Shown here: piece by piece, positions 1 to 39,355 of the stretch
How positions within the stretch are numbered: the first letter of the stretch is position 1
How the letters are laid out: every line of letters starts with the position of its first letter
Sequence record: MW074885
Source: Escherichia phage JB01
Direction: 5' to 3' (one strand)
Length of the DNA: 39,355 bases
The notes under the pieces: generated by a model
Seen by the model: only the letters and a program-made list of their open reading frames with translations
Told to the model about the DNA's origin: nothing
The model's database searches: none
Translations under genes and position numbers: made by a program

Positions 1-22
1 AATACGACTCACTAAAGGAGAC
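1..22 (+). promoter_or_regulatory. T7-type phage RNAP promoter (phi1.6-like), truncated at window start
   Basis: aatacgactcactaaaggagac matches positions 2-23 of the T7 promoter 23-mer; lies 6 nt upstream of the gene 1.6 start. Confidence 0.7.
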
Positions 23-27
23 ACTAT

Positions 28-288
28 ATGTTTCGACTTCATTACAACAAAAGTCTTGAGAATTTCACGGTTCGCCGTGCTGACCGTTCAATCGTATGTG
101 CGAGCGAGCGCCGAGCTAAGTTACCTCTTATTGGTAACACAGTTCCTCTGGCACCGAGCGTACACATCATTATCACCCGTGGTGACTTTGAGAAAGCAAT
201 AGACAAGAAACGTCCGGTTCTTAGTGTGGCAGTGACCCGCTTCCCGTTCGTCCGTCTGTTACTCAAACGAATCAAGGAGGTGTTCTGA
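28..288 (+). CDS. 1.6: gp1.6-like hypothetical protein
   Basis: ORF track 86 aa; directly downstream of the promoter; position and sequence as T7 gene 1.6. Confidence 0.85.
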
Positions 289-827
289 TGGGATGCATAG
301 CGTGCTTAGAGAAAGACGACCGTTACCCGCACACCTGTAATAAAGGAGTTACCAATATGACCGAACGTGAACAAGAGATTATCATTAAGTTGATAGACAA
401 TAACGAGGGTCGTAGCGGAGACACATCTGGCTGTGGCCTGTTCTGCGCTGGAGTACCTTGTGGCGATTGTCCTGTAACAAACGATGAGCACATTACCTTA
501 GGTGAAATCCGAGCGATGGACCCACGTAAACCTCATCTGAATAAACTTGAGGTAACTCCTACGGATGACCAGCCTTCCGCTGAATCAATCGAAGGTGTCA
601 CTAAGCCTTCACATTACATGCTGTTTGACGACATTGAGGCTATCGAAGTGATTGCCCGTTCAATGACTCGTGAGCAGTTCAAAGGGTACTGCTTAGGGAA
701 CATCCTTAAGTACCGCCTACGTGCTGGTAAGAAGTCCGAACTGGCTTACTTAGAGAAAGACATGGCGAAAGCTGGATTCTACGGTGAACTGTACGAGAAA
801 CATAAGGATAAGTGCTATGACGCTTAA
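288..827 (+). CDS. 1.7: gp1.7-like nucleotide kinase
   Basis: ORF track 179 aa; TGATG overlap with the 1.6 stop; C-terminal region resembles T7 gp1.7; N-terminus shorter than T7 (196 aa). Confidence 0.85.
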   Translation: MGCIACLEKDDRYPHTCNKGVTNMTEREQEIIIKLIDNNEGRSGDTSGCGLFCAGVPCGDCPVTNDEHITLGEIRAMDPRKPHLNKLEVTPTDDQPSAESIEGVTKPSHYMLFDDIEAIEVIARSMTREQFKGYCLGNILKYRLRAGKKSELAYLEKDMAKAGFYGELYEKHKDKCYDA

Positions 828-924
828 CGATGTTCTGTACTTCGGATTAATTTGCGCTGGAGTAGGAGCGTTACTTCGCTTAATGTATTGGGCCATAGAG
901 GTGGAATATGGAAAAACCAAGTGA
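817..924 (+). CDS. small ORF at the gene 1.8 position (35 aa)
   Basis: ATG at 817 overlapping the 1.7 stop; hydrophobic 35-aa product; an alternative 33-aa ORF at 908..1009 is equally possible. Confidence 0.3.
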   Translation: MTLNDVLYFGLICAGVGALLRLMYWAIEVEYGKTK

Positions 925-956
925 ATGGTGCCACAGAATGTGGACTGAATGTATAG

Positions 957-1220
<264 letters not shown>

Positions 1221-1223
<3 letters not shown>

Positions 1224-1243
1224 TACGACTCACTATTAGGGGG
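1221..1243 (+). promoter_or_regulatory. phage RNAP promoter phi2.5
   Basis: taatacgactcactattaggggg, class II variant, upstream of gene 2.5. Confidence 0.85.
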
Positions 1244-1292
1244 GGAAGACTCCCTCTGAGAAACTAAACGAAACCTAAAGGAGATTAACATT

Positions 1293-1991
1293 ATGGCTAA
1301 GAAGATTTTCACCTCTGCGCTGGGTACCGCTGAACCTTACGCTTACCTCTCCAAGCCGGACTACGGTAACGAGGAGCGTGGCTTTGGGAACCCTCGTGGT
1401 GTCTACAAAGTTGACCTGACTATTCCCAACAAAGACCAGCGCTGCCAGCGTATGGTCGATGAAATCGTGAAGTGTCACGAAGAGGCTTATGCTGCTGCCG
1501 TTGAGGAATACGAAGCGAATCCACCTGCTGTAGCTCGTGGTAAGAAACCGCTGAAACCGTATGAAGGAGACATGCCGTTCTTCGATAACGGTGACGGTAC
1601 GACTACCTTTAAGTTCAAATGTTACGCGTCTTTCCAAGACAAGAATACCAAAGAGACCAAGCACATCAATCTGGTTGTGGTTGACTCCAAAGGTAAGAAG
1701 ATTGAAGACGTTCCGATTATCGGTGGTGGCTCTAAGCTGAAAGTCAAATACTCTCTGGTTCCGTACAAGTGGAACACTGCTGTAGGTGCGAGCGTTAAGC
1801 TGCAACTGGAATCCGTAATGCTGGTCGAACTGGCTACCTTTGGTGGCGGTGAAGACGATTGGGCCGATGAAGTCGAAGAGAACGGCTATGTTGCCTCTGG
1901 TTCTGCCAAAGCGAGCAAACCACGCGACGAAGAAAGCTGGGACGAAGACGACGAAGGCTCTTACGAAGAAGACGAAGACGGAGACTTCTAA
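1293..1991 (+). CDS. 2.5: gp2.5 single-stranded DNA-binding protein
   Basis: 232 aa with acidic C-terminal tail DEDDEGSYEEDEDGDF; strong SD aaggag upstream. Confidence 0.95.
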   Translation: MAKKIFTSALGTAEPYAYLSKPDYGNEERGFGNPRGVYKVDLTIPNKDQRCQRMVDEIVKCHEEAYAAAVEEYEANPPAVARGKKPLKPYEGDMPFFDNGDGTTTFKFKCYASFQDKNTKETKHINLVVVDSKGKKIEDVPIIGGGSKLKVKYSLVPYKWNTAVGASVKLQLESVMLVELATFGGGEDDWADEVEENGYVASGSAKASKPRDEESWDEDDEGSYEEDEDGDF

Positions 1992-2447
1992 GTGGCTGGC
2001 GCATACGCTGCGCGTGGTATCCGAAAGGTCGGGACATTCCGTTCCGGCCTAGAAGATAAGGTCTCTAAGCAGCTAGAGGGTAAGGGCATTAAGTTCGACT
2101 ATGAACTGTGGAAAATCCCTTACGTTGTCCCTGCGAGCAACCATGTGTATACTCCAGACTTCCTGCTGCCTAACGGAATCTTTATTGAAACCAAAGGTTT
2201 ATGGGAGAGTGACGACCGAAAGAAACACTTATTGATTCGCAAACAGTTTCCTGAACTTGACATCCGTCTGGTGTTCTCAAGCTCGCGCACCAAGCTGTAC
2301 AAAGGGTCTCCGACCAGTTACGGTGAATGGTGTGAGAAGCACGGTATTCTGTTTGCTGACAAATTAATTCCTGTAGAATGGCTCAAAGAACCCAAAAAGG
2401 AGGTGCCATTTGACAAGCTGAAACAATCGAAGGGAGGAAAGAAATAA
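1992..2447 (+). CDS. 3: gp3 endonuclease I (Holliday junction resolvase)
   Basis: GTG start immediately after the 2.5 stop; 151 aa resembling T7 endonuclease I; no gene 2.8 between 2.5 and 3. Confidence 0.92.
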   Translation: MAGAYAARGIRKVGTFRSGLEDKVSKQLEGKGIKFDYELWKIPYVVPASNHVYTPDFLLPNGIFIETKGLWESDDRKKHLLIRKQFPELDIRLVFSSSRTKLYKGSPTSYGEWCEKHGILFADKLIPVEWLKEPKKEVPFDKLKQSKGGKK

Positions 2448-2902
2448 TGGCTCGTGTACAGTTTAAACAACGTGAATCTACTGACGCAATCTTTGTTCAC
2501 TGCTCAGCTACCAAGCCAAGTCAGAATGTTGGTGTCCGTGAGATTCGCCAGTGGCATAAAGAGCAAGGTTGGCTTGATGTCGGGTATCACTTTATCATCA
2601 AGCGTGATGGTACTGTAGAGGAAGGCCGAGATGAGATGGCTGTAGGCTCCCACGCTAAGGGCTACAATCACAACTCTATTGGTGTCTGCCTTGTAGGTGG
2701 TATCGACGATAAAGGTAAGTTCGACGCTAACTTTACGCCAGCCCAAATGCAATCCCTCCGCTCACTGCTTGTCACACTGCTGGCTAAGTATGAAGGCGCT
2801 GTACTTCGCGCGCATCACGATGTGGCACCTAAGGCTTGCCCATCGTTCGACCTTAAGCGTTGGTGGGAGAAGAACGAACTGGTCACTTCTGACCGTGGAT
2901 AA
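2447..2902 (+). CDS. 3.5: gp3.5 lysozyme (N-acetylmuramoyl-L-alanine amidase, RNAP inhibitor)
   Basis: 151 aa MARVQFKQRESTDAIFVHCSATKP..., as T7 lysozyme. Confidence 0.95.
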   Translation: MARVQFKQRESTDAIFVHCSATKPSQNVGVREIRQWHKEQGWLDVGYHFIIKRDGTVEEGRDEMAVGSHAKGYNHNSIGVCLVGGIDDKGKFDANFTPAQMQSLRSLLVTLLAKYEGAVLRAHHDVAPKACPSFDLKRWWEKNELVTSDRG

Positions 2903-2903
2903 T

Positions 2904-2926
2904 TAATTGAACTCACTAAAGGGAGA
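2904..2926 (+). promoter_or_regulatory. phage RNAP promoter phi3.8
   Basis: taattgaactcactaaagggaga followed by the ccacaacggtttccc leader hairpin. Confidence 0.8.
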
Positions 2927-2958
2927 CCACAACGGTTTCCCTTTGTTCGCATTGTTGA

Positions 2959-4741
<1,783 letters not shown>

Positions 4742-4744
<3 letters not shown>

Positions 4745-4764
4745 TACGACTCACTAAAGGAGAT
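4742..4764 (+). promoter_or_regulatory. phage RNAP promoter phi4.3
   Basis: taatacgactcactaaaggagat, class II. Confidence 0.85.
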
Positions 4765-4770
4765 AGCCAC

Positions 4771-5199
4771 ATGAGCACTGACTTAGAGAGACTTGAAAGA
4801 TTCTTGAAGATTGAGGGCGATTGCTGGCTGTTCACTGGTGGCAGGGCACATGCCTACGGAGTCTTCTGGATGGACGGTAAGAATCACAAGGCACATAGGG
4901 CGGCCTTCGAACTTTATAATGGGAGGAAACCTAATGGTGTTATATTACACTCTTGTGATAATCCTTTGTGCTGCAATCCCGCTCATCTATCTGAGGGAAC
5001 TCAGCTTGATAATATGGTGGACATGGTTAGAAAGGGACGCTCGTTAAAGGGTACGAAGAATCCCGCATGCAAGTTTACCGATGAGGATGTCAAGTTCATT
5101 CAGGAGTCTACCATGAAGGTCAAAGATTTAGCCACTCTATTCGGAGTGACGCGCCAAACAATAACCAAATGGAGGAAACATCATGTTCAAACTGATTAA
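4771..5199 (+). CDS. HNH homing endonuclease (HNH_3-type) with C-terminal HTH-like tail
   Basis: 142 aa; motifs GDCWLFTGG, AHRAAF, HSCDNPLCCNPAHL, EGTQ; sits between phi4.3 and gene 4.3. Confidence 0.8.
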   Translation: MSTDLERLERFLKIEGDCWLFTGGRAHAYGVFWMDGKNHKAHRAAFELYNGRKPNGVILHSCDNPLCCNPAHLSEGTQLDNMVDMVRKGRSLKGTKNPACKFTDEDVKFIQESTMKVKDLATLFGVTRQTITKWRKHHVQTD

Positions 5200-5395
5200 G
5201 AAGTTAGGCCAACTGCTGGTTCGTATGTACAACGTGGAAGCCAAGCGTCTGAACGATGAGGCTCGTAAAGAGGCCACACAGTCACGCGCTCTGGCGATTC
5301 GCTCCAACGAACTTGCTGACAGTGCATCAAATAAGGTTACAGAAGCTGCACGTGTAGCTAACCAAGCTCAACAGCTTTCCAAATTCTTTGAGTAA
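5183..5395 (+). CDS. 4.3: gp4.3 hypothetical protein
   Basis: 70 aa MFKLIKKLGQLLVRMYN..., as T7 gp4.3; start overlaps the HNH ORF end. Confidence 0.85.
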   Translation: MFKLIKKLGQLLVRMYNVEAKRLNDEARKEATQSRALAIRSNELADSASNKVTEAARVANQAQQLSKFFE

Positions 5396-5414
5396 TCAAA
5401 CAGGAGAAACCATT

Positions 5415-5684
5415 ATGTCTAAAGTAGCTGAAACTATCCGTCTATCCGATACCGCTGACCAGTGGAACCGTCGGGTTCACATCAACGTTCGTAACGGTAA
5501 GGCGACTATGGTTTACCGCTGGAAGGACTCTAAGTCCACTAAGAATCACACTCAGCGTATGACGTTGACGGACGAGCAAGCACTGCGTCTGGTCAATGCG
5601 CTTACCAAAGCTGCCGTGACCGCAATTCATGAAGCTGGTCGCGTGGATGAAGCTATGGCTATCCTCGACAAGATTGATAGCTAA
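5415..5684 (+). CDS. 4.5: gp4.5 hypothetical protein
   Basis: 89 aa from ATG at 5415 with caggagaaacc SD; ORF-track start at 5388 rejected. Confidence 0.85.
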   Translation: MSKVAETIRLSDTADQWNRRVHINVRNGKATMVYRWKDSKSTKNHTQRMTLTDEQALRLVNALTKAAVTAIHEAGRVDEAMAILDKIDS

Positions 5685-5685
5685 G

Positions 5686-5728
5686 AGTGGTATACTCAAG
5701 GTCGCCATAGTGGTGGCCTTCATGAATA
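5686..5728 (+). promoter_or_regulatory. RNase III-type processing hairpin (R4.7-like)
   Basis: tatactcaaggtcgcc...ggccttcatgaat shares the actcaagg...ggcctt flanks of the other processing sites. Confidence 0.5.
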
Positions 5729-5751
5729 CTATTCGACTCACTATAGGAGAT
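5729..5751 (+). promoter_or_regulatory. phage RNAP promoter phi4.7
   Basis: ctattcgactcactataggagat variant. Confidence 0.8.
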
Positions 5752-5757
5752 ATTATC

Positions 5758-6165
5758 ATGCGTGACCCTAAAGTTATCCAAGCAGAAATCGCTAAGTTGG
5801 AAGCTGAACTGGAGGACGTTAAGTACCATGAGGCTAAGACTCGCTCCGCTGTTCACATCTTGAAGAACTTAGGATGGACTTGGACAAGACAGACTGGATG
5901 GAAGAAACCAGAAGTTACCAAGCTGAGCCATAAGATGTTCGATAAGGACACTATGACCCACATCAAGGCTGGTGACTGGGTTAAGGTTGACATGGGAGTT
6001 GTTGGTGGGTATGGCTACGTCCGCTCAGTGAGTGGCAAATATGCTCAAGTGTCATACATCACAGGTGTTACTCCACGAGGGGCAATCGTCGCTGATAAGA
6101 CCAACATGATTCACACAGGTTTCTTGACAGTTGTCTCATATGAAGAGATTGTTAAGTCACGATAA
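5758..6165 (+). CDS. 4.7: gp4.7 hypothetical protein
   Basis: 135 aa from ATG at 5758 just after the promoter; ORF-track upstream extension rejected. Confidence 0.85.
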   Translation: MRDPKVIQAEIAKLEAELEDVKYHEAKTRSAVHILKNLGWTWTRQTGWKKPEVTKLSHKMFDKDTMTHIKAGDWVKVDMGVVGGYGYVRSVSGKYAQVSYITGVTPRGAIVADKTNMIHTGFLTVVSYEEIVKSR

Positions 6166-6183
6166 TCAATAGGAGAAATCAAT

Positions 6184-8298
6184 ATGATCGTTTCTGACAT
6201 CGAAGCTAACGCCCTCTTAGAGAGTGTCACTAAGTTCCACTGCGGGGTTATCTACGACTACTCCACCGATGAGTACGTAAGCTACCGTCCGAGTGACTTC
6301 GGTGCGTATCTGGATGCGCTGGAAGCCGAGGTTGCACGAGGCGGTCTTATTGTGTTCCACAACGGTCACAAGTATGACGTTCCCGCATTGACCAAACTTG
6401 CAAAGCTGCAATTGAACCGTGAGTTCCACATTCCTCGTGAGAACTGTATCGACACACTTGTGCTGTCACGCTTGATTCACTCCAACCTTAAGGACACCGA
6501 TATGGGTCTTCTGCGTTCCGGTAAGTTGCCTGGGAAACGCTTTGGGTCTCACGCTCTGGAGGCGTGGGGGTATCGCTTAGGCGAAATGAAGGGTGAATAC
6601 AAGGACGACTTTAAGCGTATGCTTGAAGAGCAGGGTGAAGAATACGTTGACGGAATGGAGTGGTGGAACTTCAACGAAGAGATGATGGACTATAACGTTC
6701 AGGACGTTGTGGTCACTAAGGCTCTCCTTGAGAAGTTACTCTCTGACAAACATTACTTCCCTCCTGAGATTGACTTCACGGACGTAGGATACACTACGTT
6801 CTGGTCAGAATCCCTTGAGGCCGTTGACGTTGAACATCGTGCTGCATGGCTACTCGCTAAGCAAGAGCGTAATGGATTCCCGTTTGACACGAAAGCAATC
6901 GAAGAGTTGTACGTAGAGTTAGCTGCCCGTCGCTCTGAGTTGCTCCGTAAATTGACCGAAACGTTCGGCTCGTGGTATCAACCTAAAGGTGGCACCGAAA
7001 TGTTCTGCCACCCACGAACAGGTAAGCCGCTGCCTAAATACCCTCGCATTAAGACACCTAAAGTTGGTGGTATCTTTAAGAAGCCTAAGAACAAGGCACA
7101 GCGAGAAGGCCGTGAGCCTTGCGAACTGGATACCCGCGAGTACGTTGCTGGTGCTCCGTATACTCCAGTAGAGCACGTAGTGTTTAACCCTTCGTCTCGT
7201 GACCACATCCAGAAGAAACTCCAAGAGGCTGGATGGGTCCCCACGAAGTTCACCGATAAGGGTGCTCCTGTGGTGGACGATGAGGTACTCGAAGGAGTAC
7301 GTGTAGATGACCCTGAGAAGCAAGCTGCTATCGACCTCATTAAAGAGTACCTGATGATTCAGAAGAGAATCGGACAGTCTGCTGAGGGAGACAAGGCATG
7401 GCTTCGTTACGTTGCTGAGGATGGTAAGATTCATGGTTCTGTTAATCCCAACGGCGCTGTTACTGGGCGCGCTACTCACGCTTTCCCTAACCTCGCACAG
7501 ATACCCGGTGTCCGTTCTCCTTATGGTGATAAGTGCCGCGCTGCTTTTGGCGCTGAACATCACCTAGACGGTATTACTGGTAAGCCTTGGGTTCAGGCAG
7601 GTATAGATGCATCCGGCCTTGAGTTGCGCTGCTTGGCCCACTTCATGGCTCGCTTTGACAACGGTGAGTACGCCCACGAGATTCTTAATGGTGACATCCA
7701 CACTAAGAACCAGATTGCTGCCGAATTGCCTACCCGTGACAACGCTAAGACGTTCATCTATGGGTTCCTTTATGGTGCTGGCGATGAGAAGATTGGACAG
7801 ATTGTTGGTGCTGGTAAAGAGCGCGGTAAGGAACTCAAGAAGAAATTCCTTGAGAACACCCCTGCGATTGCAGCACTCCGCGAGTCTATCCAACAGACAC
7901 TTGTCGAGTCCTCTCAGTGGGTAGCAGGTGAGCAACAAGTCAAGTGGAAACGCCGCTGGATTAAAGGTCTGGATGGTCGTAAGGTACATGTTCGTAGTCC
8001 TCACGCTGCATTGAATACCCTACTGCAATCTGCTGGTGCTCTTATCTGCAAACTGTGGATTATCAAGACCGAAGAGATGCTCGTAGAGAAAGGCTTGAAG
8101 CACGGCTGGGATGGGGACTTTGCGTACATGGCATGGGTACACGATGAAATCCAAGTGGGTTGTCGTACCGAAGAGATTGCTCAGGTGGTCATTGAGACCG
8201 CACAAGAAGCAATGCGCTGGGTTGGAGACCACTGGAACTTCCGGTGTCTGCTGGATACCGAAGGTAAGATGGGTCCTAATTGGGCCGTATGTCACTAA
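6184..8298 (+). CDS. 5: gp5 DNA polymerase (family A)
   Basis: 704 aa, same length as T7 gp5; N-terminal 3'-5' exonuclease motifs; uninterrupted. Confidence 0.97.
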
Positions 8299-8317
8299 TT
8301 CTATAGGAGAAATTATT

Positions 8318-8614
8318 ATGGCTATCACTAAGAAATTTAAAGTGTCCTTTGACGTTACCCTTAAGCTGGACAGCGATACCGAAGAACTGATGCGCGAAAG
8401 GATTTTGGACTTAGCTCATCGTGCTGGTGCTGGTGAGGAGATTGCTCCTATGGACCGAGAGTTGCTCGTTCAGGCTCTGACAAGTGGCCCAGACGGTGCT
8501 GCTGCCTTCGCTGTGCGCCAAGGTCTCCGTAATGCTATCAAAGAGATGTTCGAAGAGATGGGTGATTCCTCACTGTTCAAAGCGTCTCCTGCAACGGTAC
8601 GGGAGGTGTTCTGA
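8318..8614 (+). CDS. 5.5: gp5.5 (H-NS binding protein)
   Basis: 99 aa from ATG at 8318 with taggaga SD; gene 5.3 absent between 5 and 5.5. Confidence 0.88.
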   Translation: MAITKKFKVSFDVTLKLDSDTEELMRERILDLAHRAGAGEEIAPMDRELLVQALTSGPDGAAAFAVRQGLRNAIKEMFEEMGDSSLFKASPATVREVF

Positions 8615-8823
8615 TGTCTGACTATCTGAAAGTACTGCAAGCAATCAAAAGTTGCCCTAAGACTTTCCAGTCCAACTATGTACGGAACAATGCGAGCCTC
8701 GTAGCTGAGGCCGCTTCCCGTGGTCACATCTCATGTCTGACTACGAGTGGACGTAACGGTGGCGCTTGGGAAATCACTGCTTCCGGTACTCGCTTTCTGA
8801 AACGAATGGGAGGGTGTGTCTGA
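8614..8823 (+). CDS. 5.7: gp5.7 hypothetical protein
   Basis: 69 aa; TGATG overlap with the 5.5 stop. Confidence 0.88.
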   Translation: MSDYLKVLQAIKSCPKTFQSNYVRNNASLVAEAASRGHISCLTTSGRNGGAWEITASGTRFLKRMGGCV

Positions 8824-8981
8824 TGGTTCGTGACACTGTAATAATTCCTCGTGATGCGTGGAACGATATGCAGGGCTACATCGACTCTCTTGAACGTGAG
8901 AACGATAGCCTTAAGAATCAACTTATGGAAGCTGACGAATACGTAGCTGAGCTAGAGGAGAAACTTAATGGCACTTCTTGA
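8823..8981 (+). CDS. 5.9: gp5.9 RecBCD inhibitor
   Basis: 52 aa MVRDTVIIPRDAWNDMQGYIDSLERENDSLKNQ...; ORF-track upstream start rejected. Confidence 0.85.
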   Translation: MVRDTVIIPRDAWNDMQGYIDSLERENDSLKNQLMEADEYVAELEEKLNGTS

Positions 8982-9870
8982 CCTTAAACAATTCTACGAG
9001 TTACGTGAAGGCTGCAACGACAAAGGTATCCTTGTGATGGATGGTGACTGGCTGGTCTTCCAAGCGATGAGTGCCGCTGAGTTTGATGCCTCATGGGAGG
9101 AAGAGATTTGGCACCGCTGCTGTGACCACGCTAAGGCCCGTCAGATTCTTGAGGATTCCATCAAGTCCTATGAGACCCGCAAGAAGGCTTGGATAGGTGC
9201 TCCGATTGTCCTTGCGTTCACCGATAGCGTTAACTGGCGTAAAGAACTGGTTGACCCGAACTACAAGGCTAACCGTAAGGCAACCAAGAAACCTGTGGGT
9301 TACTTTGAGTTCCTTGAGGCTCTCTTTGAGCGCGAAGAGTTCTATTGCATCCGTGAGCCTATGCTTGAGGGTGATGACGTTATGGGAGTTATTGCCTCCA
9401 ATCCGTCTGCATTCGGTGCGCGTAAGGCTGTAATTATCTCGTGCGATAAGGACTTTAAGACCATCCCTAACTGTGACTTCCTGTGGTGCACCACTGGTAA
9501 CATCCTTACTCAGACAGAAGAGTCCGCTGACTGGTGGCACCTCTTCCAGACAATCAAGGGTGACATCACCGATGGTTACTCAGGGATTGCTGGGTGGGGA
9601 GATACTGCCGAGGAGTTCTTGAATAACCCGTTCATAACCGAGCCTAAAACGTCTGTGCTTAAGTCTGGCAAGAACAAAGGCCAAGAGGTTACTAAATGGG
9701 TTAAACGAGACCCTGAGCCTCATGAGACGCTTTGGGACTGCATTAAGTCCATTGGCGCTAAGGCTGGTATGACCGAAGAGGATATTATCAAGCAGGGCCA
9801 GATGGCTCGCATCCTTCGGTTCAACGAGTACAACTTTATTGACAAGGAGATTTACCTGTGGAGACCGTAG
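8968..9870 (+). CDS. 6: gp6 5'-3' exonuclease
   Basis: 300 aa, same length as T7 gp6. Confidence 0.95.
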   Translation: MALLDLKQFYELREGCNDKGILVMDGDWLVFQAMSAAEFDASWEEEIWHRCCDHAKARQILEDSIKSYETRKKAWIGAPIVLAFTDSVNWRKELVDPNYKANRKATKKPVGYFEFLEALFEREEFYCIREPMLEGDDVMGVIASNPSAFGARKAVIISCDKDFKTIPNCDFLWCTTGNILTQTEESADWWHLFQTIKGDITDGYSGIAGWGDTAEEFLNNPFITEPKTSVLKSGKNKGQEVTKWVKRDPEPHETLWDCIKSIGAKAGMTEEDIIKQGQMARILRFNEYNFIDKEIYLWRP

Positions 9871-9971
9871 CGTATATTGGCATTGGTATTTGTGTCCTAG
9901 GAATTGGCCTCATTGCGTGGGGCCTTTGGGACTTAGCCAGAATAATCAAGGCGTTACACGACACTAAGTGA
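9858..9971 (+). CDS. 6.3: gp6.3-like small hydrophobic protein
   Basis: GTG start overlapping the gene 6 end; 37 aa ETVAYIGIGICVLGIGLIAWGLW... Confidence 0.6.
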   Translation: METVAYIGIGICVLGIGLIAWGLWDLARIIKALHDTK

Positions 9972-10040
9972 TAAACTCAAGGTCCCTAAATTAATACGAC
10001 TCACTATAGGGAGATAGGGGCCTTTATGATTATTACTTTA
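9972..10040 (+). promoter_or_regulatory. RNase III-type hairpin spanning phi6.5 (R6.5-like)
   Basis: actcaaggtccc...ggggcctttatgat arms bracket the promoter. Confidence 0.45.
9992..10014 (+). promoter_or_regulatory. phage RNAP promoter phi6.5 (class III consensus)
   Basis: taatacgactcactatagggaga exact consensus. Confidence 0.9.
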
Positions 10041-10068
10041 AGATTTAACTCTAAGAGGAATCTTTATC

Positions 10069-10323
10069 ATGTTAACACCTATTAACCAATTACTTAAGAA
10101 CCCTAACGATATTCCAGATGTACCTCGTGCAACCGCTGAGTATCTACAGGTTCGATTCAACTATGCGTACCTCGAAGCGTCTGGTCATATAGGACTTATG
10201 CGTGCTAATGGTTGTAGTGAAGCTCACATATTGGGTTTCATTCAGGGCCTACAGTATGCCTCTAACGTCATTGACGAGATTGAGTTACGCAAGGAACAAC
10301 TAAGAGAAGATGGGGAGGATTGA
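10069..10323 (+). CDS. 6.5: gp6.5 hypothetical protein
   Basis: 84 aa; position and sequence as T7 gp6.5. Confidence 0.85.
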
Positions 10324-10326
10324 CCT

Positions 10327-10593
10327 ATGTGTTTCTCACCGAAAGTTAAAGTTCCGAAGGTGGATACCAATCAGATTCGAGCCGTTGAGCCAGCGCCTCT
10401 GACCCAAGAAGTGTCAAGCGTGGAGTTCGGTGGGTCTTCTGATGAGACGGATACAGAAGGCACAGAAGTGTCTGGACGCAAAGACCTCAAGGTCGAACGC
10501 GATGATTCCGTAGCGAAGTCTAAAGCCGCTGGTACTGGCTCCGCTCGTATGAAGTATTCAATCCGTAAGTCCGCATTCGGAGGTAAGAAGTAA
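10327..10593 (+). CDS. 6.7: gp6.7 virion protein
   Basis: 88 aa as T7 gp6.7. Confidence 0.88.
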   Translation: MCFSPKVKVPKVDTNQIRAVEPAPLTQEVSSVEFGGSSDETDTEGTEVSGRKDLKVERDDSVAKSKAAGTGSARMKYSIRKSAFGGKK

Positions 10594-10994
10594 TGTCTGA
10601 GTTCACATGTGTGGAAGCCAAAAGCCGCTTCCGTGCAATCCGGTGGACTGTAGAGCACCTTGGGTTGCCTAAGGGATTCGAAGGACACTTTGTTGGTTAC
10701 AGCCTCTACGTTGACGAAGTTATTGACATGTCTGGTTGTCGTGAAGAGTACATTCTGGACTCTACCGGAAAACATGTAGCGTACTTCGCGTGGTGCGTAA
10801 GCTGTGACATTCACCACAAAGGTGACATTCTGGATGTAACGTCCGTTGTCATTAATCCTGAGGCAGACTCTAAGGGCTTACAGCGATTCCTAGCGAAACG
10901 CTTTAAGTACCTTGCAGAACTCCACGATTGCGATTGGGTGTCCCGCTGTAAACATGAAGGCGAGACAATGCGTGTATACTTTAAGGAGGTATAA
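10593..10994 (+). CDS. 7: gp7 virion/host-range protein
   Basis: 133 aa as T7 gp7. Confidence 0.88.
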   Translation: MSEFTCVEAKSRFRAIRWTVEHLGLPKGFEGHFVGYSLYVDEVIDMSGCREEYILDSTGKHVAYFAWCVSCDIHHKGDILDVTSVVINPEADSKGLQRFLAKRFKYLAELHDCDWVSRCKHEGETMRVYFKEV

Positions 10995-10997
10995 GTT

Positions 10998-11300
10998 ATG
11001 GGTAAGAAAATTAAGAAGGCCGTGAAGAAAGTCACTAAGTCCGTTAAGAAAGTCGTTAAGGAAGTGACTCGTCCGGTTAAACAGATTGCTGGTGGTCTGG
11101 CTGGTGGTGCTGGTGAAGCACAGGTGGTGGAAGTACCACAAGCTGCCGCAACTCCTGCTGCACAGATTGTTGACGTACCTGAGAAAGAGGTTTCCACTGA
11201 GGACGAAGCACAGACCGAAAGCGGACGTAAGAAAGCTCGTGCTGGCGGTAAGAAGTCCTTGAGTGTGGCTCGTAGCTCCGGTGGCGGCATCAACATTTAA
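10998..11300 (+). CDS. 7.3: gp7.3 tail assembly/ejection protein
   Basis: 100 aa, Lys-rich N-terminus MGKKIKKAVKKVTKSVKK; gene 7.7 absent before gene 8. Confidence 0.88.
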   Translation: MGKKIKKAVKKVTKSVKKVVKEVTRPVKQIAGGLAGGAGEAQVVEVPQAAATPAAQIVDVPEKEVSTEDEAQTESGRKKARAGGKKSLSVARSSGGGINI

Positions 11301-11314
11301 ACAGGAGGTGACAC

Positions 11315-12925
11315 ATGGCTGAGAAGCGTACAGGTCTAGCCGAGGAAGGCGCAAAGTCGGTCTATGAGCGATTAAAGAACGACCGCGCTCCTTATGAGAC
11401 TCGTGCTCAAAACTGCGCTCAGTACACCATTCCGTCCCTCTTCCCTAAGGACTCCGATAACTCATCCACAGACTACACGACTCCGTGGCAAGCTGTGGGT
11501 GCTCGCGGTCTCAATAACTTGGCCTCTAAGCTCATGCTGGCTCTCTTCCCGATGCAAACGTGGATGAAACTGACCATCTCTGAGTATGAGGCTAAACAGT
11601 TACTGAATGACCCCGATGGACTCGCTAAGGTCGATGAGGGCCTCTCGATGGTAGAGCGTATCATCATGAACTACATTGAGTCTAACAGTTACCGAGTGAC
11701 TCTCTTTGAGGCTCTCAAGCAGTTAGTCGTAGCGGGTAACGTCCTGCTGTACCTACCGGAACCAGAAGGGTCAAACTATAATCCCATGAAGCTGTATCGA
11801 TTGTCTTCTTATGTGGTCCAACGAGACGCATTCGGCAACGTTCTGCAAATGGTGACTCGTGACCAGATAGCTTTTGGCGCTCTCCCTGAGGACATCCGTA
11901 AGGCTGTAGAAGGTCAAGGTGGTGAGAAGAAAGCCGATGAGACCATCGACGTGTACACTCACATCTATCTGGATGAGGACTCAGGCGAATACCTCCGGTA
12001 CGAAGAGGTCGAGGGTATGGAAGTTCAAGGCTCCGATGGGTCTTACCCCAAAGAGGCTTGCCCGTACATCCCGATTCGAATGGTTCGTCTGGATGGTGAA
12101 TCCTACGGTCGTTCGTACATTGAGGAATACTTAGGTGACTTACGGTCCCTTGAGAATCTCCAAGAGGCTATCGTCAAGATGTCCATGATTAGCTCTAAGG
12201 TTATCGGCTTAGTGAATCCTGCTGGCATCACCCAGCCACGCCGACTGACCAAAGCTCAGACTGGTGACTTCGTTACTGGTCGTCCAGAAGACATCTCGTT
12301 CCTCCAACTGGAGAAGCAAGCAGACTTTACTGTAGCTAAAGCCGTAAGTGACGCTATCGAGGCTCGCCTTTCGTTTGCCTTTATGTTGAACTCTGCGGTT
12401 CAGCGCACAGGTGAGCGTGTGACCGCCGAAGAGATTCGGTACGTTGCGTCAGAACTAGAAGATACTTTGGGTGGTGTCTACTCCATCCTTTCTCAAGAAT
12501 TACAATTGCCTCTGGTACGAGTGCTCTTGAAGCAACTACAAGCCACGCAACAGATTCCTGAGTTACCTAAGGAAGCCGTAGAGCCAACTATTAGCACAGG
12601 TCTGGAAGCAATCGGTCGTGGTCAAGACCTTGATAAGCTGGAGCGTTGTGTCGCTGCGTGGGCTGCACTGGCTCCTATGCGTGATGACCCTGACATCAAC
12701 CTTGCGATGATTAAGCTGCGAATTGCTAACGCTATCGGTATTGACACTTCTGGTATTCTACTCACCGAAGAACAGAAGCAACAGAAGATGGCCCAACAGT
12801 CTATGCAAATGGGTATGGATAATGGTGCTGCTGCGCTGGCTCAAGGTATGGCTGCACAAGCTACAGCTTCACCTGAGGCTATGGCTGCTGCCGCTGATTC
12901 CGTAGGTTTACAGCCGGGCATTTAA
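11315..12925 (+). CDS. 8: gp8 portal (head-tail connector) protein
   Basis: 536 aa, same length as the T7 portal. Confidence 0.97.
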   Translation: MAEKRTGLAEEGAKSVYERLKNDRAPYETRAQNCAQYTIPSLFPKDSDNSSTDYTTPWQAVGARGLNNLASKLMLALFPMQTWMKLTISEYEAKQLLNDPDGLAKVDEGLSMVERIIMNYIESNSYRVTLFEALKQLVVAGNVLLYLPEPEGSNYNPMKLYRLSSYVVQRDAFGNVLQMVTRDQIAFGALPEDIRKAVEGQGGEKKADETIDVYTHIYLDEDSGEYLRYEEVEGMEVQGSDGSYPKEACPYIPIRMVRLDGESYGRSYIEEYLGDLRSLENLQEAIVKMSMISSKVIGLVNPAGITQPRRLTKAQTGDFVTGRPEDISFLQLEKQADFTVAKAVSDAIEARLSFAFMLNSAVQRTGERVTAEEIRYVASELEDTLGGVYSILSQELQLPLVRVLLKQLQATQQIPELPKEAVEPTISTGLEAIGRGQDLDKLERCVAAWAALAPMRDDPDINLAMIKLRIANAIGIDTSGILLTEEQKQQKMAQQSMQMGMDNGAAALAQGMAAQATASPEAMAAAADSVGLQPGI

Positions 12926-12945
12926 TACGACTCACTATAGGGAGA
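12923..12945 (+). promoter_or_regulatory. phage RNAP promoter phi9 (class III)
   Basis: taatacgactcactatagggaga overlapping the gene 8 stop. Confidence 0.9.
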
Positions 12946-13024
12946 CCTCATCTTTGAAATGAGCGATGACAAGAGGTTGGAGTCCTCGGTCTTCCTGTGG
13001 TTCAACTTTAAGGAGACAATAATA

Positions 13025-13948
13025 ATGGCTGAATCTAATGCAGACGTATATGCATCTTTTGGCGTGAACTCCGCTGTGATGTCTGGTGGTTCCGTTGAGG
13101 AACATGAGCAGAATATGCTGGCTCTCGATGTTGCTGCCCGTGACGGCGATGATGCAATCGAGTTAGCGTCCGACGAAGCGGAAACTGAACGTGACCTGTA
13201 TGACAACTCTGACCCATTCGGTCAAGAGGACGATGAGGGGCGCATTCAGGTTCGCATTGGCGATGGCTCTGAGCCGACCGATGTGGACGCTGGAGAAGAA
13301 GACTTCGAGGGCACCGAAGGTTCCGAAGAGTTTACCCCACTGGGTGAGACTCCAGAAGAACTGGTAGCTGCCTCTGAGCAACTTGGCGAGCATGAAGAAG
13401 GCTTCCAAGAGATGATTAACATTGCTGCCGAGCGTGGCATGAGTGTTGAGACCATCGAGGCTATCCAGCGTGAGTACGAGGAGAACGAAGAGTTGTCCGC
13501 TGAGTCCTACGCTAAGCTGGCTGAAATTGGCTACACGAAGGCTTTCATTGACTCGTACATTCGTGGTCAAGAAGCTCTGGTGGAGCAGTACGTAAACAGT
13601 GTCATTGAGTACGCTGGTGGTCGTGAACGTTTTGACGCACTGTATAATCACCTTGAGACGCACAACCCTGAGGCTGCACAGTCGCTGGACAATGCGTTGA
13701 CCAATCGTGACTTAGCGACCGTTAAGGCTATCATCAACTTGGCTGGTGAGTCTCGCGCTAAGGCGTTTGGTCGTAAGCCAACTCGTAGTGTGACTAATCG
13801 TGCTATTCCGGCTAAACCTCAAGCTACCAAGCGTGAAGGCTTTGCGGACCGTAGCGAGATGATTAAAGCTATGAGTGACCCTCGGTATCGCACAGATGCC
13901 AACTATCGTCGTCAAGTCGAACAGAAAGTAATCGATTCGAACTTCTGA
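13025..13948 (+). CDS. 9: gp9 capsid assembly (scaffolding) protein
   Basis: 307 aa acidic protein from ATG at 13025 with aaggaga SD; ORF-track start at 12959 rejected. Confidence 0.95.
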   Translation: MAESNADVYASFGVNSAVMSGGSVEEHEQNMLALDVAARDGDDAIELASDEAETERDLYDNSDPFGQEDDEGRIQVRIGDGSEPTDVDAGEEDFEGTEGSEEFTPLGETPEELVAASEQLGEHEEGFQEMINIAAERGMSVETIEAIQREYEENEELSAESYAKLAEIGYTKAFIDSYIRGQEALVEQYVNSVIEYAGGRERFDALYNHLETHNPEAAQSLDNALTNRDLATVKAIINLAGESRAKAFGRKPTRSVTNRAIPAKPQATKREGFADRSEMIKAMSDPRYRTDANYRRQVEQKVIDSNF

Positions 13949-13961
13949 TAGACTCTGAAAT

Positions 13962-13984
13962 TAATACGACTCACTATAGGGAGA
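13962..13984 (+). promoter_or_regulatory. phage RNAP promoter phi10 (class III)
   Basis: taatacgactcactatagggaga plus ccacaacggtttccc leader hairpin and strong SD aagaaggaga. Confidence 0.92.
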
Positions 13985-14046
13985 CCACAACGGTTTCCCT
14001 CTGGAAATAATTCTTTGTTTAACTTTCTTAAGAAGGAGACACATAT

Positions 14047-15078
14047 ATGGCTACTATGACTGGTGGACAGCAACTGGGTACTAACCAAGGTAAAGGTCAA
14101 AGTGCTGGTGATAAACTGGCGCTGTTCTTGAAGGTATTTGGCGGTGAAGTTCTGACTGCATTCGCTCGTACCTCTGTGACCACTTCTCGCCACATGACCC
14201 GTTCCATCTCCAGCGGTAAATCCGCTCAGTTCCCTGTACTGGGTCGCACTCAGGCAGCTTACTTGTCTCCGGGTGAGAACCTCGATGATATTCGTAAAGA
14301 CATCAAACACACCGAGAAGACCATCACAATTGATGGCCTCCTGACGGCAGACGTTCTTATTTACGACATTGAGGACGCGATGAACCACTATGACGTTCGC
14401 TCTGAGTATACCTCTCAGTTGGGTGAGTCTCTGGCGATGGCTGCGGATGGTGCGGTTCTGGCAGAGATTGCTGGTCTGTGTAACTTGGTGAGTACCCATA
14501 ACGAGAACATTGAGGGCTTAGGTACTGCTACGGTAATTGAGACCACTCAGCTCAAGACTGCACTTACCGACCAAGTTGCTCTGGGTAAAGAGATCATTGC
14601 GGCTCTGACTAAAGCTCGTGCGGCTCTGACCAAGAACTATGTTCCGGCTGCTGACCGCGTGTTCTACTGTGACCCAGACAGCTACTCTGCGATTCTGGCA
14701 GCACTGATGCCGAACGCGGCAAACTACGCTGCTCTGATTGACCCTGAGAAGGGTTCTATCCGAAACGTTATGGGCTTTGAGGTTGTAGAAGTTCCTCACC
14801 TCACCGCTGGTGGCGCTGGTACCTCTCGCTCGGATGCTACTGGTCAGAAGCACGCCTTCCCTGCCACTAAGAGTGGTAATGATAAGGTTGCTAAGGACAA
14901 CGTTATCGGCCTGTTCATGCACCGCTCTGCTGTAGGTACTGTTAAACTGCGTGACTTAGCTCTGGAGCGCGCTCGCCGTGCTAACTTCCAAGCTGACCAG
15001 ATTATCGCTAAGTACGCAATGGGCCATGGTGGTCTGCGACCAGAAGCTGCTGGTGCAGTGGTTTTCAAGACGGAGTAA
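14047..15078 (+). CDS. 10A: gp10A major capsid protein
   Basis: 343 aa MATMTGGQQLGTNQGKG..., as T7 10A. Confidence 0.97.
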   Translation: MATMTGGQQLGTNQGKGQSAGDKLALFLKVFGGEVLTAFARTSVTTSRHMTRSISSGKSAQFPVLGRTQAAYLSPGENLDDIRKDIKHTEKTITIDGLLTADVLIYDIEDAMNHYDVRSEYTSQLGESLAMAADGAVLAEIAGLCNLVSTHNENIEGLGTATVIETTQLKTALTDQVALGKEIIAALTKARAALTKNYVPAADRVFYCDPDSYSAILAALMPNAANYAALIDPEKGSIRNVMGFEVVEVPHLTAGGAGTSRSDATGQKHAFPATKSGNDKVAKDNVIGLFMHRSAVGTVKLRDLALERARRANFQADQIIAKYAMGHGGLRPEAAGAVVFKTE

Positions 15079-15239
15079 TGCTGGGAGTGACCTCAACGGT
15101 CGCTGCTAGTTCCGAAGAGGTGAGTGTTACTTCAACCGAAGAAACCTTAACGCCAGCACAGAAGGCCGCACGCACCCGCGCTGCTAACAAAGCCCGAAAG
15201 GAAGCTGAGTTGGCTGCCGCTGCCGCTGCTGAGCAATAA
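14047..15239 (+). CDS. 10B: gp10B minor capsid protein via programmed -1 frameshift near 15060-15066
   Basis: -1 frame is open from the GGTTTTC site to TAA at 15237-15239, adding about 53 Ala/Glu-rich residues, as T7 10B. Confidence 0.55.
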
Positions 15240-15246
15240 CTAGCAT

Positions 15247-15286
15247 ACCCCTTGGGGCCTCTAAACGGGTCTTGAGGGGTTTTTTG
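15247..15286 (+). terminator. Tphi terminator for phage RNA polymerase
   Basis: ccccttggggcctctaaacgggtcttgaggggttttttg: GC-rich hairpin followed by a T6 run, just after 10B. Confidence 0.85.
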
Positions 15287-15303
15287 CTTAAAGGAGAAAC
15301 TAT

Positions 15304-15894
15304 ATGCGCTCATACGATATGAACGTTGAGACTGCCGCTGAGTTAGCCGCTGTGAACGACATTCTGGCGTCTATCGGAGAACCTCCGGTATCAACTCTGG
15401 AAGGTGACGCTAACGCAGATGTAGCTAACGCTCGGCGTATTCTCAACAAGATTAACCGACAGATTCAGTCTCGTGGCTGGACGTTCAACATTGAGGAAGG
15501 CATAACGCTATTACCTGATGTTTACTCCAACCTGATTGTATATAGTGACGATTATCTGTCCCTAATGGTTACTTCCGGTCAATCCATCTACGTTAACCGA
15601 GGTGGCTATGTGTATGACCGAACGAGTCAAACAGACCGCTTTGACTCTGGTATTACCGTGAACATTATTCGTCTTCGAGACTACGATGAGATGCCTGAGT
15701 GCTTCCGTTACTGGATTGTCACCAAGGCTTCCCGTCAGTTCAACAACCGATTCTTTGGGGCACCAGAGGTAGAGGGTGTACTTCAAGAAGAGGAAGATGA
15801 AGCTCGACGTCTCTGTATGGAGTACGAAGTGGACTACGGTGGGTACAATATGCTGGATGGTGATGCATTCACCTCTGGTCTACTGACTCGCTAA
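15304..15894 (+). CDS. 11: gp11 tail tubular protein A
   Basis: 196 aa as T7 gp11. Confidence 0.95.
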
Positions 15895-15914
15895 TAATCG
15901 ATAAGGAGGCTCTA

Positions 15915-18305
15915 ATGGCACTCATTAGCCAATCAATCAAGAACTTGAAGGGTGGTATCAGTCAACAGCCTGACATCCTTCGTTATCCCGACCAAGGGTC
16001 ACGCCAAGTTAACGGTTGGTCTTCGGAGACCGAGGGCCTCCAAAAGCGTCCACCTCTGGTTTTCCTTAAGACACTGGGAGGAAGTGGTGACTTAGGACAA
16101 GCACCTCTCATTCACCTGATAAACCGTGACGAGTACGAGAGGTACTACGCAGTGTTTACAGGAAGTACCATCCGAGTTTTCGATTTAGCTGGTAACGAGA
16201 AACAAGTGCGTTTCCCTACAGGGGCAGCATATGTACAGACAGCTAACCCACGGAATGACCTTAGGATGGTAACAGTTGCCGACTACACGTTTATCGTTAA
16301 CAGAAACGTAACCGTAACCGAGTCCACCGAAATTTCAACTGGTGGTAACTTTAGGGATAAAGGAGACGCGCTTGTTAACGTGCGAGGCGGTCAGTATGGA
16401 AGAACGTTGAAGGTGCTGATTAATGGTACAGTATATGCATCGTACACAATCCCTAACGGGTCCGCTCCAGAACACGTCAACAATACTGATGCTCAATGGC
16501 TGGCTAACGAGTTGGCTACTCAACTCAGGAACAACCTAGGACCACACGGGTGGACATTCAACGTTGGTCAAGGGTTCATTCACGTAATAGCTCCTGCCAA
16601 CGGTGAGGTAGCCAACATATCAACCGAGGATGGATACGCAGACCAGCTAATTAACCCTGTCACGCACTACGCTCAGTCGTTCTCTAAGTTGCCACCAAAC
16701 GCTCCAGATGGCTACATGGTTAAGATTGTGGGAGATGCCTCAAAGTCCGCTGACCAGTATTACGTTCAGTATGATGCCAGTCGTAAGGTATGGAAGGAAG
16801 TTGTTGGGTGGAACACCAAGCTGCACTACACTCATGCTACGATGCCTCACGCTCTCATTAGGGCCTCTGACGGTAACTTTGAGTTCAAGACCATCTCGTG
16901 GAACCCTAGGGTGTGCGGTGATGTTGATACTAACCCGTATCCTTCATTCGTAGGCTCTACGATTAATGATGTCTTCTTCTTCCGTAACCGTTTAGGATTC
17001 CTTAGCGGAGAGAACATCATATTGAGTCGTACTGCAAAATACTTCAACTTCTTCCCAGCGTCGGTTGCTAACCTAAGTGATGACGACCCTATAGACGTAG
17101 CTGTGAGTACCAACCGAATAGCAATCCTTAAGTACGCCGTTCCATTCTCAGAAGAGTTGCTCATCTGGTCCGATGAAGCACAATTCGTCCTGACTGCTTC
17201 TGGTACGCTTACTTCACGTTCCGTTGAGTTGAACCTAACGACCCAGTTTGATGTACAGGACCGAGCGAGACCTTATGGGATTGGGCGCAATGTCTACTTT
17301 GCTAGTCCGAGGTCCAGCTACACGTCCATCCACAGGTACTACGCTGTGCAGGATGTCAGTTCCGTTAAGAACTCTGAGGACATCACAGCACACGTTCCTA
17401 ACTACATCCCTAATGGTGTGTTTAGTATCTGCGGTAGCGGTACGGAAAACTTCTGTTCGGTACTATCTCACGGCGACCCTAGCAAAATCTTCATGTACAA
17501 ATTCCTGTACCTGAACGAAGAGTTAAGGCAACAGTCGTGGTCTCACTGGGACTTTGGTGAAAACGTACAGGTTCTAGCTTGTCAGAGTATCAACTCAGAT
17601 ATGTATGTGATTCTTCGTAATGAGTTCAATACGTTCCTAGCTAAAATATCTTTCACTAAGAACGCCATTGACTTACAAGGTGAACCTTATCGTGCCTTTA
17701 TGGACATGAAGATTCGCTACACGATTCCAAGCGGAACGTACAACGATGACACCTACGAAACTTCCATTCACATACCGACCATTTATGGTGCGAACTTCGG
17801 GAGGGGCAAAATCACCGTATTGGAGCCTGATGGTAAGATAACCGTATTTGAGCAACCAACTGCTGGATGGAATAGCGACCCTTGGCTGAGACTCAACGGT
17901 AACTTAGAGGGACGAACGGTATACATTGGGTTCAACATTAACTTCGTCTATGAGTTCTCTAAGTTTCTCATCAAGCAGACTGCCGACGACGGGTCTACCT
18001 CCACGGAAGACATTGGTCGCTTACAGTTACGCCGAGCGTGGGTTAACTATGAGGAGTCTGGTACGTTCGATATTTATGTTGAGAACCAATCGTCCAACTG
18101 GAAGTACACAATGGCTGGTGCTCGCTTAGGCTCTAACACTCTGAGGGCTGGGCGATTGAACTTAGGTACTGGACAATACCGATTCCCTGTGGTTGGTAAC
18201 GCCAAGTTCAATACCGTGTCCATCTTGTCTGATGAGACTACCCCGCTGAACATCATTGGGTGTGGCTGGGAAGGTAACTACTTACGGAGAAGTTCCGGTA
18301 TTTAA
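15915..18305 (+). CDS. 12: gp12 tail tubular protein B
   Basis: 796 aa; T7 gp12-like throughout. Confidence 0.95.
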   Translation: MALISQSIKNLKGGISQQPDILRYPDQGSRQVNGWSSETEGLQKRPPLVFLKTLGGSGDLGQAPLIHLINRDEYERYYAVFTGSTIRVFDLAGNEKQVRFPTGAAYVQTANPRNDLRMVTVADYTFIVNRNVTVTESTEISTGGNFRDKGDALVNVRGGQYGRTLKVLINGTVYASYTIPNGSAPEHVNNTDAQWLANELATQLRNNLGPHGWTFNVGQGFIHVIAPANGEVANISTEDGYADQLINPVTHYAQSFSKLPPNAPDGYMVKIVGDASKSADQYYVQYDASRKVWKEVVGWNTKLHYTHATMPHALIRASDGNFEFKTISWNPRVCGDVDTNPYPSFVGSTINDVFFFRNRLGFLSGENIILSRTAKYFNFFPASVANLSDDDPIDVAVSTNRIAILKYAVPFSEELLIWSDEAQFVLTASGTLTSRSVELNLTTQFDVQDRARPYGIGRNVYFASPRSSYTSIHRYYAVQDVSSVKNSEDITAHVPNYIPNGVFSICGSGTENFCSVLSHGDPSKIFMYKFLYLNEELRQQSWSHWDFGENVQVLACQSINSDMYVILRNEFNTFLAKISFTKNAIDLQGEPYRAFMDMKIRYTIPSGTYNDDTYETSIHIPTIYGANFGRGKITVLEPDGKITVFEQPTAGWNSDPWLRLNGNLEGRTVYIGFNINFVYEFSKFLIKQTADDGSTSTEDIGRLQLRRAWVNYEESGTFDIYVENQSSNWKYTMAGARLGSNTLRAGRLNLGTGQYRFPVVGNAKFNTVSILSDETTPLNIIGCGWEGNYLRRSSGI

Positions 18306-18310
18306 TTAAA

Positions 18311-18361
18311 TGTTCTCCCTGTGGTGGTTCGAAATTAATACGACTCACTATAGGGAGAACA
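18311..18361 (+). promoter_or_regulatory. 10-bp inverted repeat bracketing phi13 (R13-like processing hairpin)
   Basis: tgttctccct (18311-18320) is the exact reverse complement of agggagaaca (18352-18361). Confidence 0.45.
18336..18358 (+). promoter_or_regulatory. phage RNAP promoter phi13 (class III)
   Basis: taatacgactcactatagggaga. Confidence 0.9.
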
Positions 18362-18385
18362 ATACGACTACGGGAGGGTTTTCTT

Positions 18386-18802
18386 ATGATGATTATAAGA
18401 CCTACTAAAAGTACAGACTTTGAGGTATTCACTCCGGCTCACCATGACATTCTTGAAGCTAAGGCTGCTGGTATTGAGCCGAGTTTCCCTGATGCTTCCG
18501 AGTGTGTCACGTTGAGCCTCTATGGTTTCCCTCTAGCTATCGGTGGCAACTGTGGGGACCAGTGCTGGTTCGTTACAAGTGACCAAGTGTGGCGACTTAG
18601 TGGAAAAGCTAAGCGAGAGTTCCGTAAGTTAATCATGGAGTATCGCGATAAGATGCTTGAGAAGTATGATACTCTTTGGAATTACGTATGGGTAGGCAAT
18701 ACGTCACACATTCGTTTCCTCAAGACTATCGGTGCGGTATTCCATGAAGAGTACACACGGGATGGTCAATTTCAATTATTCACAATAACGAAAGGAGGAT
18801 AA
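18386..18802 (+). CDS. 13: gp13 internal virion protein
   Basis: 138 aa as T7 gp13. Confidence 0.9.
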   Translation: MMIIRPTKSTDFEVFTPAHHDILEAKAAGIEPSFPDASECVTLSLYGFPLAIGGNCGDQCWFVTSDQVWRLSGKAKREFRKLIMEYRDKMLEKYDTLWNYVWVGNTSHIRFLKTIGAVFHEEYTRDGQFQLFTITKGG

Positions 18803-18806
18803 CCAT

Positions 18807-19397
18807 ATGTGTTGGATGGCTGCAATTCCTATCGCATTGGCTGGTGCTCAGGCTATCAGTGGTCAGAACACTCAGGCAAAAATGATTGCCGCTCAGACCG
18901 CTGCTGGTCGTCGTCAAGCTATGGAAATCATGAAGCAGACGAACATCCAGAATGCTGACCTATCGCTGCAAGCTCGAAGTAAACTTGAGGAAGCGTCCTC
19001 TGAGTTGACCTCACAGAACATGCAGAAGGTTCAAGCTATGGGGTCTATCCGAGCGGCTATCGGAGAGAGTATGCTAGAAGGTTCCTCAATGGACCGCATT
19101 AAGCGAGTAACAGAAGGACAGTTCATTCGGGAAGCCAATATGGTAACTGAGAACTATCGTCGTGACTATCAAGCAATCTTCGCACAGCAACTTGGTGGCA
19201 CTCAAAGTGCTGCAAGCCAGATTGATGAAATCTATAAGGGCGAGCAGAAACAGAAGAGCAAGCTACAGATGGTTCTGGACCCACTGGCTATCATGGGGTC
19301 TTCCGCTGCGAGTGCTTATGCATCCGGTGCGTTCGACTCTAAGTCAACCACTAAGGCACCTATTGTTGCCGCTAAAGGAACCAAGACGGGGAGGTAA
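18807..19397 (+). CDS. 14: gp14 internal virion protein A
   Basis: 196 aa as T7 gp14. Confidence 0.92.
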   Translation: MCWMAAIPIALAGAQAISGQNTQAKMIAAQTAAGRRQAMEIMKQTNIQNADLSLQARSKLEEASSELTSQNMQKVQAMGSIRAAIGESMLEGSSMDRIKRVTEGQFIREANMVTENYRRDYQAIFAQQLGGTQSAASQIDEIYKGEQKQKSKLQMVLDPLAIMGSSAASAYASGAFDSKSTTKAPIVAAKGTKTGR

Positions 19398-19403
19398 TGA
19401 GAT

Positions 19404-21647
19404 ATGAGTAAAATTGAATCTGCCCTTCAAGCGGCACAACCGGGACTCTCTCGGTTACGTAGTGGCGCTGGTGGTATGGGCTATCGTGCGGCAACCACTC
19501 AGGCTGAACAGCCACGGTCAAGCCTATTGGACACCATTGGTCGGTTCGCTAAGGCTGGTGCTGATTTGTATGCCGCTAAGGAACAGAGAGCACGAGACCT
19601 AGCTGACGAACGTTCTAACGAGATTATCCGTAAGCTGACTCCTGAGCAACGCCGAGAGGCTCTCAACAACGGGACCCTTCTGTATCAGGATGACCCATAC
19701 GCTATGGAAGCACTCCGAGTCAAGACTGGTCGCAACGCTGCGTACCTTGTGGACGATGACGTTATGCAGAAGGTCAAAGAGGGTGTCTTCCGTACTCGTG
19801 AGGAGATGGAACAGTATCGCCATAGTCGTCTTCAAGAGGGCGCTAAGGCATACGCTGAGCAGTTCGGTATTGACCCTGAGGACGTTGACTATCAGCGTGG
19901 TTTCAATGGGGACATTACCGAGCGTAACATCTCGCTGTATGGCGCACACGATAACTTCTTGAGCCAGCAAGCTCAGAAGGGTGCCATCATGAACAGCCGA
20001 GTGGAACTCAACGGTGTCCTTCAAGACCCTGATATGCTGCGTCGTCCAGACTCTGCTGACTTCTTTGAGAAGTACATCGACAACGGTCTGGTTACTGGGG
20101 CAATCCCATCGGACGCTCAAGCCACACAGCTTATAAGCCAAGCGTTCAGTGACGCTTCTAGCCGTGCTGGTGGTGCTGACTTCCTGATGCGAGTCGGTGA
20201 CAAGAAGGTAACACTTAACGGAGCCACTACGACTTACCGAGAGTTGATGGGTGAGGAACAGTGGAATGCTCTAATGGTGACAGCACAACGCTCTCAGTTT
20301 GAGAATGACGCTAAGCTGAACGAGCAGTATCGCTTGAAGATTAACTCTGCGATGAACCAAGAGGACCCTCGTACTGCGTGGGAGATGCTTCAAGGTATCA
20401 AGGCTGAACTCGATAAGATTCAACCTGATGAGCAGATGACACCACAACGTGAGTGGCTAATCTCTGCACAGGAGCAAGTTCAGAACCAGATGAACGCATG
20501 GACGAAAGCTCAGGCCAAGGATCTGGATGATTCCATGAAGTCTATGAACAAACTTGAAGTAATCGACAAGCAGTTCCAGAAGCGAATCAACGGTGAGTGG
20601 GTCTCAACGGACTTTAAGGATATGCCAGTCAACGAGAACACTGGTGAGTTCAAGCATAGCGATATGGTTAACTACGCCAATAAGAAGCTCGCTGAGATTG
20701 ACCGAATGGACATCCAAGATAGTGCCAAGGACATGATGAAGTTAAAATACCTTCAAGCGGACTCTAAGGACGGTGCCTTCCGTACAGCAATCGGGACTAT
20801 GGTGACTGACGCTAGTCAAGAGTGGTCTGCCGCTGTGATTAACGGTAAGATACCAGAACGGACCCCAGCTTTGGATGCTCTGCGTAGAATCCGTAATGCC
20901 GACCCCCAGTTGATTGCTGCGCTATACCCAGACCAAGCTGAGCTATTCCTGACGATGGACATGATGGACAAGCAGGGTATTGACCCTCAGGTTATTCTTG
21001 ATGCCGACAGACTGACTGTTAAGCGGTCCAAAGAGCAACGCTTTGAGGACGATAAAGCATTCGAGTCTGCATTGAATGCATCTAAGGCTCCTGAGATTGC
21101 CCGTATGCCAGCGTCACTTCGCGAATCTGCACGTAAGATTTATGACTCAGTTAAGTATCGCTCAGGGAACGAAAGCATGGCTATGGAGCAGATGACCAAG
21201 TTCCTTCAGGAATCTACCTACACGTTCACTGGTGATGATGTTGATGGAGATACCATTGGTGTGATTCCGAAGAACATGATGCAAGTCAACTCTGACCCGA
21301 AATCATGGGAGCAAGGTCGGGATATTCTGGAGGAAGCACGTAAGGGAATCATTGCGAGCAACCAGTGGATAACCAACAAGCAACTGACCATGTATTCTCA
21401 AGGTGATTCCATTTACCTCATGGATACCACTGGTCAAGTCCGCGTCCGTTATGATAAAGAGTTACTCTCGAAGGTCTGGAGTGAGAACCAGAAGAAACTC
21501 GAAGAGAAGGCTCGCGAGAAGGCTCTGGCTGATGCTAACAAGCGAGCACCTATAGTTGCCGCTACCAAGGCCCGTGAAGCTGGTGCTAAACGAGTCCGAG
21601 AGAAACGTAAACAGACTCCGAAGTTCATCTATGGACGCAAGGAGTAA
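19404..21647 (+). CDS. 15: gp15 internal virion protein B
   Basis: 747 aa as T7 gp15. Confidence 0.95.
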   Translation: MSKIESALQAAQPGLSRLRSGAGGMGYRAATTQAEQPRSSLLDTIGRFAKAGADLYAAKEQRARDLADERSNEIIRKLTPEQRREALNNGTLLYQDDPYAMEALRVKTGRNAAYLVDDDVMQKVKEGVFRTREEMEQYRHSRLQEGAKAYAEQFGIDPEDVDYQRGFNGDITERNISLYGAHDNFLSQQAQKGAIMNSRVELNGVLQDPDMLRRPDSADFFEKYIDNGLVTGAIPSDAQATQLISQAFSDASSRAGGADFLMRVGDKKVTLNGATTTYRELMGEEQWNALMVTAQRSQFENDAKLNEQYRLKINSAMNQEDPRTAWEMLQGIKAELDKIQPDEQMTPQREWLISAQEQVQNQMNAWTKAQAKDLDDSMKSMNKLEVIDKQFQKRINGEWVSTDFKDMPVNENTGEFKHSDMVNYANKKLAEIDRMDIQDSAKDMMKLKYLQADSKDGAFRTAIGTMVTDASQEWSAAVINGKIPERTPALDALRRIRNADPQLIAALYPDQAELFLTMDMMDKQGIDPQVILDADRLTVKRSKEQRFEDDKAFESALNASKAPEIARMPASLRESARKIYDSVKYRSGNESMAMEQMTKFLQESTYTFTGDDVDGDTIGVIPKNMMQVNSDPKSWEQGRDILEEARKGIIASNQWITNKQLTMYSQGDSIYLMDTTGQVRVRYDKELLSKVWSENQKKLEEKAREKALADANKRAPIVAATKAREAGAKRVREKRKQTPKFIYGRKE

Positions 21648-21673
21648 CTAAAGGCTACATAAGGAGGCCCTAA

Positions 21674-24600
21674 ATGGATAAGTACGATAAGAACGTACCA
21701 AGTGAGTATGATGGTCTGTTCCAGAAGGCGGCTGATGCCAACGGGGTCTCTTATGACCTTTTACGTAAAGTCGCTTGGACGGAATCACGGTTTAAACCTA
21801 CAGCAAAATCCAAGACTGGACCATTAGGAATGATGCAATTCACCAAGGCAACCGCTAAGGCCCTCGGTCTGCGAGTTACCGATGGTCCAGACGACGACCG
21901 ACTGAACCATGAGTTAGCCATCAATGCTGCCGCTAAGCACCTTGCAGGTCTGGTGGGTAAATTCGATGGTGACGAACTCAAAGCTGCCCTTGCGTACAAC
22001 CAAGGCGAGGGACGCTTGGGTAATCCACAACTTGAGGCGTACTCCAAGGGAGACTTCGCGTCCATCTCTGAGGAAGGGCGTAATTACATGCGTAACCTTC
22101 TGGATGTCGCTAAGTCACCTATGGCTGGGCAGTTGGAAACTTTTGGTGGTATCACCCCAAAGGGTAAAGGCATTCCGGCTGAGGTAGGATTGGCTGGAAT
22201 TGGTCACAAGCAGAAAGTAACGCAGGAACTTCCTGAGTCCACAAGTTTTGACGTTAAGGGTATCGAACAGGAGGCTCCGGCGAAACCATTCGCCAAGGAC
22301 TTTTGGGAGACCCACGGAGAAACACTTGATGAGTACAACAATCGTTCAACCTTCTTCGGATTCAAAAATGCTGCCGAAGCTGAACTCTCCAACTCAGTCG
22401 CTGGTATGGCTTTCCGTGCTGGTCGCCTCGATAATGGTTTTGATGTGTTTAAAGACACCATTACGCCGACTCGCTGGAACTCTCACATCTGGACTCCAGA
22501 AGAGTTAGAGAAGATTCGAACAGAGGTTAAGAACCCTGCGTATATCAACGTGGTAACTGGTGGTTCTCCTGAGAATCTTGACGACCTCATTAAGCTGGCT
22601 AACGATAACTTTGAGAATGACTCCCGCGCTGCCGAAGCTGGCCTAGGTGCCAAACTGAGTGCTGGTATCATTGGTGCTGGTGTGGACCCGCTTAGCTATG
22701 TTCCTATGGTCGGTGTCACTGGTAAGGGCTTTAAGTTAATCAATAAGGCTCTTGTGGTTGGTGCCGAGAGTGCTGCTCTGAACGTTGCATCCGAAGGTCT
22801 CCGTACCTCCGTAGCTGGTGGTGACGCAGACTATGCTGGTGCGGCCTTAGGTGGCTTTTTGTTTGGCGCTGGTATGTCTGCAATCAGTGACGCTGTAGCT
22901 GCTGGTCTGAAACGTAGCAAACCAGAAGCTGAGTTCGACAATGAGTTCATTGGTCCTATGATGCGGATGGAAGCCCGTGAGACAGCGCGTAACGCCAACT
23001 CTGCGGACCTCTCTCGGATGAACACTAAGAACATGAAGTTTGAAGGTGAACATAATGGTGTCCCTTATGAGGACTTACCAACAGAGAGAGGTGCCGTGGT
23101 GTTGCATGATGGCTCCGTTATAAGTGCAAGCAACCCAATCAACCCTAAGACTCTCCAAGAGTTCTCCGAGGTTGACCCTGAGAAGGCTGCACGAGGAATC
23201 AAACTTGCTGGGTTCACCGAGATTGGATTGAAGACCTTGGGGTCTGACGATGCTGACATCCGTAGAGTGGCTATTGACCTCGTTCGCTCTCCTACTGGTA
23301 TGCAGTCTGGTGCCTCAGGTAAGTTCGGTGCGACAGCTTCTGACATCCATGAGAGACTTCGTGGTACCGACCAGCGTACTTACAATGACCTGTACAAAGC
23401 AATGTCTGACGCTATGAAAGACCCTGAGTTCTCTACTGGTGGAGCTAAGATGTCCCGTGAAGAAACTCGCTACACTATCTACCGTAGAGCGGCACTGGCT
23501 ATTGAGCGCCCAGAACTACAGAAGGCACTCACTCCGTCTGAGAGAATCGTTATGGACATCATTAAGCGTCACTTTGACACCAAGCGTGAACTCATGGAGA
23601 ATCCCGCAATCTTCGGTAACACGAAGGCTGTGAGTATCTTCCCTGAGAGTAGCCACAAAGGGACTTACGTTCCTCACGTATACGACCGTCACGCCAAGGC
23701 GATGATGATTCAACGCTACGGTGCCGAAGGCTTACAGGAAGGTATTGCTCGTTCGTGGATGAACAGCTACGTCTCCAGACCTGAGGTCAAGGCCAGAGTC
23801 GATGAGATGCTTAAGGAAGTACATGGGGTGAAGGAAGTAACTCCAGAGATGGTAGAGAAGTACGCTATGGATAAGGCTTACGGTATCTCCCACTCAGACC
23901 AGTTCACCAACAGTTCCATAATCGAAGAGAACATTGAGGGCTTAGTAGGTATCGAGAACAACTCATTCCTTGAGGCACGTAACTTGTTTGATTCGGACTT
24001 ATCCATCACTATGCCAGACGGACAGCAATTCTCAGTGAACGACCTAAGGGACTTCGACATGTTCCGCATCATGCCAGCGTATGACCGCCGTGTTAATGGT
24101 GACATCGCCATCATGGGGTCTACTGGGAAAACCACTAAGGAACTTAAGGATGAGATTTTGGCTCTCAAAGCGAAAGCTGAGGGAGACGGTAAGAAGACAG
24201 GAGAGGTCCATGCTCTTATGGATACCGTTAAGATTCTTACTGGTCGTGCTCGACGTAATCAGGACACTGTGTGGGAAACCTCACTGCGTTCCATCAATGA
24301 CCTAGGGTTCTTCGCTAAGAACGCCTATATGGGCGCTCAGAACCTTACGGAGATTGCTGGGATGATTGCCACTGGTAACGTGCGTGCTCTCGGTCATGGC
24401 ATCCCAATTCTGCGTGATACACTCTACAAGTCTAAACCAGTTTCCGCTAAGGAACTCAAGGAACTCCATGCGTCTCTGTTCGGGAAGGAGGTTGACCAGT
24501 TGATTCGCCCTAAACGTGCTGACATTGTGCAGCGCCTAAGGGAAGCAACTGATACCGGACCTACCGTGGCGAACATCGTAGGGACCTTGAAGTATTCCAC

Positions 24601-25630
24601 ACAGGAACTGGCTGCTCGCTCTCCGTGGACTAAGCTACTGAACGGAACCACTAACTACCTTCTGGATGCCGCGCGTCAAGGTATGCTTGGGGACGTTATT
24701 AGTGCTACCTTATCAGGTAAGACTACCCGCTGGGAGAAAGAAGGATTCCTTCGGGGTGCCTCCGTAACTCCTGAGCAGATGGCTGGTATCAAGTCTCTCA
24801 TCAAGGAACACATGGTACGTGGTGAGGACGGGAAGTTTACCGTTAAGGACAAGCAAGCGTTCTCTATGGACCCACGGGCTATGGACTTATGGCGACTGGC
24901 TGACAAGGTAGCTGATGAGGCAATGCTGCGTCCGCATAAGGTGTCCTTACAGGATTCCCATGCGTTCGGAGCATTAGGTAAGATGGTGATGCAGTTTAAG
25001 TCTTTCACTATTAAATCCCTTAACTCTAAGTTCCTGAGAACCTTCTACGATGGTTACAAGAACAACCGAGCGATTGACGCTGCGCTGACTGGTATCATCT
25101 CGATGGGTCTCGCTGGTGGTTACTACGCTATGGCTGCACACGTCAAAGCATATGGGATGCCTAAGGAGAAACGTAAGGAGTACTTGGAGAGAGCACTCGA
25201 CCCAACCATGATTGCCCACGCTTCGTTGTCTCGTAGTTCTCAATTGGGTGCTCCTTTGGCTATGGCTGACCTAGTTGGCGGTGTCTTAGGGTTCGAGTCC
25301 TCCAAGATGGCTCGCTCTACGATTCTACCTAAGGACACCACGAAGGAACGAGACCCCAACAAACCGTACACCTCTAGAGAGGTAATGGGAGATATTGGTT
25401 CAAACCTGCTGGAACAGATGCCTTCTGCTGGCTTTGTGGCTAACGTAGGGGCTACCTTAATGAATGCTGCTGGCGTGGTCAACTCACCTAACAAAGCAAC
25501 CGAGCAGGACTTCATGACTGGCTTGATGAACTCTACCAAGGAGTTAGTACCTAACGACCCTCTTACTCAACAACTTGTGATTAAGATTTATGAGGCCAAT
25601 GGTGTTAACTTGAGGGAACGTAGGAAATAA
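21674..25630 (+). CDS. 16: gp16 internal virion protein D with N-terminal lytic transglycosylase domain
   Basis: 1318 aa; transglycosylase-type motif AWTESRF near the N-terminus. Confidence 0.96.
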   Translation: MDKYDKNVPSEYDGLFQKAADANGVSYDLLRKVAWTESRFKPTAKSKTGPLGMMQFTKATAKALGLRVTDGPDDDRLNHELAINAAAKHLAGLVGKFDGDELKAALAYNQGEGRLGNPQLEAYSKGDFASISEEGRNYMRNLLDVAKSPMAGQLETFGGITPKGKGIPAEVGLAGIGHKQKVTQELPESTSFDVKGIEQEAPAKPFAKDFWETHGETLDEYNNRSTFFGFKNAAEAELSNSVAGMAFRAGRLDNGFDVFKDTITPTRWNSHIWTPEELEKIRTEVKNPAYINVVTGGSPENLDDLIKLANDNFENDSRAAEAGLGAKLSAGIIGAGVDPLSYVPMVGVTGKGFKLINKALVVGAESAALNVASEGLRTSVAGGDADYAGAALGGFLFGAGMSAISDAVAAGLKRSKPEAEFDNEFIGPMMRMEARETARNANSADLSRMNTKNMKFEGEHNGVPYEDLPTERGAVVLHDGSVISASNPINPKTLQEFSEVDPEKAARGIKLAGFTEIGLKTLGSDDADIRRVAIDLVRSPTGMQSGASGKFGATASDIHERLRGTDQRTYNDLYKAMSDAMKDPEFSTGGAKMSREETRYTIYRRAALAIERPELQKALTPSERIVMDIIKRHFDTKRELMENPAIFGNTKAVSIFPESSHKGTYVPHVYDRHAKAMMIQRYGAEGLQEGIARSWMNSYVSRPEVKARVDEMLKEVHGVKEVTPEMVEKYAMDKAYGISHSDQFTNSSIIEENIEGLVGIENNSFLEARNLFDSDLSITMPDGQQFSVNDLRDFDMFRIMPAYDRRVNGDIAIMGSTGKTTKELKDEILALKAKAEGDGKKTGEVHALMDTVKILTGRARRNQDTVWETSLRSINDLGFFAKNAYMGAQNLTEIAGMIATGNVRALGHGIPILRDTLYKSKPVSAKELKELHASLFGKEVDQLIRPKRADIVQRLREATDTGPTVANIVGTLKYSTQELAARSPWTKLLNGTTNYLLDAARQGMLGDVISATLSGKTTRWEKEGFLRGASVTPEQMAGIKSLIKEHMVRGEDGKFTVKDKQAFSMDPRAMDLWRLADKVADEAMLRPHKVSLQDSHAFGALGKMVMQFKSFTIKSLNSKFLRTFYDGYKNNRAIDAALTGIISMGLAGGYYAMAAHVKAYGMPKEKRKEYLERALDPTMIAHASLSRSSQLGAPLAMADLVGGVLGFESSKMARSTILPKDTTKERDPNKPYTSREVMGDIGSNLLEQMPSAGFVANVGATLMNAAGVVNSPNKATEQDFMTGLMNSTKELVPNDPLTQQLVIKIYEANGVNLRERRK

Positions 25631-25650
25631 TACGACTCACTATAGGGAGA
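25628..25650 (+). promoter_or_regulatory. phage RNAP promoter phi17 (class III)
   Basis: taatacgactcactatagggaga overlapping the gene 16 stop; transcript 5' hairpin gggaga...tctccc. Confidence 0.9.
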
Positions 25651-25702
25651 GGTGAAAGAATCTTCTCCCTGTAGACTCTTAGATTTACTTTAAGGAGGTC
25701 AA

Positions 25703-27367
25703 ATGGCTAACGTAATTAAAACCGTTTTGACTTACCAGTTAGATGGCTCCAATCGTGATTTTAATATCCCGTTTGAGTATCTAGCCCGTAAGTTCGTAGT
25801 GGTAACTCTTATTGGTGTAGACCGCAAGGTCCTTACGATTAATACAGACTACCGTTTTGCTACGCGTACTACCATCTCACTAACCAAGGCTTGGGGGCCA
25901 GCGGATGGCTACACTACCATCGAGTTACGTCGAGTAACCTCCACGACCGACCGATTGGTTGACTTTACGGACGGCTCAATCCTCCGTGCGTATGACCTTA
26001 ACGTAGCTCAGATTCAAACGATGCACGTAGCGGAAGAGGCCCGTGACCTCACTGCGGATACTATCGGTGTCAATAATGATGGTCACTTGGATGCTCGTGG
26101 TCGTCGAATTGTGAACCTAGCGAACGCCGTTGATGACCGTGACGCTGTTCCGTTTGGTCAACTTAAGACCATGAACCAGAACTCGTGGCAAGCACGTAAT
26201 GAGGCCCTACAGTTCCGTAATGAGGCTGAGACTTTCAGAAATCAAGCGGAGGGCTTTAAGAACGAGTCTGGTACCAACGCTGCTAATACGAAGCAGTGGC
26301 GTGATGAGACCCAAGGGTTCCGTGATGGAGCCGAGCAGTTAAAGAATACTGCTGGTCAATACGCTACGTCTGCTGGGAACTCTGCTACTGCTGCACACCA
26401 ATCTGAGGTAAACGCTGAGAACTCCGCTACAGCCTCTGCCAACTCAGCACATTTAGCGGAACAACAGGCAGACCGAGCGGAACGTGAAGCAGACAAGCTG
26501 GGAAACTGGAACGCCCTTGCTGGTACTGTAGAGAGCGTTCAGGGTGATAGTGTATTCTGGAAAGGAGGAGGCTATTGGGTTGGAGGTCCCGCATACAGAC
26601 TCCCAACGAACCACGCATTTAGGTTCCGTATGGGTATTTGGGAAGAAGGCGACTTCCTTAAGTCTGACTTCGCTATGGACCGACCGGACGGTATAGGGTT
26701 CATAGGGTATGCAGCGGACAAGACTGGACAGCATCGTCACCAGATTCGACTTAATCAGTTAACAATAGCTGGCGGTGTGGTAGAGTCAGATGCTGATGGT
26801 CTCATAGCTCACGCTTTCGCTGACCAGTACACCACTAAAGCTCCTTTCTTCCAACAGATTCATGTACAATCTACAAGCTCATATCACCCAATAATAAAGC
26901 AACGAACTTACCAATCTGGACGGTGGGCAGGATGCTGGTCTATCGGTACACTGCTGACTGGAGCGCATCCGTCATTCCACATACATATGAAGGACGAAGG
27001 GATAAGTGATAAACTTTGGACGTTCAATACCAATGGAGACTTCCGCGCCCCTGGGGAGATTTGGGCCGATGGCGGACGTGTGGCTGTACGGAATGGCTCT
27101 TTTGACCCTGAGGGTAGAGTTTGGGGTACTGCGTATGATACCGGATACCTAGATGACTGGATTCGGAGACACTGGCCCGGCGATGTTTATTGGGGCCCTC
27201 AACGCTGGGTGCAAAAGTGGGGAGGTTATGCAGACATAGTTGCTGGTGCTGGGGAAGCCTGCTCTGGTGTAACCGCTGATGGTAGCGGTAACGTTGCGGG
27301 TGCATTCTTCCGAGCGCTTTGGCTTGGATATCACAACGGTACTAAACGATTAGTTGCTTCCCAATAA
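25703..27367 (+). CDS. 17: gp17 tail fiber protein (T7-like N-terminal half, divergent C-terminal receptor-binding region)
   Basis: 554 aa; first ~270 residues T7-like; remainder Gly/Trp-rich and unlike the T7 tip as I recall it. Confidence 0.93.
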   Translation: MANVIKTVLTYQLDGSNRDFNIPFEYLARKFVVVTLIGVDRKVLTINTDYRFATRTTISLTKAWGPADGYTTIELRRVTSTTDRLVDFTDGSILRAYDLNVAQIQTMHVAEEARDLTADTIGVNNDGHLDARGRRIVNLANAVDDRDAVPFGQLKTMNQNSWQARNEALQFRNEAETFRNQAEGFKNESGTNAANTKQWRDETQGFRDGAEQLKNTAGQYATSAGNSATAAHQSEVNAENSATASANSAHLAEQQADRAEREADKLGNWNALAGTVESVQGDSVFWKGGGYWVGGPAYRLPTNHAFRFRMGIWEEGDFLKSDFAMDRPDGIGFIGYAADKTGQHRHQIRLNQLTIAGGVVESDADGLIAHAFADQYTTKAPFFQQIHVQSTSSYHPIIKQRTYQSGRWAGCWSIGTLLTGAHPSFHIHMKDEGISDKLWTFNTNGDFRAPGEIWADGGRVAVRNGSFDPEGRVWGTAYDTGYLDDWIRRHWPGDVYWGPQRWVQKWGGYADIVAGAGEACSGVTADGSGNVAGAFFRALWLGYHNGTKRLVASQ

Positions 27368-27376
27368 GGAGACATT

Positions 27377-27760
27377 ATGCGTAAATTTACTAACTGGACA
27401 TACGAAGTAACTACCGCTTACGGCGGTATCGCCACTTATGACGTGACTGCATCTTGTGGGACCGATTGGTATGAACTCATGGTTGAACTTGAGGACCGAC
27501 CTGAGAGATGGGTAGTCGGTATAGATAAGAACGGATTCATCTCATGGTTCTCCGATGGGACTGTTAACGGCACTTATGCGCCACCTGAGGGCGGTCTGGT
27601 GATTGTCACCGATGAGTTCGACCCTGAGTGGCAACGTGTTAAACTTTGGAACGGGGAGTCCTTCGAGGATATCCCTGAGCCACCTAAACGTACACCTGAG
27701 GAAATCCAAGCAGACCTTGAGGCTCTGATGGTTGAACTTCGTGAGCTTAGGGGGAAATAA
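27377..27760 (+). CDS. hypothetical protein between tail fiber and holin (candidate fiber assembly/accessory protein)
   Basis: 127-aa ORF with strong SD aaggaga 4 nt upstream; acidic; no T7 counterpart at this locus. Confidence 0.7.
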   Translation: MRKFTNWTYEVTTAYGGIATYDVTASCGTDWYELMVELEDRPERWVVGIDKNGFISWFSDGTVNGTYAPPEGGLVIVTDEFDPEWQRVKLWNGESFEDIPEPPKRTPEEIQADLEALMVELRELRGK

Positions 27761-27774
27761 TGGAGGTAAACTAA

Positions 27775-27978
27775 ATGTTGTCTTTAGATTTCAACAACGA
27801 AATCGTAAAGGCGGCTCCGATTGTAGGGACGGGTGTGGCTGATGGTGCAGCCCGTCTCTTCTTTGGATTGTCGCTAAACGAATGGTTCTATGTTGCTGCT
27901 ATCGCCTACACAGTAGTTCAGATTGGTGCTAAGGTAGTCGATAAAGTAATTGATTGGAAGAAAGCAAATAAGGAGTAG
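27775..27978 (+). CDS. 17.5: gp17.5 holin
   Basis: 67 aa MLSLDFNNEIVKAAPIVGTGVADGAARLFFGLSL... with hydrophobic core and charged C-terminus. Confidence 0.9.
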   Translation: MLSLDFNNEIVKAAPIVGTGVADGAARLFFGLSLNEWFYVAAIAYTVVQIGAKVVDKVIDWKKANKE

Positions 27979-27982
27979 CTTC

Positions 27983-28252
27983 ATGGAAAAAGATAAGAGT
28001 CTCATTACGTTCCTAGAGATGTTGGACACTGCGATGGCTCAGCGAATGCTGGCAGACCTCTCGAATGAAGAGAAGCGTAGTCCTCAACTCTACAACGCTA
28101 TTAACAAACTGTTAGACCGTCACAAGTTCCAGATTGGTAAGTTGCAGCCGGATGTTCACATCTTGGGTGGCCTTGCTGGTGCTCTTGAAGAGTACAAAGA
28201 GAAAGTCGGTGATAACGGTCTTACGGATGACGATATTTACACTTTACAGTGA
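27983..28252 (+). CDS. 18: gp18 terminase small subunit
   Basis: 89 aa from ATG at 27983 (MEKDKSLITFLEML...); ORF-track start at 27950 rejected. Confidence 0.9.
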   Translation: MEKDKSLITFLEMLDTAMAQRMLADLSNEEKRSPQLYNAINKLLDRHKFQIGKLQPDVHILGGLAGALEEYKEKVGDNGLTDDDIYTLQ

Positions 28253-28300
28253 TATACTCAAGGCCACTACCTATAGTGGTCTTTATGGATGTCATTGTCT
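28253..28300 (+). promoter_or_regulatory. RNase III-type processing hairpin (R18.5-like)
   Basis: tatactcaaggccactacctatagtggtctttatggat imperfect hairpin with the shared actcaagg flank. Confidence 0.5.
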
Positions 28301-28346
28301 ATACGAGATGCTCCTACGTGAAATCTGAAAGTTAACGGGAGGCATT

Positions 28347-28790
28347 ATGCTGCAATTTTTACGTAAGCTAGTCCCTTGGGTTCTCGCTGGGATGCTATTC
28401 GGATTAGGATGGCATCTAGGGTCAGACTCAATGGACGCCAAATGGAAACAGGAGGTACAGAATGAGTACGTTAAGAGAGTTGAGGCTACGGCGAGCACTC
28501 AAAGAGCAATCAATGAAATATCGGCTAAGTATCAAGAAGACCTTGCCGCGCTGGAAGGGAGCACTGATAGGATTATTTCTGATTTGCGTAGCGACAATAA
28601 GCGGTTGCGCGTCAGAATCAAAACTACCGGAACCTCCGATGGTCAGTGTGGATTCGAGCCTGATGGTCGAGCCGAACTTGACGACCGAGATGCTAAGCGT
28701 ATTCTCGCAGTGACCCAGAGAGGTGACGCATGGATTCGTGCGTTACAGGATACTATTCGTGAACTGCAACGTAAGCAGGAAATTAAGTAA
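28347..28790 (+). CDS. 18.5: gp18.5 inner-membrane spanin (Rz-like)
   Basis: 147 aa; N-terminal TM segment LVPWVLAGMLFGLGW then charged coiled-coil-like region. Confidence 0.88.
   Translation: MLQFLRKLVPWVLAGMLFGLGWHLGSDSMDAKWKQEVQNEYVKRVEATASTQRAINEISAKYQEDLAALEGSTDRIISDLRSDNKRLRVRIKTTGTSDGQCGFEPDGRAELDDRDAKRILAVTQRGDAWIRALQDTIRELQRKQEIK
28462..28713 (+). CDS. 18.7: gp18.7 outer-membrane lipoprotein spanin (Rz1-like), embedded in 18.5
   Basis: 83-aa ORF in the +1 frame inside 18.5; signal peptide plus lipobox-like LICVATISGC; Pro-rich. Confidence 0.8.
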   Translation: MSTLRELRLRRALKEQSMKYRLSIKKTLPRWKGALIGLFLICVATISGCASESKLPEPPMVSVDSSLMVEPNLTTEMLSVFSQ

Positions 28791-28799
28791 GGAGGCAAC

Positions 28800-30560
28800 G
28801 TGTCTACTCAAGCCAATCGTAATGCGCTCGTAGTGGCGCAACTGAAAGGAGACTTCGTGGCGTTCCTGTTCGTCTTATGGAAGGCGTTAAACCTTCCGGT
28901 GCCAACTAAGTGTCAGATTGACATGGCTAAGGTGCTGGCGAATGGAGACAACAAGAAGTTCATCCTACAGGCTTTCCGTGGTATCGGTAAGTCGTTCATC
29001 ACATGTGCGTTCGTTGTGTGGTCCTTATGGAGAGACCCTCAGTTGAAGATACTTATCGTATCAGCCTCTAAGGAACGTGCAGACGCTAACTCCATCTTCA
29101 TTAAGAACATCATTGACCTGCTGCCATTCCTCGCTGAGCTAAAGCCAAGACCCGGACAGCGTGACTCTGTAATCAGCTTTGACGTTGGCCCAGCTAAGCC
29201 TGACCACTCTCCTAGTGTGAAATCAGTAGGTATCACTGGTCAGTTAACTGGTAGCCGTGCTGACATTATCATTGCGGATGACGTTGAGATTCCGTCTAAC
29301 AGTGCGACTATGGGTGCCCGTGAGAAGCTATGGACTCTCGTTCAGGAGTTCGCTGCGTTACTTAAACCGCTGCCTTCCTCTCGTGTTATCTACCTTGGAA
29401 CACCTCAGACCGAGATGACTCTCTATAAGGAACTTGAGGATAACCGTGGGTACACCACTATCATCTGGCCCGCTCTGTACCCAAGGACACGCGAAGAGAA
29501 CCTCTATTACTCACAACGTCTTGCTCCTATGTTACGTGCTGAGTACGATGAGAACCCTGAGGCACTCGCTGGGACTCCTACAGACCCAGTGCGCTTTGAC
29601 CGTGATGACCTCCGTGAACGTGAGTTGGAATACGGTAAGGCTGGCTTTACGTTACAGTTCATGCTTAACCCGAACCTGAGTGATGCCGAGAAGTACCCTC
29701 TGAGGCTCCGTGACGCTATCGTAGCGGCCTTAGACTTAGAGAAGGCACCAATGCATTACCAGTGGCTTCCGAACCGTCAGAACATCATTGAGGACCTTCC
29801 TAACGTGGGCCTTAAGGGTGATGACCTGCATACGTATCATGATTGCTCCAACAACTCTGGTCAGTATCAACAGAAGATTCTGGTCATTGACCCTAGTGGT
29901 CGCGGTAAGGACGAAACAGGTTACTCTGTGCTGTACACCCTGAACGGTTACATCTACCTAATGGAAGCTGGAGGTTTCCGTGATGGTTACTCTGATAAGA
30001 CCCTTGAGTTGCTCGCTAAGAAAGCGAAGCAATGGGGAGTCCAGACGGTTGTCTACGAGAGTAACTTCGGTGACGGTATGTTTGGTAAGGTGTTCAGTCC
30101 TATCCTTCTTAAACACCACAATTGCGCTATGGAAGAGATTCGTGCTCGTGGTATGAAGGAGATGCGTATTTGTGATACCCTTGAGCCAGTCATGCAGACT
30201 CACCGCCTTGTCATTCGTGATGAGGTCATTAGGGCAGACTACCAGTCCGCTCGTGATATAGACGGTAAGCATGACGTTAAGTACTCACTGTTCTACCAGA
30301 TGACACGTATCACTCGTGAGAAAGGTGCTCTGGCTCATGATGACCGATTGGATGCCCTTGCGTTAGGCATTGAGTATCTCCGTGAGTCCATGCAGTTGGA
30401 TTCCGTTAAGGTCGAAGGTGAAGTGCTTGCTGACTTCCTTGAGGAGCACATGATGCGTCCTACGGTTGCTGCTACGCATATCATTGAGATGTCTGTAGGA
30501 GGAGTTGATGTGTACTCTGAGGACGATGAGGGTTACGGTACGTCTTTCATTGAGTGGTGA
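28800..30560 (+). CDS. 19: gp19 terminase large subunit
   Basis: 586 aa, GTG start after aaggagg SD; same length as T7 gp19. Confidence 0.97.
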
Positions 30561-30597
30561 TTTACGAGGCCAAGGAAGGCCAATTTAAGGAGGTATT

Positions 30598-31041
30598 ATG
30601 ATAAGCAAGAAGAAGTATGTGATTGATAAGGAGACTGGCTGCTGGAACTTTAAGGGATGCAGGACGAAGACTGGATATGGTCGCATTCGTGTAAACGGAG
30701 TCCATTGGATGGCCCACAGGTATTCCCTGAGTTGTCATCTAGGCAGACCGATAGCTGACGGAATGGTTGTGATGCACCTGTGTGATAATCCTTCATGTGT
30801 TAACCCTGAGCACCTTAAGGAAGGGACTCAGAAGGAGAACATAGAAGACTGCATCTCAAAAGGTCGCGCAACTAAGGCCACAGGTAAACGTGATGCGTCT
30901 AAGAGAGACCCTAGCGAGGAACGTAAGGCTATAGTGGTTCGTAGATACCATAAAGGCTGGACTGCAACGTCCATAGCGAGATACCATAAGCTCTCTGTGG
31001 CGTGGGTCAAGAGGGTCATTGAGGAGTACCTAAGTGATTGA
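30598..31041 (+). CDS. HNH homing endonuclease (HNH_3-type) with C-terminal HTH-like tail
   Basis: 147 aa; motifs GCWNFKGC, GYGRIRVNG, AHRYS, HLCDNPSCVNPEHL, EGTQ; between gene 19 and phiOR. Confidence 0.8.
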   Translation: MISKKKYVIDKETGCWNFKGCRTKTGYGRIRVNGVHWMAHRYSLSCHLGRPIADGMVVMHLCDNPSCVNPEHLKEGTQKENIEDCISKGRATKATGKRDASKRDPSEERKAIVVRRYHKGWTATSIARYHKLSVAWVKRVIEEYLSD

Positions 31042-31092
31042 TATTTGAAATTAGTGATACAGGTATAAGTATATGATTACAGACCATTATTC

Positions 31093-31115
31093 TAATTCGA
31101 CTCACTATAGGGAGA
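31093..31115 (+). promoter_or_regulatory. phage RNAP promoter phiOR-like
   Basis: taattcgactcactatagggaga, one mismatch to consensus, upstream of gene 19.5. Confidence 0.75.
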
Positions 31116-31205
31116 AGCCTACCTAAAGATTACTATTAGACTTAAAGTGTCCTATAAGGGTAGGTTGTTATTATATGAATACAACCATCATAAAGGAGGA
31201 GACTC

Positions 31206-31355
31206 ATGTTCCGCTTATTGTTGAACCTGCTGCGGCATAGAGTCACCTACCGCTTTCTTATGGTACTTTGTGCTGCCCTTGGGTACGCATCTCTTAATGG
31301 AGACCTCAGTTCACTGGAGTCTACCGTTTGCTCTATACTCACTTGTAGCGATTAG
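31206..31355 (+). CDS. 19.5: gp19.5 small membrane-type protein
   Basis: 49 aa MFRLLLNLLRHRVTYRFLMVLCAALGYASL... with aaggagga SD; below the ORF-track length cutoff. Confidence 0.8.
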   Translation: MFRLLLNLLRHRVTYRFLMVLCAALGYASLNGDLSSLESTVCSILTCSD

Positions 31356-31596
31356 GGTCTTACTGACAGACTGATGGCTCACCGAGGGATTCAGCGGTAT
31401 GATTGCATCACACCACTTCATCCCTATAGAGTCAAGTCCTAAGGTATACCCCATAAAGAGCCTCTAATGGTCTATCCGTAAGGTCTATACCTAAAGATAG
31501 GCCATCTTATCAGTATCACCTAAAGAGGGTCTTAGAGAGGGCCTAGGGAGTTCCTAGAGGGTCCTTTAAAATATACCATAAAAATCTGAGTGACTA

Positions 31597-31766
31597 TCTC
31601 ACAGTGTACGGACCCAAAGTTCCCCCATAGGGGTACCTAAAGCCCAGCCAATCACCTAAAGTTACCTTTCGGTTGACCTTGAGGGTCCCTAAGGGTTGGG
31701 GTTTACCTTTGAGTGGGACTTTGGGTTTACCTTTGAGTGTTACCTTGAGTGTCTCTATGTGTCCCT
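31597..31766. repeat. direct terminal repeat region (single collapsed copy at the genome-end junction)
   Basis: begins tctcacagtgtacgga and ends gtgtccct, matching the T7 terminal-repeat boundaries as I recall them; contains internal direct repeat gggtttacctttgagtg x2. Confidence 0.5.
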
Positions 31767-31779
31767 ATCTGTTACAGTC

Positions 31780-31842
31780 TCCTAAAGTCACCTCCTAAAG
31801 TCACCTCCTAAAGTCACCTCCTAAAGTCACCTCCTAACGTCC
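31780..31842. repeat. 13-bp tandem array tcctaaagtcacc x4 plus a degenerate fifth copy
   Basis: perfect copies at 31780, 31793, 31806, 31819; part of the cctaaag-rich left-end repeat region. Confidence 0.85.
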
Positions 31843-32020
31843 TTCCTAAAGCCTACACCTAAAGACACCATCAAGTCAATGCCTATCTTAAAGTATAGAC
31901 CTAAAGACCATTCCTAAAGACCAGACCTAAAGACACTACATAAAGACCATACCTAAAGACGCCTTGTTGTTAGCCATAAAGGGATAATCTTCAATCATTG
32001 TCTTTAACCATTGTCTTTAT

Positions 32021-32043
32021 TAATACGACTCACTATAGAGAGA
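32021..32043 (+). promoter_or_regulatory. phage RNAP promoter phiOL-like
   Basis: taatacgactcactatagagaga preceded by the duplicated cattgtcttta motif. Confidence 0.75.
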
Positions 32044-32097
32044 CTACTTAAAGAGTCCTTAAAGATGGATTAATTTAAAGATTTATTAAAAAGAGTA

Positions 32098-32126
32098 TTG
32101 ACTTTAAGTCTAACCTATAGGATACT
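32098..32126 (+). promoter_or_regulatory. host sigma70 early promoter A1
   Basis: -35 TTGACT (32098-32103), 17-nt spacer, -10 GATACT (32121-32126). Confidence 0.8.
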
Positions 32127-32223
32127 TTGAGCCATCGAGAGGGACACGGTGAATAGCCATCCTAATCGACACCGGGTCAAACGGTTAAGTAGACAGCCTG
32201 ATAAGTCGTATGAAAAACAGGTA

Positions 32224-32253
32224 TTGACAACATGAAGTAACATGAAGTAAGAT
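32224..32253 (+). promoter_or_regulatory. host sigma70 early promoter A2
   Basis: -35 TTGACA (32224-32229), 18-nt spacer, -10 TAAGAT (32248-32253). Confidence 0.75.
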
Positions 32254-32334
32254 ACACAACGTAGCGTCAACCACTGACACGGTGTCTTCTAGGTGACTTA
32301 AGCGCACCACGGCACATAAAGTGAAACAAAACGG

Positions 32335-32363
32335 TTGACAACATGAAGTAAACACGGTACGAT
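32335..32363 (+). promoter_or_regulatory. host sigma70 early promoter A3
   Basis: -35 TTGACA (32335-32340), 17-nt spacer, -10 TACGAT (32358-32363). Confidence 0.75.
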
Positions 32364-32469
32364 GTACCACATGAAACGACAGTGAGTCACCACACTGAAA
32401 GGTGATGCGGTCTAACGAAACCTGACCAAAGACGCTCTTTAACAATCTGGTAAATAGCTCTTGAGTGCA

Positions 32470-32520
32470 TAGATAGTGGATAACTCAAGGGTATCGCAAG
32501 GTGCCCTTTATGATATTCAC
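32470..32520 (+). promoter_or_regulatory. RNase III-type processing site, copy 1 (R0.3-like)
   Basis: gataactcaagggtatcgcaaggtgccctttatgatattcac; core at 32483-32508 repeated at 32837-32862. Confidence 0.5.
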
Positions 32521-32545
32521 TTAACTACTAAAGGAATCACACACA

Positions 32546-32830
32546 ATGCGCTTAAGTAAAGAGACAGCAATAGCTATGCGTCAAGCAATCAAATCCAGAG
32601 CAGCTCACAACGTGGGAGGTCTTGGGGATGTTGTACGGACGTATAAAGCTAAAGGTCTAACATTCCGCCGCTTTATGTGGGACTGTTTCCACGCTGTAGG
32701 CTTTAACGAGACAACCCGAATAATCGCTGAGCATAACACGGTGACAGTGATTGGAGGGCATATAACAGATGTGAACGATGCACACATTGAGACAATGCTC
32801 AAGGTTGCACTTAAAGACTTGAAATATTAG
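32546..32830 (+). CDS. hypothetical early protein upstream of ocr (no T7 counterpart)
   Basis: 94-aa ORF, ATG at 32546; first gene after A1-A3; flanked by duplicated processing-site element; no family recognised. Confidence 0.7.
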   Translation: MRLSKETAIAMRQAIKSRAAHNVGGLGDVVRTYKAKGLTFRRFMWDCFHAVGFNETTRIIAEHNTVTVIGGHITDVNDAHIETMLKVALKDLKY

Positions 32831-32876
32831 TGATAAACTCAAGGGTATCGCAAGGTGCCCTTCATGATTATCATTG
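32826..32876 (+). promoter_or_regulatory. RNase III-type processing site, copy 2 (R0.3-like)
   Basis: gtgataaactcaagggtatcgcaaggtgcccttcatgattatcat; near-identical to copy 1. Confidence 0.5.
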
Positions 32877-32903
32877 ATTAACAACACTATGAGGTGACAC
32901 AAG

Positions 32904-33254
32904 ATGGCTATGTCTAACATGACTTACAACAACGTTTTCGACCACGCTTACGAAATGCTGAAAGAAAACATCCGTTATGATGACATCCGCGACACTGATG
33001 ACCTGCATGATGCTATTCACATGGCTGCCGATAATGCAGTTCCGCACTACTACGCTGACATCTTTAGCGTAATGGCAAGCGAGGGCATTGACCTTGAGTT
33101 CGAAGACTCTGGTCTTATGCCGGACACCAAGGACGTAATCCGCATCCTGCAAGCTCGCATCTATGAGCAACTCACGATTGACCTCTGGGAAGACGCTGAG
33201 GACTTACTGAACGAGTACCTTGAGGAAGTCGAGGAAGAGGAAGAGGAATTATAA
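32904..33254 (+). CDS. ocr: gp0.3 Ocr DNA-mimic anti-restriction protein
   Basis: 116 aa [27 protein letters not shown]..., highly acidic with [10 protein letters not shown] tail. Confidence 0.93.
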
Positions 33255-33256
33255 TC

Positions 33257-33397
33257 ATGGTCAAGTATGGTCTAACAAAAGAGATGATTCAGACGTACCG
33301 CGTAGCGATGGCTTATGGTGCTTCTTTCGGGTACTGCATGGCACAATTAGCACAGACATATCGAGCACGCAAAGCGATGTACGGTAATAGTAAGTGA
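33257..33397 (+). CDS. gp0.4-like small early protein (possible FtsZ inhibitor homolog)
   Basis: 46-aa ORF directly after ocr; weak resemblance to T7 gp0.4 (..GYCMAQLAQTY..); below the ORF-track cutoff. Confidence 0.5.
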   Translation: MVKYGLTKEMIQTYRVAMAYGASFGYCMAQLAQTYRARKAMYGNSK

Positions 33398-33445
33398 TAG
33401 ACTCAAGGTCGCTCCTAGCGAGTGGCCTTTATGATTATCATTCTA
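33398..33445 (+). promoter_or_regulatory. RNase III-type processing hairpin (R0.5-like)
   Basis: actcaaggtcgctcctagcgagtggcctttatgat: inverted repeat cgctc/gagcg with the shared flanks. Confidence 0.45.
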
Positions 33446-33459
33446 TGAGGATTAAACGC

Positions 33460-33630
33460 ATGACGACTGGAATCATTATGGCAACCTTTGCAGTAATCGT
33501 AGCTATGGGATGGCGTAGCGCTGCGTTGGAGCGCTCAAAGTTCCTTAAGCAACGTGATGCACTGCTCGCTAAGTTGGACGCTGAGGGGCGCGGTAAGGAA
33601 GCTCTGGAGGCAATAAAGTGCTATCGCTAA
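33460..33630 (+). CDS. 0.5: gp0.5-like small membrane protein
   Basis: 56 aa from ATG at 33460 (MTTGIIMATFAVIVAMGW...); ORF-track start at 33394 lies inside the hairpin. Confidence 0.65.
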   Translation: MTTGIIMATFAVIVAMGWRSAALERSKFLKQRDALLAKLDAEGRGKEALEAIKCYR

Positions 33631-33815
33631 TTATCATCACTGGTTACGCTCTAATCCTATACGTGTTCCTTAGAGACTTCCGCAAGGGTATAAAGGTCCA
33701 CAAAGCAACGCTAAGTTACTTTAAATACGGATTCCTACCACGGTTTACGGTACGTGAGCACAACGGGCGCTTTAAGGCGAACAAAGTAGGCATCTTTTAC
33801 GTAGCAACTAATTAA
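33618..33815 (+). CDS. hypothetical small membrane protein at the gene 0.6 position
   Basis: 65 aa, GTG start with ggagg SD; N-terminal TM segment [17 protein letters not shown]; not like T7 0.6 as I recall it. Confidence 0.5.
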
Positions 33816-33837
33816 TCACACTTGGAGAATACATAAA

Positions 33838-34917
33838 GTGAACATCACCGACATCATGAACGCTATCGACGCAATCAAAGCACTGCCAATCTGTGAACTC
33901 GACAAGCGTCAAGGTATGCTTATCGACTTACTGGTCGAGATGGTCAATAGTGAAACATGCGATGGCGAGTTAACCGAACTAAATCAGGCACTTGAATATC
34001 AAGATTGGTGGACTACCTTGAAGTTCCTAACGGCTGACGCAGGGTTCGAGATGCTCGGTAATGGTCACTTCTCTGCTGCTTACAGTCACCCGCTGCTACC
34101 TAACAGAGTGATTAAGGTTGGCTTTAAGAAAGAGGACTCAGGCGCTGCGTATACTGCATTCTGCCGCATGTATCAAGGTCGTGCCGGTATTCCTAACATC
34201 TACGATGTACAGCGCCACGCTGGATGTTATACGGTGGTACTCGATGCACTGAATGATTGTGAGCGTTACGACAACGATGAGCATTATAAGTATGCTGAGA
34301 TTGCAAGCGACATCATTGACTTCAAATCAGATGTGCACGATGGGTTGACTGGGTGGGATGGTGAGTTCGTCGAGACTTGCAAACTAATCCGCAAGTTCTT
34401 TGAGGGTATCGCTTCATTCGACATGCACAGCGGTAACATTATGTTCTCAAATGGGGACGTACCGTACATTACCGACCCAGTGTCATTCTCGCAGAAGAAA
34501 GACGGCGGTGCATTCAGTATTGACCCTGAGGAACTCATCAAGGAAGTCGAGGAAGTCGCACGACAGAAAGAAATTGACCGCGCTAAGGAACGTAAAGCAC
34601 GCCACGAGTGGCGCTTAGAGGCACGAAGAATGAAACGCCGGAACCGCAAGGCGCGTAAAGCTCACAAAGCAAAGCACGAGAGAATGCTTGCTGCGTGGCG
34701 CTGGGATGAACGTCAAGAACGACGTAACCATGAGGTAGCTGTAGATGTGTTAGGAAGGACTAATAACGCTATGCTCTGGGTCAACATGTTCGTTAAGGAC
34801 TTTAAGGCGCTTGAGGAACGAATTGCAGCACACTGGCGCTGCGCTGACAGGATGGCTATTGCTAACGGTCATGCCCTCAACATCGATAAGCAACTTGACG
34901 CAATGCTAATGGGCTGA
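33838..34917 (+). CDS. 0.7: gp0.7 serine/threonine protein kinase / host transcription shutoff
   Basis: 359 aa, GTG start; [26 protein letters not shown]..., as T7 gp0.7. Confidence 0.95.
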
Positions 34918-34970
34918 TAGTCTTATCTTACAGGTCATCTGACTGAGGGTGGCCTGAATAGATACGATTT
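34918..34970 (+). promoter_or_regulatory. RNase III-type processing site (R1-like)
   Basis: tcttatcttacaggtcatctgactgagggtggcctgaatagatacgattt between 0.7 and gene 1. Confidence 0.45.
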
Positions 34971-34991
34971 ACTAACCGGAAGAGGCACTAA

Positions 34992-37643
34992 ATGAACACG
35001 ATTAACATCGCTAAGAACGACTTCTCTGACATCGAACTTGCTGCTATCCCGTTCAACACTCTGGCTGACCATTACGGTGAGCGTTTAGCTCGCGAGCAGT
35101 TGGCCCTTGAGCATGAGTCTTACGAGATGGGTGAAGCACGCTTCCGCAAGCTGTTTGAGCGTCAACTTAAAGCTGGTGAGGTTGCGGATAACGCTGCCGC
35201 CAAGCCTCTCATCACTACCCTTCTCCCTAAGATGATTGCACGCATCAACGATTGGTTTGAGGAAGTGAAAGCTAAGCGCGGCAAACGCCCGACAGCCTTC
35301 CAGTTCCTGCAAGAAATTAAGCCGGAAGCTGTAGCGTACATCACCATTAAGACCACTCTGGCTTGCCTCACTAGCGTAGACAATACAACAGTTCAGGCTG
35401 TAGCGAGTGCAATCGGTCGGGCCATTGAGGATGAGGCGCGCTTCGGTCGTATCCGTGACCTTGAAGCTAAGCACTTCAAGAAAAACGTTGAGGAACAACT
35501 CAACAAGCGCGTAGGCCACGTCTACAAGAAAGCGTTTATGCAGGTTGTCGAAGCTGACATGCTCTCTAAGGGTCTACTTGGTGGCGAGGCATGGTCTTCG
35601 TGGCATAAGGAAGACTCCATTCACGTTGGGGTGCGCTGCATTGAGATGCTCATTGAGTCAACCGGAATGGTTAACTTACACCGCCAAAACGCTGGCGTAG
35701 TAGGGCAAGACTCTGAGACTATCGAACTCGCACCGGAATACGCTGAGGCTATCGCAACCCGTGCAGGAGCACTGGCTGGTATCTCTCCGATGTTCCAACC
35801 TTGCGTAGTTCCTCCTAAGCCGTGGACTGGTATTACTGGTGGCGGATATTGGGCCAACGGTCGCCGTCCTCTGGCGCTGGTACGTACCCACAGCAAGAAA
35901 GCACTGATGCGCTACGAAGACGTTTACATGCCTGAGGTGTACAAAGCGATTAACATTGCGCAAAACACCGCATGGAAAATCAACAAGAAAGTCCTAGCGG
36001 TCGCCAACGTAATCACCAAGTGGAAGCACTGCCCAGTAGAGGACATCCCAGCGATTGAGCGTGAAGAACTCCCGATGAAACCGGAAGACATCGACACGAA
36101 TCCTGAGGCGCTCACCGCTTGGAAGCGTGCTGCCGCTGCTGTGTACCGCAAGGACAAGGCTCGCAAGTCTCGCCGTATCAGCCTTGAGTTCATGCTTGAG
36201 CAAGTCAACAAGTTCGCTAACCATAAGGCCATCTGGTTCCCTTACAACATGGACTGGCGCGGTCGTGTTTACGCTGTGTCAATGTTCAACCCGCAAGGTA
36301 ACGACATGACCAAGGGTCTACTGACACTGGCGAAAGGTAAGCCAATCGGTAAGGAAGGTTACTACTGGTTGAAGATTCACGGTGCAAACTGTGCGGGTGT
36401 CGATAAGGTTCCGTTCCCTGAGCGCATCAAGTTCATTGAGGAAAACCACGAGAACATCATGGCTTGCGCCAAGTCTCCACTGGAGAACACTTGGTGGGCT
36501 GAGCAGGACTCTCCATTCTGCTTCCTAGCGTTCTGCTTTGAATACGCTGGGGTACAGCACCACGGATTAAGCTACAACTGCTCTCTTCCGCTGGCTTTCG
36601 ATGGGTCTTGCTCTGGTATTCAGCACTTCTCCGCGATGCTACTCGATGAGGTAGGTGGTCGTGCGGTTAACCTGCTGCCTAGTTCAACAGTTCAGGACAT
36701 CTACGGGATTGTCGCTAAGAAAGTAAATGTGATTCTGCAAGAAGACGTAATCAACGGGACCGACAACGAAGTAGTTACCGTGACCGATGAGAACACTGGC
36801 GAAATCTCTGAGAAAGTCAAGCTGGGCACTAAGGCATTGGCTGGTCAGTGGTTGGCTTACGGTGTTACTCGTAGCGTGACTAAGCGTTCAGTCATGACGC
36901 TGGCTTACGGGTCCAAAGAGTTCGGCTTCCGTCAACAAGTGCTGGAAGATACCATTCAGCCAGCTATTGATTCCGGTAAAGGTCTGATGTTCACTCAACC
37001 GAATCAGGCTGCTGGATACATGGCGAAACTGATTTGGGAAGCTGTGAGCGTCACGGTAGTAGCTGCGGTTGAAGCAATGAACTGGCTTAAGTCTGCTGCT
37101 AAGCTGCTTGCTGCTGAGGTCAAAGATAAGAAGACTGGAGAGATTCTACGCAAGCGTTGCGCTGTACATTGGGTTACTCCTGATGGGTTCCCTGTGTGGC
37201 AGGAATACAAGAAGCCAATCCAGACTCGCTTGAACCTGATGTTCCTCGGTCAGTTCCGCTTACAGCCGACCATTAACACCAACAAAGATAGCGAGATTGA
37301 CGCGCACAAGCAGGAGTCCGGTATAGCTCCTAACTTTGTACACAGCCAAGACGGTAGCCACCTGCGTAAGACTGTAGTGTGGGCACACGAGAAGTACGGA
37401 ATCGAATCTTTTGCACTGATTCACGACTCCTTCGGGACCATTCCGGCTGACGCTGCTAACCTGTTCAAAGCGGTGCGAGAAACTATGGTTGACACCTATG
37501 AGTCTTGTGATGTACTGGCTGACTTCTATGAACAGTTCGCAGACCAGTTGCATGAGTCTCAATTGGATAAAATGCCAGCACTTCCGGCTAAGGGTAACTT
37601 GAATCTCCAAGACATCCTTAAGTCAGACTTCGCGTTCGCCTAA
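34992..37643 (+). CDS. 1: gp1 single-subunit DNA-dependent RNA polymerase
   Basis: 883 aa, near-identical to T7 RNAP as I recall it; motifs DGSCSGIQHFSA and HDSFGT; ends FAFA. Confidence 0.98.
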   Translation: MNTINIAKNDFSDIELAAIPFNTLADHYGERLAREQLALEHESYEMGEARFRKLFERQLKAGEVADNAAAKPLITTLLPKMIARINDWFEEVKAKRGKRPTAFQFLQEIKPEAVAYITIKTTLACLTSVDNTTVQAVASAIGRAIEDEARFGRIRDLEAKHFKKNVEEQLNKRVGHVYKKAFMQVVEADMLSKGLLGGEAWSSWHKEDSIHVGVRCIEMLIESTGMVNLHRQNAGVVGQDSETIELAPEYAEAIATRAGALAGISPMFQPCVVPPKPWTGITGGGYWANGRRPLALVRTHSKKALMRYEDVYMPEVYKAINIAQNTAWKINKKVLAVANVITKWKHCPVEDIPAIEREELPMKPEDIDTNPEALTAWKRAAAAVYRKDKARKSRRISLEFMLEQVNKFANHKAIWFPYNMDWRGRVYAVSMFNPQGNDMTKGLLTLAKGKPIGKEGYYWLKIHGANCAGVDKVPFPERIKFIEENHENIMACAKSPLENTWWAEQDSPFCFLAFCFEYAGVQHHGLSYNCSLPLAFDGSCSGIQHFSAMLLDEVGGRAVNLLPSSTVQDIYGIVAKKVNVILQEDVINGTDNEVVTVTDENTGEISEKVKLGTKALAGQWLAYGVTRSVTKRSVMTLAYGSKEFGFRQQVLEDTIQPAIDSGKGLMFTQPNQAAGYMAKLIWEAVSVTVVAAVEAMNWLKSAAKLLAAEVKDKKTGEILRKRCAVHWVTPDGFPVWQEYKKPIQTRLNLMFLGQFRLQPTINTNKDSEIDAHKQESGIAPNFVHSQDGSHLRKTVVWAHEKYGIESFALIHDSFGTIPADAANLFKAVRETMVDTYESCDVLADFYEQFADQLHESQLDKMPALPAKGNLNLQDILKSDFAFA

Positions 37644-37651
37644 CGTCAAAT

Positions 37652-37674
37652 TAATACGACTCACTATAGAGGGG
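37652..37674 (+). promoter_or_regulatory. phage RNAP promoter phi1.1A
   Basis: taatacgactcactatagagggg. Confidence 0.85.
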
Positions 37675-37722
37675 ACAAACTCAAGGTCATTCGCAAGAGT
37701 GGCCTTTATGATTGACCTTCTT
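37675..37722 (+). promoter_or_regulatory. RNase III-type processing hairpin (R1.1-like)
   Basis: actcaaggtcattcgcaagagtggcctttatgat. Confidence 0.45.
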
Positions 37723-37727
37723 CCGGT

Positions 37728-37750
37728 TAATACGACTCACTATAGGAGAA
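37728..37750 (+). promoter_or_regulatory. phage RNAP promoter phi1.1B
   Basis: taatacgactcactataggagaa. Confidence 0.85.
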
Positions 37751-37828
37751 CCTTAAGGTTTAACTTTAAGACCCTTAAGTGTTAATTAAAGATTTAAATT
37801 AAAGAATTACTAAGAGAGGACTTTAAGT
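37751..37828 (+). other. AT-rich region downstream of phi1.1A/B: candidate primary replication origin
   Basis: about 75% A+T stretch (ttaactttaag..ttaattaaagatttaaattaaagaatt) in the position of the T7 primary origin. Confidence 0.4.
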
Positions 37829-37957
37829 ATGCGTAACTTCGAAAAGATGACCAAACGTTCTAACCGTAACGCTAATGACTTCGAGGCAACCAAAGGTCGC
37901 AAGCTGAATAAGACTAAGCGTGACCGTTCGCATAAACGTAGCTGGGAGGGTCAGTAA
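37829..37957 (+). CDS. 1.1: gp1.1 small basic protein
   Basis: 42 aa MRNFEKMTKRSNRNANDFEATKGRKLNKTKRDRSHKRSWEGQ; below the ORF-track cutoff. Confidence 0.8.
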   Translation: MRNFEKMTKRSNRNANDFEATKGRKLNKTKRDRSHKRSWEGQ

Positions 37958-37958
37958 G

Positions 37959-38216
37959 ATGGGACGCTTATACAGTGGGAACCTGAATGACTTCAAGGCT
38001 GCTTGCAACAGGCTCTACCAGTTGGACTTCGCGGTAATTTATGAGTGCTGGTACGATGCTTACAAACGAACGGAGTGCATTCGGCTACGTGTAGAAGACA
38101 GGTCTGGAAATCTGATTGATACCAATACGTTCTGTCACCATGATGAGGACGTCTTGTACAATACGTGTACTGAATGGCTGAACCGTATGTACGACCAGTT
38201 GAAGGACTGGAAGTAA
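37959..38216 (+). CDS. 1.2: gp1.2 dGTPase inhibitor
   Basis: 85 aa from ATG at 37959 (MGRLYSGNL...DQLKDWK); ORF-track upstream start rejected. Confidence 0.88.
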   Translation: MGRLYSGNLNDFKAACNRLYQLDFAVIYECWYDAYKRTECIRLRVEDRSGNLIDTNTFCHHDEDVLYNTCTEWLNRMYDQLKDWK

Positions 38217-38236
38217 TACGACTCACTAAAGGGACA
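38214..38236 (+). promoter_or_regulatory. phage RNAP promoter phi1.3
   Basis: taatacgactcactaaagggaca overlapping the 1.2 stop. Confidence 0.85.
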
Positions 38237-38280
38237 ATGCTTAAGGTCGCTCATTGAGTGGCCTTAGTCATTTAACCAAT
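38237..38280 (+). promoter_or_regulatory. RNase III-type processing hairpin (R1.3-like)
   Basis: cttaaggtcgctcattgagtggccttagtcat. Confidence 0.45.
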
Positions 38281-38294
38281 AGGAGATAAACACT

Positions 38295-39317
38295 ATGATG
38301 AACATTAAGACCAACCCATTTAAAGCCGTGTCTTTCGTAGAGTCTGCCATTAAGAAGGCTCTGGATAACGCTGGGTATCTTATAGCTGACATCAAGTACG
38401 ATGGTGTGCGTGGTAACATCTGCGTAGACAATACTGCTAACAGTTGCTGGCTCTCTCGTGTATCTAAAACGATTCCGGCACTGGAGCACTTAAACGGATT
38501 TGATGTTCGCTGGAAGCGTCTGCTGAGCGATGACCGCTGCTTCTACAAAGATGGCTTTATGCTTGATGGGGAACTCATGGTCAAAGGCGTAGACTTCAAC
38601 ACTGGGTCCGGCCTACTGCGTACCAAATGGACTGACACGAAGAACCAAGAGTTCCACGAAGAGTTGTTCGTTGAGCCAGTCCGTAAGAAAGATAAAGTTC
38701 CCTTTAAGCTGCACACTGGACACCTTCACGTAAAACTGTACGCTATCCTCCCGCTGCACATCGTAGAGTCTGGAGAAGACCATGATGTCATGACGTTGCT
38801 CATGCAGGAACACGTTAAGAACATGCTGCCTCTGCTACAGGAATACTTTCCTGAAATCGAATGGCAAGCGGCTGAATCTTACGAGGTCTACGATATGGTA
38901 GAACTACAGCAACTGTACGAGAAGAAGCGTGAAGAAGGACATGAGGGTCTCATCGTGAAAGACCCGATGTGTATCTACAAGCGCGGTAAGAAGTCCGGCT
39001 GGTGGAAACTTAAGCCAGAGAACGAAGCTGACGGTATCATTCAGGGTATTGTGTGGGGAACCGAAGGTTTAGCAAATGAAGGTAAAGTAATCGGATTTGA
39101 GGTGCTTCTTGAGAGTGGTCGTGTAGTTAACGCCACAAACATCTCTCGCGCCTTAATGGATGAATTTACCAACACAGTTAACATTGAAGGTGAAACCTAC
39201 TACAATGGACACGCTTGTCAGATTGCGTACATGGAGGAAACACCTGATGGCTCCCTGCGGCACCCATCGTTCGTAATGTTCCGTGGCACCGAGGATAATC
39301 CTCAAGAGAAAATGTAA
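38295..39317 (+). CDS. 1.3: gp1.3 ATP-dependent DNA ligase
   Basis: 340 aa; adenylation motif KYDGVRG; T7 ligase-like but about 19 aa shorter near the C-terminal third. Confidence 0.93.
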   Translation: MMNIKTNPFKAVSFVESAIKKALDNAGYLIADIKYDGVRGNICVDNTANSCWLSRVSKTIPALEHLNGFDVRWKRLLSDDRCFYKDGFMLDGELMVKGVDFNTGSGLLRTKWTDTKNQEFHEELFVEPVRKKDKVPFKLHTGHLHVKLYAILPLHIVESGEDHDVMTLLMQEHVKNMLPLLQEYFPEIEWQAAESYEVYDMVELQQLYEKKREEGHEGLIVKDPMCIYKRGKKSGWWKLKPENEADGIIQGIVWGTEGLANEGKVIGFEVLLESGRVVNATNISRALMDEFTNTVNIEGETYYNGHACQIAYMEETPDGSLRHPSFVMFRGTEDNPQEKM

Positions 39318-39320
39318 TCA

Positions 39321-39355
39321 CACTGGCTCACCTTAGGGTTGGCCTTTCTGCGTTC
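39321..39355 (+). terminator. early terminator TE-like hairpin (truncated by window end)
   Basis: ggctcacc ttag ggttggcc imperfect stem followed by tttctgcgtt, immediately after the ligase stop. Confidence 0.45.

Follow-up and report, generated by a model that had tools for sequence, protein, structure and literature searches.

The analysed DNA, hereafter the window, is the complete 39,355-nt stretch of Escherichia phage JB01 (accession no. MW074885). It represents a T7-like phage (Teseptimavirus); over 25 kb, its identity to Escherichia phage N30 and to Serratia phage UFV01 is approximately 94%, and in most blocks it matches T7 at 92–95%. An ORF encoding a predicted HNH endonuclease is located between promoter phi4.3, downstream of the primase/helicase gene 4, and gene 4.3. 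The following features were distinguished in this region (window coordinates):

2974–4677, + strand: gene 4, essential primase/helicase, 567 aa (ORF list, T7 annotation and gene contexts of homologues)
4380–4741, + strand: left flank, mosaic and unusually divergent, comprising the last ~300 nt of gene 4 and a 64-nt spacer with a gene 4.2-like tail
4742–4764, + strand: T7-type promoter phi4.3, TAATACGACTCACTAAAGGAGAT, with +1 at 4759 (sequence, T7 annotation and junction comparison)
4764–5182, no strand: inserted cassette as compared with the empty site, 419–420 nt in place of 6–9 nt (junction comparison)
4771–5199, + strand: HNH endonuclease ORF with an ATG start, 142 aa
4888–5019, + strand: HNH_3 / His-Me finger core, aa 40–83
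5080–5175, + strand: predicted C-terminal three-helix HTH DNA-binding module, aa 104–135
5171–5175, + strand: GGAGG, replacement Shine-Dalgarno sequence for gene 4.3, located in the 3′-terminal part of the HNH ORF and kept in all occupied sites
5183–5395, + strand: gene 4.3, 70 aa (MFKLIKK...), the first 17 nt of which overlap the HNH ORF

Sequence inspection identified phi4.3 as a perfect 23-bp match to the T7-type promoter. The ATG of the HNH ORF lies 6 nt past promoter position +6; a first-pass annotation of this DNA had given the distance as 7 nt, which was right in placing the ORF directly after the promoter and off by one at most in the size of the gap. In the T7 record, phi4.3 (+1 at 13341) is followed directly by gene 4.3 (at 13352), as that annotation had stated. 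The GGAGA at promoter positions +2 to +5 constitutes the Shine-Dalgarno sequence of the HNH ORF, and in T7 the same element serves 4.3. The HNH ORF is translated via a “captured” ribosome site and, judged by position, is transcribed from phi4.3 as a class II (DNA-metabolism) gene. The stop codon (5197–5199) is located 17 nt within gene 4.3, whose sole Shine-Dalgarno sequence is the GGAGG contained in the HNH ORF. The proposals that the ORF overlaps the start of 4.3, shares its promoter and supplies its ribosome site were thus borne out. Since the cassette carries a substitute ribosome site for 4.3, downstream expression is kept.

Two further observations concern the DNA upstream of the ORF. 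An overlapping ORF resembling gene 4.2 (4496–4744, + strand, 82 aa) starts with GTG, extends to the promoter and has a Cys-rich tail unlike that of T7 gp4.2; the window shares the 64-nt spacer encoding this tail with phages vB_Yep_15 and Salmonella phage C2. The phi4.3 promoters of N30, Bas102, LNA7 and the metagenomic contig L064 read TAATTAGACTCACTAAAGGAG, with TA replacing CG at −12/−11, and those of the window and AH67C600_Q5 are of the T7 type (TAATACGACTCAC).

The first-pass annotation had described an HNH_3-type protein with an HTH-like tail. The exact motifs that it listed (GDCWLFTGG, AHRAAF, HSCDNPLCCNPAHL and EGTQ) are present in the ORF, and Pfam analysis revealed a match of aa 40–83 to HNH_3 (PF13392; 46.3 bits against a cut-off of 24.8, E value 3.3e-12), spanning positions 2–46 of the 46-position profile. 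Matches to a number of HTH families (aa 108–138) and to the I-PpoI zinc-loop family PF05551 were below the Pfam cut-off. Among the PHROG families, endonuclease/HNH groups were matched with E values of 6e-29 to 1e-5, the endonuclease families at 6e-29 and 6e-24.

Residue conservation was examined in an alignment of the ORF with 50 database homologues. Residues C18, Y29, G30, H60, C62, D63, C67, H72, G76, N81 and R90 are invariant in the 51 sequences. Neither H60 nor N81 varies in this set or in the 10 orthologues, and both groups also conserve N69, H72 and D63. From these patterns, and with roles assigned by analogy, H60 is the putative general base and N81 a putative metal ligand; C18 (upstream of the HNH_3 core), C62, C67 and H72 may form a Cys3-His zinc site. 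An AlphaFold (AF2) model built from the homologue alignment (pLDDT 94, confident over both domains) contains an N-terminal beta-sheet, a beta-beta-alpha core (strands 57–60 and 73–76, helix 78–88) and a three-helix C-terminal module. The predicted model thus displays the beta-beta-alpha-metal fold that is expected of HNH_3 proteins. By every feature of the family that can be checked in silico the ORF is an HNH_3 member, with metal-dependent DNA cleavage as its predicted activity.

The top Foldseek match of the model was I-HmuI (weak, probability 0.75). A search of solved structures with the single sequence returned only a spurious Spire match and a marginal HNH match, and a profile search returned HTH proteins and I-PpoI at E values of 0.18–0.36; these sequence searches gave no residue-by-residue catalytic mapping. 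The predicted fold resembles I-HmuI of SPO1 (PDB 1u3e), an HNH nicking endonuclease, which differs in being intron-encoded, 174 aa long and devoid of the Cys/His zinc site (16–17% identity, modest structural scores). It also resembles the His-Cys box homing endonuclease I-PpoI, although the latter, a eukaryotic enzyme encoded in an intron, is an obligate dimer, cuts both strands and lacks the HTH tail.

Many free-standing homing endonuclease genes (HEGs) degenerate after fixation, and the ORF might accordingly be a decaying remnant: a dead nuclease that is without function or survives only as a small DNA-binding HTH protein. However, 10 of 10 orthologues are full length with H60, N81 and the Cys/His ligands unchanged, pairwise dN/dS values among orthologues are 0.08–0.26, and the model is of high confidence over both domains. 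An inactive remnant is therefore very improbable, and a decayed pseudogene was rejected on the same full-length orthologues, invariant active-site residues and low dN/dS. An inactive HNH motif, which the first-pass annotation had named as evidence against its reading, was not encountered; the motif is intact and conserved in the alignment. The HNH ORF is thus intact, its active site is conserved and it evolves under purifying selection; the observation is far beyond chance, because near-identical intact orthologues occur in other phages. Another candidate, a terminase-associated HNH protein (a packaging helper of cos phages), was rejected: the gene sits in the DNA-replication cluster (genes 4–4.3), and the terminal repeats are of the T7 type.

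Analysis of the distribution of the ORF revealed that it is covered by only 7 of the 269 phage records that match window positions 4000–6200. These records correspond to five Escherichia phages (N30, C5, AH67C600_Q5, MeretOppenheim_Bas102 and vB_EcoP_LNA7), which carry the gene (89–99% aa identity) at the same position and with the same promoter/Shine-Dalgarno layout as the window. The gene is already known, being annotated as “HNH endonuclease” or “endonuclease” in N30, C5, AH67C600_Q5 and Bas102; the LNA7 record has no annotation. Copies at 60% identity or more are encoded in only 10 of 50,697 phage records. A scan of IMG/VR found close copies only in N30, C5 and Kvp1 and no further occupied sites; the other matches were at most 50% identical over substantial length, with the exception of a 48-residue fragment (L030) of 73% identity. 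The literature search found no paper on an insertion between phi4.3 and gene 4.3.

Alignment of the junction, as proposed in the first-pass annotation, defined the empty site. Gene 4.3 directly follows the phi4.3 region in 11 HNH-less phages. In ten of them (T7, 13a, UFV01, CQ615, JeanTinguely, 64795_ec1, Bas103, NC-A, Yep_15 and C2) the junction is GGAGA-CAC(A/C)CC-ATG, i.e. GGAGA-CACNCC-ATG; in the eleventh, Vi06, the promoter has diverged. The two states of the site may be written as follows:

empty (T7, 13a, UFV01, CQ615, JeanTinguely, 64795_ec1, Bas103 and NC-A): ...AAAGGAGA-CAC(A/C)(C/T)C-ATGTTCAAACTG
occupied: ...AAAGGAG(A/G/C)-TAGCCAC-ATGAGC...[HNH]...GGAGGAAACATC-ATGTTCAAACTG

Phages vB_Yep_15 (Yersinia) and C2 (Salmonella) contain the window's own 64-nt spacer (with two mismatches) and promoter, followed by the empty junction. 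Compared with the window, they represent an exact before/after pair. The comparison shows that the cassette is optional (present or absent) and that its empty site can be precisely defined. Sporadic presence and a precise empty site within collinear flanks, both expected of a HEG, were thus observed, in agreement with the clean intergenic insertion proposed earlier. T7 and most relatives lack the ORF; its presence in all close relatives including T7 had been named beforehand as the finding that would speak against an insertion.

Patchiness of this kind could also result from genome streamlining, the HNH gene being ancestral and repeatedly deleted rather than gained by homing. T7-group phages easily delete non-essential genes, many of the matching T7 records being deletion variants of 36.9–38.5 kb, and the empty site bears no scar that would separate loss from gain. 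Repeated loss would nevertheless require independent deletions in at least 10 lineages to produce the same GGAGA-CACNCC-ATG junction, and the gene is rare (5 phages among hundreds). It also accords poorly with a near-identical cassette shared by phages whose left flanks differ by ~20%, and with related Berlinvirus copies at a different exact position (both described below). We therefore regard this explanation as improbable.

A further property expected of a HEG, movement of the cassette separately from its flanks, was supported by the comparison of the window with AH67C600_Q5. The cassettes of these phages are 98–100% identical, whereas the left 300 nt are only 77–84% identical; the right flank is 89–96% identical. 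The spacer is 64 nt long and of the Yep_15/C2 type in the window, as against 18 nt in AH67C600_Q5 and the other carriers, from which the window also differs in the gene 4 tail. The sequence breakpoint between the two phages appears to lie at or near the 23-bp promoter. The same cassette in different flank backgrounds indicates that it has moved between backgrounds.

More distant relatives (70–78% identical) were found in Kvp1 and pO103, of the genus Berlinvirus, and in metagenomic T7-like contigs (L062–L068, four contig families). They are always located immediately after gene 4, and two exact positions are used, one following the promoter and the other across the stop codon of gene 4. In several of these relatives the ORF overlaps that stop codon and lies upstream of the next promoter. 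Berlinvirus is thus a second genus with homologues at the gene 4 junction, at a different exact position. Since the location is always after gene 4 and the exact positions are two, the lineage is dedicated to the gene 4/4.3 junction and not to one insertion point. Dedication to a junction rather than to an exact point is typical of free-standing HEGs.

The DNA upstream of the cassette is unusually divergent. The last ~300 nt of gene 4 are 77–83% identical to T7, compared with a genome median of 95%; the left-flank bins rank 18–29 from the bottom of 351 (lowest 5–8%). The first 100 nt of the right flank (gene 4.3) are 99% identical to T7. Other bins of low identity to T7 abut the gene 2.8 and 3.8 indel sites. 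The window tracts 2001–2301 and 3001–3101, which adjoin these sites, are among the lowest in identity to T7 (68–74%) and mirror the divergent tract to the left of the HNH gene at the 4.3 site. Phage nuclease genes have been reported to sit near essential genes, at boundaries of genetic exchange (PMC10448857), and the low-identity left flank fits this published pattern of phage HEGs.

Gene 4 3′-end alleles were considered as target or immunity marks. In a first comparison of seven HNH-carrying phages with seven T7-proximal HNH-less phages, 18–21 alignment columns within the last ~380 nt of gene 4 were perfectly associated with the HNH gene, and none downstream. These columns included helicase motif 4, a KGK to KGR change and the acidic tail. 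The candidate was rejected, as no such column was left (0) after the addition of four HNH-less phages (Yep_15, C2, NC-A and Vi06) selected for their likeness to the flank of the window: Yep_15 and C2 share the tail, NC-A the motif-4 tract and Vi06 both. At the gene 4 3′ end, the comparison of HNH-carrying and HNH-less phages thus left no polymorphism that could be named as a target or immunity mark, nor a clear tract of co-conversion. HNH-less phages also have the divergent left flank, which may therefore represent ordinary mosaicism. By analogy only, the most likely target area would be the gene 4 3′ end together with the region of phi4.3.

Comparison of the window with T7 as a whole revealed a complete replacement of HNH genes. 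Each of the four HNH genes of T7 (2.8, 3.8, 5.3 and 7.7) is cleanly absent from the window, where the corresponding junctions lie at about 1995/2016, 2954/2989, 8299/8360 and 11309/11315; T7 positions 9861–10277, 11214–11585, 16469–16833 and 19844–20239 have no match. A second HNH_3-type ORF (30598–31041, + strand, 147 aa) with an HTH-like tail is located directly downstream of gene 19, encoding the terminase large subunit (28800–30560). It is 34–45% identical to T7 gp2.8/gp7.7, lies within a region (30565–31183) that has no T7 counterpart, and probably represents a further free-standing HEG, inserted at another site. The HNH content of T7 (2.8, 3.8, 5.3 and 7.7) has thus been fully swapped for that of the window (the 4.3 site and the site after gene 19), which illustrates both HEG turnover and the association of HEGs with tracts of low identity.

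Other differences from T7 and its relatives were noted in the course of this comparison. Gene 5 of the window (6184–8298) is uninterrupted and is directly followed by a gp5.5-like ORF; in Bas102, JeanTinguely, Bas103 and 13a, the annotation assembles this DNA polymerase gene from two pieces, suggestive of an intron. A region of about 1.3 kb (26506–27780) without a nucleotide match in T7 replaces T7 35427–36349, the distal part of tail fibre gene 17; a host-range module has probably been swapped here. Other short segments that T7 does not match (820–1011, 32527–32835 and 33248–33838) are located in the early and class II regions, and the T7 genes around 0.4–0.7 and 1.4–1.6 are also partly unmatched. 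The right end of T7 (39366–39937) corresponds to window 31184–31766 and its left end (1–907) to 31597–32526, with an overlap of about 170 nt. As the T7 ends overlap within window 31184–32526, the assembly is circularly permuted and its terminal repeat is collapsed; the physical ends of the genome lie in this interval.

The HNH gene is a paralogue of T7 genes 2.8 and 7.7. Like the products of these genes, the encoded protein belongs to HNH_3 and is of similar size (about 130–140 aa, 44% identity), and all three genes are free-standing between essential DNA-metabolism or morphogenesis genes and optional in the T7 group. The sites differ: 2.8 lies between 2.5 and 3, 7.7 between 7.3 and 8, and the window gene between phi4.3 and 4.3. 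GenBank notes describe gp2.8 and gp7.7 as homing-endonuclease-like. The literature search found no published target site for gp2.8, gp7.7 or the HNH protein of the window, and we know of no demonstration of cleavage, target site or gene conversion for gp2.8, the closest paralogue. MobE of T4 and the gene 5.3-type endonuclease of T3/PhiI are likewise free-standing HNH proteins encoded between essential genes and beside essential replication genes. In their case cleavage has been mapped experimentally and homing demonstrated, whereas for the window gene homing is supported by genome comparison; the genes and targets are also different (nrdA/nrdB and gene 5).

A recent preprint reports that phage HNH homing endonucleases, including the catalytically dead gp3.8 of T7, blunt the GAPS4 defence, and describes the competition of a T7 mutant lacking three homing endonucleases (derived from a gene 2.8 deletion) against the wild type (bioRxiv 10.1101/2025.09.07.674715). 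The HNH gene might similarly be kept mainly for a benefit to the phage, either as an anti-defence protein that protects DNA ends or breaks against a host system able to sense breaks, or in interference competition, through the cutting of co-infecting relatives. The reported effect on GAPS4, the 44% identity of the window ORF to gp2.8, purifying selection, which is compatible with a selected function, and early class II expression from phi4.3, as deduced from position, are all in line with such a role. No feature of the sequence speaks specifically for it, however; gp3.8, the protein tested in the preprint, is a different and much more distant HNH protein, and the sporadic spread of the gene is the pattern of a selfish cassette and not of a broadly useful gene. 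Maintenance mainly for phage benefit is thus unlikely, and such a role can coexist with homing.

Taken together, the HNH gene is probably a free-standing HEG in the gene 4/4.3 intergenic region, belonging to the HNH_3 / His-Me finger type. Homing is well supported by the comparison of phage genomes, with cleavage and gene conversion as its presumed steps. When a cell is infected by both the carrier and an HNH-less relative, the monomeric enzyme would bind the naive genome through its N-terminal beta-sheet and C-terminal HTH module, somewhere in or around the gene 4 3′ end or the region of phi4.3. It would then nick or cut the HNH-less allele. Since the enzyme, like I-HmuI, has a single HNH active site, nicking is more likely than cutting, and replication would turn the nick into a break, as it does with I-HmuI. 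T7-type recombination would repair the break from the HNH-carrying genome, and the cassette would be copied in together with flanks of variable length. Homing of this kind would explain (i) the patchy distribution, (ii) the identical cassette in different flanks and (iii) the mosaic left flank.

More tentatively, and only as a rather doubtful extension of the homing model, this HNH lineage may specialise, in at least two T7-like genera, on the 3′ part of the gene for the replicative helicase. Repeated cutting and repair could then account for the mosaic and fast-diverging C-terminus of gp4, including its polymerase-docking acidic tail, and/or the protein may shield DNA breaks from host defence, as has been reported for other HNH proteins of T7.

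The cassette is an ordinary selfish insertion of the same kind as T7 2.8/7.7, T4 mobE and the T3-group gene 5.3 endonuclease. Beyond correct annotation, the finding is of little import, adding one more optional selfish nuclease cassette to the T7 group. Its modest value lies in providing a clean natural test case, in which an occupied site, an empty site with the same flank (vB_Yep_15 and C2) and T7 are available for an enzyme of the gp2.8/gp7.7 type, whose activity is predicted.

Follow-up and report, generated by a model that had tools for sequence, protein, structure and literature searches.

A putative short-form, Mu-type tail fibre assembly protein encoded between the tail fibre and holin genes of the T7-like Escherichia phage JB01

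Separate tail fibre assembly (Tfa) chaperones encoded downstream of fibre genes are textbook knowledge; the Tfa protein of lambda can substitute for gp38 of T4 (as described in older literature), and one such separate chaperone is known in a T7-like phage. According to the two-domain model of Tfa proteins, a variable N-terminal domain binds the fibre tip and a helical C-terminal domain trimerises (PMC9608196). The T7-like case is Bas103, where a separate Mu-like Tfa is encoded downstream of the fibre gene and a hexameric fibre-Tfa complex has been predicted (PMC11990801). The same publication (PMC11990801) does not discuss a protein of phage Bas104 that is a 98%-identical counterpart of the product described here. 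Our literature searches found no study of the short Tfa family to which these two proteins belong; in GenBank, the label "tail fiber assembly protein" is already attached to its members from ZCEA1, GP-5 and K19PH14C4P1.

Here we analyse an ORF located between the tail fibre and holin genes of Escherichia phage JB01, using a 39,355-nt stretch of DNA (sequence record MW074885; hereafter, the window). We conclude that its product is very probably a shortened, intermolecular chaperone of the Mu U (Tfa) type that assists tail-fibre assembly. The novelty is modest: a family homologous to Mu-type Tfa proteins via the N-terminal domain only, with an invariant terminal helix of its own and no conserved C-terminal domain. 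A further new point is the joint transfer of this family and the last ~70 residues of the fibre between phages of the T7-like and T4-like groups.

Locus layout, transcription and conservation

The window holds the whole genome of a T7-type podophage in circularly permuted form. This genome is collinear with T7 at 83-96% DNA identity, except for a few replaced stretches, and uses exact T7 promoter sequences. A perfect (23/23) match to the consensus of T7-type late promoters, equivalent to phi17, is located at 25628..25650 (+); gene 17, the ORF and the genes further downstream are transcribed from it. Gene 17 (25703..27367, +; stop codon TAA at 27365-27367) encodes the 554-aa tail fibre (Pfam Phage_T7_tail, E=3e-74). 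Its stop codon is overlapped by a Shine-Dalgarno sequence, AAGGAGA (27366..27372, +), which is followed by four nucleotides (catt) and the ATG (27377) of the 127-aa ORF (27377..27760, +; TAA at 27758-27760). The ORF is separated by 9 nt from the stop of gene 17 and by 14 nt from the start (27775) of the holin gene 17.5 (Pfam Phage_holin_2_2, E=3e-34). The ORF, its Shine-Dalgarno sequence and its distances to both neighbouring genes are thus confirmed as described in the initial annotation, and the short spacer at this site in T7 is indeed only 58 nt long (from the end of gene 17 at 36285 to the start of gene 17.5 at 36344).

T7-type promoters are found neither between the phi17 equivalent and position 31093 nor inside the ORF, and terminator-like sites between the same promoter and 31093 do not exceed the background level; thus, the ORF is transcribed late, together with gene 17. 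As its ribosome-binding site overlaps the stop codon of that gene, its translation is probably coupled to that of gene 17. A search for Rfam families in or near the ORF found none.

Several additional features of the genome were noted elsewhere in the window. The segment 31184-31766 matches the right end of T7 (39366-39937), and the segment 31597-32526 matches its left end (1-907); their 170-nt overlap (31597-31766) looks like a collapsed single direct terminal repeat, which would place the physical genome ends inside the window. Two homing-endonuclease-like ORFs of the HNH_3 type, both with a C-terminal helix-turn-helix, are located at 4771-5199 (+), after gene 4 (142 aa, Pfam E=3e-12), and at 30598-31041 (+), directly after gene 19 (147 aa, E=9e-9); T7 has no such HNH_3 gene at either position. 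The T7 endonuclease genes 2.8, 3.8 (most of it) and 7.7 are, in turn, without a counterpart at window positions 1995/2016, 2954/2989 and 11309/11315, where T7 stretches 9860-10278, 11213-11586 and 19843-20240 are skipped in the alignment. This combination of two HNH_3 ORFs not seen in T7 and missing T7 endonuclease genes suggests a turnover of homing endonucleases. Further stretches without a DNA match to T7 (820-1011, 8300-8575, 32527-32835 and 33248-33838) fall around gene 1.8, in the gene 5.3 region and in the early region between genes 0.3 and 0.7, and include a 94-aa ORF (32546-32830) without a Pfam family.

Length by itself cannot prove that the ORF is a gene, given the out-of-frame ORFs of up to 110 aa in its vicinity; what identifies it as a real gene is its conservation. 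A homologue was detected by tblastn in 64 of 50,697 phage records, and an exhaustive HMMER search of 1.84 billion representative proteins yielded ~20 clusters (113-136 aa), only 30-55% identical to one another. With conserved homologues in this number of records and clusters, a chance ORF was rejected. A word-index protein search with the window protein returned one near-identical cluster only, the family as such being visible in the exhaustive representative search. An alignment of 23 sequences contains ten invariant columns (W31, Y32, W57, P69, R105, D113, L114, L117, E120 and L121). The closest relatives (98% protein identity), found in Escherichia phages C5, Bas104 and 04922B and in Serratia phage UFV01, are all labelled "hypothetical protein", and a dN/dS comparison among the close relatives comprises only about 10 differences.

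In some 60 T7-like phages from several genera, the slot between the fibre and holin genes holds a homologue of 113-136 aa. The order gp16, gp17, ORF, holin, gp18 is observed in every examined T7-like locus with the gp17 side on record (N30, Koku, Pila, D226, pEp_SNUABM_04, GlastosBack, phiKp_31, GP-5, C5, WW2 and the P0018 metagenomic contig). These loci span Teseptimavirus, Teetrevirus and Berlinvirus, as well as Erwinia, Klebsiella, Yersinia and Serratia hosts and metagenomic contigs. A stop-overlapping TAAGGAG is present in 10 of the 11 other T7-like loci listed (the exception being phiKp_31, with an 18-nt gap), and the distance from the fibre gene to the homologue is 8-18 nt in the 12 other tabulated loci, including T4-like Cronus (17 nt in the P0018 contig). 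Outside the T7-like phages, only the T4-like Erwinia phages Cronus and IT22 appear among the matches listed; the Cronus homologue (40% identity, E=1e-26) is encoded immediately downstream of the distal long-tail-fibre gene and ahead of the holin gene, i.e., in the gp38 position. A scan of IMG/VR with the family alignment yielded only 6 loci, mostly from the same isolates.

Some of the individual matches deserve a comment. The 171-kb partial record of "Escherichia phage ST2" (OM982647.1; Kagunavirus in its taxonomy line) contains a match amid genes for a class II holin, the small terminase and a primase/helicase and, given these purely T7-like surroundings, looks like a chimeric or mixed assembly. 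The homologue in Klebsiella phage GlastosBack (L014, 2408-2887) is annotated as a 159-aa protein overlapping the fibre gene by 83 nt. The ATG at 2501, preceded by a TAAGGAG site and located 10 nt after the fibre stop, yields a family-typical 128 aa, so that the annotated start is probably wrong. In addition, six large proteins of 351-1602 aa (P0020, P0022 and P0024-P0027) match residues ~40-105 of the ORF product in 2-9 repeated stretches each (E=1e-7 to 7e-4); the W-x-x-G-rich core of the product may resemble a repeat motif of unrelated large proteins.

Kinship with Mu-type Tfa proteins and the short form

The ORF product (127 aa, 14.6 kDa) is acidic, as described in the initial annotation (pI 4.28; 25 D+E vs. 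12 K+R), with no hydrophobic segment (maximum 19-residue hydropathy of 0.48) and with neither a signal peptide nor a membrane segment. Searches with the window protein produced no match among PDB sequences or in NCBIfam and no Pfam family (only a sub-threshold chance match to ACAS_N), and the sole result of a profile search against PDB sequences was a nanobody at noise level (E=0.37). A single-chain AlphaFold2 (AF2) model built from a 22-sequence alignment has a mean pLDDT of 91.4; a high-confidence helix is predicted at residues 107-125, in agreement with the helix-like C-terminus suggested previously.

The initial annotation had proposed a chaperone for folding or assembly of the fibre tip as a candidate role and structure and profile searches against tail fibre assembly families as a check. 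These searches provided considerable support for that role. The only strong PDB match of the model is the Mu tail fibre assembly protein U (5YVQ chain B), and a Foldseek search of viral models returned two family members followed by myovirus proteins (137-199 aa), among them several with the name tail fiber assembly protein. The N-terminal domain of the ORF product (residues 1-103; 27377..27685, +), which we consider a putative fibre-binding domain, is predicted to adopt the TfaMu fold with a central beta-sheet packed against helices. At the profile level, the window protein itself has a weak match (E=0.01; residues 28-120 on profile positions 33-124) to PHROG 136, "tail fiber assembly protein", which is the family of Mu U/U' (E=6e-81 for Mu U). 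The same profile is matched by 18 of the 23 family members, the best of them (4e-16; positions 8-132 of 178) being P0018, a member from the gp17-holin slot of a T7-like phage.

An additional bridge is provided by the 175-aa protein encoded after gene 17 of Bas103, which passes Pfam Caudo_TAP (E=8e-10). In hhalign comparisons, the family profile aligns with residues 33-139 of this Bas103 Tfa (probability 92.8%, E=3.9e-7) and with an alignment of Mu U, U' and the Bas103 protein (E=5e-6; residues 19-94 on Mu U 25-100); Mu U as a single sequence gives no more than E=0.059, the signal emerging with the Bas103 Tfa or the three-sequence alignment. Three independent lines, including the family profiles and the same-locus bridge via Bas103, have thus turned the PHROG hint into a solid assignment, which is carried by the family profile and the predicted structure, the window protein's own match to PHROG 136 being weak. 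The homology of the N-terminal domain to Mu-type Tfa proteins can be considered established.

Two features by which Tfa proteins are recognised are also present: the ORF is a co-oriented gene immediately downstream of the fibre gene, and it bears signs of co-evolution or co-transfer with the C-terminal end of the fibre (see below). The features of gp38 adhesins of the T2/S16 type (tip proteins retained on the fibre), a length of ~250-260 aa and glycine-rich motifs framing hypervariable loops, are not seen in the product, and the reading of the ORF as a T2-type adhesin was rejected on these grounds.

The most prominent deviation from typical Tfa proteins is at the C-terminus. Neither the window protein nor any of the 23 aligned family members matches Pfam Caudo_TAP (PF02413; gathering score of 22.1 bits), even at E<=1; the positive controls, Mu U, Mu U' and the Bas103 Tfa, score 127, 128 and 39.4 bits, respectively. 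The family members cover only positions ~8-135 of the 178-position PHROG 136 profile, and the hhalign alignment with the Bas103 Tfa does not extend beyond residue 139 of 175. The conserved C-terminal helical domain that Mu U has in common with lambda Tfa (PHROG 136 positions ~111-176) dominates the Caudo_TAP model. Since the members stop at profile positions ~132-135, the C-terminal domain thought to drive fibre oligomerisation is missing.

What is found in its place is the strongest motif of the family, a terminal helix with the pattern RTKEDIxADLxxLxxEL (R105-T-K-E-D-I-x-A-D113-L114-x-x-L117-x-x-E120-L121), in which R105, D113, L114, L117, E120 and L121 do not vary among the 23 sequences. 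A coiled-coil-like 4-3-4-3 spacing is seen for the hydrophobic residues I110, L114, L117, L121 and L124. In the hhalign comparison with the Mu alignment, this helix is not aligned at all. Encoded by 27689..27751 (+; residues 105-125), the amphipathic helix is a candidate oligomerisation element, and we infer that it replaces the missing Tfa C-domain.

A different allele class of the same slot is represented by the Bas103 Tfa. It is absent among the tblastn matches listed for the window protein (60 of 64 records) and for the divergent member P0021 (all 50) and, being full length and matching Caudo_TAP, is only distantly related to the short form.

Fibre tip, co-transferred module and alternative readings

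The fibre adjoining the ORF is a chimera, as the initial annotation had also recognised in speaking of a swapped receptor-binding region: gp17 is T7-like in its N-terminal tail-attachment domain and shaft, with 93% identity to the T7 protein over residues 1-288, and has no relationship to it further on. The DNA encoding the swapped distal part (residues ~268-554; 26506..27367, +) has no blastn match to T7 and belongs to a larger block without a T7 match (26506-27780), which begins within the gp17 shaft and includes the first six bases of the holin gene. With these boundaries, the fibre tip and the ORF represent one inserted module. The distal 274 residues of gp17 are ~30% identical to distal long-tail-fibre subunits of many T4-like phages, and the last ~110 aa show 29% identity (E=6e-11) to the C-terminus of the Cronus fibre.

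A finer dissection is provided by a comparison with N30, in which the fibre is 90-100% identical up to residue ~480 (with a breakpoint near residue 480-510) and then 70% and 50% identical, the ORF being 45-50% identical. Across 55 pairs of T7-like phages, the identity of the ORF product correlates most closely with that of the final 70 residues of the fibre (r=0.89; Mantel test, p~2e-4); the coefficient is lower for the N-terminal 150 residues (0.60) and for the middle of the distal part (0.66). All three values are raised by shared ancestry and are supportive rather than a proof. This ranking, together with the N30 breakpoint, points to a functional link of the ORF with the extreme C-terminus of the fibre, and the last ~70 fibre residues would then be the docking site of the ORF product. 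The suggestion of the initial annotation that the ORF may have arrived with the fibre module is well in line with both the non-T7 block and this co-variation.

With respect to the receptor, the gp17 tip is 88% identical to that of Bas104, one of the phages reported to depend on the O16 O-antigen in the BASEL paper (PMC11990801), which makes a glycan receptor plausible for the window fibre. Comparisons of the fibre tip with Mu S and with PDB sequences yielded nothing significant; thus, the docking mode cannot be transferred with confidence from Mu S or from solved structures.

Among other possible interpretations, the one closest to the chaperone assignment, and partly compatible with it, is that the ORF product is mainly structural and stays on the virion fibre tip as a receptor surface or a transient cap. 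The closest structural relative, Mu Tfa U, was crystallised in a stable complex with the fibre (5YVQ), the chaperones of Mu and Ur-lambda are reported to be present in the mature phage and to contribute to host recognition (PMC9608196), and the idea of "chaperone caps" has been put forward for further pairs of fibre and chaperone (PMC10579305; PMC11990801). Nevertheless, T4 gp38 and Pam3 gp25 are absent from virions (PMC9608196), so that retention is no family rule, and the N30 comparison, with most of the distal fibre ~90% identical and the ORF only 45-50% identical, fits a role tied to the fibre C-terminus better than that of a main specificity determinant. On balance, we consider a mainly structural role unlikely. 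That the protein stops ~45 positions short of the end of the Mu U-type profile and has no Caudo_TAP signature, and that a full-length 175-aa Tfa is present in the same slot in Bas103, could also be taken as a sign that the ORF is a decaying, 3'-truncated and non-functional remnant of a full-length Tfa gene. This view is largely refuted by conservation and appears very improbable: a length of 113-136 aa is kept across ~20 clusters that are only 30-55% identical, conservation within the family peaks in the C-terminal helix with its six invariant residues, all of the listed loci have retained a ribosome-binding site, and the short form occurs in T4-like phages as well.

Two further readings would place the ORF outside fibre assembly altogether. 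Its adjacency to the holin gene, in T7-like phages as well as in Cronus, might hint at a lysis-related or accessory factor such as an antiholin or a superinfection exclusion protein. However, this adjacency is explained by the native gene orders (17-17.5 and 37-38-t), the acidic and soluble-looking product has no membrane segment and resembles no lysis protein in Pfam, PHROGs or NCBIfam, and the co-variation observed is with the end of the fibre, the holin being conserved with T7; hardly any weight can be given to such a function. The alternative offered in the initial annotation, a superinfection-related or other adsorption accessory factor, likewise found no support, with no signal peptide, no membrane segment and no resemblance to such proteins. 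A role in single-stranded DNA binding, to which we assign a negligible probability, is suggested by the labels of homologues in HZP2 (MK542821/NC_048164), vB_KpnP-VAC1 (MZ428229), KPP-5 (MW600722) and KpnP_VR4605 (OM103160), and the acidic C-terminus could be seen as being in its favour. Neither an OB-fold nor a gp2.5-like domain is found in the product, no family or fold evidence speaks for this function, and a stretch matching the T7 gene 2.5 region is present elsewhere in the window; the label "ssDNA-binding protein" looks like a propagated misannotation.

Proposed mechanism and comparison with known systems

Under the preferred interpretation of the ORF product as a short-form Tfa chaperone, the following scenario can be envisioned. 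As the sequence of the locus shows, the protein is made late from the phi17 transcript, probably by translation coupled to that of gene 17. Its N-terminal alpha/beta domain may bind the last ~70 residues of nascent gp17, a contact suggested by analogy with the crystal complex of Mu S and U. The C-terminal helix, judging by the heptad pattern and the invariant residues, may self-associate weakly, probably as a trimer, and this association would align the C-termini of three fibre chains, so that the foreign distal domain would trimerise and fold from the tip in the direction of the T7-type shaft. The T7 fibre tip folds without a helper; here, the tip has been swapped for a relative of T4-like distal long-tail-fibre subunits, and the matching chaperone came along as part of one recombination module (26506-27780). 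Afterwards, the chaperone could be either released, as T4 gp38 and Pam3 gp25 are, or kept on the tip, as in Mu.

In its most far-reaching version, to which we attach a low probability, the family would represent a minimal Tfa in which the ~70-residue C-domain is replaced by a single 20-residue coiled-coil helix and which, in addition, is retained as a tip cap and a co-determinant of receptor recognition. If true, these phages would have two-component receptor-binding fibres, with the last ~70 fibre residues plus the cap as the exchangeable unit.

From a practical standpoint, about 60 deposited T7-like genomes carry this ORF, mostly as a "hypothetical protein" and in several cases as an "ssDNA-binding protein"; a proper name for its product would be tail fibre assembly protein, short form. 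T7 and T3 are a favourite chassis for host-range swaps, and our results suggest that the transferable unit for tips of this kind is the distal fibre together with its cognate small chaperone. The latter appears to be matched to the last ~70 fibre residues, and a tip swap without the ORF is expected to result in unfolded fibres. A 127-aa Tfa without the conserved C-domain also offers a tractable system for addressing which part of Tfa nucleates fibre trimerisation.

The closest known relatives of the ORF product are Mu U/U' (TfaMu; 5YVQ chain B; PHROG 136; PF02413), which have 175-176 aa as compared to 127 aa here and a conserved C-terminal helical domain instead of the family-specific single helix. 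Moreover, Mu is a myovirus with fibre S, whereas the protein described here belongs to a podovirus and is partnered with a fibre without detectable similarity to Mu S. The closest system by genomic context is that of Bas103 (EmilieLinder, PQ850602), a sibling Teseptimavirus whose DNA matches 96% of window positions 1-25000 at ~94% identity. The Bas103 Tfa (Gp60; Bas103_0053) occupies the same slot directly after gene 17, and the tips of the two fibres share a weak similarity (32% over 88 aa, E=6e-5). Nevertheless, the Bas103 protein is full length (175 aa) and contains Caudo_TAP, in contrast to the short ORF product without it.

Among the more distant systems, T4 gp38 and lambda Tfa are fibre chaperones of an equivalent functional class. 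With T4 there is a likeness in both gene position and fibre type: the Cronus homologue sits exactly at the position of gene 38, and the window fibre tip resembles distal long-tail-fibre subunits of T4-like phages. Lambda Tfa has no detectable similarity to the N-terminal domain of the ORF product and shares with the Mu family only the C-terminal domain, which is absent here. Gp25 of cyanophage Pam3, which forms a 3:3 complex with fibre gp24, grips the tip with an N-terminal beta-rich domain and trimerises via C-terminal helices (PMC9608196), a likeness to our proposed arrangement that is by description only. Its C-domain is, however, a multi-helix one similar to other Tfa C-domains, unlike the single short helix of the ORF product. 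Finally, intramolecular chaperones at the C-termini of fibres or tailspikes, for example those of the T7-like Bas102 fibre and of the L-shaped fibre of T5, perform the same task, trimer folding from the C-terminal end, and represent another way of achieving it among phages of this group (PMC11990801); these chaperone domains are fused to the fibre and cleaved off, whereas the ORF product is a separate polypeptide.

Follow-up and report, generated by a model that had tools for sequence, protein, structure and literature searches.

The endonuclease I-HmuI of Bacillus phage SPO1 (PDB 1u3e) is an HNH_3-type enzyme in which an N-terminal beta-sheet DNA-binding region and an HNH beta-beta-alpha-metal motif are combined with a helix-turn-helix on an extended linker. 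Its gene lies within a group I intron, and the enzyme nicks a single strand. Phage T7 has two putative homing endonucleases of the HNH_3 type and of the same architecture, gp2.8 (encoded after gene 2.5) and gp7.7 (encoded after gene 7.3), both with a C-terminal helix-turn-helix. HNH proteins of the HK97 gp74 type, which are encoded beside the terminase genes near the genome end, are required for cutting in cos phages. HNH genes adjoining terminase genes and cos sites form a known class, which is of the PF01844 type and has a [CxxC]2 zinc site (PMC3592412). For SegF of phage T4, intronless homing with marker exclusion is described as established (Belle, Landthaler and Shub 2002, as cited in PMC8351571).

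The gene analyzed here is located between gene 19, which encodes the large terminase, and gene 19.5 of Escherichia phage JB01. The window, i.e. the whole stretch of DNA that was analyzed (sequence record MW074885, 39,355 nt), is a rotated T7-like genome. The positions of the relevant features are compiled in Table 1. The gene itself is already known, because relatives have been annotated at the same locus, and the window adds one more allele. The orthologue in phage 13a encodes gp19.4, which belongs to the PHROG 6254 group, and the two have in common the order of the locus (gene 19, HNH gene, phiOR, gene 19.5), the length and the domain order. Further orthologues are found in Escherichia phages N30, HZ2R8, HZP2, CICC 80001, IME390, pO111, and JeanTinguely, and in Salmonella phage Vi06. 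The existing labels are gp19.4 (13a), "7.7" (Vi06), and "HNH/homing endonuclease" (N30, HZ2R8, HZP2, CICC 80001, IME390, JeanTinguely). Several RefSeq records bear the label "HNH endonuclease". The proteins of the N30 type (N30, HZ2R8, CICC 80001, IME390, pO111) are 95–97% identical to the protein encoded in the window, and those of the 13a/Vi06 type are 68–70% identical, while the phiOR variant TAATTCGACTCACTATAGGGAGA is common to all of them. The best database proteins are 96–97% identical, and none of the entries is identical to this allele. In the literature searched, no functional study of the gene or a close homologue was found that addressed cleavage, target site or mobility, and the matches to "gp19.4" or "gene 19.4" were irrelevant.

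Table 1. Features of the gene 19 to gene 19.5 region and further sites of the window
Feature	Position	Strand	Basis
Gene 19 (large terminase, 586 aa), upstream flank	28800..30560	+	ORF list, annotated matches
Stop codon TGA of gene 19	30558-30560	+	sequence
Hairpin GGCC-AAGGAA-GGCC, 3' of the gene 19 stop codon, left edge of the cassette	30568..30581	+	sequence
Shine-Dalgarno motif AAGGAGG, 4 nt 5' of the endonuclease ATG	30587..30593	+	sequence
Predicted HNH homing endonuclease gene, 147 aa	30598..31041	+	ORF list, Pfam HNH_3 and HTH_23, PHROG 6254
Predicted nuclease domain, residues 1-90	30598..30867	+	52-sequence alignment, AlphaFold2, Foldseek
Predicted C-terminal helix-turn-helix domain, residues ~104-146	30907..31035	+	Pfam HTH_23, AlphaFold2 helices
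phiOR-type T7 RNA polymerase promoter variant TAATTCGACTCACTATAGGGAGA	31093..31115	+	pattern search, 1 mismatch to T7 consensus
Replacement cassette: endonuclease gene, phiOR variant and 19.5 leader	30565..31183	+	BLASTN breakpoints
Gene 19.5, downstream flank	31206..31355	+	ORF list, PHROG 2193, T7 and 13a annotation
phiOL (promoter)	32021..32043		
Gene 0.3, after phiOL	from 32904		
Other HNH gene, between gene 4 and gene 4.3	4771..5199		

A preliminary description of this region, made from the sequence alone, had reported an ORF of 147 codons between the stop codon of gene 19 and a phiOR-like promoter and had read it as a gene for an HNH homing endonuclease. The ORF is present on the plus strand exactly as described, and the motifs that had been singled out (GCWNFKGC, GYGRIRVNG, AHRYS, and HLCDNPSCVNPEHL) are all contained in its translation. 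It is not a chance ORF, because the translation matches Pfam HNH_3 (PF13392; residues 39–81, 35.2 bits versus a cutoff of 24.8) and Pfam HTH_23 (PF13384; residues 104–145, 26.5 bits versus a cutoff of 24.6), and because PHROG 6254, "HNH endonuclease", matches over the full length with an E value of 8e-60. A search against NCBIfam yielded sub-threshold noise only.

The region around the gene was searched for signals that could direct its expression. A pattern search for T7-type promoters that allowed one mismatch found 10 sites in the window versus 0 in shuffled sequence. The phiOR variant, which has been annotated as phiOR in phage 13a as well, is situated 3' of the endonuclease gene and therefore cannot drive it. 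The endonuclease gene would be carried on late (class III) transcripts that also cover the terminase gene, because the pattern search revealed no T7-type promoter between phi17 (25628) and the ORF, and a terminator scan revealed no terminator-like site within positions 30300–31500, which include the stretch from gene 19 to gene 19.5. Matches resembling sigma-70 promoters around genes 19 to 19.5 were at chance level only. The hairpin just downstream of the gene 19 stop codon is part of a region (30558–30600) for which RNAfold predicted -7.6 kcal/mol, and the T7 allele has another hairpin at this position. An intron-encoded or intein-encoded endonuclease was ruled out. The ORF is intergenic, it has its own start codon and a strong Shine-Dalgarno motif, and an Rfam scan of positions 30000–32600 with E values up to 1 found neither an intron nor any other RNA family.

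Next, the borders of the divergent region were determined. BLASTN homology to T7 and to Serratia phage vB_SmaP-UFV01 ends at position 30564 and resumes at position 31184, and both junctions were confirmed by direct reading. The left breakpoint is thus located 4 nt past the stop codon of gene 19, and the right breakpoint 22 nt before the ATG of gene 19.5. Between them, the window contains 619 bp, whereas T7 and UFV01 have an unrelated spacer of 231 bp without an ORF between the two genes. The only part in which the two types of spacer are alike is the promoter core, with about 80% identity. Because the spacers differ throughout, a replacement of the whole spacer has taken place and not a simple insertion. 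A global three-way MAFFT alignment that included T7 force-aligned the unrelated spacers and was misleading, and the BLASTN breakpoints and displays of the junctions were used instead. The view of the preliminary description that the spacer is unlike that of T7, and that T7 has no counterpart of the ORF, holds for this locus, where indeed the whole spacer differs, but it does not hold for the T7 genome, which encodes the paralogues gp2.8 and gp7.7 elsewhere.

A sensitive search with the part of the spacer that lies 3' of the ORF (31036–31210) retrieved 31 phage records, and the HNH gene was present in each of them. None of the 31 records contained an "empty" site, i.e. a spacer of the window type without the endonuclease gene. 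Conversely, tblastn found no match to a remnant of the HNH gene in the T7-type spacer. As every record with this spacer has the HNH gene, the gene and the phiOR-spacer variant are inherited as one unit. This is the mildly new point of the analysis: it is the entire spacer between the two genes, phiOR variant included, that forms the mobile unit. This linkage also narrows the likely target of the enzyme to the 231-bp spacer of the T7 type.

The distribution of the cassette among related phages turned out to be patchy. In the phage collection, the genome of UFV01 is the most similar one (94.9% identity over 21 kb) and lacks the cassette; that of Escherichia phage N30 comes second (94.2%). Altogether, the cassette is present in 29–31 of the 180 phage records of the collection that match the flanks. 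In IMG/VR, 8 close relatives have it and 10 lack it, when close relatives are defined by a C-terminus of the large terminase that is at least 96% identical. The cassette is absent from T7, UFV01, and eight other close relatives in which the C-terminal 149 aa of the large terminase are 98–99% identical. Comparative genomics of the spacer, which the preliminary description had suggested, has thus made clear that the ORF does not belong to the conserved core, as both the closest relative UFV01 and T7 do without it, and the outcome that the preliminary description had named as refuting its reading did not occur in this comparison. All examined homologues that are at least 50% identical are encoded directly 3' of the large terminase gene, and homologues of this degree occupy the terminase locus in Teseptimavirus (13a gp19.4, Vi06 "7.7"), Berlinvirus (Yep-phi), and Helsettvirus (fPS-86).

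In a neighbor-joining tree built from the 3'-terminal 1500 nt of gene 19, which has no bootstrap support and for which recombination is likely, carriers and non-carriers were interleaved, and the three nearest gene 19 neighbors of this genome all lacked the cassette. These 1500 nt contained no diagnostic or near-diagnostic column, so that no substitution in this region tracks the cassette. In the 3' flank, the first 400 nt from the ribosome-binding site of gene 19.5 contained one near-diagnostic indel and again no tracking substitution. The absence of flanking substitutions that track the cassette shows that the flanks have been reshuffled relative to it. Among near-identical phages, the presence of the cassette is thus independent of the sequence on either side. 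This patchy presence, the sharp boundaries, the linkage to the phiOR variant and the constant locus, together with the purifying selection and the fast-diverging C-terminal domains described below, are the hallmarks of a free-standing homing endonuclease gene. A co-conversion tract or a target-site polymorphism was not found in the flanks of the carriers (1500 nt to the left, 400 nt to the right). Such a tract is not a strict hallmark of these genes, and none would be seen if the target were part of the replaced spacer or if recombination had removed the traces. Without a tract or a resistance polymorphism in the flanks, the target cannot be located from the sequence. If the enzyme distinguishes carriers from non-carriers, its site is most likely to lie in the T7-type spacer or at the junctions of that spacer.

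The protein was characterized by an alignment with 52 homologues and by structure prediction. Eleven residues (C15, H40, H60, C62, C67, N69, P70, H72, L73, N81, and G89) are invariant in the 52 homologues, and the alignment reveals the motif H-x-C-D-N-P-x-C-x-N-P-x-H. The AlphaFold2 model, for which the same alignment was the input, has a mean pLDDT of 90.1. In the nuclease part it contains an N-terminal beta-sheet and a beta-beta-alpha-metal finger, which is formed by strands 57–60 and 73–76 and helix 78–88. A basic linker (residues ~89–105) that was modeled with low confidence leads to three C-terminal helices (107–118, 123–130, 134–146). The preliminary description had noted a basic C-terminal tail. 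The basic character applies to the linker, but the protein does not end in a tail, as a folded helix-turn-helix (residues ~107–146) is predicted to follow.

A Foldseek comparison of the model with the PDB placed I-HmuI at rank 1, with a probability of 1.00, an E value of 2.3e-3, and a TM score of about 0.4, the E value being modest because the two-domain model is flexible. I-PpoI followed at rank 2 (E = 3e-2), and the C-terminus matched helix-turn-helix domains of the Fis/resolvase type. When the 147-aa sequence was searched against PDB chains, no match with an E value of up to 1 was obtained, and therefore the structural link to I-HmuI comes solely from the comparison of folds. In addition to the HNH_3 type, the protein has in common with I-HmuI the N-terminal beta-sheet, the beta-beta-alpha-metal motif, and the helix-turn-helix on an extended linker; the sequences are 27% identical over 93 aligned columns. 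It differs from I-HmuI in the residues of a putative zinc site, C15, C62, C67, and H72, and its gene stands alone between two phage genes and is not part of an intron. By analogy with the zinc loop of I-PpoI, these four residues suggest a structural zinc site. From the family it is presumed that H60 is the general base and N81 a metal ligand. An assignment to the His-Cys box endonucleases of the I-PpoI type was considered and rejected, as the score for PF05551 was 25.9 bits, below the cutoff of 27, and the likeness to I-PpoI is limited to the zinc loop and the metal finger. The profile, the predicted fold together with the residues, and the separate module for DNA binding all place the protein in the HNH_3 family of I-HmuI-like enzymes. 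Together with the patchy distribution, the domain matches, the conserved residues, and the I-HmuI-like fold, they bear out the earlier reading as a predicted HNH homing endonuclease.

In summary, we consider it likely that the gene is a free-standing homing endonuclease gene of the HNH_3 (I-HmuI-like) type on a 619-bp cassette that has replaced the T7-type spacer between genes 19 and 19.5. The cassette could spread as follows. When the phage shares a host cell with a cassette-free relative, its endonuclease would bind DNA via the beta-sheet and helix-turn-helix modules, and the DNA of the rival phage would be nicked or cut at or near the T7-type spacer, with H60 and N81 in the presumed catalytic roles. 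The break would be repaired by phage recombination from the cassette-bearing genome, and genes 19 and 19.5 would supply the homology. The repair would copy the endonuclease gene and the linked phiOR spacer into the recipient, which would amount to intronless homing and a localized marker exclusion. The carrier is proposed to be immune because the sequence of its own spacer is entirely different. The closest parallel to this scheme is found in the Seg-type genes of T4, e.g. the gene for SegF, which are likewise free-standing between conserved genes and present in some relatives only, and which are copied by break repair along with flanking DNA (Belle et al. 2002, as cited in PMC8351571), as is proposed here; the Seg proteins are GIY-YIG enzymes, whereas the protein of this locus is an HNH enzyme.

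The condition of the gene was analyzed with eight alleles of the window type. All of them are full length and free of frameshifts and stop codons. In pairwise comparisons, dN/dS was 0.05–0.11 for the endonuclease gene (about 0.09 for the whole gene) and dS was 0.15–0.5; the respective values for the terminase gene were 0.02–0.05 and 0.23–0.37. The endonuclease gene is thus under purifying selection and not decaying, and therefore the encoded endonuclease is probably active. However, strong purifying selection and a dS in the range of the terminase gene would also fit long-term vertical retention because the phage benefits, in place of frequent homing. A comparison of the alleles at the locus showed that the nuclease domain is well conserved and that the linker and the helix-turn-helix have strongly diverged. 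With respect to the 13a and Vi06 proteins, for example, the nuclease domain is about 93% identical, and the strong divergence concerns residues ~88–135. A conserved nuclease with a diverging DNA-binding part is consistent with the modular evolution that is usual for such enzymes.

The same selection data are also compatible with selection that acts on the phage itself, and the protein might be kept mainly because the phage profits from it, either through DNA binding that counters host defense or through an attack on co-infecting relatives, with homing being secondary. This explanation overlaps with homing, and the two are not mutually exclusive. HNH homing endonucleases have been reported to weaken the defense system GAPS4 even when they are catalytically dead, which was observed with expressed bas24_0090 and T7 gp3.8, and T7 without genes 2.8, 3.8, and 7.7 was outcompeted by the wild type only in the presence of GAPS4 (preprint, doi 10.1101/2025.09.07.674715). 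The nuclease domain of the protein encoded in the window is 39–45% identical to those of gp2.8 and gp7.7. However, gp3.8 and bas24_0090 are not close homologues, and genes 2.8 and 7.7 were removed only within the triple deletion. Furthermore, the closest relatives lack the gene, so that any benefit would have to be conditional. The sequence contains nothing that would tell an anti-defense role from plain homing, and the source is a preprint. A function that serves mainly the phage is therefore possible, but it appears unlikely to us.

A more specific version concerns the location of the presumed target. The phiOR of T7 is also a secondary replication origin and is close to the concatemer-processing region. 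The enzyme would be produced late, at the same time as the terminase, and a cut in the T7-type spacer would thus be made beside the packaging end of the rival genome. It could turn the enzyme into an interference weapon in mixed infections, for which the linked phiOR spacer would be the immunity allele, and DNA binding alone might in addition blunt break-sensing defense of the GAPS4 type. We regard this as a speculative possibility with a rather low chance of being correct. If it were true, the cassette would be a two-part module of a weapon and an immune promoter region and not a plain selfish gene.

A homing endonuclease that is still functional is clearly favored over a catalytically dead relic, which would either bind DNA only, e.g. 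as a regulator near phiOR, or have no function at all. Many homing endonuclease genes decay after fixation, and the helix-turn-helix domain of this one is intact. Nevertheless, none of the residues that are invariant across the 52 homologues is missing, among them the presumed general base H60 and the presumed metal ligand N81, and neither the dN/dS of the whole gene nor the eight intact alleles are indicative of decay. A relic is thus quite improbable. The least probable explanation, which we hardly consider credible, is that of a terminase-associated HNH protein that aids the large terminase in cutting concatemers at packaging, as HK97 gp74 does: the gene does lie directly 3' of the large terminase gene, about 0.6–1 kb from the region of the genome end, is probably co-transcribed with the terminase gene, and resembles in its location the known class of HNH genes that adjoin terminase genes and cos sites, but that class is characterized by PF01844 and [CxxC]2 zinc sites (PMC3592412) and PF01844 is absent from the Pfam matches of the protein with E values up to 1, the HK97 gp74-type genes are conserved in cos phages whereas this gene is patchy and dispensable in a group of phages whose genomes have direct terminal repeats, as annotated for 13a and fPS-86, and not cos ends, DNA is packaged without it in T7, in UFV01, and in roughly half of the close relatives, and the T7 paralogues gp2.8 and gp7.7 are encoded far from the terminase gene. 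The effect on concatemer processing that the preliminary description had envisaged accordingly has no support, as related phages that lack the gene are viable and the protein belongs to another type than the terminase-associated HNH enzymes.

The finding concerns an ordinary selfish nuclease gene and has little significance beyond a correct annotation. The choice and the location of their HNH genes account for most of the differences among T7-type phages, and such differences are relevant to competition between phages and, if the GAPS4 preprint holds, to anti-defense.

The genome contains a second HNH gene, which is located between gene 4 and gene 4.3 (Table 1). The two HNH proteins are 44% identical over 84 aa in a pairwise alignment, which corresponds to the nuclease domain, and beyond this domain nothing recognizable is shared, in line with the strong divergence that had been noted from the sequence before. 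The protein encoded between genes 4 and 4.3 shares about 44% identity with both T7 gp2.8 and T7 gp7.7 (BLASTP). For the nuclease domain of the terminase-linked protein, BLASTP identities were 45% to gp7.7 and 39% to gp2.8, while its C-terminal domain is unrelated in sequence to those of the two T7 proteins, which are encoded at other loci. The T7 genes 2.8, 3.8, 5.3, and 7.7 are absent from the genome of the window. T7, for its part, has no counterpart between genes 19 and 19.5 but has the paralogues gp2.8 and gp7.7 elsewhere. The two genomes thus differ in the HNH sites that are occupied, and an independent acquisition of the two HNH genes, as proposed in the preliminary description, is the simplest reading. 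The loss and gain of HNH genes at differing loci is the usual turnover of such elements.

The endonuclease genes that occupy the gene 19-19.5 spacer in phages 13a, Vi06, Yep-phi and fPS-86 were compared with the window gene. The nuclease domain turned out to be nearly identical in these alleles. The linker and the helix-turn-helix were swapped or strongly diverged, and the overall identity of the window protein to the 13a allele was 70%. Because the nuclease domain is kept and the linker and helix-turn-helix diverge, the protein sequences suggest that alleles within one genus differ in target specificity.

Features of the window and of the compared loci
Feature	Sequence	Coordinates	Strand	Position or basis
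Same-locus endonuclease allele	phage 13a (L002)	798..1259		gene 19-19.5 spacer
Same-locus endonuclease allele	Yep-phi (L003)	998..1456		gene 19-19.5 spacer
Same-locus endonuclease allele	fPS-86 (L004)	998..1447		gene 19-19.5 spacer
Same-locus endonuclease allele	Vi06 (L013)			gene 19-19.5 spacer
Small hairpin GGCC-AAGGAA-GGCC	window	30568..30581		directly after gene 19 stop
Small hairpin TTTATGCAT...ATGCATAGG	T7 (L001)	about 762..784		directly after gene 19 stop
13-nt tandem arrays with CCTAAAG	window	31779-31843 and 31886-31960	+	7-mer count
Second HNH_3-type endonuclease gene, 142 aa	window	4771..5199	+	between gene 4 (primase/helicase) and gene 4.3
Extra early ORF, 94 aa, PHROG 9817	window	32546..32830	+	between phiOL/early promoters and gene 0.3 (32904..33254)

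The window and T7 spacer alleles have in common a hairpin after gene 19. Its presence in both despite unrelated sequences suggests that this structure has a conserved role at the 3′ terminus of gene 19 mRNA. In the flanks, only one position tracked the presence or absence of the cassette, namely an indel at position 295 of the right-flank alignment (window 31478 region), about 270 nt beyond the start of gene 19.5. With two exceptions, this indel was diagnostic of cassette carriers.

As an assembly, the window is circularly rotated: its right-end genes 19 and 19.5 run straight into the left-end elements, phiOL (32021) and then gene 0.3. Since right-end genes directly precede left-end elements there, the interval 31355..32021 contains the physical ends of the genome and the terminal repeat, which is apparently present as a single copy. 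The 7-mer CCTAAAG was found 19 times on the plus strand of the window and once on the minus strand, and 15 of the 19 plus-strand copies fall in the 830-bp stretch 31122..31952 between phiOR and phiOL. The tandem arrays resemble the short repeats that adjoin the terminal repeat of T7. The first copy of the stretch, at 31122, is located within the endonuclease cassette, just 3′ of phiOR (end 31115); the T7 phiOR leader contains no copy.

At the gene 4/gene 4.3 site, which carries the second HNH_3 gene in the window, T7 is empty. The encoded protein shows about 44% identity to T7 gp2.8 and gp7.7, and the T7 genes 2.8, 3.8, 5.3 and 7.7 are all absent from the window. T7 also has no gene at the place of the extra early ORF. 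Because this early gene directly precedes the anti-restriction gene, it could be an anti-defence candidate.

Follow-up and report, generated by a model that had tools for sequence, protein, structure and literature searches.

The DNA to the right of the putative terminal repeat of Escherichia phage JB01 (MW074885) holds four perfect tandem copies of a 13-bp unit, and this raises the question whether they represent an unusual expansion that affects the formation of the genome ends or an ordinary allele of an element known from T7. All positions given here refer to the window, i.e., the whole stretch of 39,355 nt that was analysed. A sequence-only reading had described the locus as a genome-end junction with a single collapsed terminal repeat and an expanded tandem array, in which copy-number variation could matter for end formation.

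The genome and its junction

BLAST searches identified the window as a Teseptimavirus genome, its first 25 kb being 94% identical to phages N30 and UFV01, CQ615, and 13a. T7 was colinear with the window nearly genome-wide at 83–96% identity, in the form of a circular permutation, with T7 position ~7879 corresponding to base 1 of the window and T7 7591 to its end. When the end of the window was joined to its start, the resulting sequence aligned across the join with phage N30. Because of the colinearity with T7 and the alignment across the join, the window is best read as a complete or nearly complete unit genome whose start is arbitrary. For phages with direct terminal repeats, assemblers set the first base arbitrarily and collapse the repeat (PMC5557969). 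The T7-type machinery is encoded, with gene 19 (terminase) present as an ORF of 586 aa (28800–30560) in a gene set colinear with that of T7.

The two ends of the window (39355/1) meet within a T7 promoter, CAATACGACTCACTAAAGGAGACAC. In N30 this position is occupied by a pair of promoters separated by 97 bp, and in T7 by genes 1.4 and 1.5 together with phi1.5 and phi1.6. JB01 may lack this segment; alternatively, the repeated promoter may have caused a collapse or break in the assembly. An ORF for an HNH endonuclease (30598–31041, 147 aa; phrog_6254, E = 8e-60) lies between terminase gene 19 and phiOR, at a site occupied by gene 19.4 in 13a and by nothing in T7. An extra ORF of 94 aa (32546–32830), matching phrog_9817 of unknown function, is located between the host promoter A3 and gene 0.3 (ocr, 32904–33254), and a 46-nt R0.3-like segment is duplicated around it (32474–32519 and 32828–32873, 87% identical). 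Its identification with gene 0.45, found at the same position in 13a, was rejected (BLASTP E = 8.8).

The T7 left-end start motif was indeed present where it had been reported: TCTCACAGTGTACGG occupies 31597–31611 and occurs once in the window even when 2 mismatches are allowed. The repeat-end motif GTGTCCCT was found at 31759–31766. In the alignment, T7 nt 1 falls on 31597 and the last nucleotide of T7, 39937, on 31766, and the interpretation of the region as a T7-type concatemer junction held, both repeat borders being aligned with the T7 ends in a genome colinear with T7. The repeat between these borders is homologous to the T7 repeat, starting with TCTCACAG and ending with GTGTCCCT. Self-BLAST of 31597–31766 returned this segment alone, in agreement with the view that the repeat is represented once, as expected because a collapsed or circularised assembly would show one copy. 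We infer from the alignments that the virion DNA carries the repeat at both ends.

The JB01 repeat, equal in length to the annotated left repeat of 13a (1–170), was 86.0% identical to T7 nt 1–160, with gaps in 14 of the 172 columns, 12 of which belong to a single 12-nt insertion. TRF detected a period of 12 (4.1 copies at 31703–31752), and a 24-nt direct repeat (D12) pairs 31696–31719 with 31720–31743. At this internal period-12 repeat, T7 has a gap of 12 columns whichever of its two ends is aligned. An extra internal 12-nt copy is the main cause of the difference in length between the JB01 and T7 repeats (170 vs. 160 bp).

Three further observations concern the repeat and its surroundings. 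The left 144 nt (31597–31740) folded as ssDNA better than shuffled sequences (−25.1 kcal/mol, z = −2.2, 2/200), by pairing between a C-rich left half (CCCAAAG, CCTAAAG) and a G-rich right half (CTTTGAG, TTTGGG). The terminal repeat is bracketed, at ~95 and 115 nt from its borders, by the two arms of a 22-nt inverted repeat (31481–31502, AGGTCTATACCTAAAGATAGGC; 31881–31902, GCCTATCTTAAAGTATAGACCT) that are 91% complementary; the T7 version, judged from the alignment by eye, is perfect over about 9 nt. The 13a record (NC_011045) gives 164 bp for the right terminal repeat (38678–38841) and 170 bp for the left one, probably through an annotation slip.

The repeat is followed by ATCTGTT, the class II pause and termination signal of T7 RNA polymerase. 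The + strand of the 39.4-kb window contains one copy of this heptamer, at the junction, and the remaining six belong to the − strand. The class II pause heptamer is strictly sequence-specific, and its one natural copy in T7 is that of the concatemer junction. It is preceded in JB01 by T at 31766, which fits the class II rule (preceding A, C, or T); T7 RNA polymerase stops 6–8 nt past ATCTGTT. The records of 13a and Yersinia phage Y carry a CJ annotation at the same position, with a described involvement in DNA packaging. This heptamer, absent from the sequence-only reading, is the part of the junction region with the best documented role.

From left to right, the junction comprises phiOR, gene 19.5, the right-end repeat region, the terminal repeat, ATCTGTT, the SRL array, phiOL, and the host promoters A1–A3 at 32098, 32224, and 32335 (Table 1). 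The order of TR, CJ, A0, phiOL, and SRL is also annotated in 13a, T7.1, and Yersinia phage Y. A direct-repeat family (D13) pairs phiOR with phiOL; phiOR of T7 directs rightward transcription across the junction. The right-end region contains CCTAAAG at 31490 and 31519 and was 96.7% identical to T7 39540–39777, with 2 gap columns.

Table 1. Features of the JB01 junction region, in window coordinates.
Feature	Position	Strand	Evidence or remark
phiOR-type T7 RNA polymerase promoter TAATTCGACTCACTATAGGGAGA	31093..31115	+	aligned to annotated T7 and 13a phiOR
Gene 19.5 homologue, 49 aa	31206..31355	+	phrog_2193, E = 8.7e-25; 96.0% identical to T7 39389–39539
Right-end short-repeat region (T7 SRR equivalent)	31357..31596	+	CCTAAAG/CCTAAGG-type boxes
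Terminal repeat, 170 bp	31597..31766	+	single copy (self-BLAST); aligned to both T7 ends and both 13a ends
Tandem 12-nt units within the terminal repeat	31696..31752	+	TRF, direct repeat D12, alignment gap
ATCTGTT, class II T7 RNA polymerase pause/termination signal (CJ)	31767..31773	+	directly right of the repeat
Four perfect TCCTAAAGTCACC units, proximal SRL	31780..31831	+	exact matches, TRF
Degenerate proximal units TCCTAACGTCCT, TCCTAAAGCCTACA, CCTAAAGACACC	31832..31870	+	homologous units in T7, 13a, Bas102
A0-like leftward sigma-70 promoter, predicted	31850..31879	−	homologous in position to T7 A0
Distal SRL units, type CCTAAAGACCA / CCTAAAGACAC	31887..31963	+	TRF; − strand has TGGTC/GTGTC primase pentamers
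Two and a half inverted units (ATTGTCTTTAACC)	31988..32019	+	TRF period 13, 2.5 copies
phiOL-type T7 RNA polymerase promoter TAATACGACTCACTATAGAGAGA	32021..32043	+	aligned to annotated T7 and 13a phiOL

The 13-bp array and its copy number among relatives

The four perfect tandem copies of TCCTAAAGTCACC reported for the proximal part of the array start at 31780, 31793, 31806, and 31819, with 0 mismatches. When up to 2 mismatches were allowed, the unit gave 8 matches in comparison with 1.1 expected, a number reached in 0/100 shuffles. The degenerate copy said to follow was identified as TCCTAACGTCCT at 31832–31843, and the CCTAAAG-type elements do continue to about 31960, ten exact copies being present at 31781–31958, all on the + strand. 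In the window as a whole, CCTAAAG occurs 20 times (4.9 expected; 0/100 shuffles reach 20), and 15 of the 20 copies lie at 31122–31958, all of them on the + strand. TRF delimited two period-13 arrays, one at 31779–31869 (7.1 copies, score 126) and the other at 31899–31960 (4.8 copies), and the distal SRL is matched in inverted orientation by the units at 31988–32019 (inverted repeats I1 and I3).

The array at 31780–31960 aligns unit for unit with T7 nt 175–338, annotated as "SRL" in the T7.1 record, with the leftward host promoter A0 lying within it; the heptamers follow one another at a spacing of 12–13 bp. Among 265 units from 26 genomes, the CCTAAAG core was the sole conserved part, the spacers being variable, and G was almost absent from the + strand of the units.

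The predicted A0-like promoter consists, on the − strand, of a −35 element TTGACT (31879–31874), an 18-nt spacer, and a −10 element TAGGCT (31855–31850); in T7 A0 the −35 element is at 255–259 and the −10 element at 231–236. The A0-like site was not called in a generic consensus promoter scan. A transcript initiated there would cross the four-copy array leftward. The − strand of this array (31788–31835) reads as four copies of AGGAGGTGA, a perfect 9-nt Shine–Dalgarno sequence found 5 times in the window vs. 0.39 expected. A putative A0 transcript would carry the four copies at its 5′ end, with no start codon suitably placed, and the + strand units mimic the 3′ end of 16S rRNA (TCACCTCCT). Three other readings of the array were rejected: as structured DNA or a hairpin (MFE −0.3 and −0.9 kcal/mol, weaker than shuffles), as an RNA family (Rfam gave no match at E ≤ 1 over 30900–33000), and as coding sequence (the sole ORF that enters it is a 41-aa TTG ORF at 31673–31798, and the − strand has no ORF).

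The copy number was surveyed by exact-pattern scans of IMG/VR and metagenomes and in 30 individual junction sequences of the T7 group (29 relatives and the window). Among these 30 junctions, hand-picked from BLAST hits and pattern scans and hence not a random sample, the TCACC unit was absent from 5, present once in 19, and found in two, three, or four copies in 2 junctions each. Two copies were noted in 13a and LNA7, three in ESh1 and PVN09, and four in the window and vB_EcoP_IME390 (MH779619), whose units are likewise perfect copies of TCCTAAAGTCACC. PHB20 (MN481366) also has four copies: of the first 900 bases of IME390, 888 align with it at 99.9% identity, the array included. Four perfect copies are thus not unique to JB01. 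Other units reach 3–5 perfect copies in other lineages (13a, C5, PDP351P2, and WW2), 13a and C5 each having CCTAAAGACCATA three times without mismatch, and PDP351P2 and WW2 having period-12 runs of 53 and 57 nt. Megablast of the bare array (31774–31837) against the phage collection gave no matches, presumably due to low-complexity masking, and a 115-kb contig recovered in a 17-mer scan proved to be a chance match with no array.

The claim that JB01 has more copies than T7 was correct because T7 has one exact TCCTAAAGTCACC and one TCCTAAAGTATCC. The term "expanded" stood only in part: identical copies are more numerous than in T7, but the net gain is one unit (~13–14 bp), and there is none over several relatives. 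This follows from the length of the proximal block, measured from the junction to the conserved TATCTTAAAG anchor, which is 117 nt in JB01 and 103 nt in T7. It was 116–118 nt in 13a, Bas102, LNA7, ESh1, and avDM11 and 132 nt in PVN09, so that the lengths fall into classes ~13 nt apart (91, 103–104, 116–118, and 132 nt). The four-copy state would mostly reflect homogenisation of unit variants, and what distinguishes the window is the presence of the same variant at four adjacent positions.

The units are perfect and arranged head-to-tail, and their number varies among relatives in whole-unit steps, as in a VNTR. Two contigs of the metagenome assembly ERZ1036441, from a T7-like phage related to JB01 (about 94% identity to the window), have their end or start inside the same TCCTAAAGTCACC array (NODE-724, 12117–12174; NODE-383, 1–59). 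We infer that this phage has at least 5 copies of TCCTAAAGTCACC or that the population was mixed, because breaking of a k = 55 graph needs a fully periodic 55-mer. A comparable variation is described by Salem and Skurnik 2018 (PMC5923468): among 16 sister T7-like Yersinia phages, the stretch from the left repeat to the first phage promoter holds 11–34 repeats, and the length of the terminal repeat itself changes through repeats of 10 and 12 bp.

Possible origins and roles of the array

Taken together, the locus is very probably a standard T7-group concatemer junction, seen in a permuted assembly that contains the 170-bp repeat once, with the four units being a tolerated product of slippage or gene conversion. 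Formation of the T7 ends has been treated by Dunn and Studier 1983, Chung and Hinkle 1990, Lyakhov et al. 1997, and Zhang and Studier 2004. If JB01 behaves as T7 does, replicated genomes would join via the repeat into concatemers with one repeat per junction, and T7 RNA polymerase starting from phiOR would pause just past ATCTGTT and help to recruit the terminase. The terminase (gp18/gp19) would then cut at both repeat borders and repair synthesis would duplicate the repeat, giving virion DNA with its left end at 31597 and its right end at 31766. The four identical TCCTAAAGTCACC units would have come from recent slippage, unequal exchange, or gene conversion between 13-bp units, in an array that seems to tolerate gain, loss, and homogenisation of such units. 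The range of states in viable isolates argues for this tolerance. The functional consequence of the four-unit state is most likely none or slight.

The two repeat regions that flank the terminal repeat differed in conservation, the SRL being 85.9% identical to its T7 counterpart with 16 gap columns vs. 96.7% and 2 gap columns for the right-end region. Since the right-end region is far better conserved, the comparison suggests that the stricter signals are located to the left of the terminal repeat. The CCTAAAG elements had been called implicated in concatemer processing and packaging; the literature, searched for experiments on the function of SRL/SRR or CCTAAAG, yielded no usable support for this. 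The role is said to be a proposal from the original T7 sequence paper.

The T7 primase recognises 5′-(G/T)2GTC-3′, and an A/T-rich 3′ flank favours binding (PMC12839067). In the window, the pentamers GGGTC, TGGTC, and GTGTC switch template strand at the junction: they are on the + strand at 31468, 31527, and 31559 (all three in the right-end region) and at 31683, 31749, and 31759, and on the − strand at 31864, 31906, 31919, 31932, and 31945. The distal array might mainly provide the leftward fork with clustered sites for lagging-strand priming, which would fix the last Okazaki start and leave the repeat single-stranded for concatemer formation, the proximal block being a spacer. The five − strand pentamers within 100 bp (31864–31945) form the densest − strand cluster of the genome (background 0.41 per 100 bp), and the strand switch recurred in 18 T7-group genomes, with 126 + and 21 − pentamers in the left 400 nt and 2 + and 71 − in the right 200 nt. 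These counts, however, are not independent because the genomes share ancestry and the sites form part of the repeat units. Moreover, many units lack a canonical site, all four TCACC copies included, the literature gave no in vivo priming data, and the proposal is silent on the four-copy block. Overall, we regard such a priming function as unlikely.

A second possibility is that the CCTAAAG array binds a protein, e.g., the small terminase gp18 at packaging termination, and that the number and homogeneity of the units tune end formation. T7 packaging runs from the right end to the left end. Such binding would suit the preserved heptamer core with variable spacers, the single orientation of the elements, their concentration at the genome ends, and the variation of the block length in 13-nt steps. 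By arithmetic, the four units span 52 bp, i.e., about five helical turns, and the array starts where the polymerase is expected to pause, 6–8 nt past ATCTGTT; a recent review calls the mechanism of T7-type end generation poorly understood. Against it, the literature searches gave no binding or deletion data, the unit number differs widely among viable isolates, and the right-end region is far better conserved than the SRL. A protein-binding array is distinctly improbable.

The identity of the four units and their place between the pause site and A0 would also fit a selected change, and the length classes of the proximal block might reflect a spacing constraint rather than neutrality. Pushed further, this leads to a functional polar module made up of the flanking arrays, in which a CCTAAAG ruler, the polarity of the primase sites, and a selected four-unit variant would together alter end formation or early events. 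The ruler would measure 13-bp steps between the polymerase pause site and A0/phiOL, the flip of the primase sites would set the last Okazaki starts and so leave the repeat single-stranded for concatemers, and homogenisation would in addition put four perfect copies of AGGAGGTGA at the 5′ end of the A0 transcript. We give this composite proposal very little credence.

It is very unlikely that the assembler produced the four copies artificially, by collapse or mis-expansion of the tandem repeat: the ERZ1036441 assembly broke two contigs inside such an array, so the repeat can defeat short k-mers, and the join of the window ends in a repeated promoter indicates that repeats shaped the JB01 assembly, but the periodic run of 59 nt is shorter than ordinary reads and resolvable at k = 55 (being shorter than k + 13), independent isolates have 3 or 4 copies, and both flanks are intact and homologous to relatives.

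The array in JB01 is hence a known kind of element and an ordinary new allele, real but unremarkable, which adds one more variant to a repeat region already known to vary. The practical consequences concern the record itself. Positions 31597 (left) and 31766 (right) are the probable physical ends of the JB01 genome, and the deposited sequence should be re-oriented and completed with a second copy of the 170-bp repeat on the right, for a total of about 39,525 bp. The array beside the repeat can break or distort short-read assemblies. Natural variants in unit number could serve to test the importance of the SRL, since the generation of T7-type ends is incompletely understood; the JB01 finding itself does not open this question.

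Comparison with T7, 13a, IME390/PHB20, and Yersinia phages

The JB01 junction resembles that of T7 (V01146/NC_001604; T7.1, DQ100054) in the end motifs, the order of the elements, the heptamer, and the orientation of the heptamer, the T7 elements being the terminal repeat (nt 1–160), the CJ class II pause site, and the SRL (nt 175–338). The junction regions are 86–87% identical. The repeat has 170 bp in JB01 and 160 bp in T7, and JB01 has four TCACC units in place of one TATCC and one TCACC unit of T7, whereas one GCCAACA unit of T7 is absent from JB01, which leaves the net gain of one unit. Between the −35 and −10 elements of A0, JB01 has 18 nt and T7 has 17 nt.

Phage 13a (NC_011045) shares with JB01 the 170-bp repeat with the same 12-nt insertion and the six proximal units before the CATCAAGTCAA anchor, and the distance from the junction to phiOL is nearly the same (252 vs. 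254 nt). The composition of the blocks differs. The proximal block of 13a consists of two TATCC, two TCACC, and one TCACA unit, in contrast to four TCACC units in JB01, and its distal block has three perfect CCTAAAGACCATA units, whereas that of JB01 has mixed units.

IME390 and PHB20 are like JB01 in having four perfect tandem TCCTAAAGTCACC units directly after ATCTGTT. The lead-in is not that of JB01 (ATCTGTTCACC vs. ATCTGTTACAGTC), and the units that follow and the distal block are different too. Because the first 900 bases of IME390 have 89–93% matches in other relatives, the four-copy states of JB01 and of IME390/PHB20 probably had separate origins or were transferred by recombination.

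The Yersinia fPS podoviruses (PMC5923468) offer the same picture in phages 90–97% identical to one another, with the number of short repeats varying at the same position. They belong to another phage lineage, and the likeness to JB01 concerns the position and the varying number of the repeats.

Follow-up and report, generated by a model that had tools for sequence, protein, structure and literature searches.

A hairpin-bounded 94-residue gene ahead of ocr in the early region of a T7-like phage

In T7-like phages, the leading few hundred bases of the genome, which reach the cell first, are the site of the counter-defence genes. At this location, the genome of Escherichia phage JB01 (MW074885) carries a small gene that precedes ocr and is bracketed by two copies of the same processing-site-like element. 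This arrangement leads us to ask how the gene might be expressed, how it reached its position and what its product might do. The DNA that we analysed, referred to throughout as the window, is the whole stretch of 39,355 nucleotides, and it represents the genome of a T7-like phage (Teseptimavirus) in circularly permuted form.

The first early gene and its flanking hairpins

The left-end and early region of the window is about 90-92% identical to the corresponding DNA of LNA7, JeanTinguely, T7 and their relatives in a collection of 50,697 phage records, none of which is identical to it, and from the phiOL promoter through A1-A3 and on to the first RNase III site it aligns base for base with T7 and 13a. 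A consensus scan, together with alignment to the annotated T7 and 13a promoters, places the host RNA polymerase promoters A1, A2 and A3 on the plus strand at 32098-32126, 32224-32253 and 32335-32363. The original prediction for this locus, made from the sequence, had described an open reading frame at 32546-32830 as the first gene downstream of these promoters. The open-reading-frame list gives the same 94-residue translation, and because the sigma-70-like sites align with T7 A1, A2 and A3, the frame is indeed the first gene 3' of the host promoters.

This cargo gene lies on the plus strand, begins with ATG and encodes a protein of 94 amino acids (~10.6 kDa) that is a member of PHROG 9817. Its leader (32522-32545, plus strand), as read from the sequence, holds AGGA at 32532-32535, a Shine-Dalgarno sequence at the correct spacing from the ATG, and a comparison of flanks finds it similar to that of the Klebsiella phage mtp14 homologue. 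The TAG stop falls within the 5' arm (lower stem) of the downstream hairpin described below. The second gene here is ocr (gene 0.3; 32904-33254, plus strand), whose product is 98% identical to T7 Ocr, and a gene 0.4-like ORF (33257-33397, plus strand; phrog_5058) shares an RNase III segment with it. Reference T7 was compared for both the frame and the duplicated element: it lacks the ORF and, as had been stated, has a single R0.3 site that gene 0.3 follows directly.

Other parts of the window hold features of separate interest. Just right of the terminal repeat, 31779-31960 consists of 13-nt CCTAAAG-containing repeat arrays, with four near-perfect copies of CTCCTAAAGTCAC and then degenerate ones, which match the known left-end repeat region of T7. 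Near the right end of the genome, before the terminal region, a 147-residue HNH endonuclease ORF (30598-31041, plus strand; phrog_6254, E = 8e-60) looks like a homing-endonuclease-type insertion, and T7 is without it. Two small plus-strand ORFs occupy the interval between the R0.5-type site and the 0.7 kinase, one at 33460-33630 (phrog_25811, with a hydrophobic N-terminus) and one at 33618-33815 (phrog_2385). Neither matches T7 0.5 or 0.6A by BLASTP, and the pair is another early-region module replacement.

The 26-mer ACTCAAGGGTATCGCAAGGTGCCCTT is present exactly twice in the window (32483-32508 and 32837-32862), against an expectation of 0 in 100 shuffles, and the similarity extends over 46 nt at 87% identity (32474-32519 and 32828-32873). 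Each copy had been proposed to sit inside a processing-site-like hairpin, and each does form the core of one that folds like T7 R0.3 and R0.5, with a lower stem, an asymmetric internal loop, a 9-bp upper stem and a tetraloop. The upstream hairpin (32475-32521, plus strand; upper stem 32487-32495 / 32500-32508) is the equivalent of T7 R0.3 and matches T7 860-903 exactly over 44 nt (GGATAAC...ATTCACT); its fold has an energy of -23.3 kcal/mol (z = -2.9). The downstream hairpin (32826-32878, plus strand; upper stem 32841-32849 / 32854-32862) folds at -22.6 kcal/mol (z = -5.0) and is a chimera in which an R0.3-type upper stem is set within an R0.5-type lower stem. It is the same as T7 R0.3 in the upper stem and on the 5' side of the internal loop, and its lower stem reads GTGATAA / TTATCAT where R0.3 has GGATA / TATTC, so that both sides have changed together and pairing is kept.

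Four sites of this arm type occur in the window: the two around the ORF, one at 33401 and one at 37679. The third belongs to an R0.5-equivalent hairpin (33387-33446, plus strand), recognized by its fold and arm pattern, which marks the next module boundary. The fourth same-arm hairpin (37679-37712, plus strand) lies just 3' of gene 1, is the equivalent of T7 R1.1 and shows that the junction sequences recur outside the 0.3-0.7 region. When 26 sites drawn from 14 phages are aligned, the predicted consensus has 17 base pairs, nine of them with compensatory double changes, and the lower-stem pairs of the downstream hairpin are among those that covary. Such compensatory changes indicate that RNase III-type hairpins are conserved structured elements. 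The arms are conserved between sites as AGTGATA[A/G]ACTCAAGG and CCTTTATGATTATCACT, and the upper stems vary. A search of the hairpins against Rfam returned no family; R0.3 itself is annotated as a feature in the Yersinia phage R/Y and T7.1 records. Dunn and Studier reportedly mapped the early RNAs of T7, including the RNase III processing sites R0.3 and R0.5. In T7, RNase III cuts on the 3' side of the internal loop of each processing hairpin.

If the window follows T7 biology, host RNA polymerase starting at A1-A3 would read through the cargo region, and RNase III would be expected to cut the internal loop of each hairpin. Cleavage at both hairpins would make the 94-codon ORF a monocistronic mRNA of roughly 350 nt with a protective 3' hairpin, and the ocr-0.4 transcript would retain a T7-like 5' end, processed at an R0.3-type site, together with its own 3' hairpin. 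The suggestion that the ORF and ocr were given separate processing sites thus agrees with the predicted folds and with the correspondence to T7, in that each gene has its own R0.3-type hairpin.

Junctions of the cassette and the same slot in other phages

Colinearity of the window with T7 and 13a ends at ...ATGATATTCACT (window 32520), and the three diverge immediately afterwards. The left breakpoint is therefore directly 3' of ATTCACT, just past 32520, and both breakpoints fall within the conserved arms of the hairpins. The DNA of the cargo is closest to that of Teetrevirus phages (mtp14, 90%; PGX1, 85%; F5M1C, 81%).

Phage 13a (EU734174) has the same slot 5' of gene 0.3, filled there by gp0.45. 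The gp0.45 family is found in 151 phage records, and in nine other records examined (mostly Teetrevirus-like) it is located further downstream in the early region, past 0.3. The deposited gp0.45 CDS of 13a (903-1142) begins at a GTG inside the R0.3 hairpin; an in-frame ATG at 945, which would give 65 residues, is the likelier start and opens the part that is conserved in 151 other phages. We found no direct treatment of gp0.45 in the literature. In AV103 (Teseptimavirus) and P694 (Berlinvirus), a SAM lyase gene lies upstream of ocr. The cargo gene itself also takes the first position in some metagenomic DNA; scans of IMG/VR and of metagenomes for relatives provided 4 and 3 loci only. One contig, L005 (ERZ13616944), has an arrangement identical to that of the window, with a protein 96% identical. 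A 38.9-kb human-gut contig, L020 (the same as L026), encodes an 89% identical protein first after R0.3, followed by a different hairpin and then by an ocr product 56% identical. A pattern scan of fifteen loci and the window finds the same arm type at module boundaries, and an IMG/VR scan for the downstream-junction 22-mer gave 0 matches.

The original prediction had viewed the gene as a cassette gained by recombination at the processing site. Much of that view stands, since the gene is extra relative to T7, its slot is bounded by hairpins and the breakpoints are in the arms; the slot itself is not unique, being on record in 13a. We regard the cassette reading as well supported on sequence evidence, given that the same slot holds other cargo in 13a, AV103 and P694 and that the gene itself occupies early, hairpin-flanked positions elsewhere.

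The most likely source of the module would be a common pool of Studiervirinae early genes. We infer two staggered crossovers within conserved arm sequences of the hairpin DNA (AGTGATAAACTCAAGG and CCTTTATGATTATCACT). One would lie 3' of the R0.3 upper stem and the other 5' of it, which would have left an R0.3 core on each flank. At pseudo-palindromes, T3 and T7 have been documented to recombine within 8 bp of homology (PMC3276506), and this precedent makes the conjectured two-crossover route mechanistically reasonable. With two crossovers only, the model needs compensatory changes or a further conversion step to account for the R0.5-type 3' arm of the downstream hairpin. Even so amended, the model suggests that the hairpins might act as portable junctions through which early genes could swap both position and genome.

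Judging from these comparisons, a rule worth carrying forward is that the arms of RNase III hairpins are the points at which early-region modules break and rejoin. It pictures the early region as rebuilt from genes that move as units bounded by RNase III hairpins, with breakpoints in the conserved arms. The rule might be used to predict further accessory early genes, and also to choose insertion sites for engineered T7-like phages at which native mRNA processing would be preserved. Our literature search found no work that directly treats recombination at RNase III sites in T7-like phages.

The PHROG 9817 family and its protein

No family had been recognized for the 94-residue protein when the locus was first described. 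A sequence family does exist, and the protein is a full-length match to PHROG 9817 (E = 7.3e-38; residues 1-94 against profile positions 1-93 of 94), for which we use the name F94; the part of the earlier statement that survives is that no relative with an assigned function was found. Proteins of this family are present in 61 deposited phage records by tblastn, all of them Studiervirinae where taxonomy was checked, with hosts in Escherichia, Klebsiella, Yersinia, Serratia, Citrobacter, Enterobacter, Pantoea, Salmonella and Hafnia. F94 is always an early gene in these 61 records. All 31 aligned relatives match PHROG 9817, and the family is small, with 25 proteins at E < 1e-3 in a profile search of 1.84 billion representatives. 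A tblastn search of plasmids gave no homologue.

The usual gene order is Ocr or SAM lyase, 0.4, hairpin, F94, hairpin, 0.45, 0.5, 0.6 and 0.7. In eight genomes or contigs, F94 is instead the first early gene: the window, L005, L020, L031, L015, L016, the Kayfunavirus Vec13 and the Przondovirus Oda. A SAM lyase gene follows directly in Oda, and F94 also precedes a SAM lyase in L015; in L031 it is 29% identical and adjoins ocr. The Logan contig L016 (from SRR15675003; 2643-3116) has an F94 that is 43% identical in the 0.3 position, with a gp0.4 homologue directly after it, and its early region holds no detectable ocr or SAM lyase.

We printed the flanks of ten F94 copies (window, L005, PGX1, mtp14, F5M1C, E-4, phiCFP-1, AP10, Vec13 and Oda). 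In all ten, an RNase III-type hairpin and then a short leader precede F94, and in nine the F94 stop runs into the next hairpin, the remaining copy being that of Oda, where no recognisable hairpin follows the stop. Separate reads of other contigs found hairpins on both sides of F94 in L020, L031 and L032 and only an upstream hairpin in L015 and L016; in L034, neither flanking hairpin was recognisable. Given that the family is already catalogued, that 13a is a published precedent for the slot and that the F94-first order recurs elsewhere, each established by sequence comparison, the locus is not a new kind of system.

Several records of family members deserve mention in their own right. In Yersinia phage AP10 (KT852574), the full 94-residue ORF is intact at 1342-1626 and is annotated only as a 51-residue C-terminal fragment (1471-1626). 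In phiYe-F10, the 94-residue ORF at 1578-1859 is likewise intact and has no annotated feature. Record MT350293, named 'Enterococcus phage EFA-2', contains a T7-type R0.3 site and a 79% identical F94, and its Enterococcus faecalis host label looks doubtful. The neighbours of the distant members P0041, P0053, P0057, P0061, P0040 and P0047 are unannotated small phage genes that offer no functional clue. Three longer proteins, P0046, P0048 and P0059 (481-762 residues), are built of ~35-residue repeats (…VK.F…GLT.[ED]KY…C.K.P.LF…); we rejected them as relatives, since their weak profile matches (E 1e-7 to 6e-4) arise through the repeated helix-GLT-helix and were judged motif-level or spurious.

The F94 protein is under purifying selection, with dN/dS values of 0.10-0.29 between the window protein and eight homologues. 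Conservation extends over the full length of the protein among relatives from 100% down to 25% identity, and R42, W45, D46, D78, I81 and T83 are invariant or nearly so across that range. AlphaFold2, supplied with the 31-sequence alignment, gives five models that agree with one another (pLDDT 91.8-93.6, pTM 0.83) and predicts a compact fold of five helices and a short beta-hairpin. The protein was said not to be acidic like Ocr, which is correct for the window, where its pI is 9.7; members of the family span pI values of 5.8-9.7 and thus share no consistent charge signature.

Efforts to attach the protein to a characterised family gave little. It has no match in Pfam or NCBIfam, and a Pfam scan of 31 members produced only scattered single matches at E > 0.02. 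A PADLOC scan found nothing significant, its Cas8b match (E = 0.011 over 45 residues) being taken as noise. Searches of 5.8 billion and 1.84 billion proteins found no annotated relative of F94, and a literature search found no treatment of the family. Foldseek searches of the PDB with two models of the protein returned nothing, and in BFVD the sole significant Foldseek match (E <= 0.001) was a 50% identical homologue from Hafnia phage yong1, the remaining weak matches being to unnamed or uncharacterised proteins. Across Pfam, NCBIfam, PADLOC, PDB sequences, Foldseek and BFVD, nothing emerged beyond the family itself and no member carries an assigned function, which tells against the favoured explanation.

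Specific identities were considered and set aside. An Ocr-like DNA mimic (PF08684) is contradicted by the pI of 9.7 and the lack of a Pfam match, and the true ocr is the next gene. The protein likewise has no Pfam match to SAM lyase (PF23780), whose gene is a separate neighbour of F94 in L015, Oda and mtp14. A narrow profile matched the N-terminal DNA-binding domain of T4 DNA ligase (5wfy / 6dt1) at E = 0.015, and the local alignment (GGyItDvnd..ie.l.kva.kdl against TGYITDGKKDDVEVLRRVMMRDL) looked suggestive; we rejected this reading because a broader profile lost the match and Foldseek against the PDB never recovered it. The protein is without recognisable enzyme or DNA-mimic features.

Possible roles, competing readings and known systems

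In our judgement, with a probability of roughly 55%, the best explanation is an RNase III-delimited early-gene module that fills the first slot of the class I operon and encodes a small binder or inhibitor, with anti-defence as the favoured function. As its genomic context suggests, the 94-residue protein would bind a conserved Enterobacterales protein stoichiometrically and inhibit it in the first minutes of infection. On positional grounds, a plausible anti-defence role, as an accessory of Ocr or SAM lyase, is favoured, with general host takeover close behind. From context only, we put counter-defence at roughly 35%, general host takeover at 30% and nucleic-acid binding at 10%, and assign the rest to no role. 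That F94 adjoins ocr or SAM lyase across deep divergence is suggestive, and it is weak evidence because the whole early region has only about 6-8 genes. Also to be counted against anti-defence is that F94 has no plasmid homologues, unlike many anti-restriction genes. Nevertheless, a conserved and selected gene that is recurrently first, and beside ocr or SAM lyase in several genera, is a candidate for anti-defence and takeover screens.

There is a real but lesser chance that F94 is a general host-takeover factor that inhibits a housekeeping target in division, the cytoskeleton, transcription or RNA decay, in which case the architecture of the locus would be unchanged. The protein is small, early, accessory and not enzymatic in appearance, and in most genomes its gene sits among 0.4, 0.5 and 0.6. 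The order in L016, where F94 directly precedes a gp0.4 homologue in a phage without ocr or SAM lyase, points the same way, and hosts that span many Enterobacterales genera fit a conserved housekeeping target. However, nothing ties F94 to any such target, and its patchy spread (61 records against hundreds of Studiervirinae genomes) and mobility are equally typical of counter-defence genes.

A bolder proposal, which we consider rather unlikely in its full form, treats PHROG 9817 as a new counter-defence class with a fold not in the PDB. As the very first product of infection, such a protein might protect or complement Ocr and SAM lyase, or neutralise a PARIS-like sensor, and the RNase III hairpins would form a cassette-exchange system loosely like integron attC sites. 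If this were true, the palindromic arms would let counter-defence genes swap slots and genera, with each cassette bringing its own mRNA boundaries.

The direction of change at the junctions might also be reversed, although we hold this to be unlikely. Under such a history, the two-hairpin cargo slot is the older state, the single R0.3 of T7-type genomes results from deletion between direct repeats, and the window kept or swapped its cargo. The direct repeats that flank the cargo (about 27-46 nt) are a suitable substrate for exact deletion to a single R0.3 and ocr. The chimeric downstream hairpin is common to the window, L005 and 13a despite two different cargos, which suggests one old slot with later exchange of cargo. 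Moreover, the cargo-less phage Bas102 has the same ocr-leader allele (AACAACACTATGAGG) as the slot-bearing phages, and Kayfunavirus and Przondovirus also place F94 first. Against this history, a single site is present in nearly all of the 190 phage records matched by the R0.3 region, and of the sixteen sequences scanned (fifteen loci and the window) only the window, L005 and 13a have a second copy of the R0.3 upper stem. Both the cargo and its leader are nearest to Teetrevirus DNA, which argues for lateral arrival.

Two further readings of the protein fare worse. It is doubtful that F94 is a nucleic-acid-binding regulator whose helix-turn-helix-like or ligase-DBD-like domain acts on phage or host DNA or RNA. 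The basic pI of the window protein (9.7), the helix-GLT-helix segment at residues 25-51 and the weak narrow-profile match to the T4 DNA ligase N-terminal domain (5wfy, E = 0.015) would be in keeping with such a function, but the ligase match is gone with the broader family profile, Foldseek does not recover that domain, pI within the family falls as low as 5.8 and the HTH Pfam models match none of the 31 members scanned. The notion that the ORF is non-functional and that the locus matters solely for its duplicated hairpins, for instance as additional stabilisers of mRNA, is effectively refuted by full-length conservation down to 25% identity, a dN/dS of 0.1-0.3, a Shine-Dalgarno sequence at the right spacing and a confident predicted fold, its only encouragement being the incomplete annotation of some records (phiYe-F10, with no feature, and AP10, with its 51-residue fragment).

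Returning to the favoured reading of a hairpin-delimited module that encodes a small inhibitor, it is useful to compare the locus with systems that are already known. In protein character, the closest parallels are the small host inhibitors of T7 (gp0.4, gp0.6, gp2, gp5.7, gp1.2, gp4.5 and gp5.9), which F94 resembles in size class, early timing and accessory status. Among these, gp0.4 acts on FtsZ, gp0.6 on MreB, and gp2 and gp5.7 on RNA polymerase. Stoichiometric binding of a host protein is presumed for F94 by analogy with them, although F94 differs in having no detected sequence or fold similarity to any of these proteins. Homologues within PHROG 9817 occur in Teetrevirus, Apdecimavirus, Kayfunavirus and Przondovirus phages, with 49-88% identity in phiCFP-1 (YP_009205654), Vec13 (gp01, YP_009807324) and Oda (YP_011108696). 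The Teetrevirus type differs from the window in placing F94 after 0.3-0.4. In Kayfunavirus and Przondovirus, F94 is first as in the window, but the hairpins differ and the R0.3 core is not duplicated.

With respect to the slot, AV103 and P694 are alike in that the first position, between two RNase III-type hairpins and adjoining ocr, holds an accessory early gene. Their cargo, however, is a characterised anti-restriction and anti-BREX enzyme, and their two flanking hairpins differ from each other in the upper stem. Phage 13a provides the nearest match: it has the same backbone, an identical upstream R0.3 hairpin and left breakpoint, and a downstream chimeric hairpin and ocr leader near-identical to those of the window. 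It differs in its cargo, which is an unrelated protein of 65-79 residues from another early-gene family (BLASTP E = 8.8 against the 94-residue protein). Finally, both copies of the element in the window have the bipartite stem with internal loop that is typical of T7 R0.3 and R0.5. Whereas T7 has one R0.3-type upper stem, the window has two, and its downstream copy pairs the R0.3 upper stem with an R0.5-type lower stem.

Follow-up and report, generated by a model that had tools for sequence, protein, structure and literature searches.

Protein gp0.4 of phage T7 is reportedly an inhibitor of FtsZ polymerization, a finding attributed to Kiro et al. 2013. It has been described as two antiparallel helices (PMC13423816), and it triggers the defense protein CapRel(Ebc) (Zhang et al. 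2026, PMC13423816). In that study, the toxicity of gp0.4 was abolished in the variants V15A, V22A, W28A/L, M32A, L35A/P, and Y39A, with loss of FtsZ binding demonstrated directly for W28L and L35P (Zhang et al. 2026, PMC13423816), and a second set of variants, A12K, T14S, L16A, S19A, R23A, and K36A, no longer activated CapRel(Ebc) but kept FtsZ inhibition (PMC13423816). Phage K1F is reported to mislocalize FtsZ, to cause filamentation of its host cells, and to be devoid of gene 0.4 (PMC9372555). For the 0.6 position of the T7 early region, a recent preprint gives MreB as the target of T7 gp0.6 (bioRxiv 10.64898/2026.09.14.751387), credits the description of T7 gp0.6A as an MreB inhibitor to Molshanski-Mor et al. 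2014, and states that unrelated phage proteins converge on the Mre system.

The window studied here, that is, the whole stretch of DNA analyzed, is a complete, circularly permuted T7-like genome of 39,355 bp (Logan contig SRR12949985_22). The phage, JB01, is a Teseptimavirus related to 13a and N30, and it is ~94% identical to Escherichia phage N30 over window positions 1-24000. A promoter scan located three sigma-70 early promoters on the plus strand at 32098..32363, with the hexamers TTGACT/GATACT, TTGACA/TAAGAT, and TTGACA/TACGAT; they are equivalent to A1, A2, and A3 of T7 and drive the operon, and the promoter region is 94.6% identical to the A3/R0.3 region of T7. Downstream lies a 94-aa gene (32546-32830) that is flanked on both sides by copies of an R0.3-like hairpin (n=2). 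It is followed by ocr (gene 0.3; 32904..33254, plus strand), a 116-aa ORF matching Pfam PF08684 with 92% nucleotide identity to T7. The gene 0.7 protein kinase of the T7 type (33838..34917, plus strand; 359-aa ORF with a GTG start, Pfam Phage_T7_kinase) is, from 33839 onward, 90% identical to T7 at the nucleotide level, and the RNA polymerase gene begins 3' of it at 34992. The block of interest occupies the space between the end of ocr at 33254 and the start of the kinase at 33838, where the sequence-only reading had placed it, and it is probably a class I accessory cassette region, transcribed by the host RNA polymerase, of a Teseptimavirus related to 13a/N30.

The block contains three short ORFs on the plus strand, whose coordinates, lengths, and start codons agree with the ORF list as had been claimed: ORF1 (33257..33397; 46 aa, ATG), ORF2 (33460..33630; 56 aa, ATG), and ORF3 (33618..33815; 65 aa, GTG). 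The ATG of ORF1 lies 2 nt past the ocr stop codon, a layout also seen in T7. ORF2 is preceded by the Shine-Dalgarno sequence GAGGA (33447-33451, 8 nt 5' of the ATG) and ORF3 by GGAGG (33606-33610, 7 nt 5' of the GTG), and the start of ORF3 overlaps the stop of ORF2 by 13 nt. All three are real genes, because they match family HMMs of the PHROG collection (E-values of 6e-21 for ORF1, 4e-7 for ORF2, and 6e-28 for ORF3), have homologues in many phage records (360, 47, and 783, respectively), give dN/dS values of 0.07-0.11 (ORF1), 0.55 (ORF2), and ~0.15 (ORF3), and are present as gene calls both on the source contig and on 8 contigs similar to it. Longer versions of ORF2 that are used by some annotators, a 78-aa form starting with GTG at 33394 and a 61-aa form starting with ATG at 33445, are disfavored because these starts lie in or just past an RNase III hairpin and lack a Shine-Dalgarno sequence, whereas GAGGA precedes 33460.

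ORF1 belongs to the gp0.4 family as a genuine, if divergent, member and corresponds to the allele of phage 13a. Its best family is phrog_5058 (E 6e-21), with phrog_7202, the family of T7 gp0.4, in second place (E 2.5e-6), and T7 gp0.4 reciprocally matches phrog_5058 in a PHROG search. The resemblance to T7 gp0.4 that had been noticed from the letters alone reflects real homology: hhalign gave a probability of 89.5% and an E-value of 2e-6 over 42 ungapped columns with 33% identity, and none of 5000 shuffled sequences, which scored 20±4, attained the Smith-Waterman score of 64. In addition, a precomputed Pfam match, PF26807 Phage_T7_GP04, exists for the ORF1 gene of the source contig. Both proteins are encoded directly after ocr and are of similar length, about 45-51 aa being typical of the family, and they have in common an N-terminal YGLT motif as well as M, L, and Y at the FtsZ interface. 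An AlphaFold2 model of low confidence (pLDDT 64) places helices at residues 8-19 and 24-42 of ORF1 with a turn at YGAS, and these two predicted helices agree with the description of T7 gp0.4. In contrast, they fall into separate PHROGs, are only 33% identical, and differ in net charge, which is reversed in the basic ORF1 (pI 9.8) with respect to the acidic T7 protein (pI 4.7). Identity amounts to 95% with 13a gp0.4 and 89% with the homologue from RPN15, and ORF1 shows essentially no difference from 13a gp0.4 or from the phrog_5058 proteins of Przondovirus and K1F except for a C-terminus that is one residue longer. The family comprises 360 phage records, the majority of them from Klebsiella phages.

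The published residue map of T7 gp0.4 was transferred to ORF1 through the ungapped alignment at 33% identity. The FtsZ-facing residues V15, V22, W28, M32, L35, and Y39 of T7 correspond to I11, M18, F24, M28, L31, and Y35 of ORF1, three of which are identical and three conservative, and F24, M28, L31, and Y35 are invariant in the alignment of the ORF1 family. At the CapRel(Ebc)-facing positions A12, T14, L16, S19, R23, and K36, which correspond to K8, M10, Q12, R15, A19, and A32, none of the six T7 residues is retained. The resulting changes are A12K, T14M, L16Q, S19R, R23A, and K36A, and three of them (A12K, R23A, K36A) are the very substitutions published as non-activating. Because the FtsZ-facing positions are identical or conservative, the CapRel-facing ones are all altered, and three of the alterations are escape substitutions, we infer that ORF1 may still inhibit FtsZ yet escape sensing by CapRel(Ebc). 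As with T7 gp0.4, the predicted helical hairpin would bind monomeric FtsZ and block assembly of the Z-ring, and it would probably do so without setting off the CapRel(Ebc) defense, a prediction that draws on the alignment at 33% identity and on the predicted ternary complex of PMC13423816. The main uncertainty is the change of W28 to F: W28 is essential in T7, where both W28L and W28A kill gp0.4 activity, and its equivalent in ORF1 is F24; FtsZ binding is therefore not guaranteed to persist. Indirect support for ORF1 as an FtsZ inhibitor may come from K1F, which disturbs FtsZ and whose 0.4 position encodes a 49-aa member of phrog_5058 (E 1.2e-24).

ORF2 is a single-pass membrane protein of phrog_25811, which it matches with residues 5-53 (E 4e-7); gp3 of the Citrobacter phage SH2 matches the same family with an E-value of 1.6e-39. 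The membrane-type character ascribed to it earlier is borne out by its hydropathy, the highest Kyte-Doolittle mean over 15 residues being 2.11 (residues 3-17). This N-terminal transmembrane (TM) segment is followed by a basic, charged helical tail (pI 9.7) carrying the motif LDAEGRGxEAxExxK, and both this motif and a GW motif are invariant in the phrog_25811 alignment including ORF2. SH2 gp3 and RPN15 gp032 resemble ORF2 in length class, in the N-terminal TM segment, in both motifs, and in their location directly upstream of, and overlapping, a 0.6A gene. They share only ~38% identity with it, and ORF2 is assigned to a separate subgroup, that of E. coli Teseptimavirus phages. Among the 47 phage records with homologues, close relatives (84-93%) were found only in a few E. 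coli T7-like phages, besides metagenomic contigs. In the comparison with Bas103, 8 nonsynonymous and 3 synonymous codon changes were counted, and constraint on ORF2 thus looks weaker and relatively relaxed. The suggestion that ORF2 is like T7 gp0.5 did not hold as homology: the alignment score of 24 was reached by 516 of 2000 shuffled sequences, and the families differ (phrog_25811 versus phrog_16572). What the two have in common is position and hydrophobicity, in that T7 gp0.5 is also small, hydrophobic, and translated just past the R0.5 RNase III site, but the T7 protein is hydrophobic over nearly its whole length, in contrast to ORF2 with its single N-terminal TM segment and charged helical tail.

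ORF3 belongs to the gp0.6A family of T3 and phiYeO3-12. It is a member of phrog_2385 (E 6e-28), as is phiYeO3-12 gp0.6A (E 2e-28), and it is 66% identical to the latter (43/65 residues), 97% identical to Bas103_0010, and 46% identical to K1F gp0.6; versions with 95-99% protein identity are present in four T7-like phages of E. coli. The best structural match in BFVD was 0.6B of phiYeO3-12, with a TM-score of 0.98. Gp0.6A of T3/phiYeO3-12, K1F gp0.6, and CR8 gp0.71 align with ORF3 over the full length and have its N-terminal TM helix, its conserved C-terminal motif, and its location in the early operon. ORF3 departs from the T3/phiYeO3-12 type in residing in a T7-type rather than a T3-type backbone and in its last residue, which is N, with H found in at least 90% of the family. 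In phiYeO3-12, a +1 frameshift extension, 0.6B (~157 nt), is annotated; JB01 lacks it, like SH2 and Bas103, since just 22 nt separate ORF3 from 0.7. The 0.6B frameshift is an optional feature of the locus and not of the gp0.6A protein family. An exhaustive profile search of 1.84 billion representatives showed that the family is narrow, with 12 clusters at 50% identity and no member longer than 93 aa, and returned no obvious cellular relative hinting at a function for ORF3. Structure searches found no solved structural relative. The 783 phage records of the family come from Klebsiella, Escherichia, Salmonella, and other hosts.

The architecture read from the letters, an N-terminal TM segment ([17 protein letters not shown]) and a basic tail, agrees with the computed properties of ORF3: the highest Kyte-Doolittle 15-residue mean is 2.55 (residues 4-18), the pI of the protein with its basic tail is 10.4, and AlphaFold2 (pLDDT 89) predicts a helix at residues 2-27, then strands at 31-36, 40-46, and 52-57, and a helix at 59-64. 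After the N-terminal TM helix, ORF3 carries the conserved basic domain motif of the family, [18 protein letters not shown]. All 22 invariant columns of the family alignment are present in ORF3, mostly in [24 protein letters not shown]. Purifying selection acts mainly on the C-terminal domain (dN/dS 0.11), which hardly varies, and the TM segment changes freely while staying hydrophobic. By the positive-inside rule, ORF2 and ORF3 would both insert into the inner membrane in an N-out/C-in orientation, so that the predicted three-stranded basic domain of ORF3 would be cytoplasmic, where it might bind a conserved, membrane-proximal target of enterobacteria.

The protein at the 0.6 position had been taken for a replacement unlike T7 gp0.6. 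The dissimilarity stands, but the novelty does not, since ORF3 is an already catalogued T3-type gp0.6A found in 783 records. That ORF3 might be a diverged T7 gp0.6 was rejected, because a local score of 28 was reached by 118 of 2000 shuffled sequences and no PHROG is common to both, the T7 protein being in phrog_8393. T7 gp0.6A, which sits in the same slot between 0.5 and 0.7, is likewise a small, basic early protein, but it has no TM segment (highest Kyte-Doolittle mean 0.41), whereas ORF3 is predicted to consist of a TM helix and a beta-sheet. Given its unrelated, membrane-anchored predicted fold, ORF3 could plausibly have a host target other than that of T7 gp0.6.

The block is a mosaic. 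Homology to T7 in this region is limited to 32400-32526, 32836-33247, 33393-33440, and 33839 onward. Between conserved RNase III hairpins, therefore, both the 0.4 allele and the 0.5/0.6 module have been replaced. The hairpin equivalent to T7 R0.5 (33393..33442, plus strand) is a conserved mosaic junction of the RNase III processing type: its segment 33393-33440 is 100% identical to T7 and is flanked on both sides by sequence unrelated to T7, it folds as stem, internal loop, and stem (-19.4 kcal/mol, z -2.3), and the phiYeO3-12 annotation lists the homologous hairpin as a putative RNase III site. ORF2 and ORF3 overlap and share one RNase III-delimited segment with the kinase. In RPN15, a Teetrevirus with a T3-type backbone, the same order is found, namely ocr, a 13a-type 0.4, an ORF2-like gene, 0.6A, and 0.7. 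In Bas65, a homologue of ORF2 is followed by a T7-type gp0.6A, and at the junction the first codons of a T3-type 0.6 are fused with the codons that end T7 gene 0.5. The presence of a T7-type 0.6 behind the ORF2 homologue of Bas65 means that the T7 and T3 types of 0.6 are alternative cassettes in near-identical backbones. We also considered an obligatory pairing of ORF2 with ORF3, and rejected it, since Bas65 pairs ORF2 with the T7-type 0.6, and phiYeO3-12 and Przondovirus have 0.6A without ORF2; the presence of ORF2 in Bas65, which has no ORF3, also means that the two need not form a dedicated complex. The block was probably assembled by recombination from alleles that circulate across the Studiervirinae, with the RNase III hairpins as conserved junctions. 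Phage 13a is a deletion derivative of the JB01 block layout, in which the C-terminus of ORF2, ORF3, and most of 0.7 have been removed; its annotated 'gp0.7' consists of the first 19 residues of ORF2 fused to the last residues of the kinase.

Other explanations were weighed against this assignment. With only 46-65 aa, the ORFs are very short, the start codon of ORF3 is GTG, and the ratio of nonsynonymous to synonymous changes between ORF2 and its Bas103 counterpart is high, as might be expected if at least one of the three were a chance reading frame or a decaying gene. This is extremely improbable in view of the family-level HMM match of every ORF, the tens to hundreds of full-length homologues of each, the appropriate Shine-Dalgarno sites, and the conserved motifs, and for ORF1 and ORF3 it is already contradicted by dN/dS values well under 1. 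For ORF1, the more serious alternative is a protein derived from gp0.4 that has lost FtsZ inhibition and has another target or none. Such a loss would fit the replacement of the essential W28 by F together with the changes at V15 and V22, the mere 33% identity to T7 gp0.4, and the reversal of net charge from a pI of 4.7 to 9.8. We nevertheless regard it as somewhat unlikely, given that ORF1 has the same residues as T7 at the M32, L35, and Y39 positions, that F24 does not vary within the family, that purifying selection on ORF1 is strong (dN/dS 0.07-0.11), and that K1F, with a phrog_5058 member and without a T7-type 0.4, still disturbs FtsZ.

The roles of ORF2 and ORF3 allow more than one reading as well. 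One is that ORF3 is a functional analogue of T7 gp0.6, an inhibitor of MreB or the elongasome that is anchored in the membrane, the site of MreB action. Its gene fills the slot of T7 0.6 right upstream of 0.7, the T7-type and T3-type 0.6 genes are interchanged in near-identical backbones (Bas65 versus Bas64, Bas103, and JB01), and T7 gp0.6 targets MreB and unrelated phage proteins are known to converge on Mre (bioRxiv 10.64898/2026.09.14.751387). However, ORF3 has no sequence similarity to T7 gp0.6, from which it is separated by PHROG and by a score within the shuffle range, its architecture differs from that of T7 gp0.6A, which is without a hydrophobic segment, and a shared position in a hotspot need not mean a shared target. 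Nothing in the analysis indicates that the target of ORF3 is MreB, and we consider this reading quite unlikely. We are similarly doubtful of an envelope role for ORF2 and ORF3 directed at other phages or host defenses instead of the growth machinery of the host, exercised through superinfection exclusion, a block of DNA entry, or neutralization of membrane-acting abortive-infection effectors. Both are predicted to be small, early, single-pass membrane proteins, the known counter-defense genes ocr and 0.7 adjoin them, ORF2 evolves fast, and a small hydrophobic protein is encoded directly 5' of the 0.6A family in K1F, CR8, and SH2, that is, in several genera. On the other hand, the Pfam and NCBIfam scans revealed no homology to known exclusion or anti-defense proteins, the motifs of the ORFs are missing from the supplements of the accessory-gene screen, and the high conservation of the ORF3 cytoplasmic domain across hosts fits a conserved housekeeping target better than variable defenses. 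A wider proposal joins two claims: ORF3 would be a membrane-anchored inhibitor of an envelope or cytoskeletal machine, interchangeable with the soluble T7 gp0.6 as convergent cassettes of one slot, and ORF1 a naturally selected allele that inhibits FtsZ and escapes CapRel(Ebc). Taken as a whole, this combination is speculative and rather unlikely.

Seen as a whole, the block is an ordinary one, composed of three catalogued small early-protein families of the T7 group. All three genes are variants that were already catalogued, and their mosaic arrangement is also seen in other phages. Scans of the three proteins against Pfam (in a set without PF26807) and NCBIfam gave nothing significant, a literature search found no paper on T3-type gp0.6A, on phrog_25811, or on the function of gene 0.45/0.6, and none of the three ORF sequences was found in the supplements of the accessory-gene screen. 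The T3-type gp0.6A, with 783 records, is far more widespread than the studied T7 gp0.6, with which it swaps as a cassette, and the ORF3 family is a well-conserved, predicted early membrane protein that is uncharacterized and has no solved structural relative. The most testable lead is ORF1, as a gp0.4 allele that would inhibit FtsZ while evading CapRel. This allele, borne by JB01 and 13a, would amount to a testable natural experiment on effector-triggered immunity; in contrast, Bas64 and Bas65 have the T7 allele of 0.4 and are restricted by CapRel(Ebc).

A 49-aa protein encoded directly after gene 0.3 of phage K1F (positions 907-1056) matches phrog_5058, the family that comprises ORF1, the 46-aa gp0.4 homologue of the window (33257-33397), and gp0.4 of phage 13a, with an E-value of 1.2e-24, and the columns that it has in common with T7 gp0.4 are YGL, G, M, Y, and K. 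K1F has been reported to lack gene 0.4, and the factor by which it perturbs FtsZ was given as unknown (2022 paper, PMC9372555); the 49-aa phrog_5058 protein is an obvious candidate for this factor. The motif VAMAYGAS of ORF1 is also resembled by YAMVYGAS in the 0.6B-type extension of T3-like phages, found in RPN15 at 2043-2213. Because this extension belongs to a separate family, phrog_10380, and no cross-hit between it and the ORF1 family was obtained in the PHROG scans, the likeness may be due to chance.

In three genera, the gene of the gp0.6A family, to which ORF3 (33618-33815) belongs, is directly preceded by a gene encoding a small hydrophobic protein, of 55 aa in K1F (1124-1291; phrog_7319), 34 aa in CR8 (1193-1297), and 52 aa in SH2 (1219-1377). 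Judged from their sequences, which vary, these proteins are apparently unrelated to each other, and the arrangement parallels that of T7, in which gp0.5 lies upstream of gp0.6.

In phage 13a, the annotated 'gp0.7' product (44 aa; 1703-1837), when compared with window positions 33460-33523 and 34834-34917, is a deletion fusion that joins residues 1-19 of the homologue of the membrane protein ORF2 to C-terminal residues of the kinase, and 13a therefore possesses neither ORF3 nor a functional 0.7. In Bas65 (JacobBurckhardt), a recombination junction is visible 3' of the ORF2 homologue, at about 1125-1180, where the first codons of a T3-type 0.6 gene (...LSLIIIT) are fused directly to the end of T7 gene 0.5 (its last codons, ...GIIKGALRK), and a T7-type gene 0.6A comes next; the crossover is located within similar ATTATCATC stretches.

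Upstream of ocr, at 32475-32878, a gene encoding a 94-aa protein of phrog_9817 (32546-32830) is flanked on both sides by copies of an R0.3-type RNase III processing hairpin (32475-32521 and 32826-32878), and in comparison with T7 this gene looks like an inserted cassette. Homologues of the 94-aa protein were found in 61 phage records, with a top identity of 88%, the nearest being from phages of Klebsiella, Yersinia, Shigella, Pantoea, and Serratia. In phage 13a, the same slot is filled by another, 0.45-like gene.

The last residue of ORF3 is asparagine (33813), where the family has a histidine that is at least 90% conserved, corresponding to a codon change from CAT to AAT. The 0.7 kinase gene starts with GTG at 33838, as it likewise does in Bas103.
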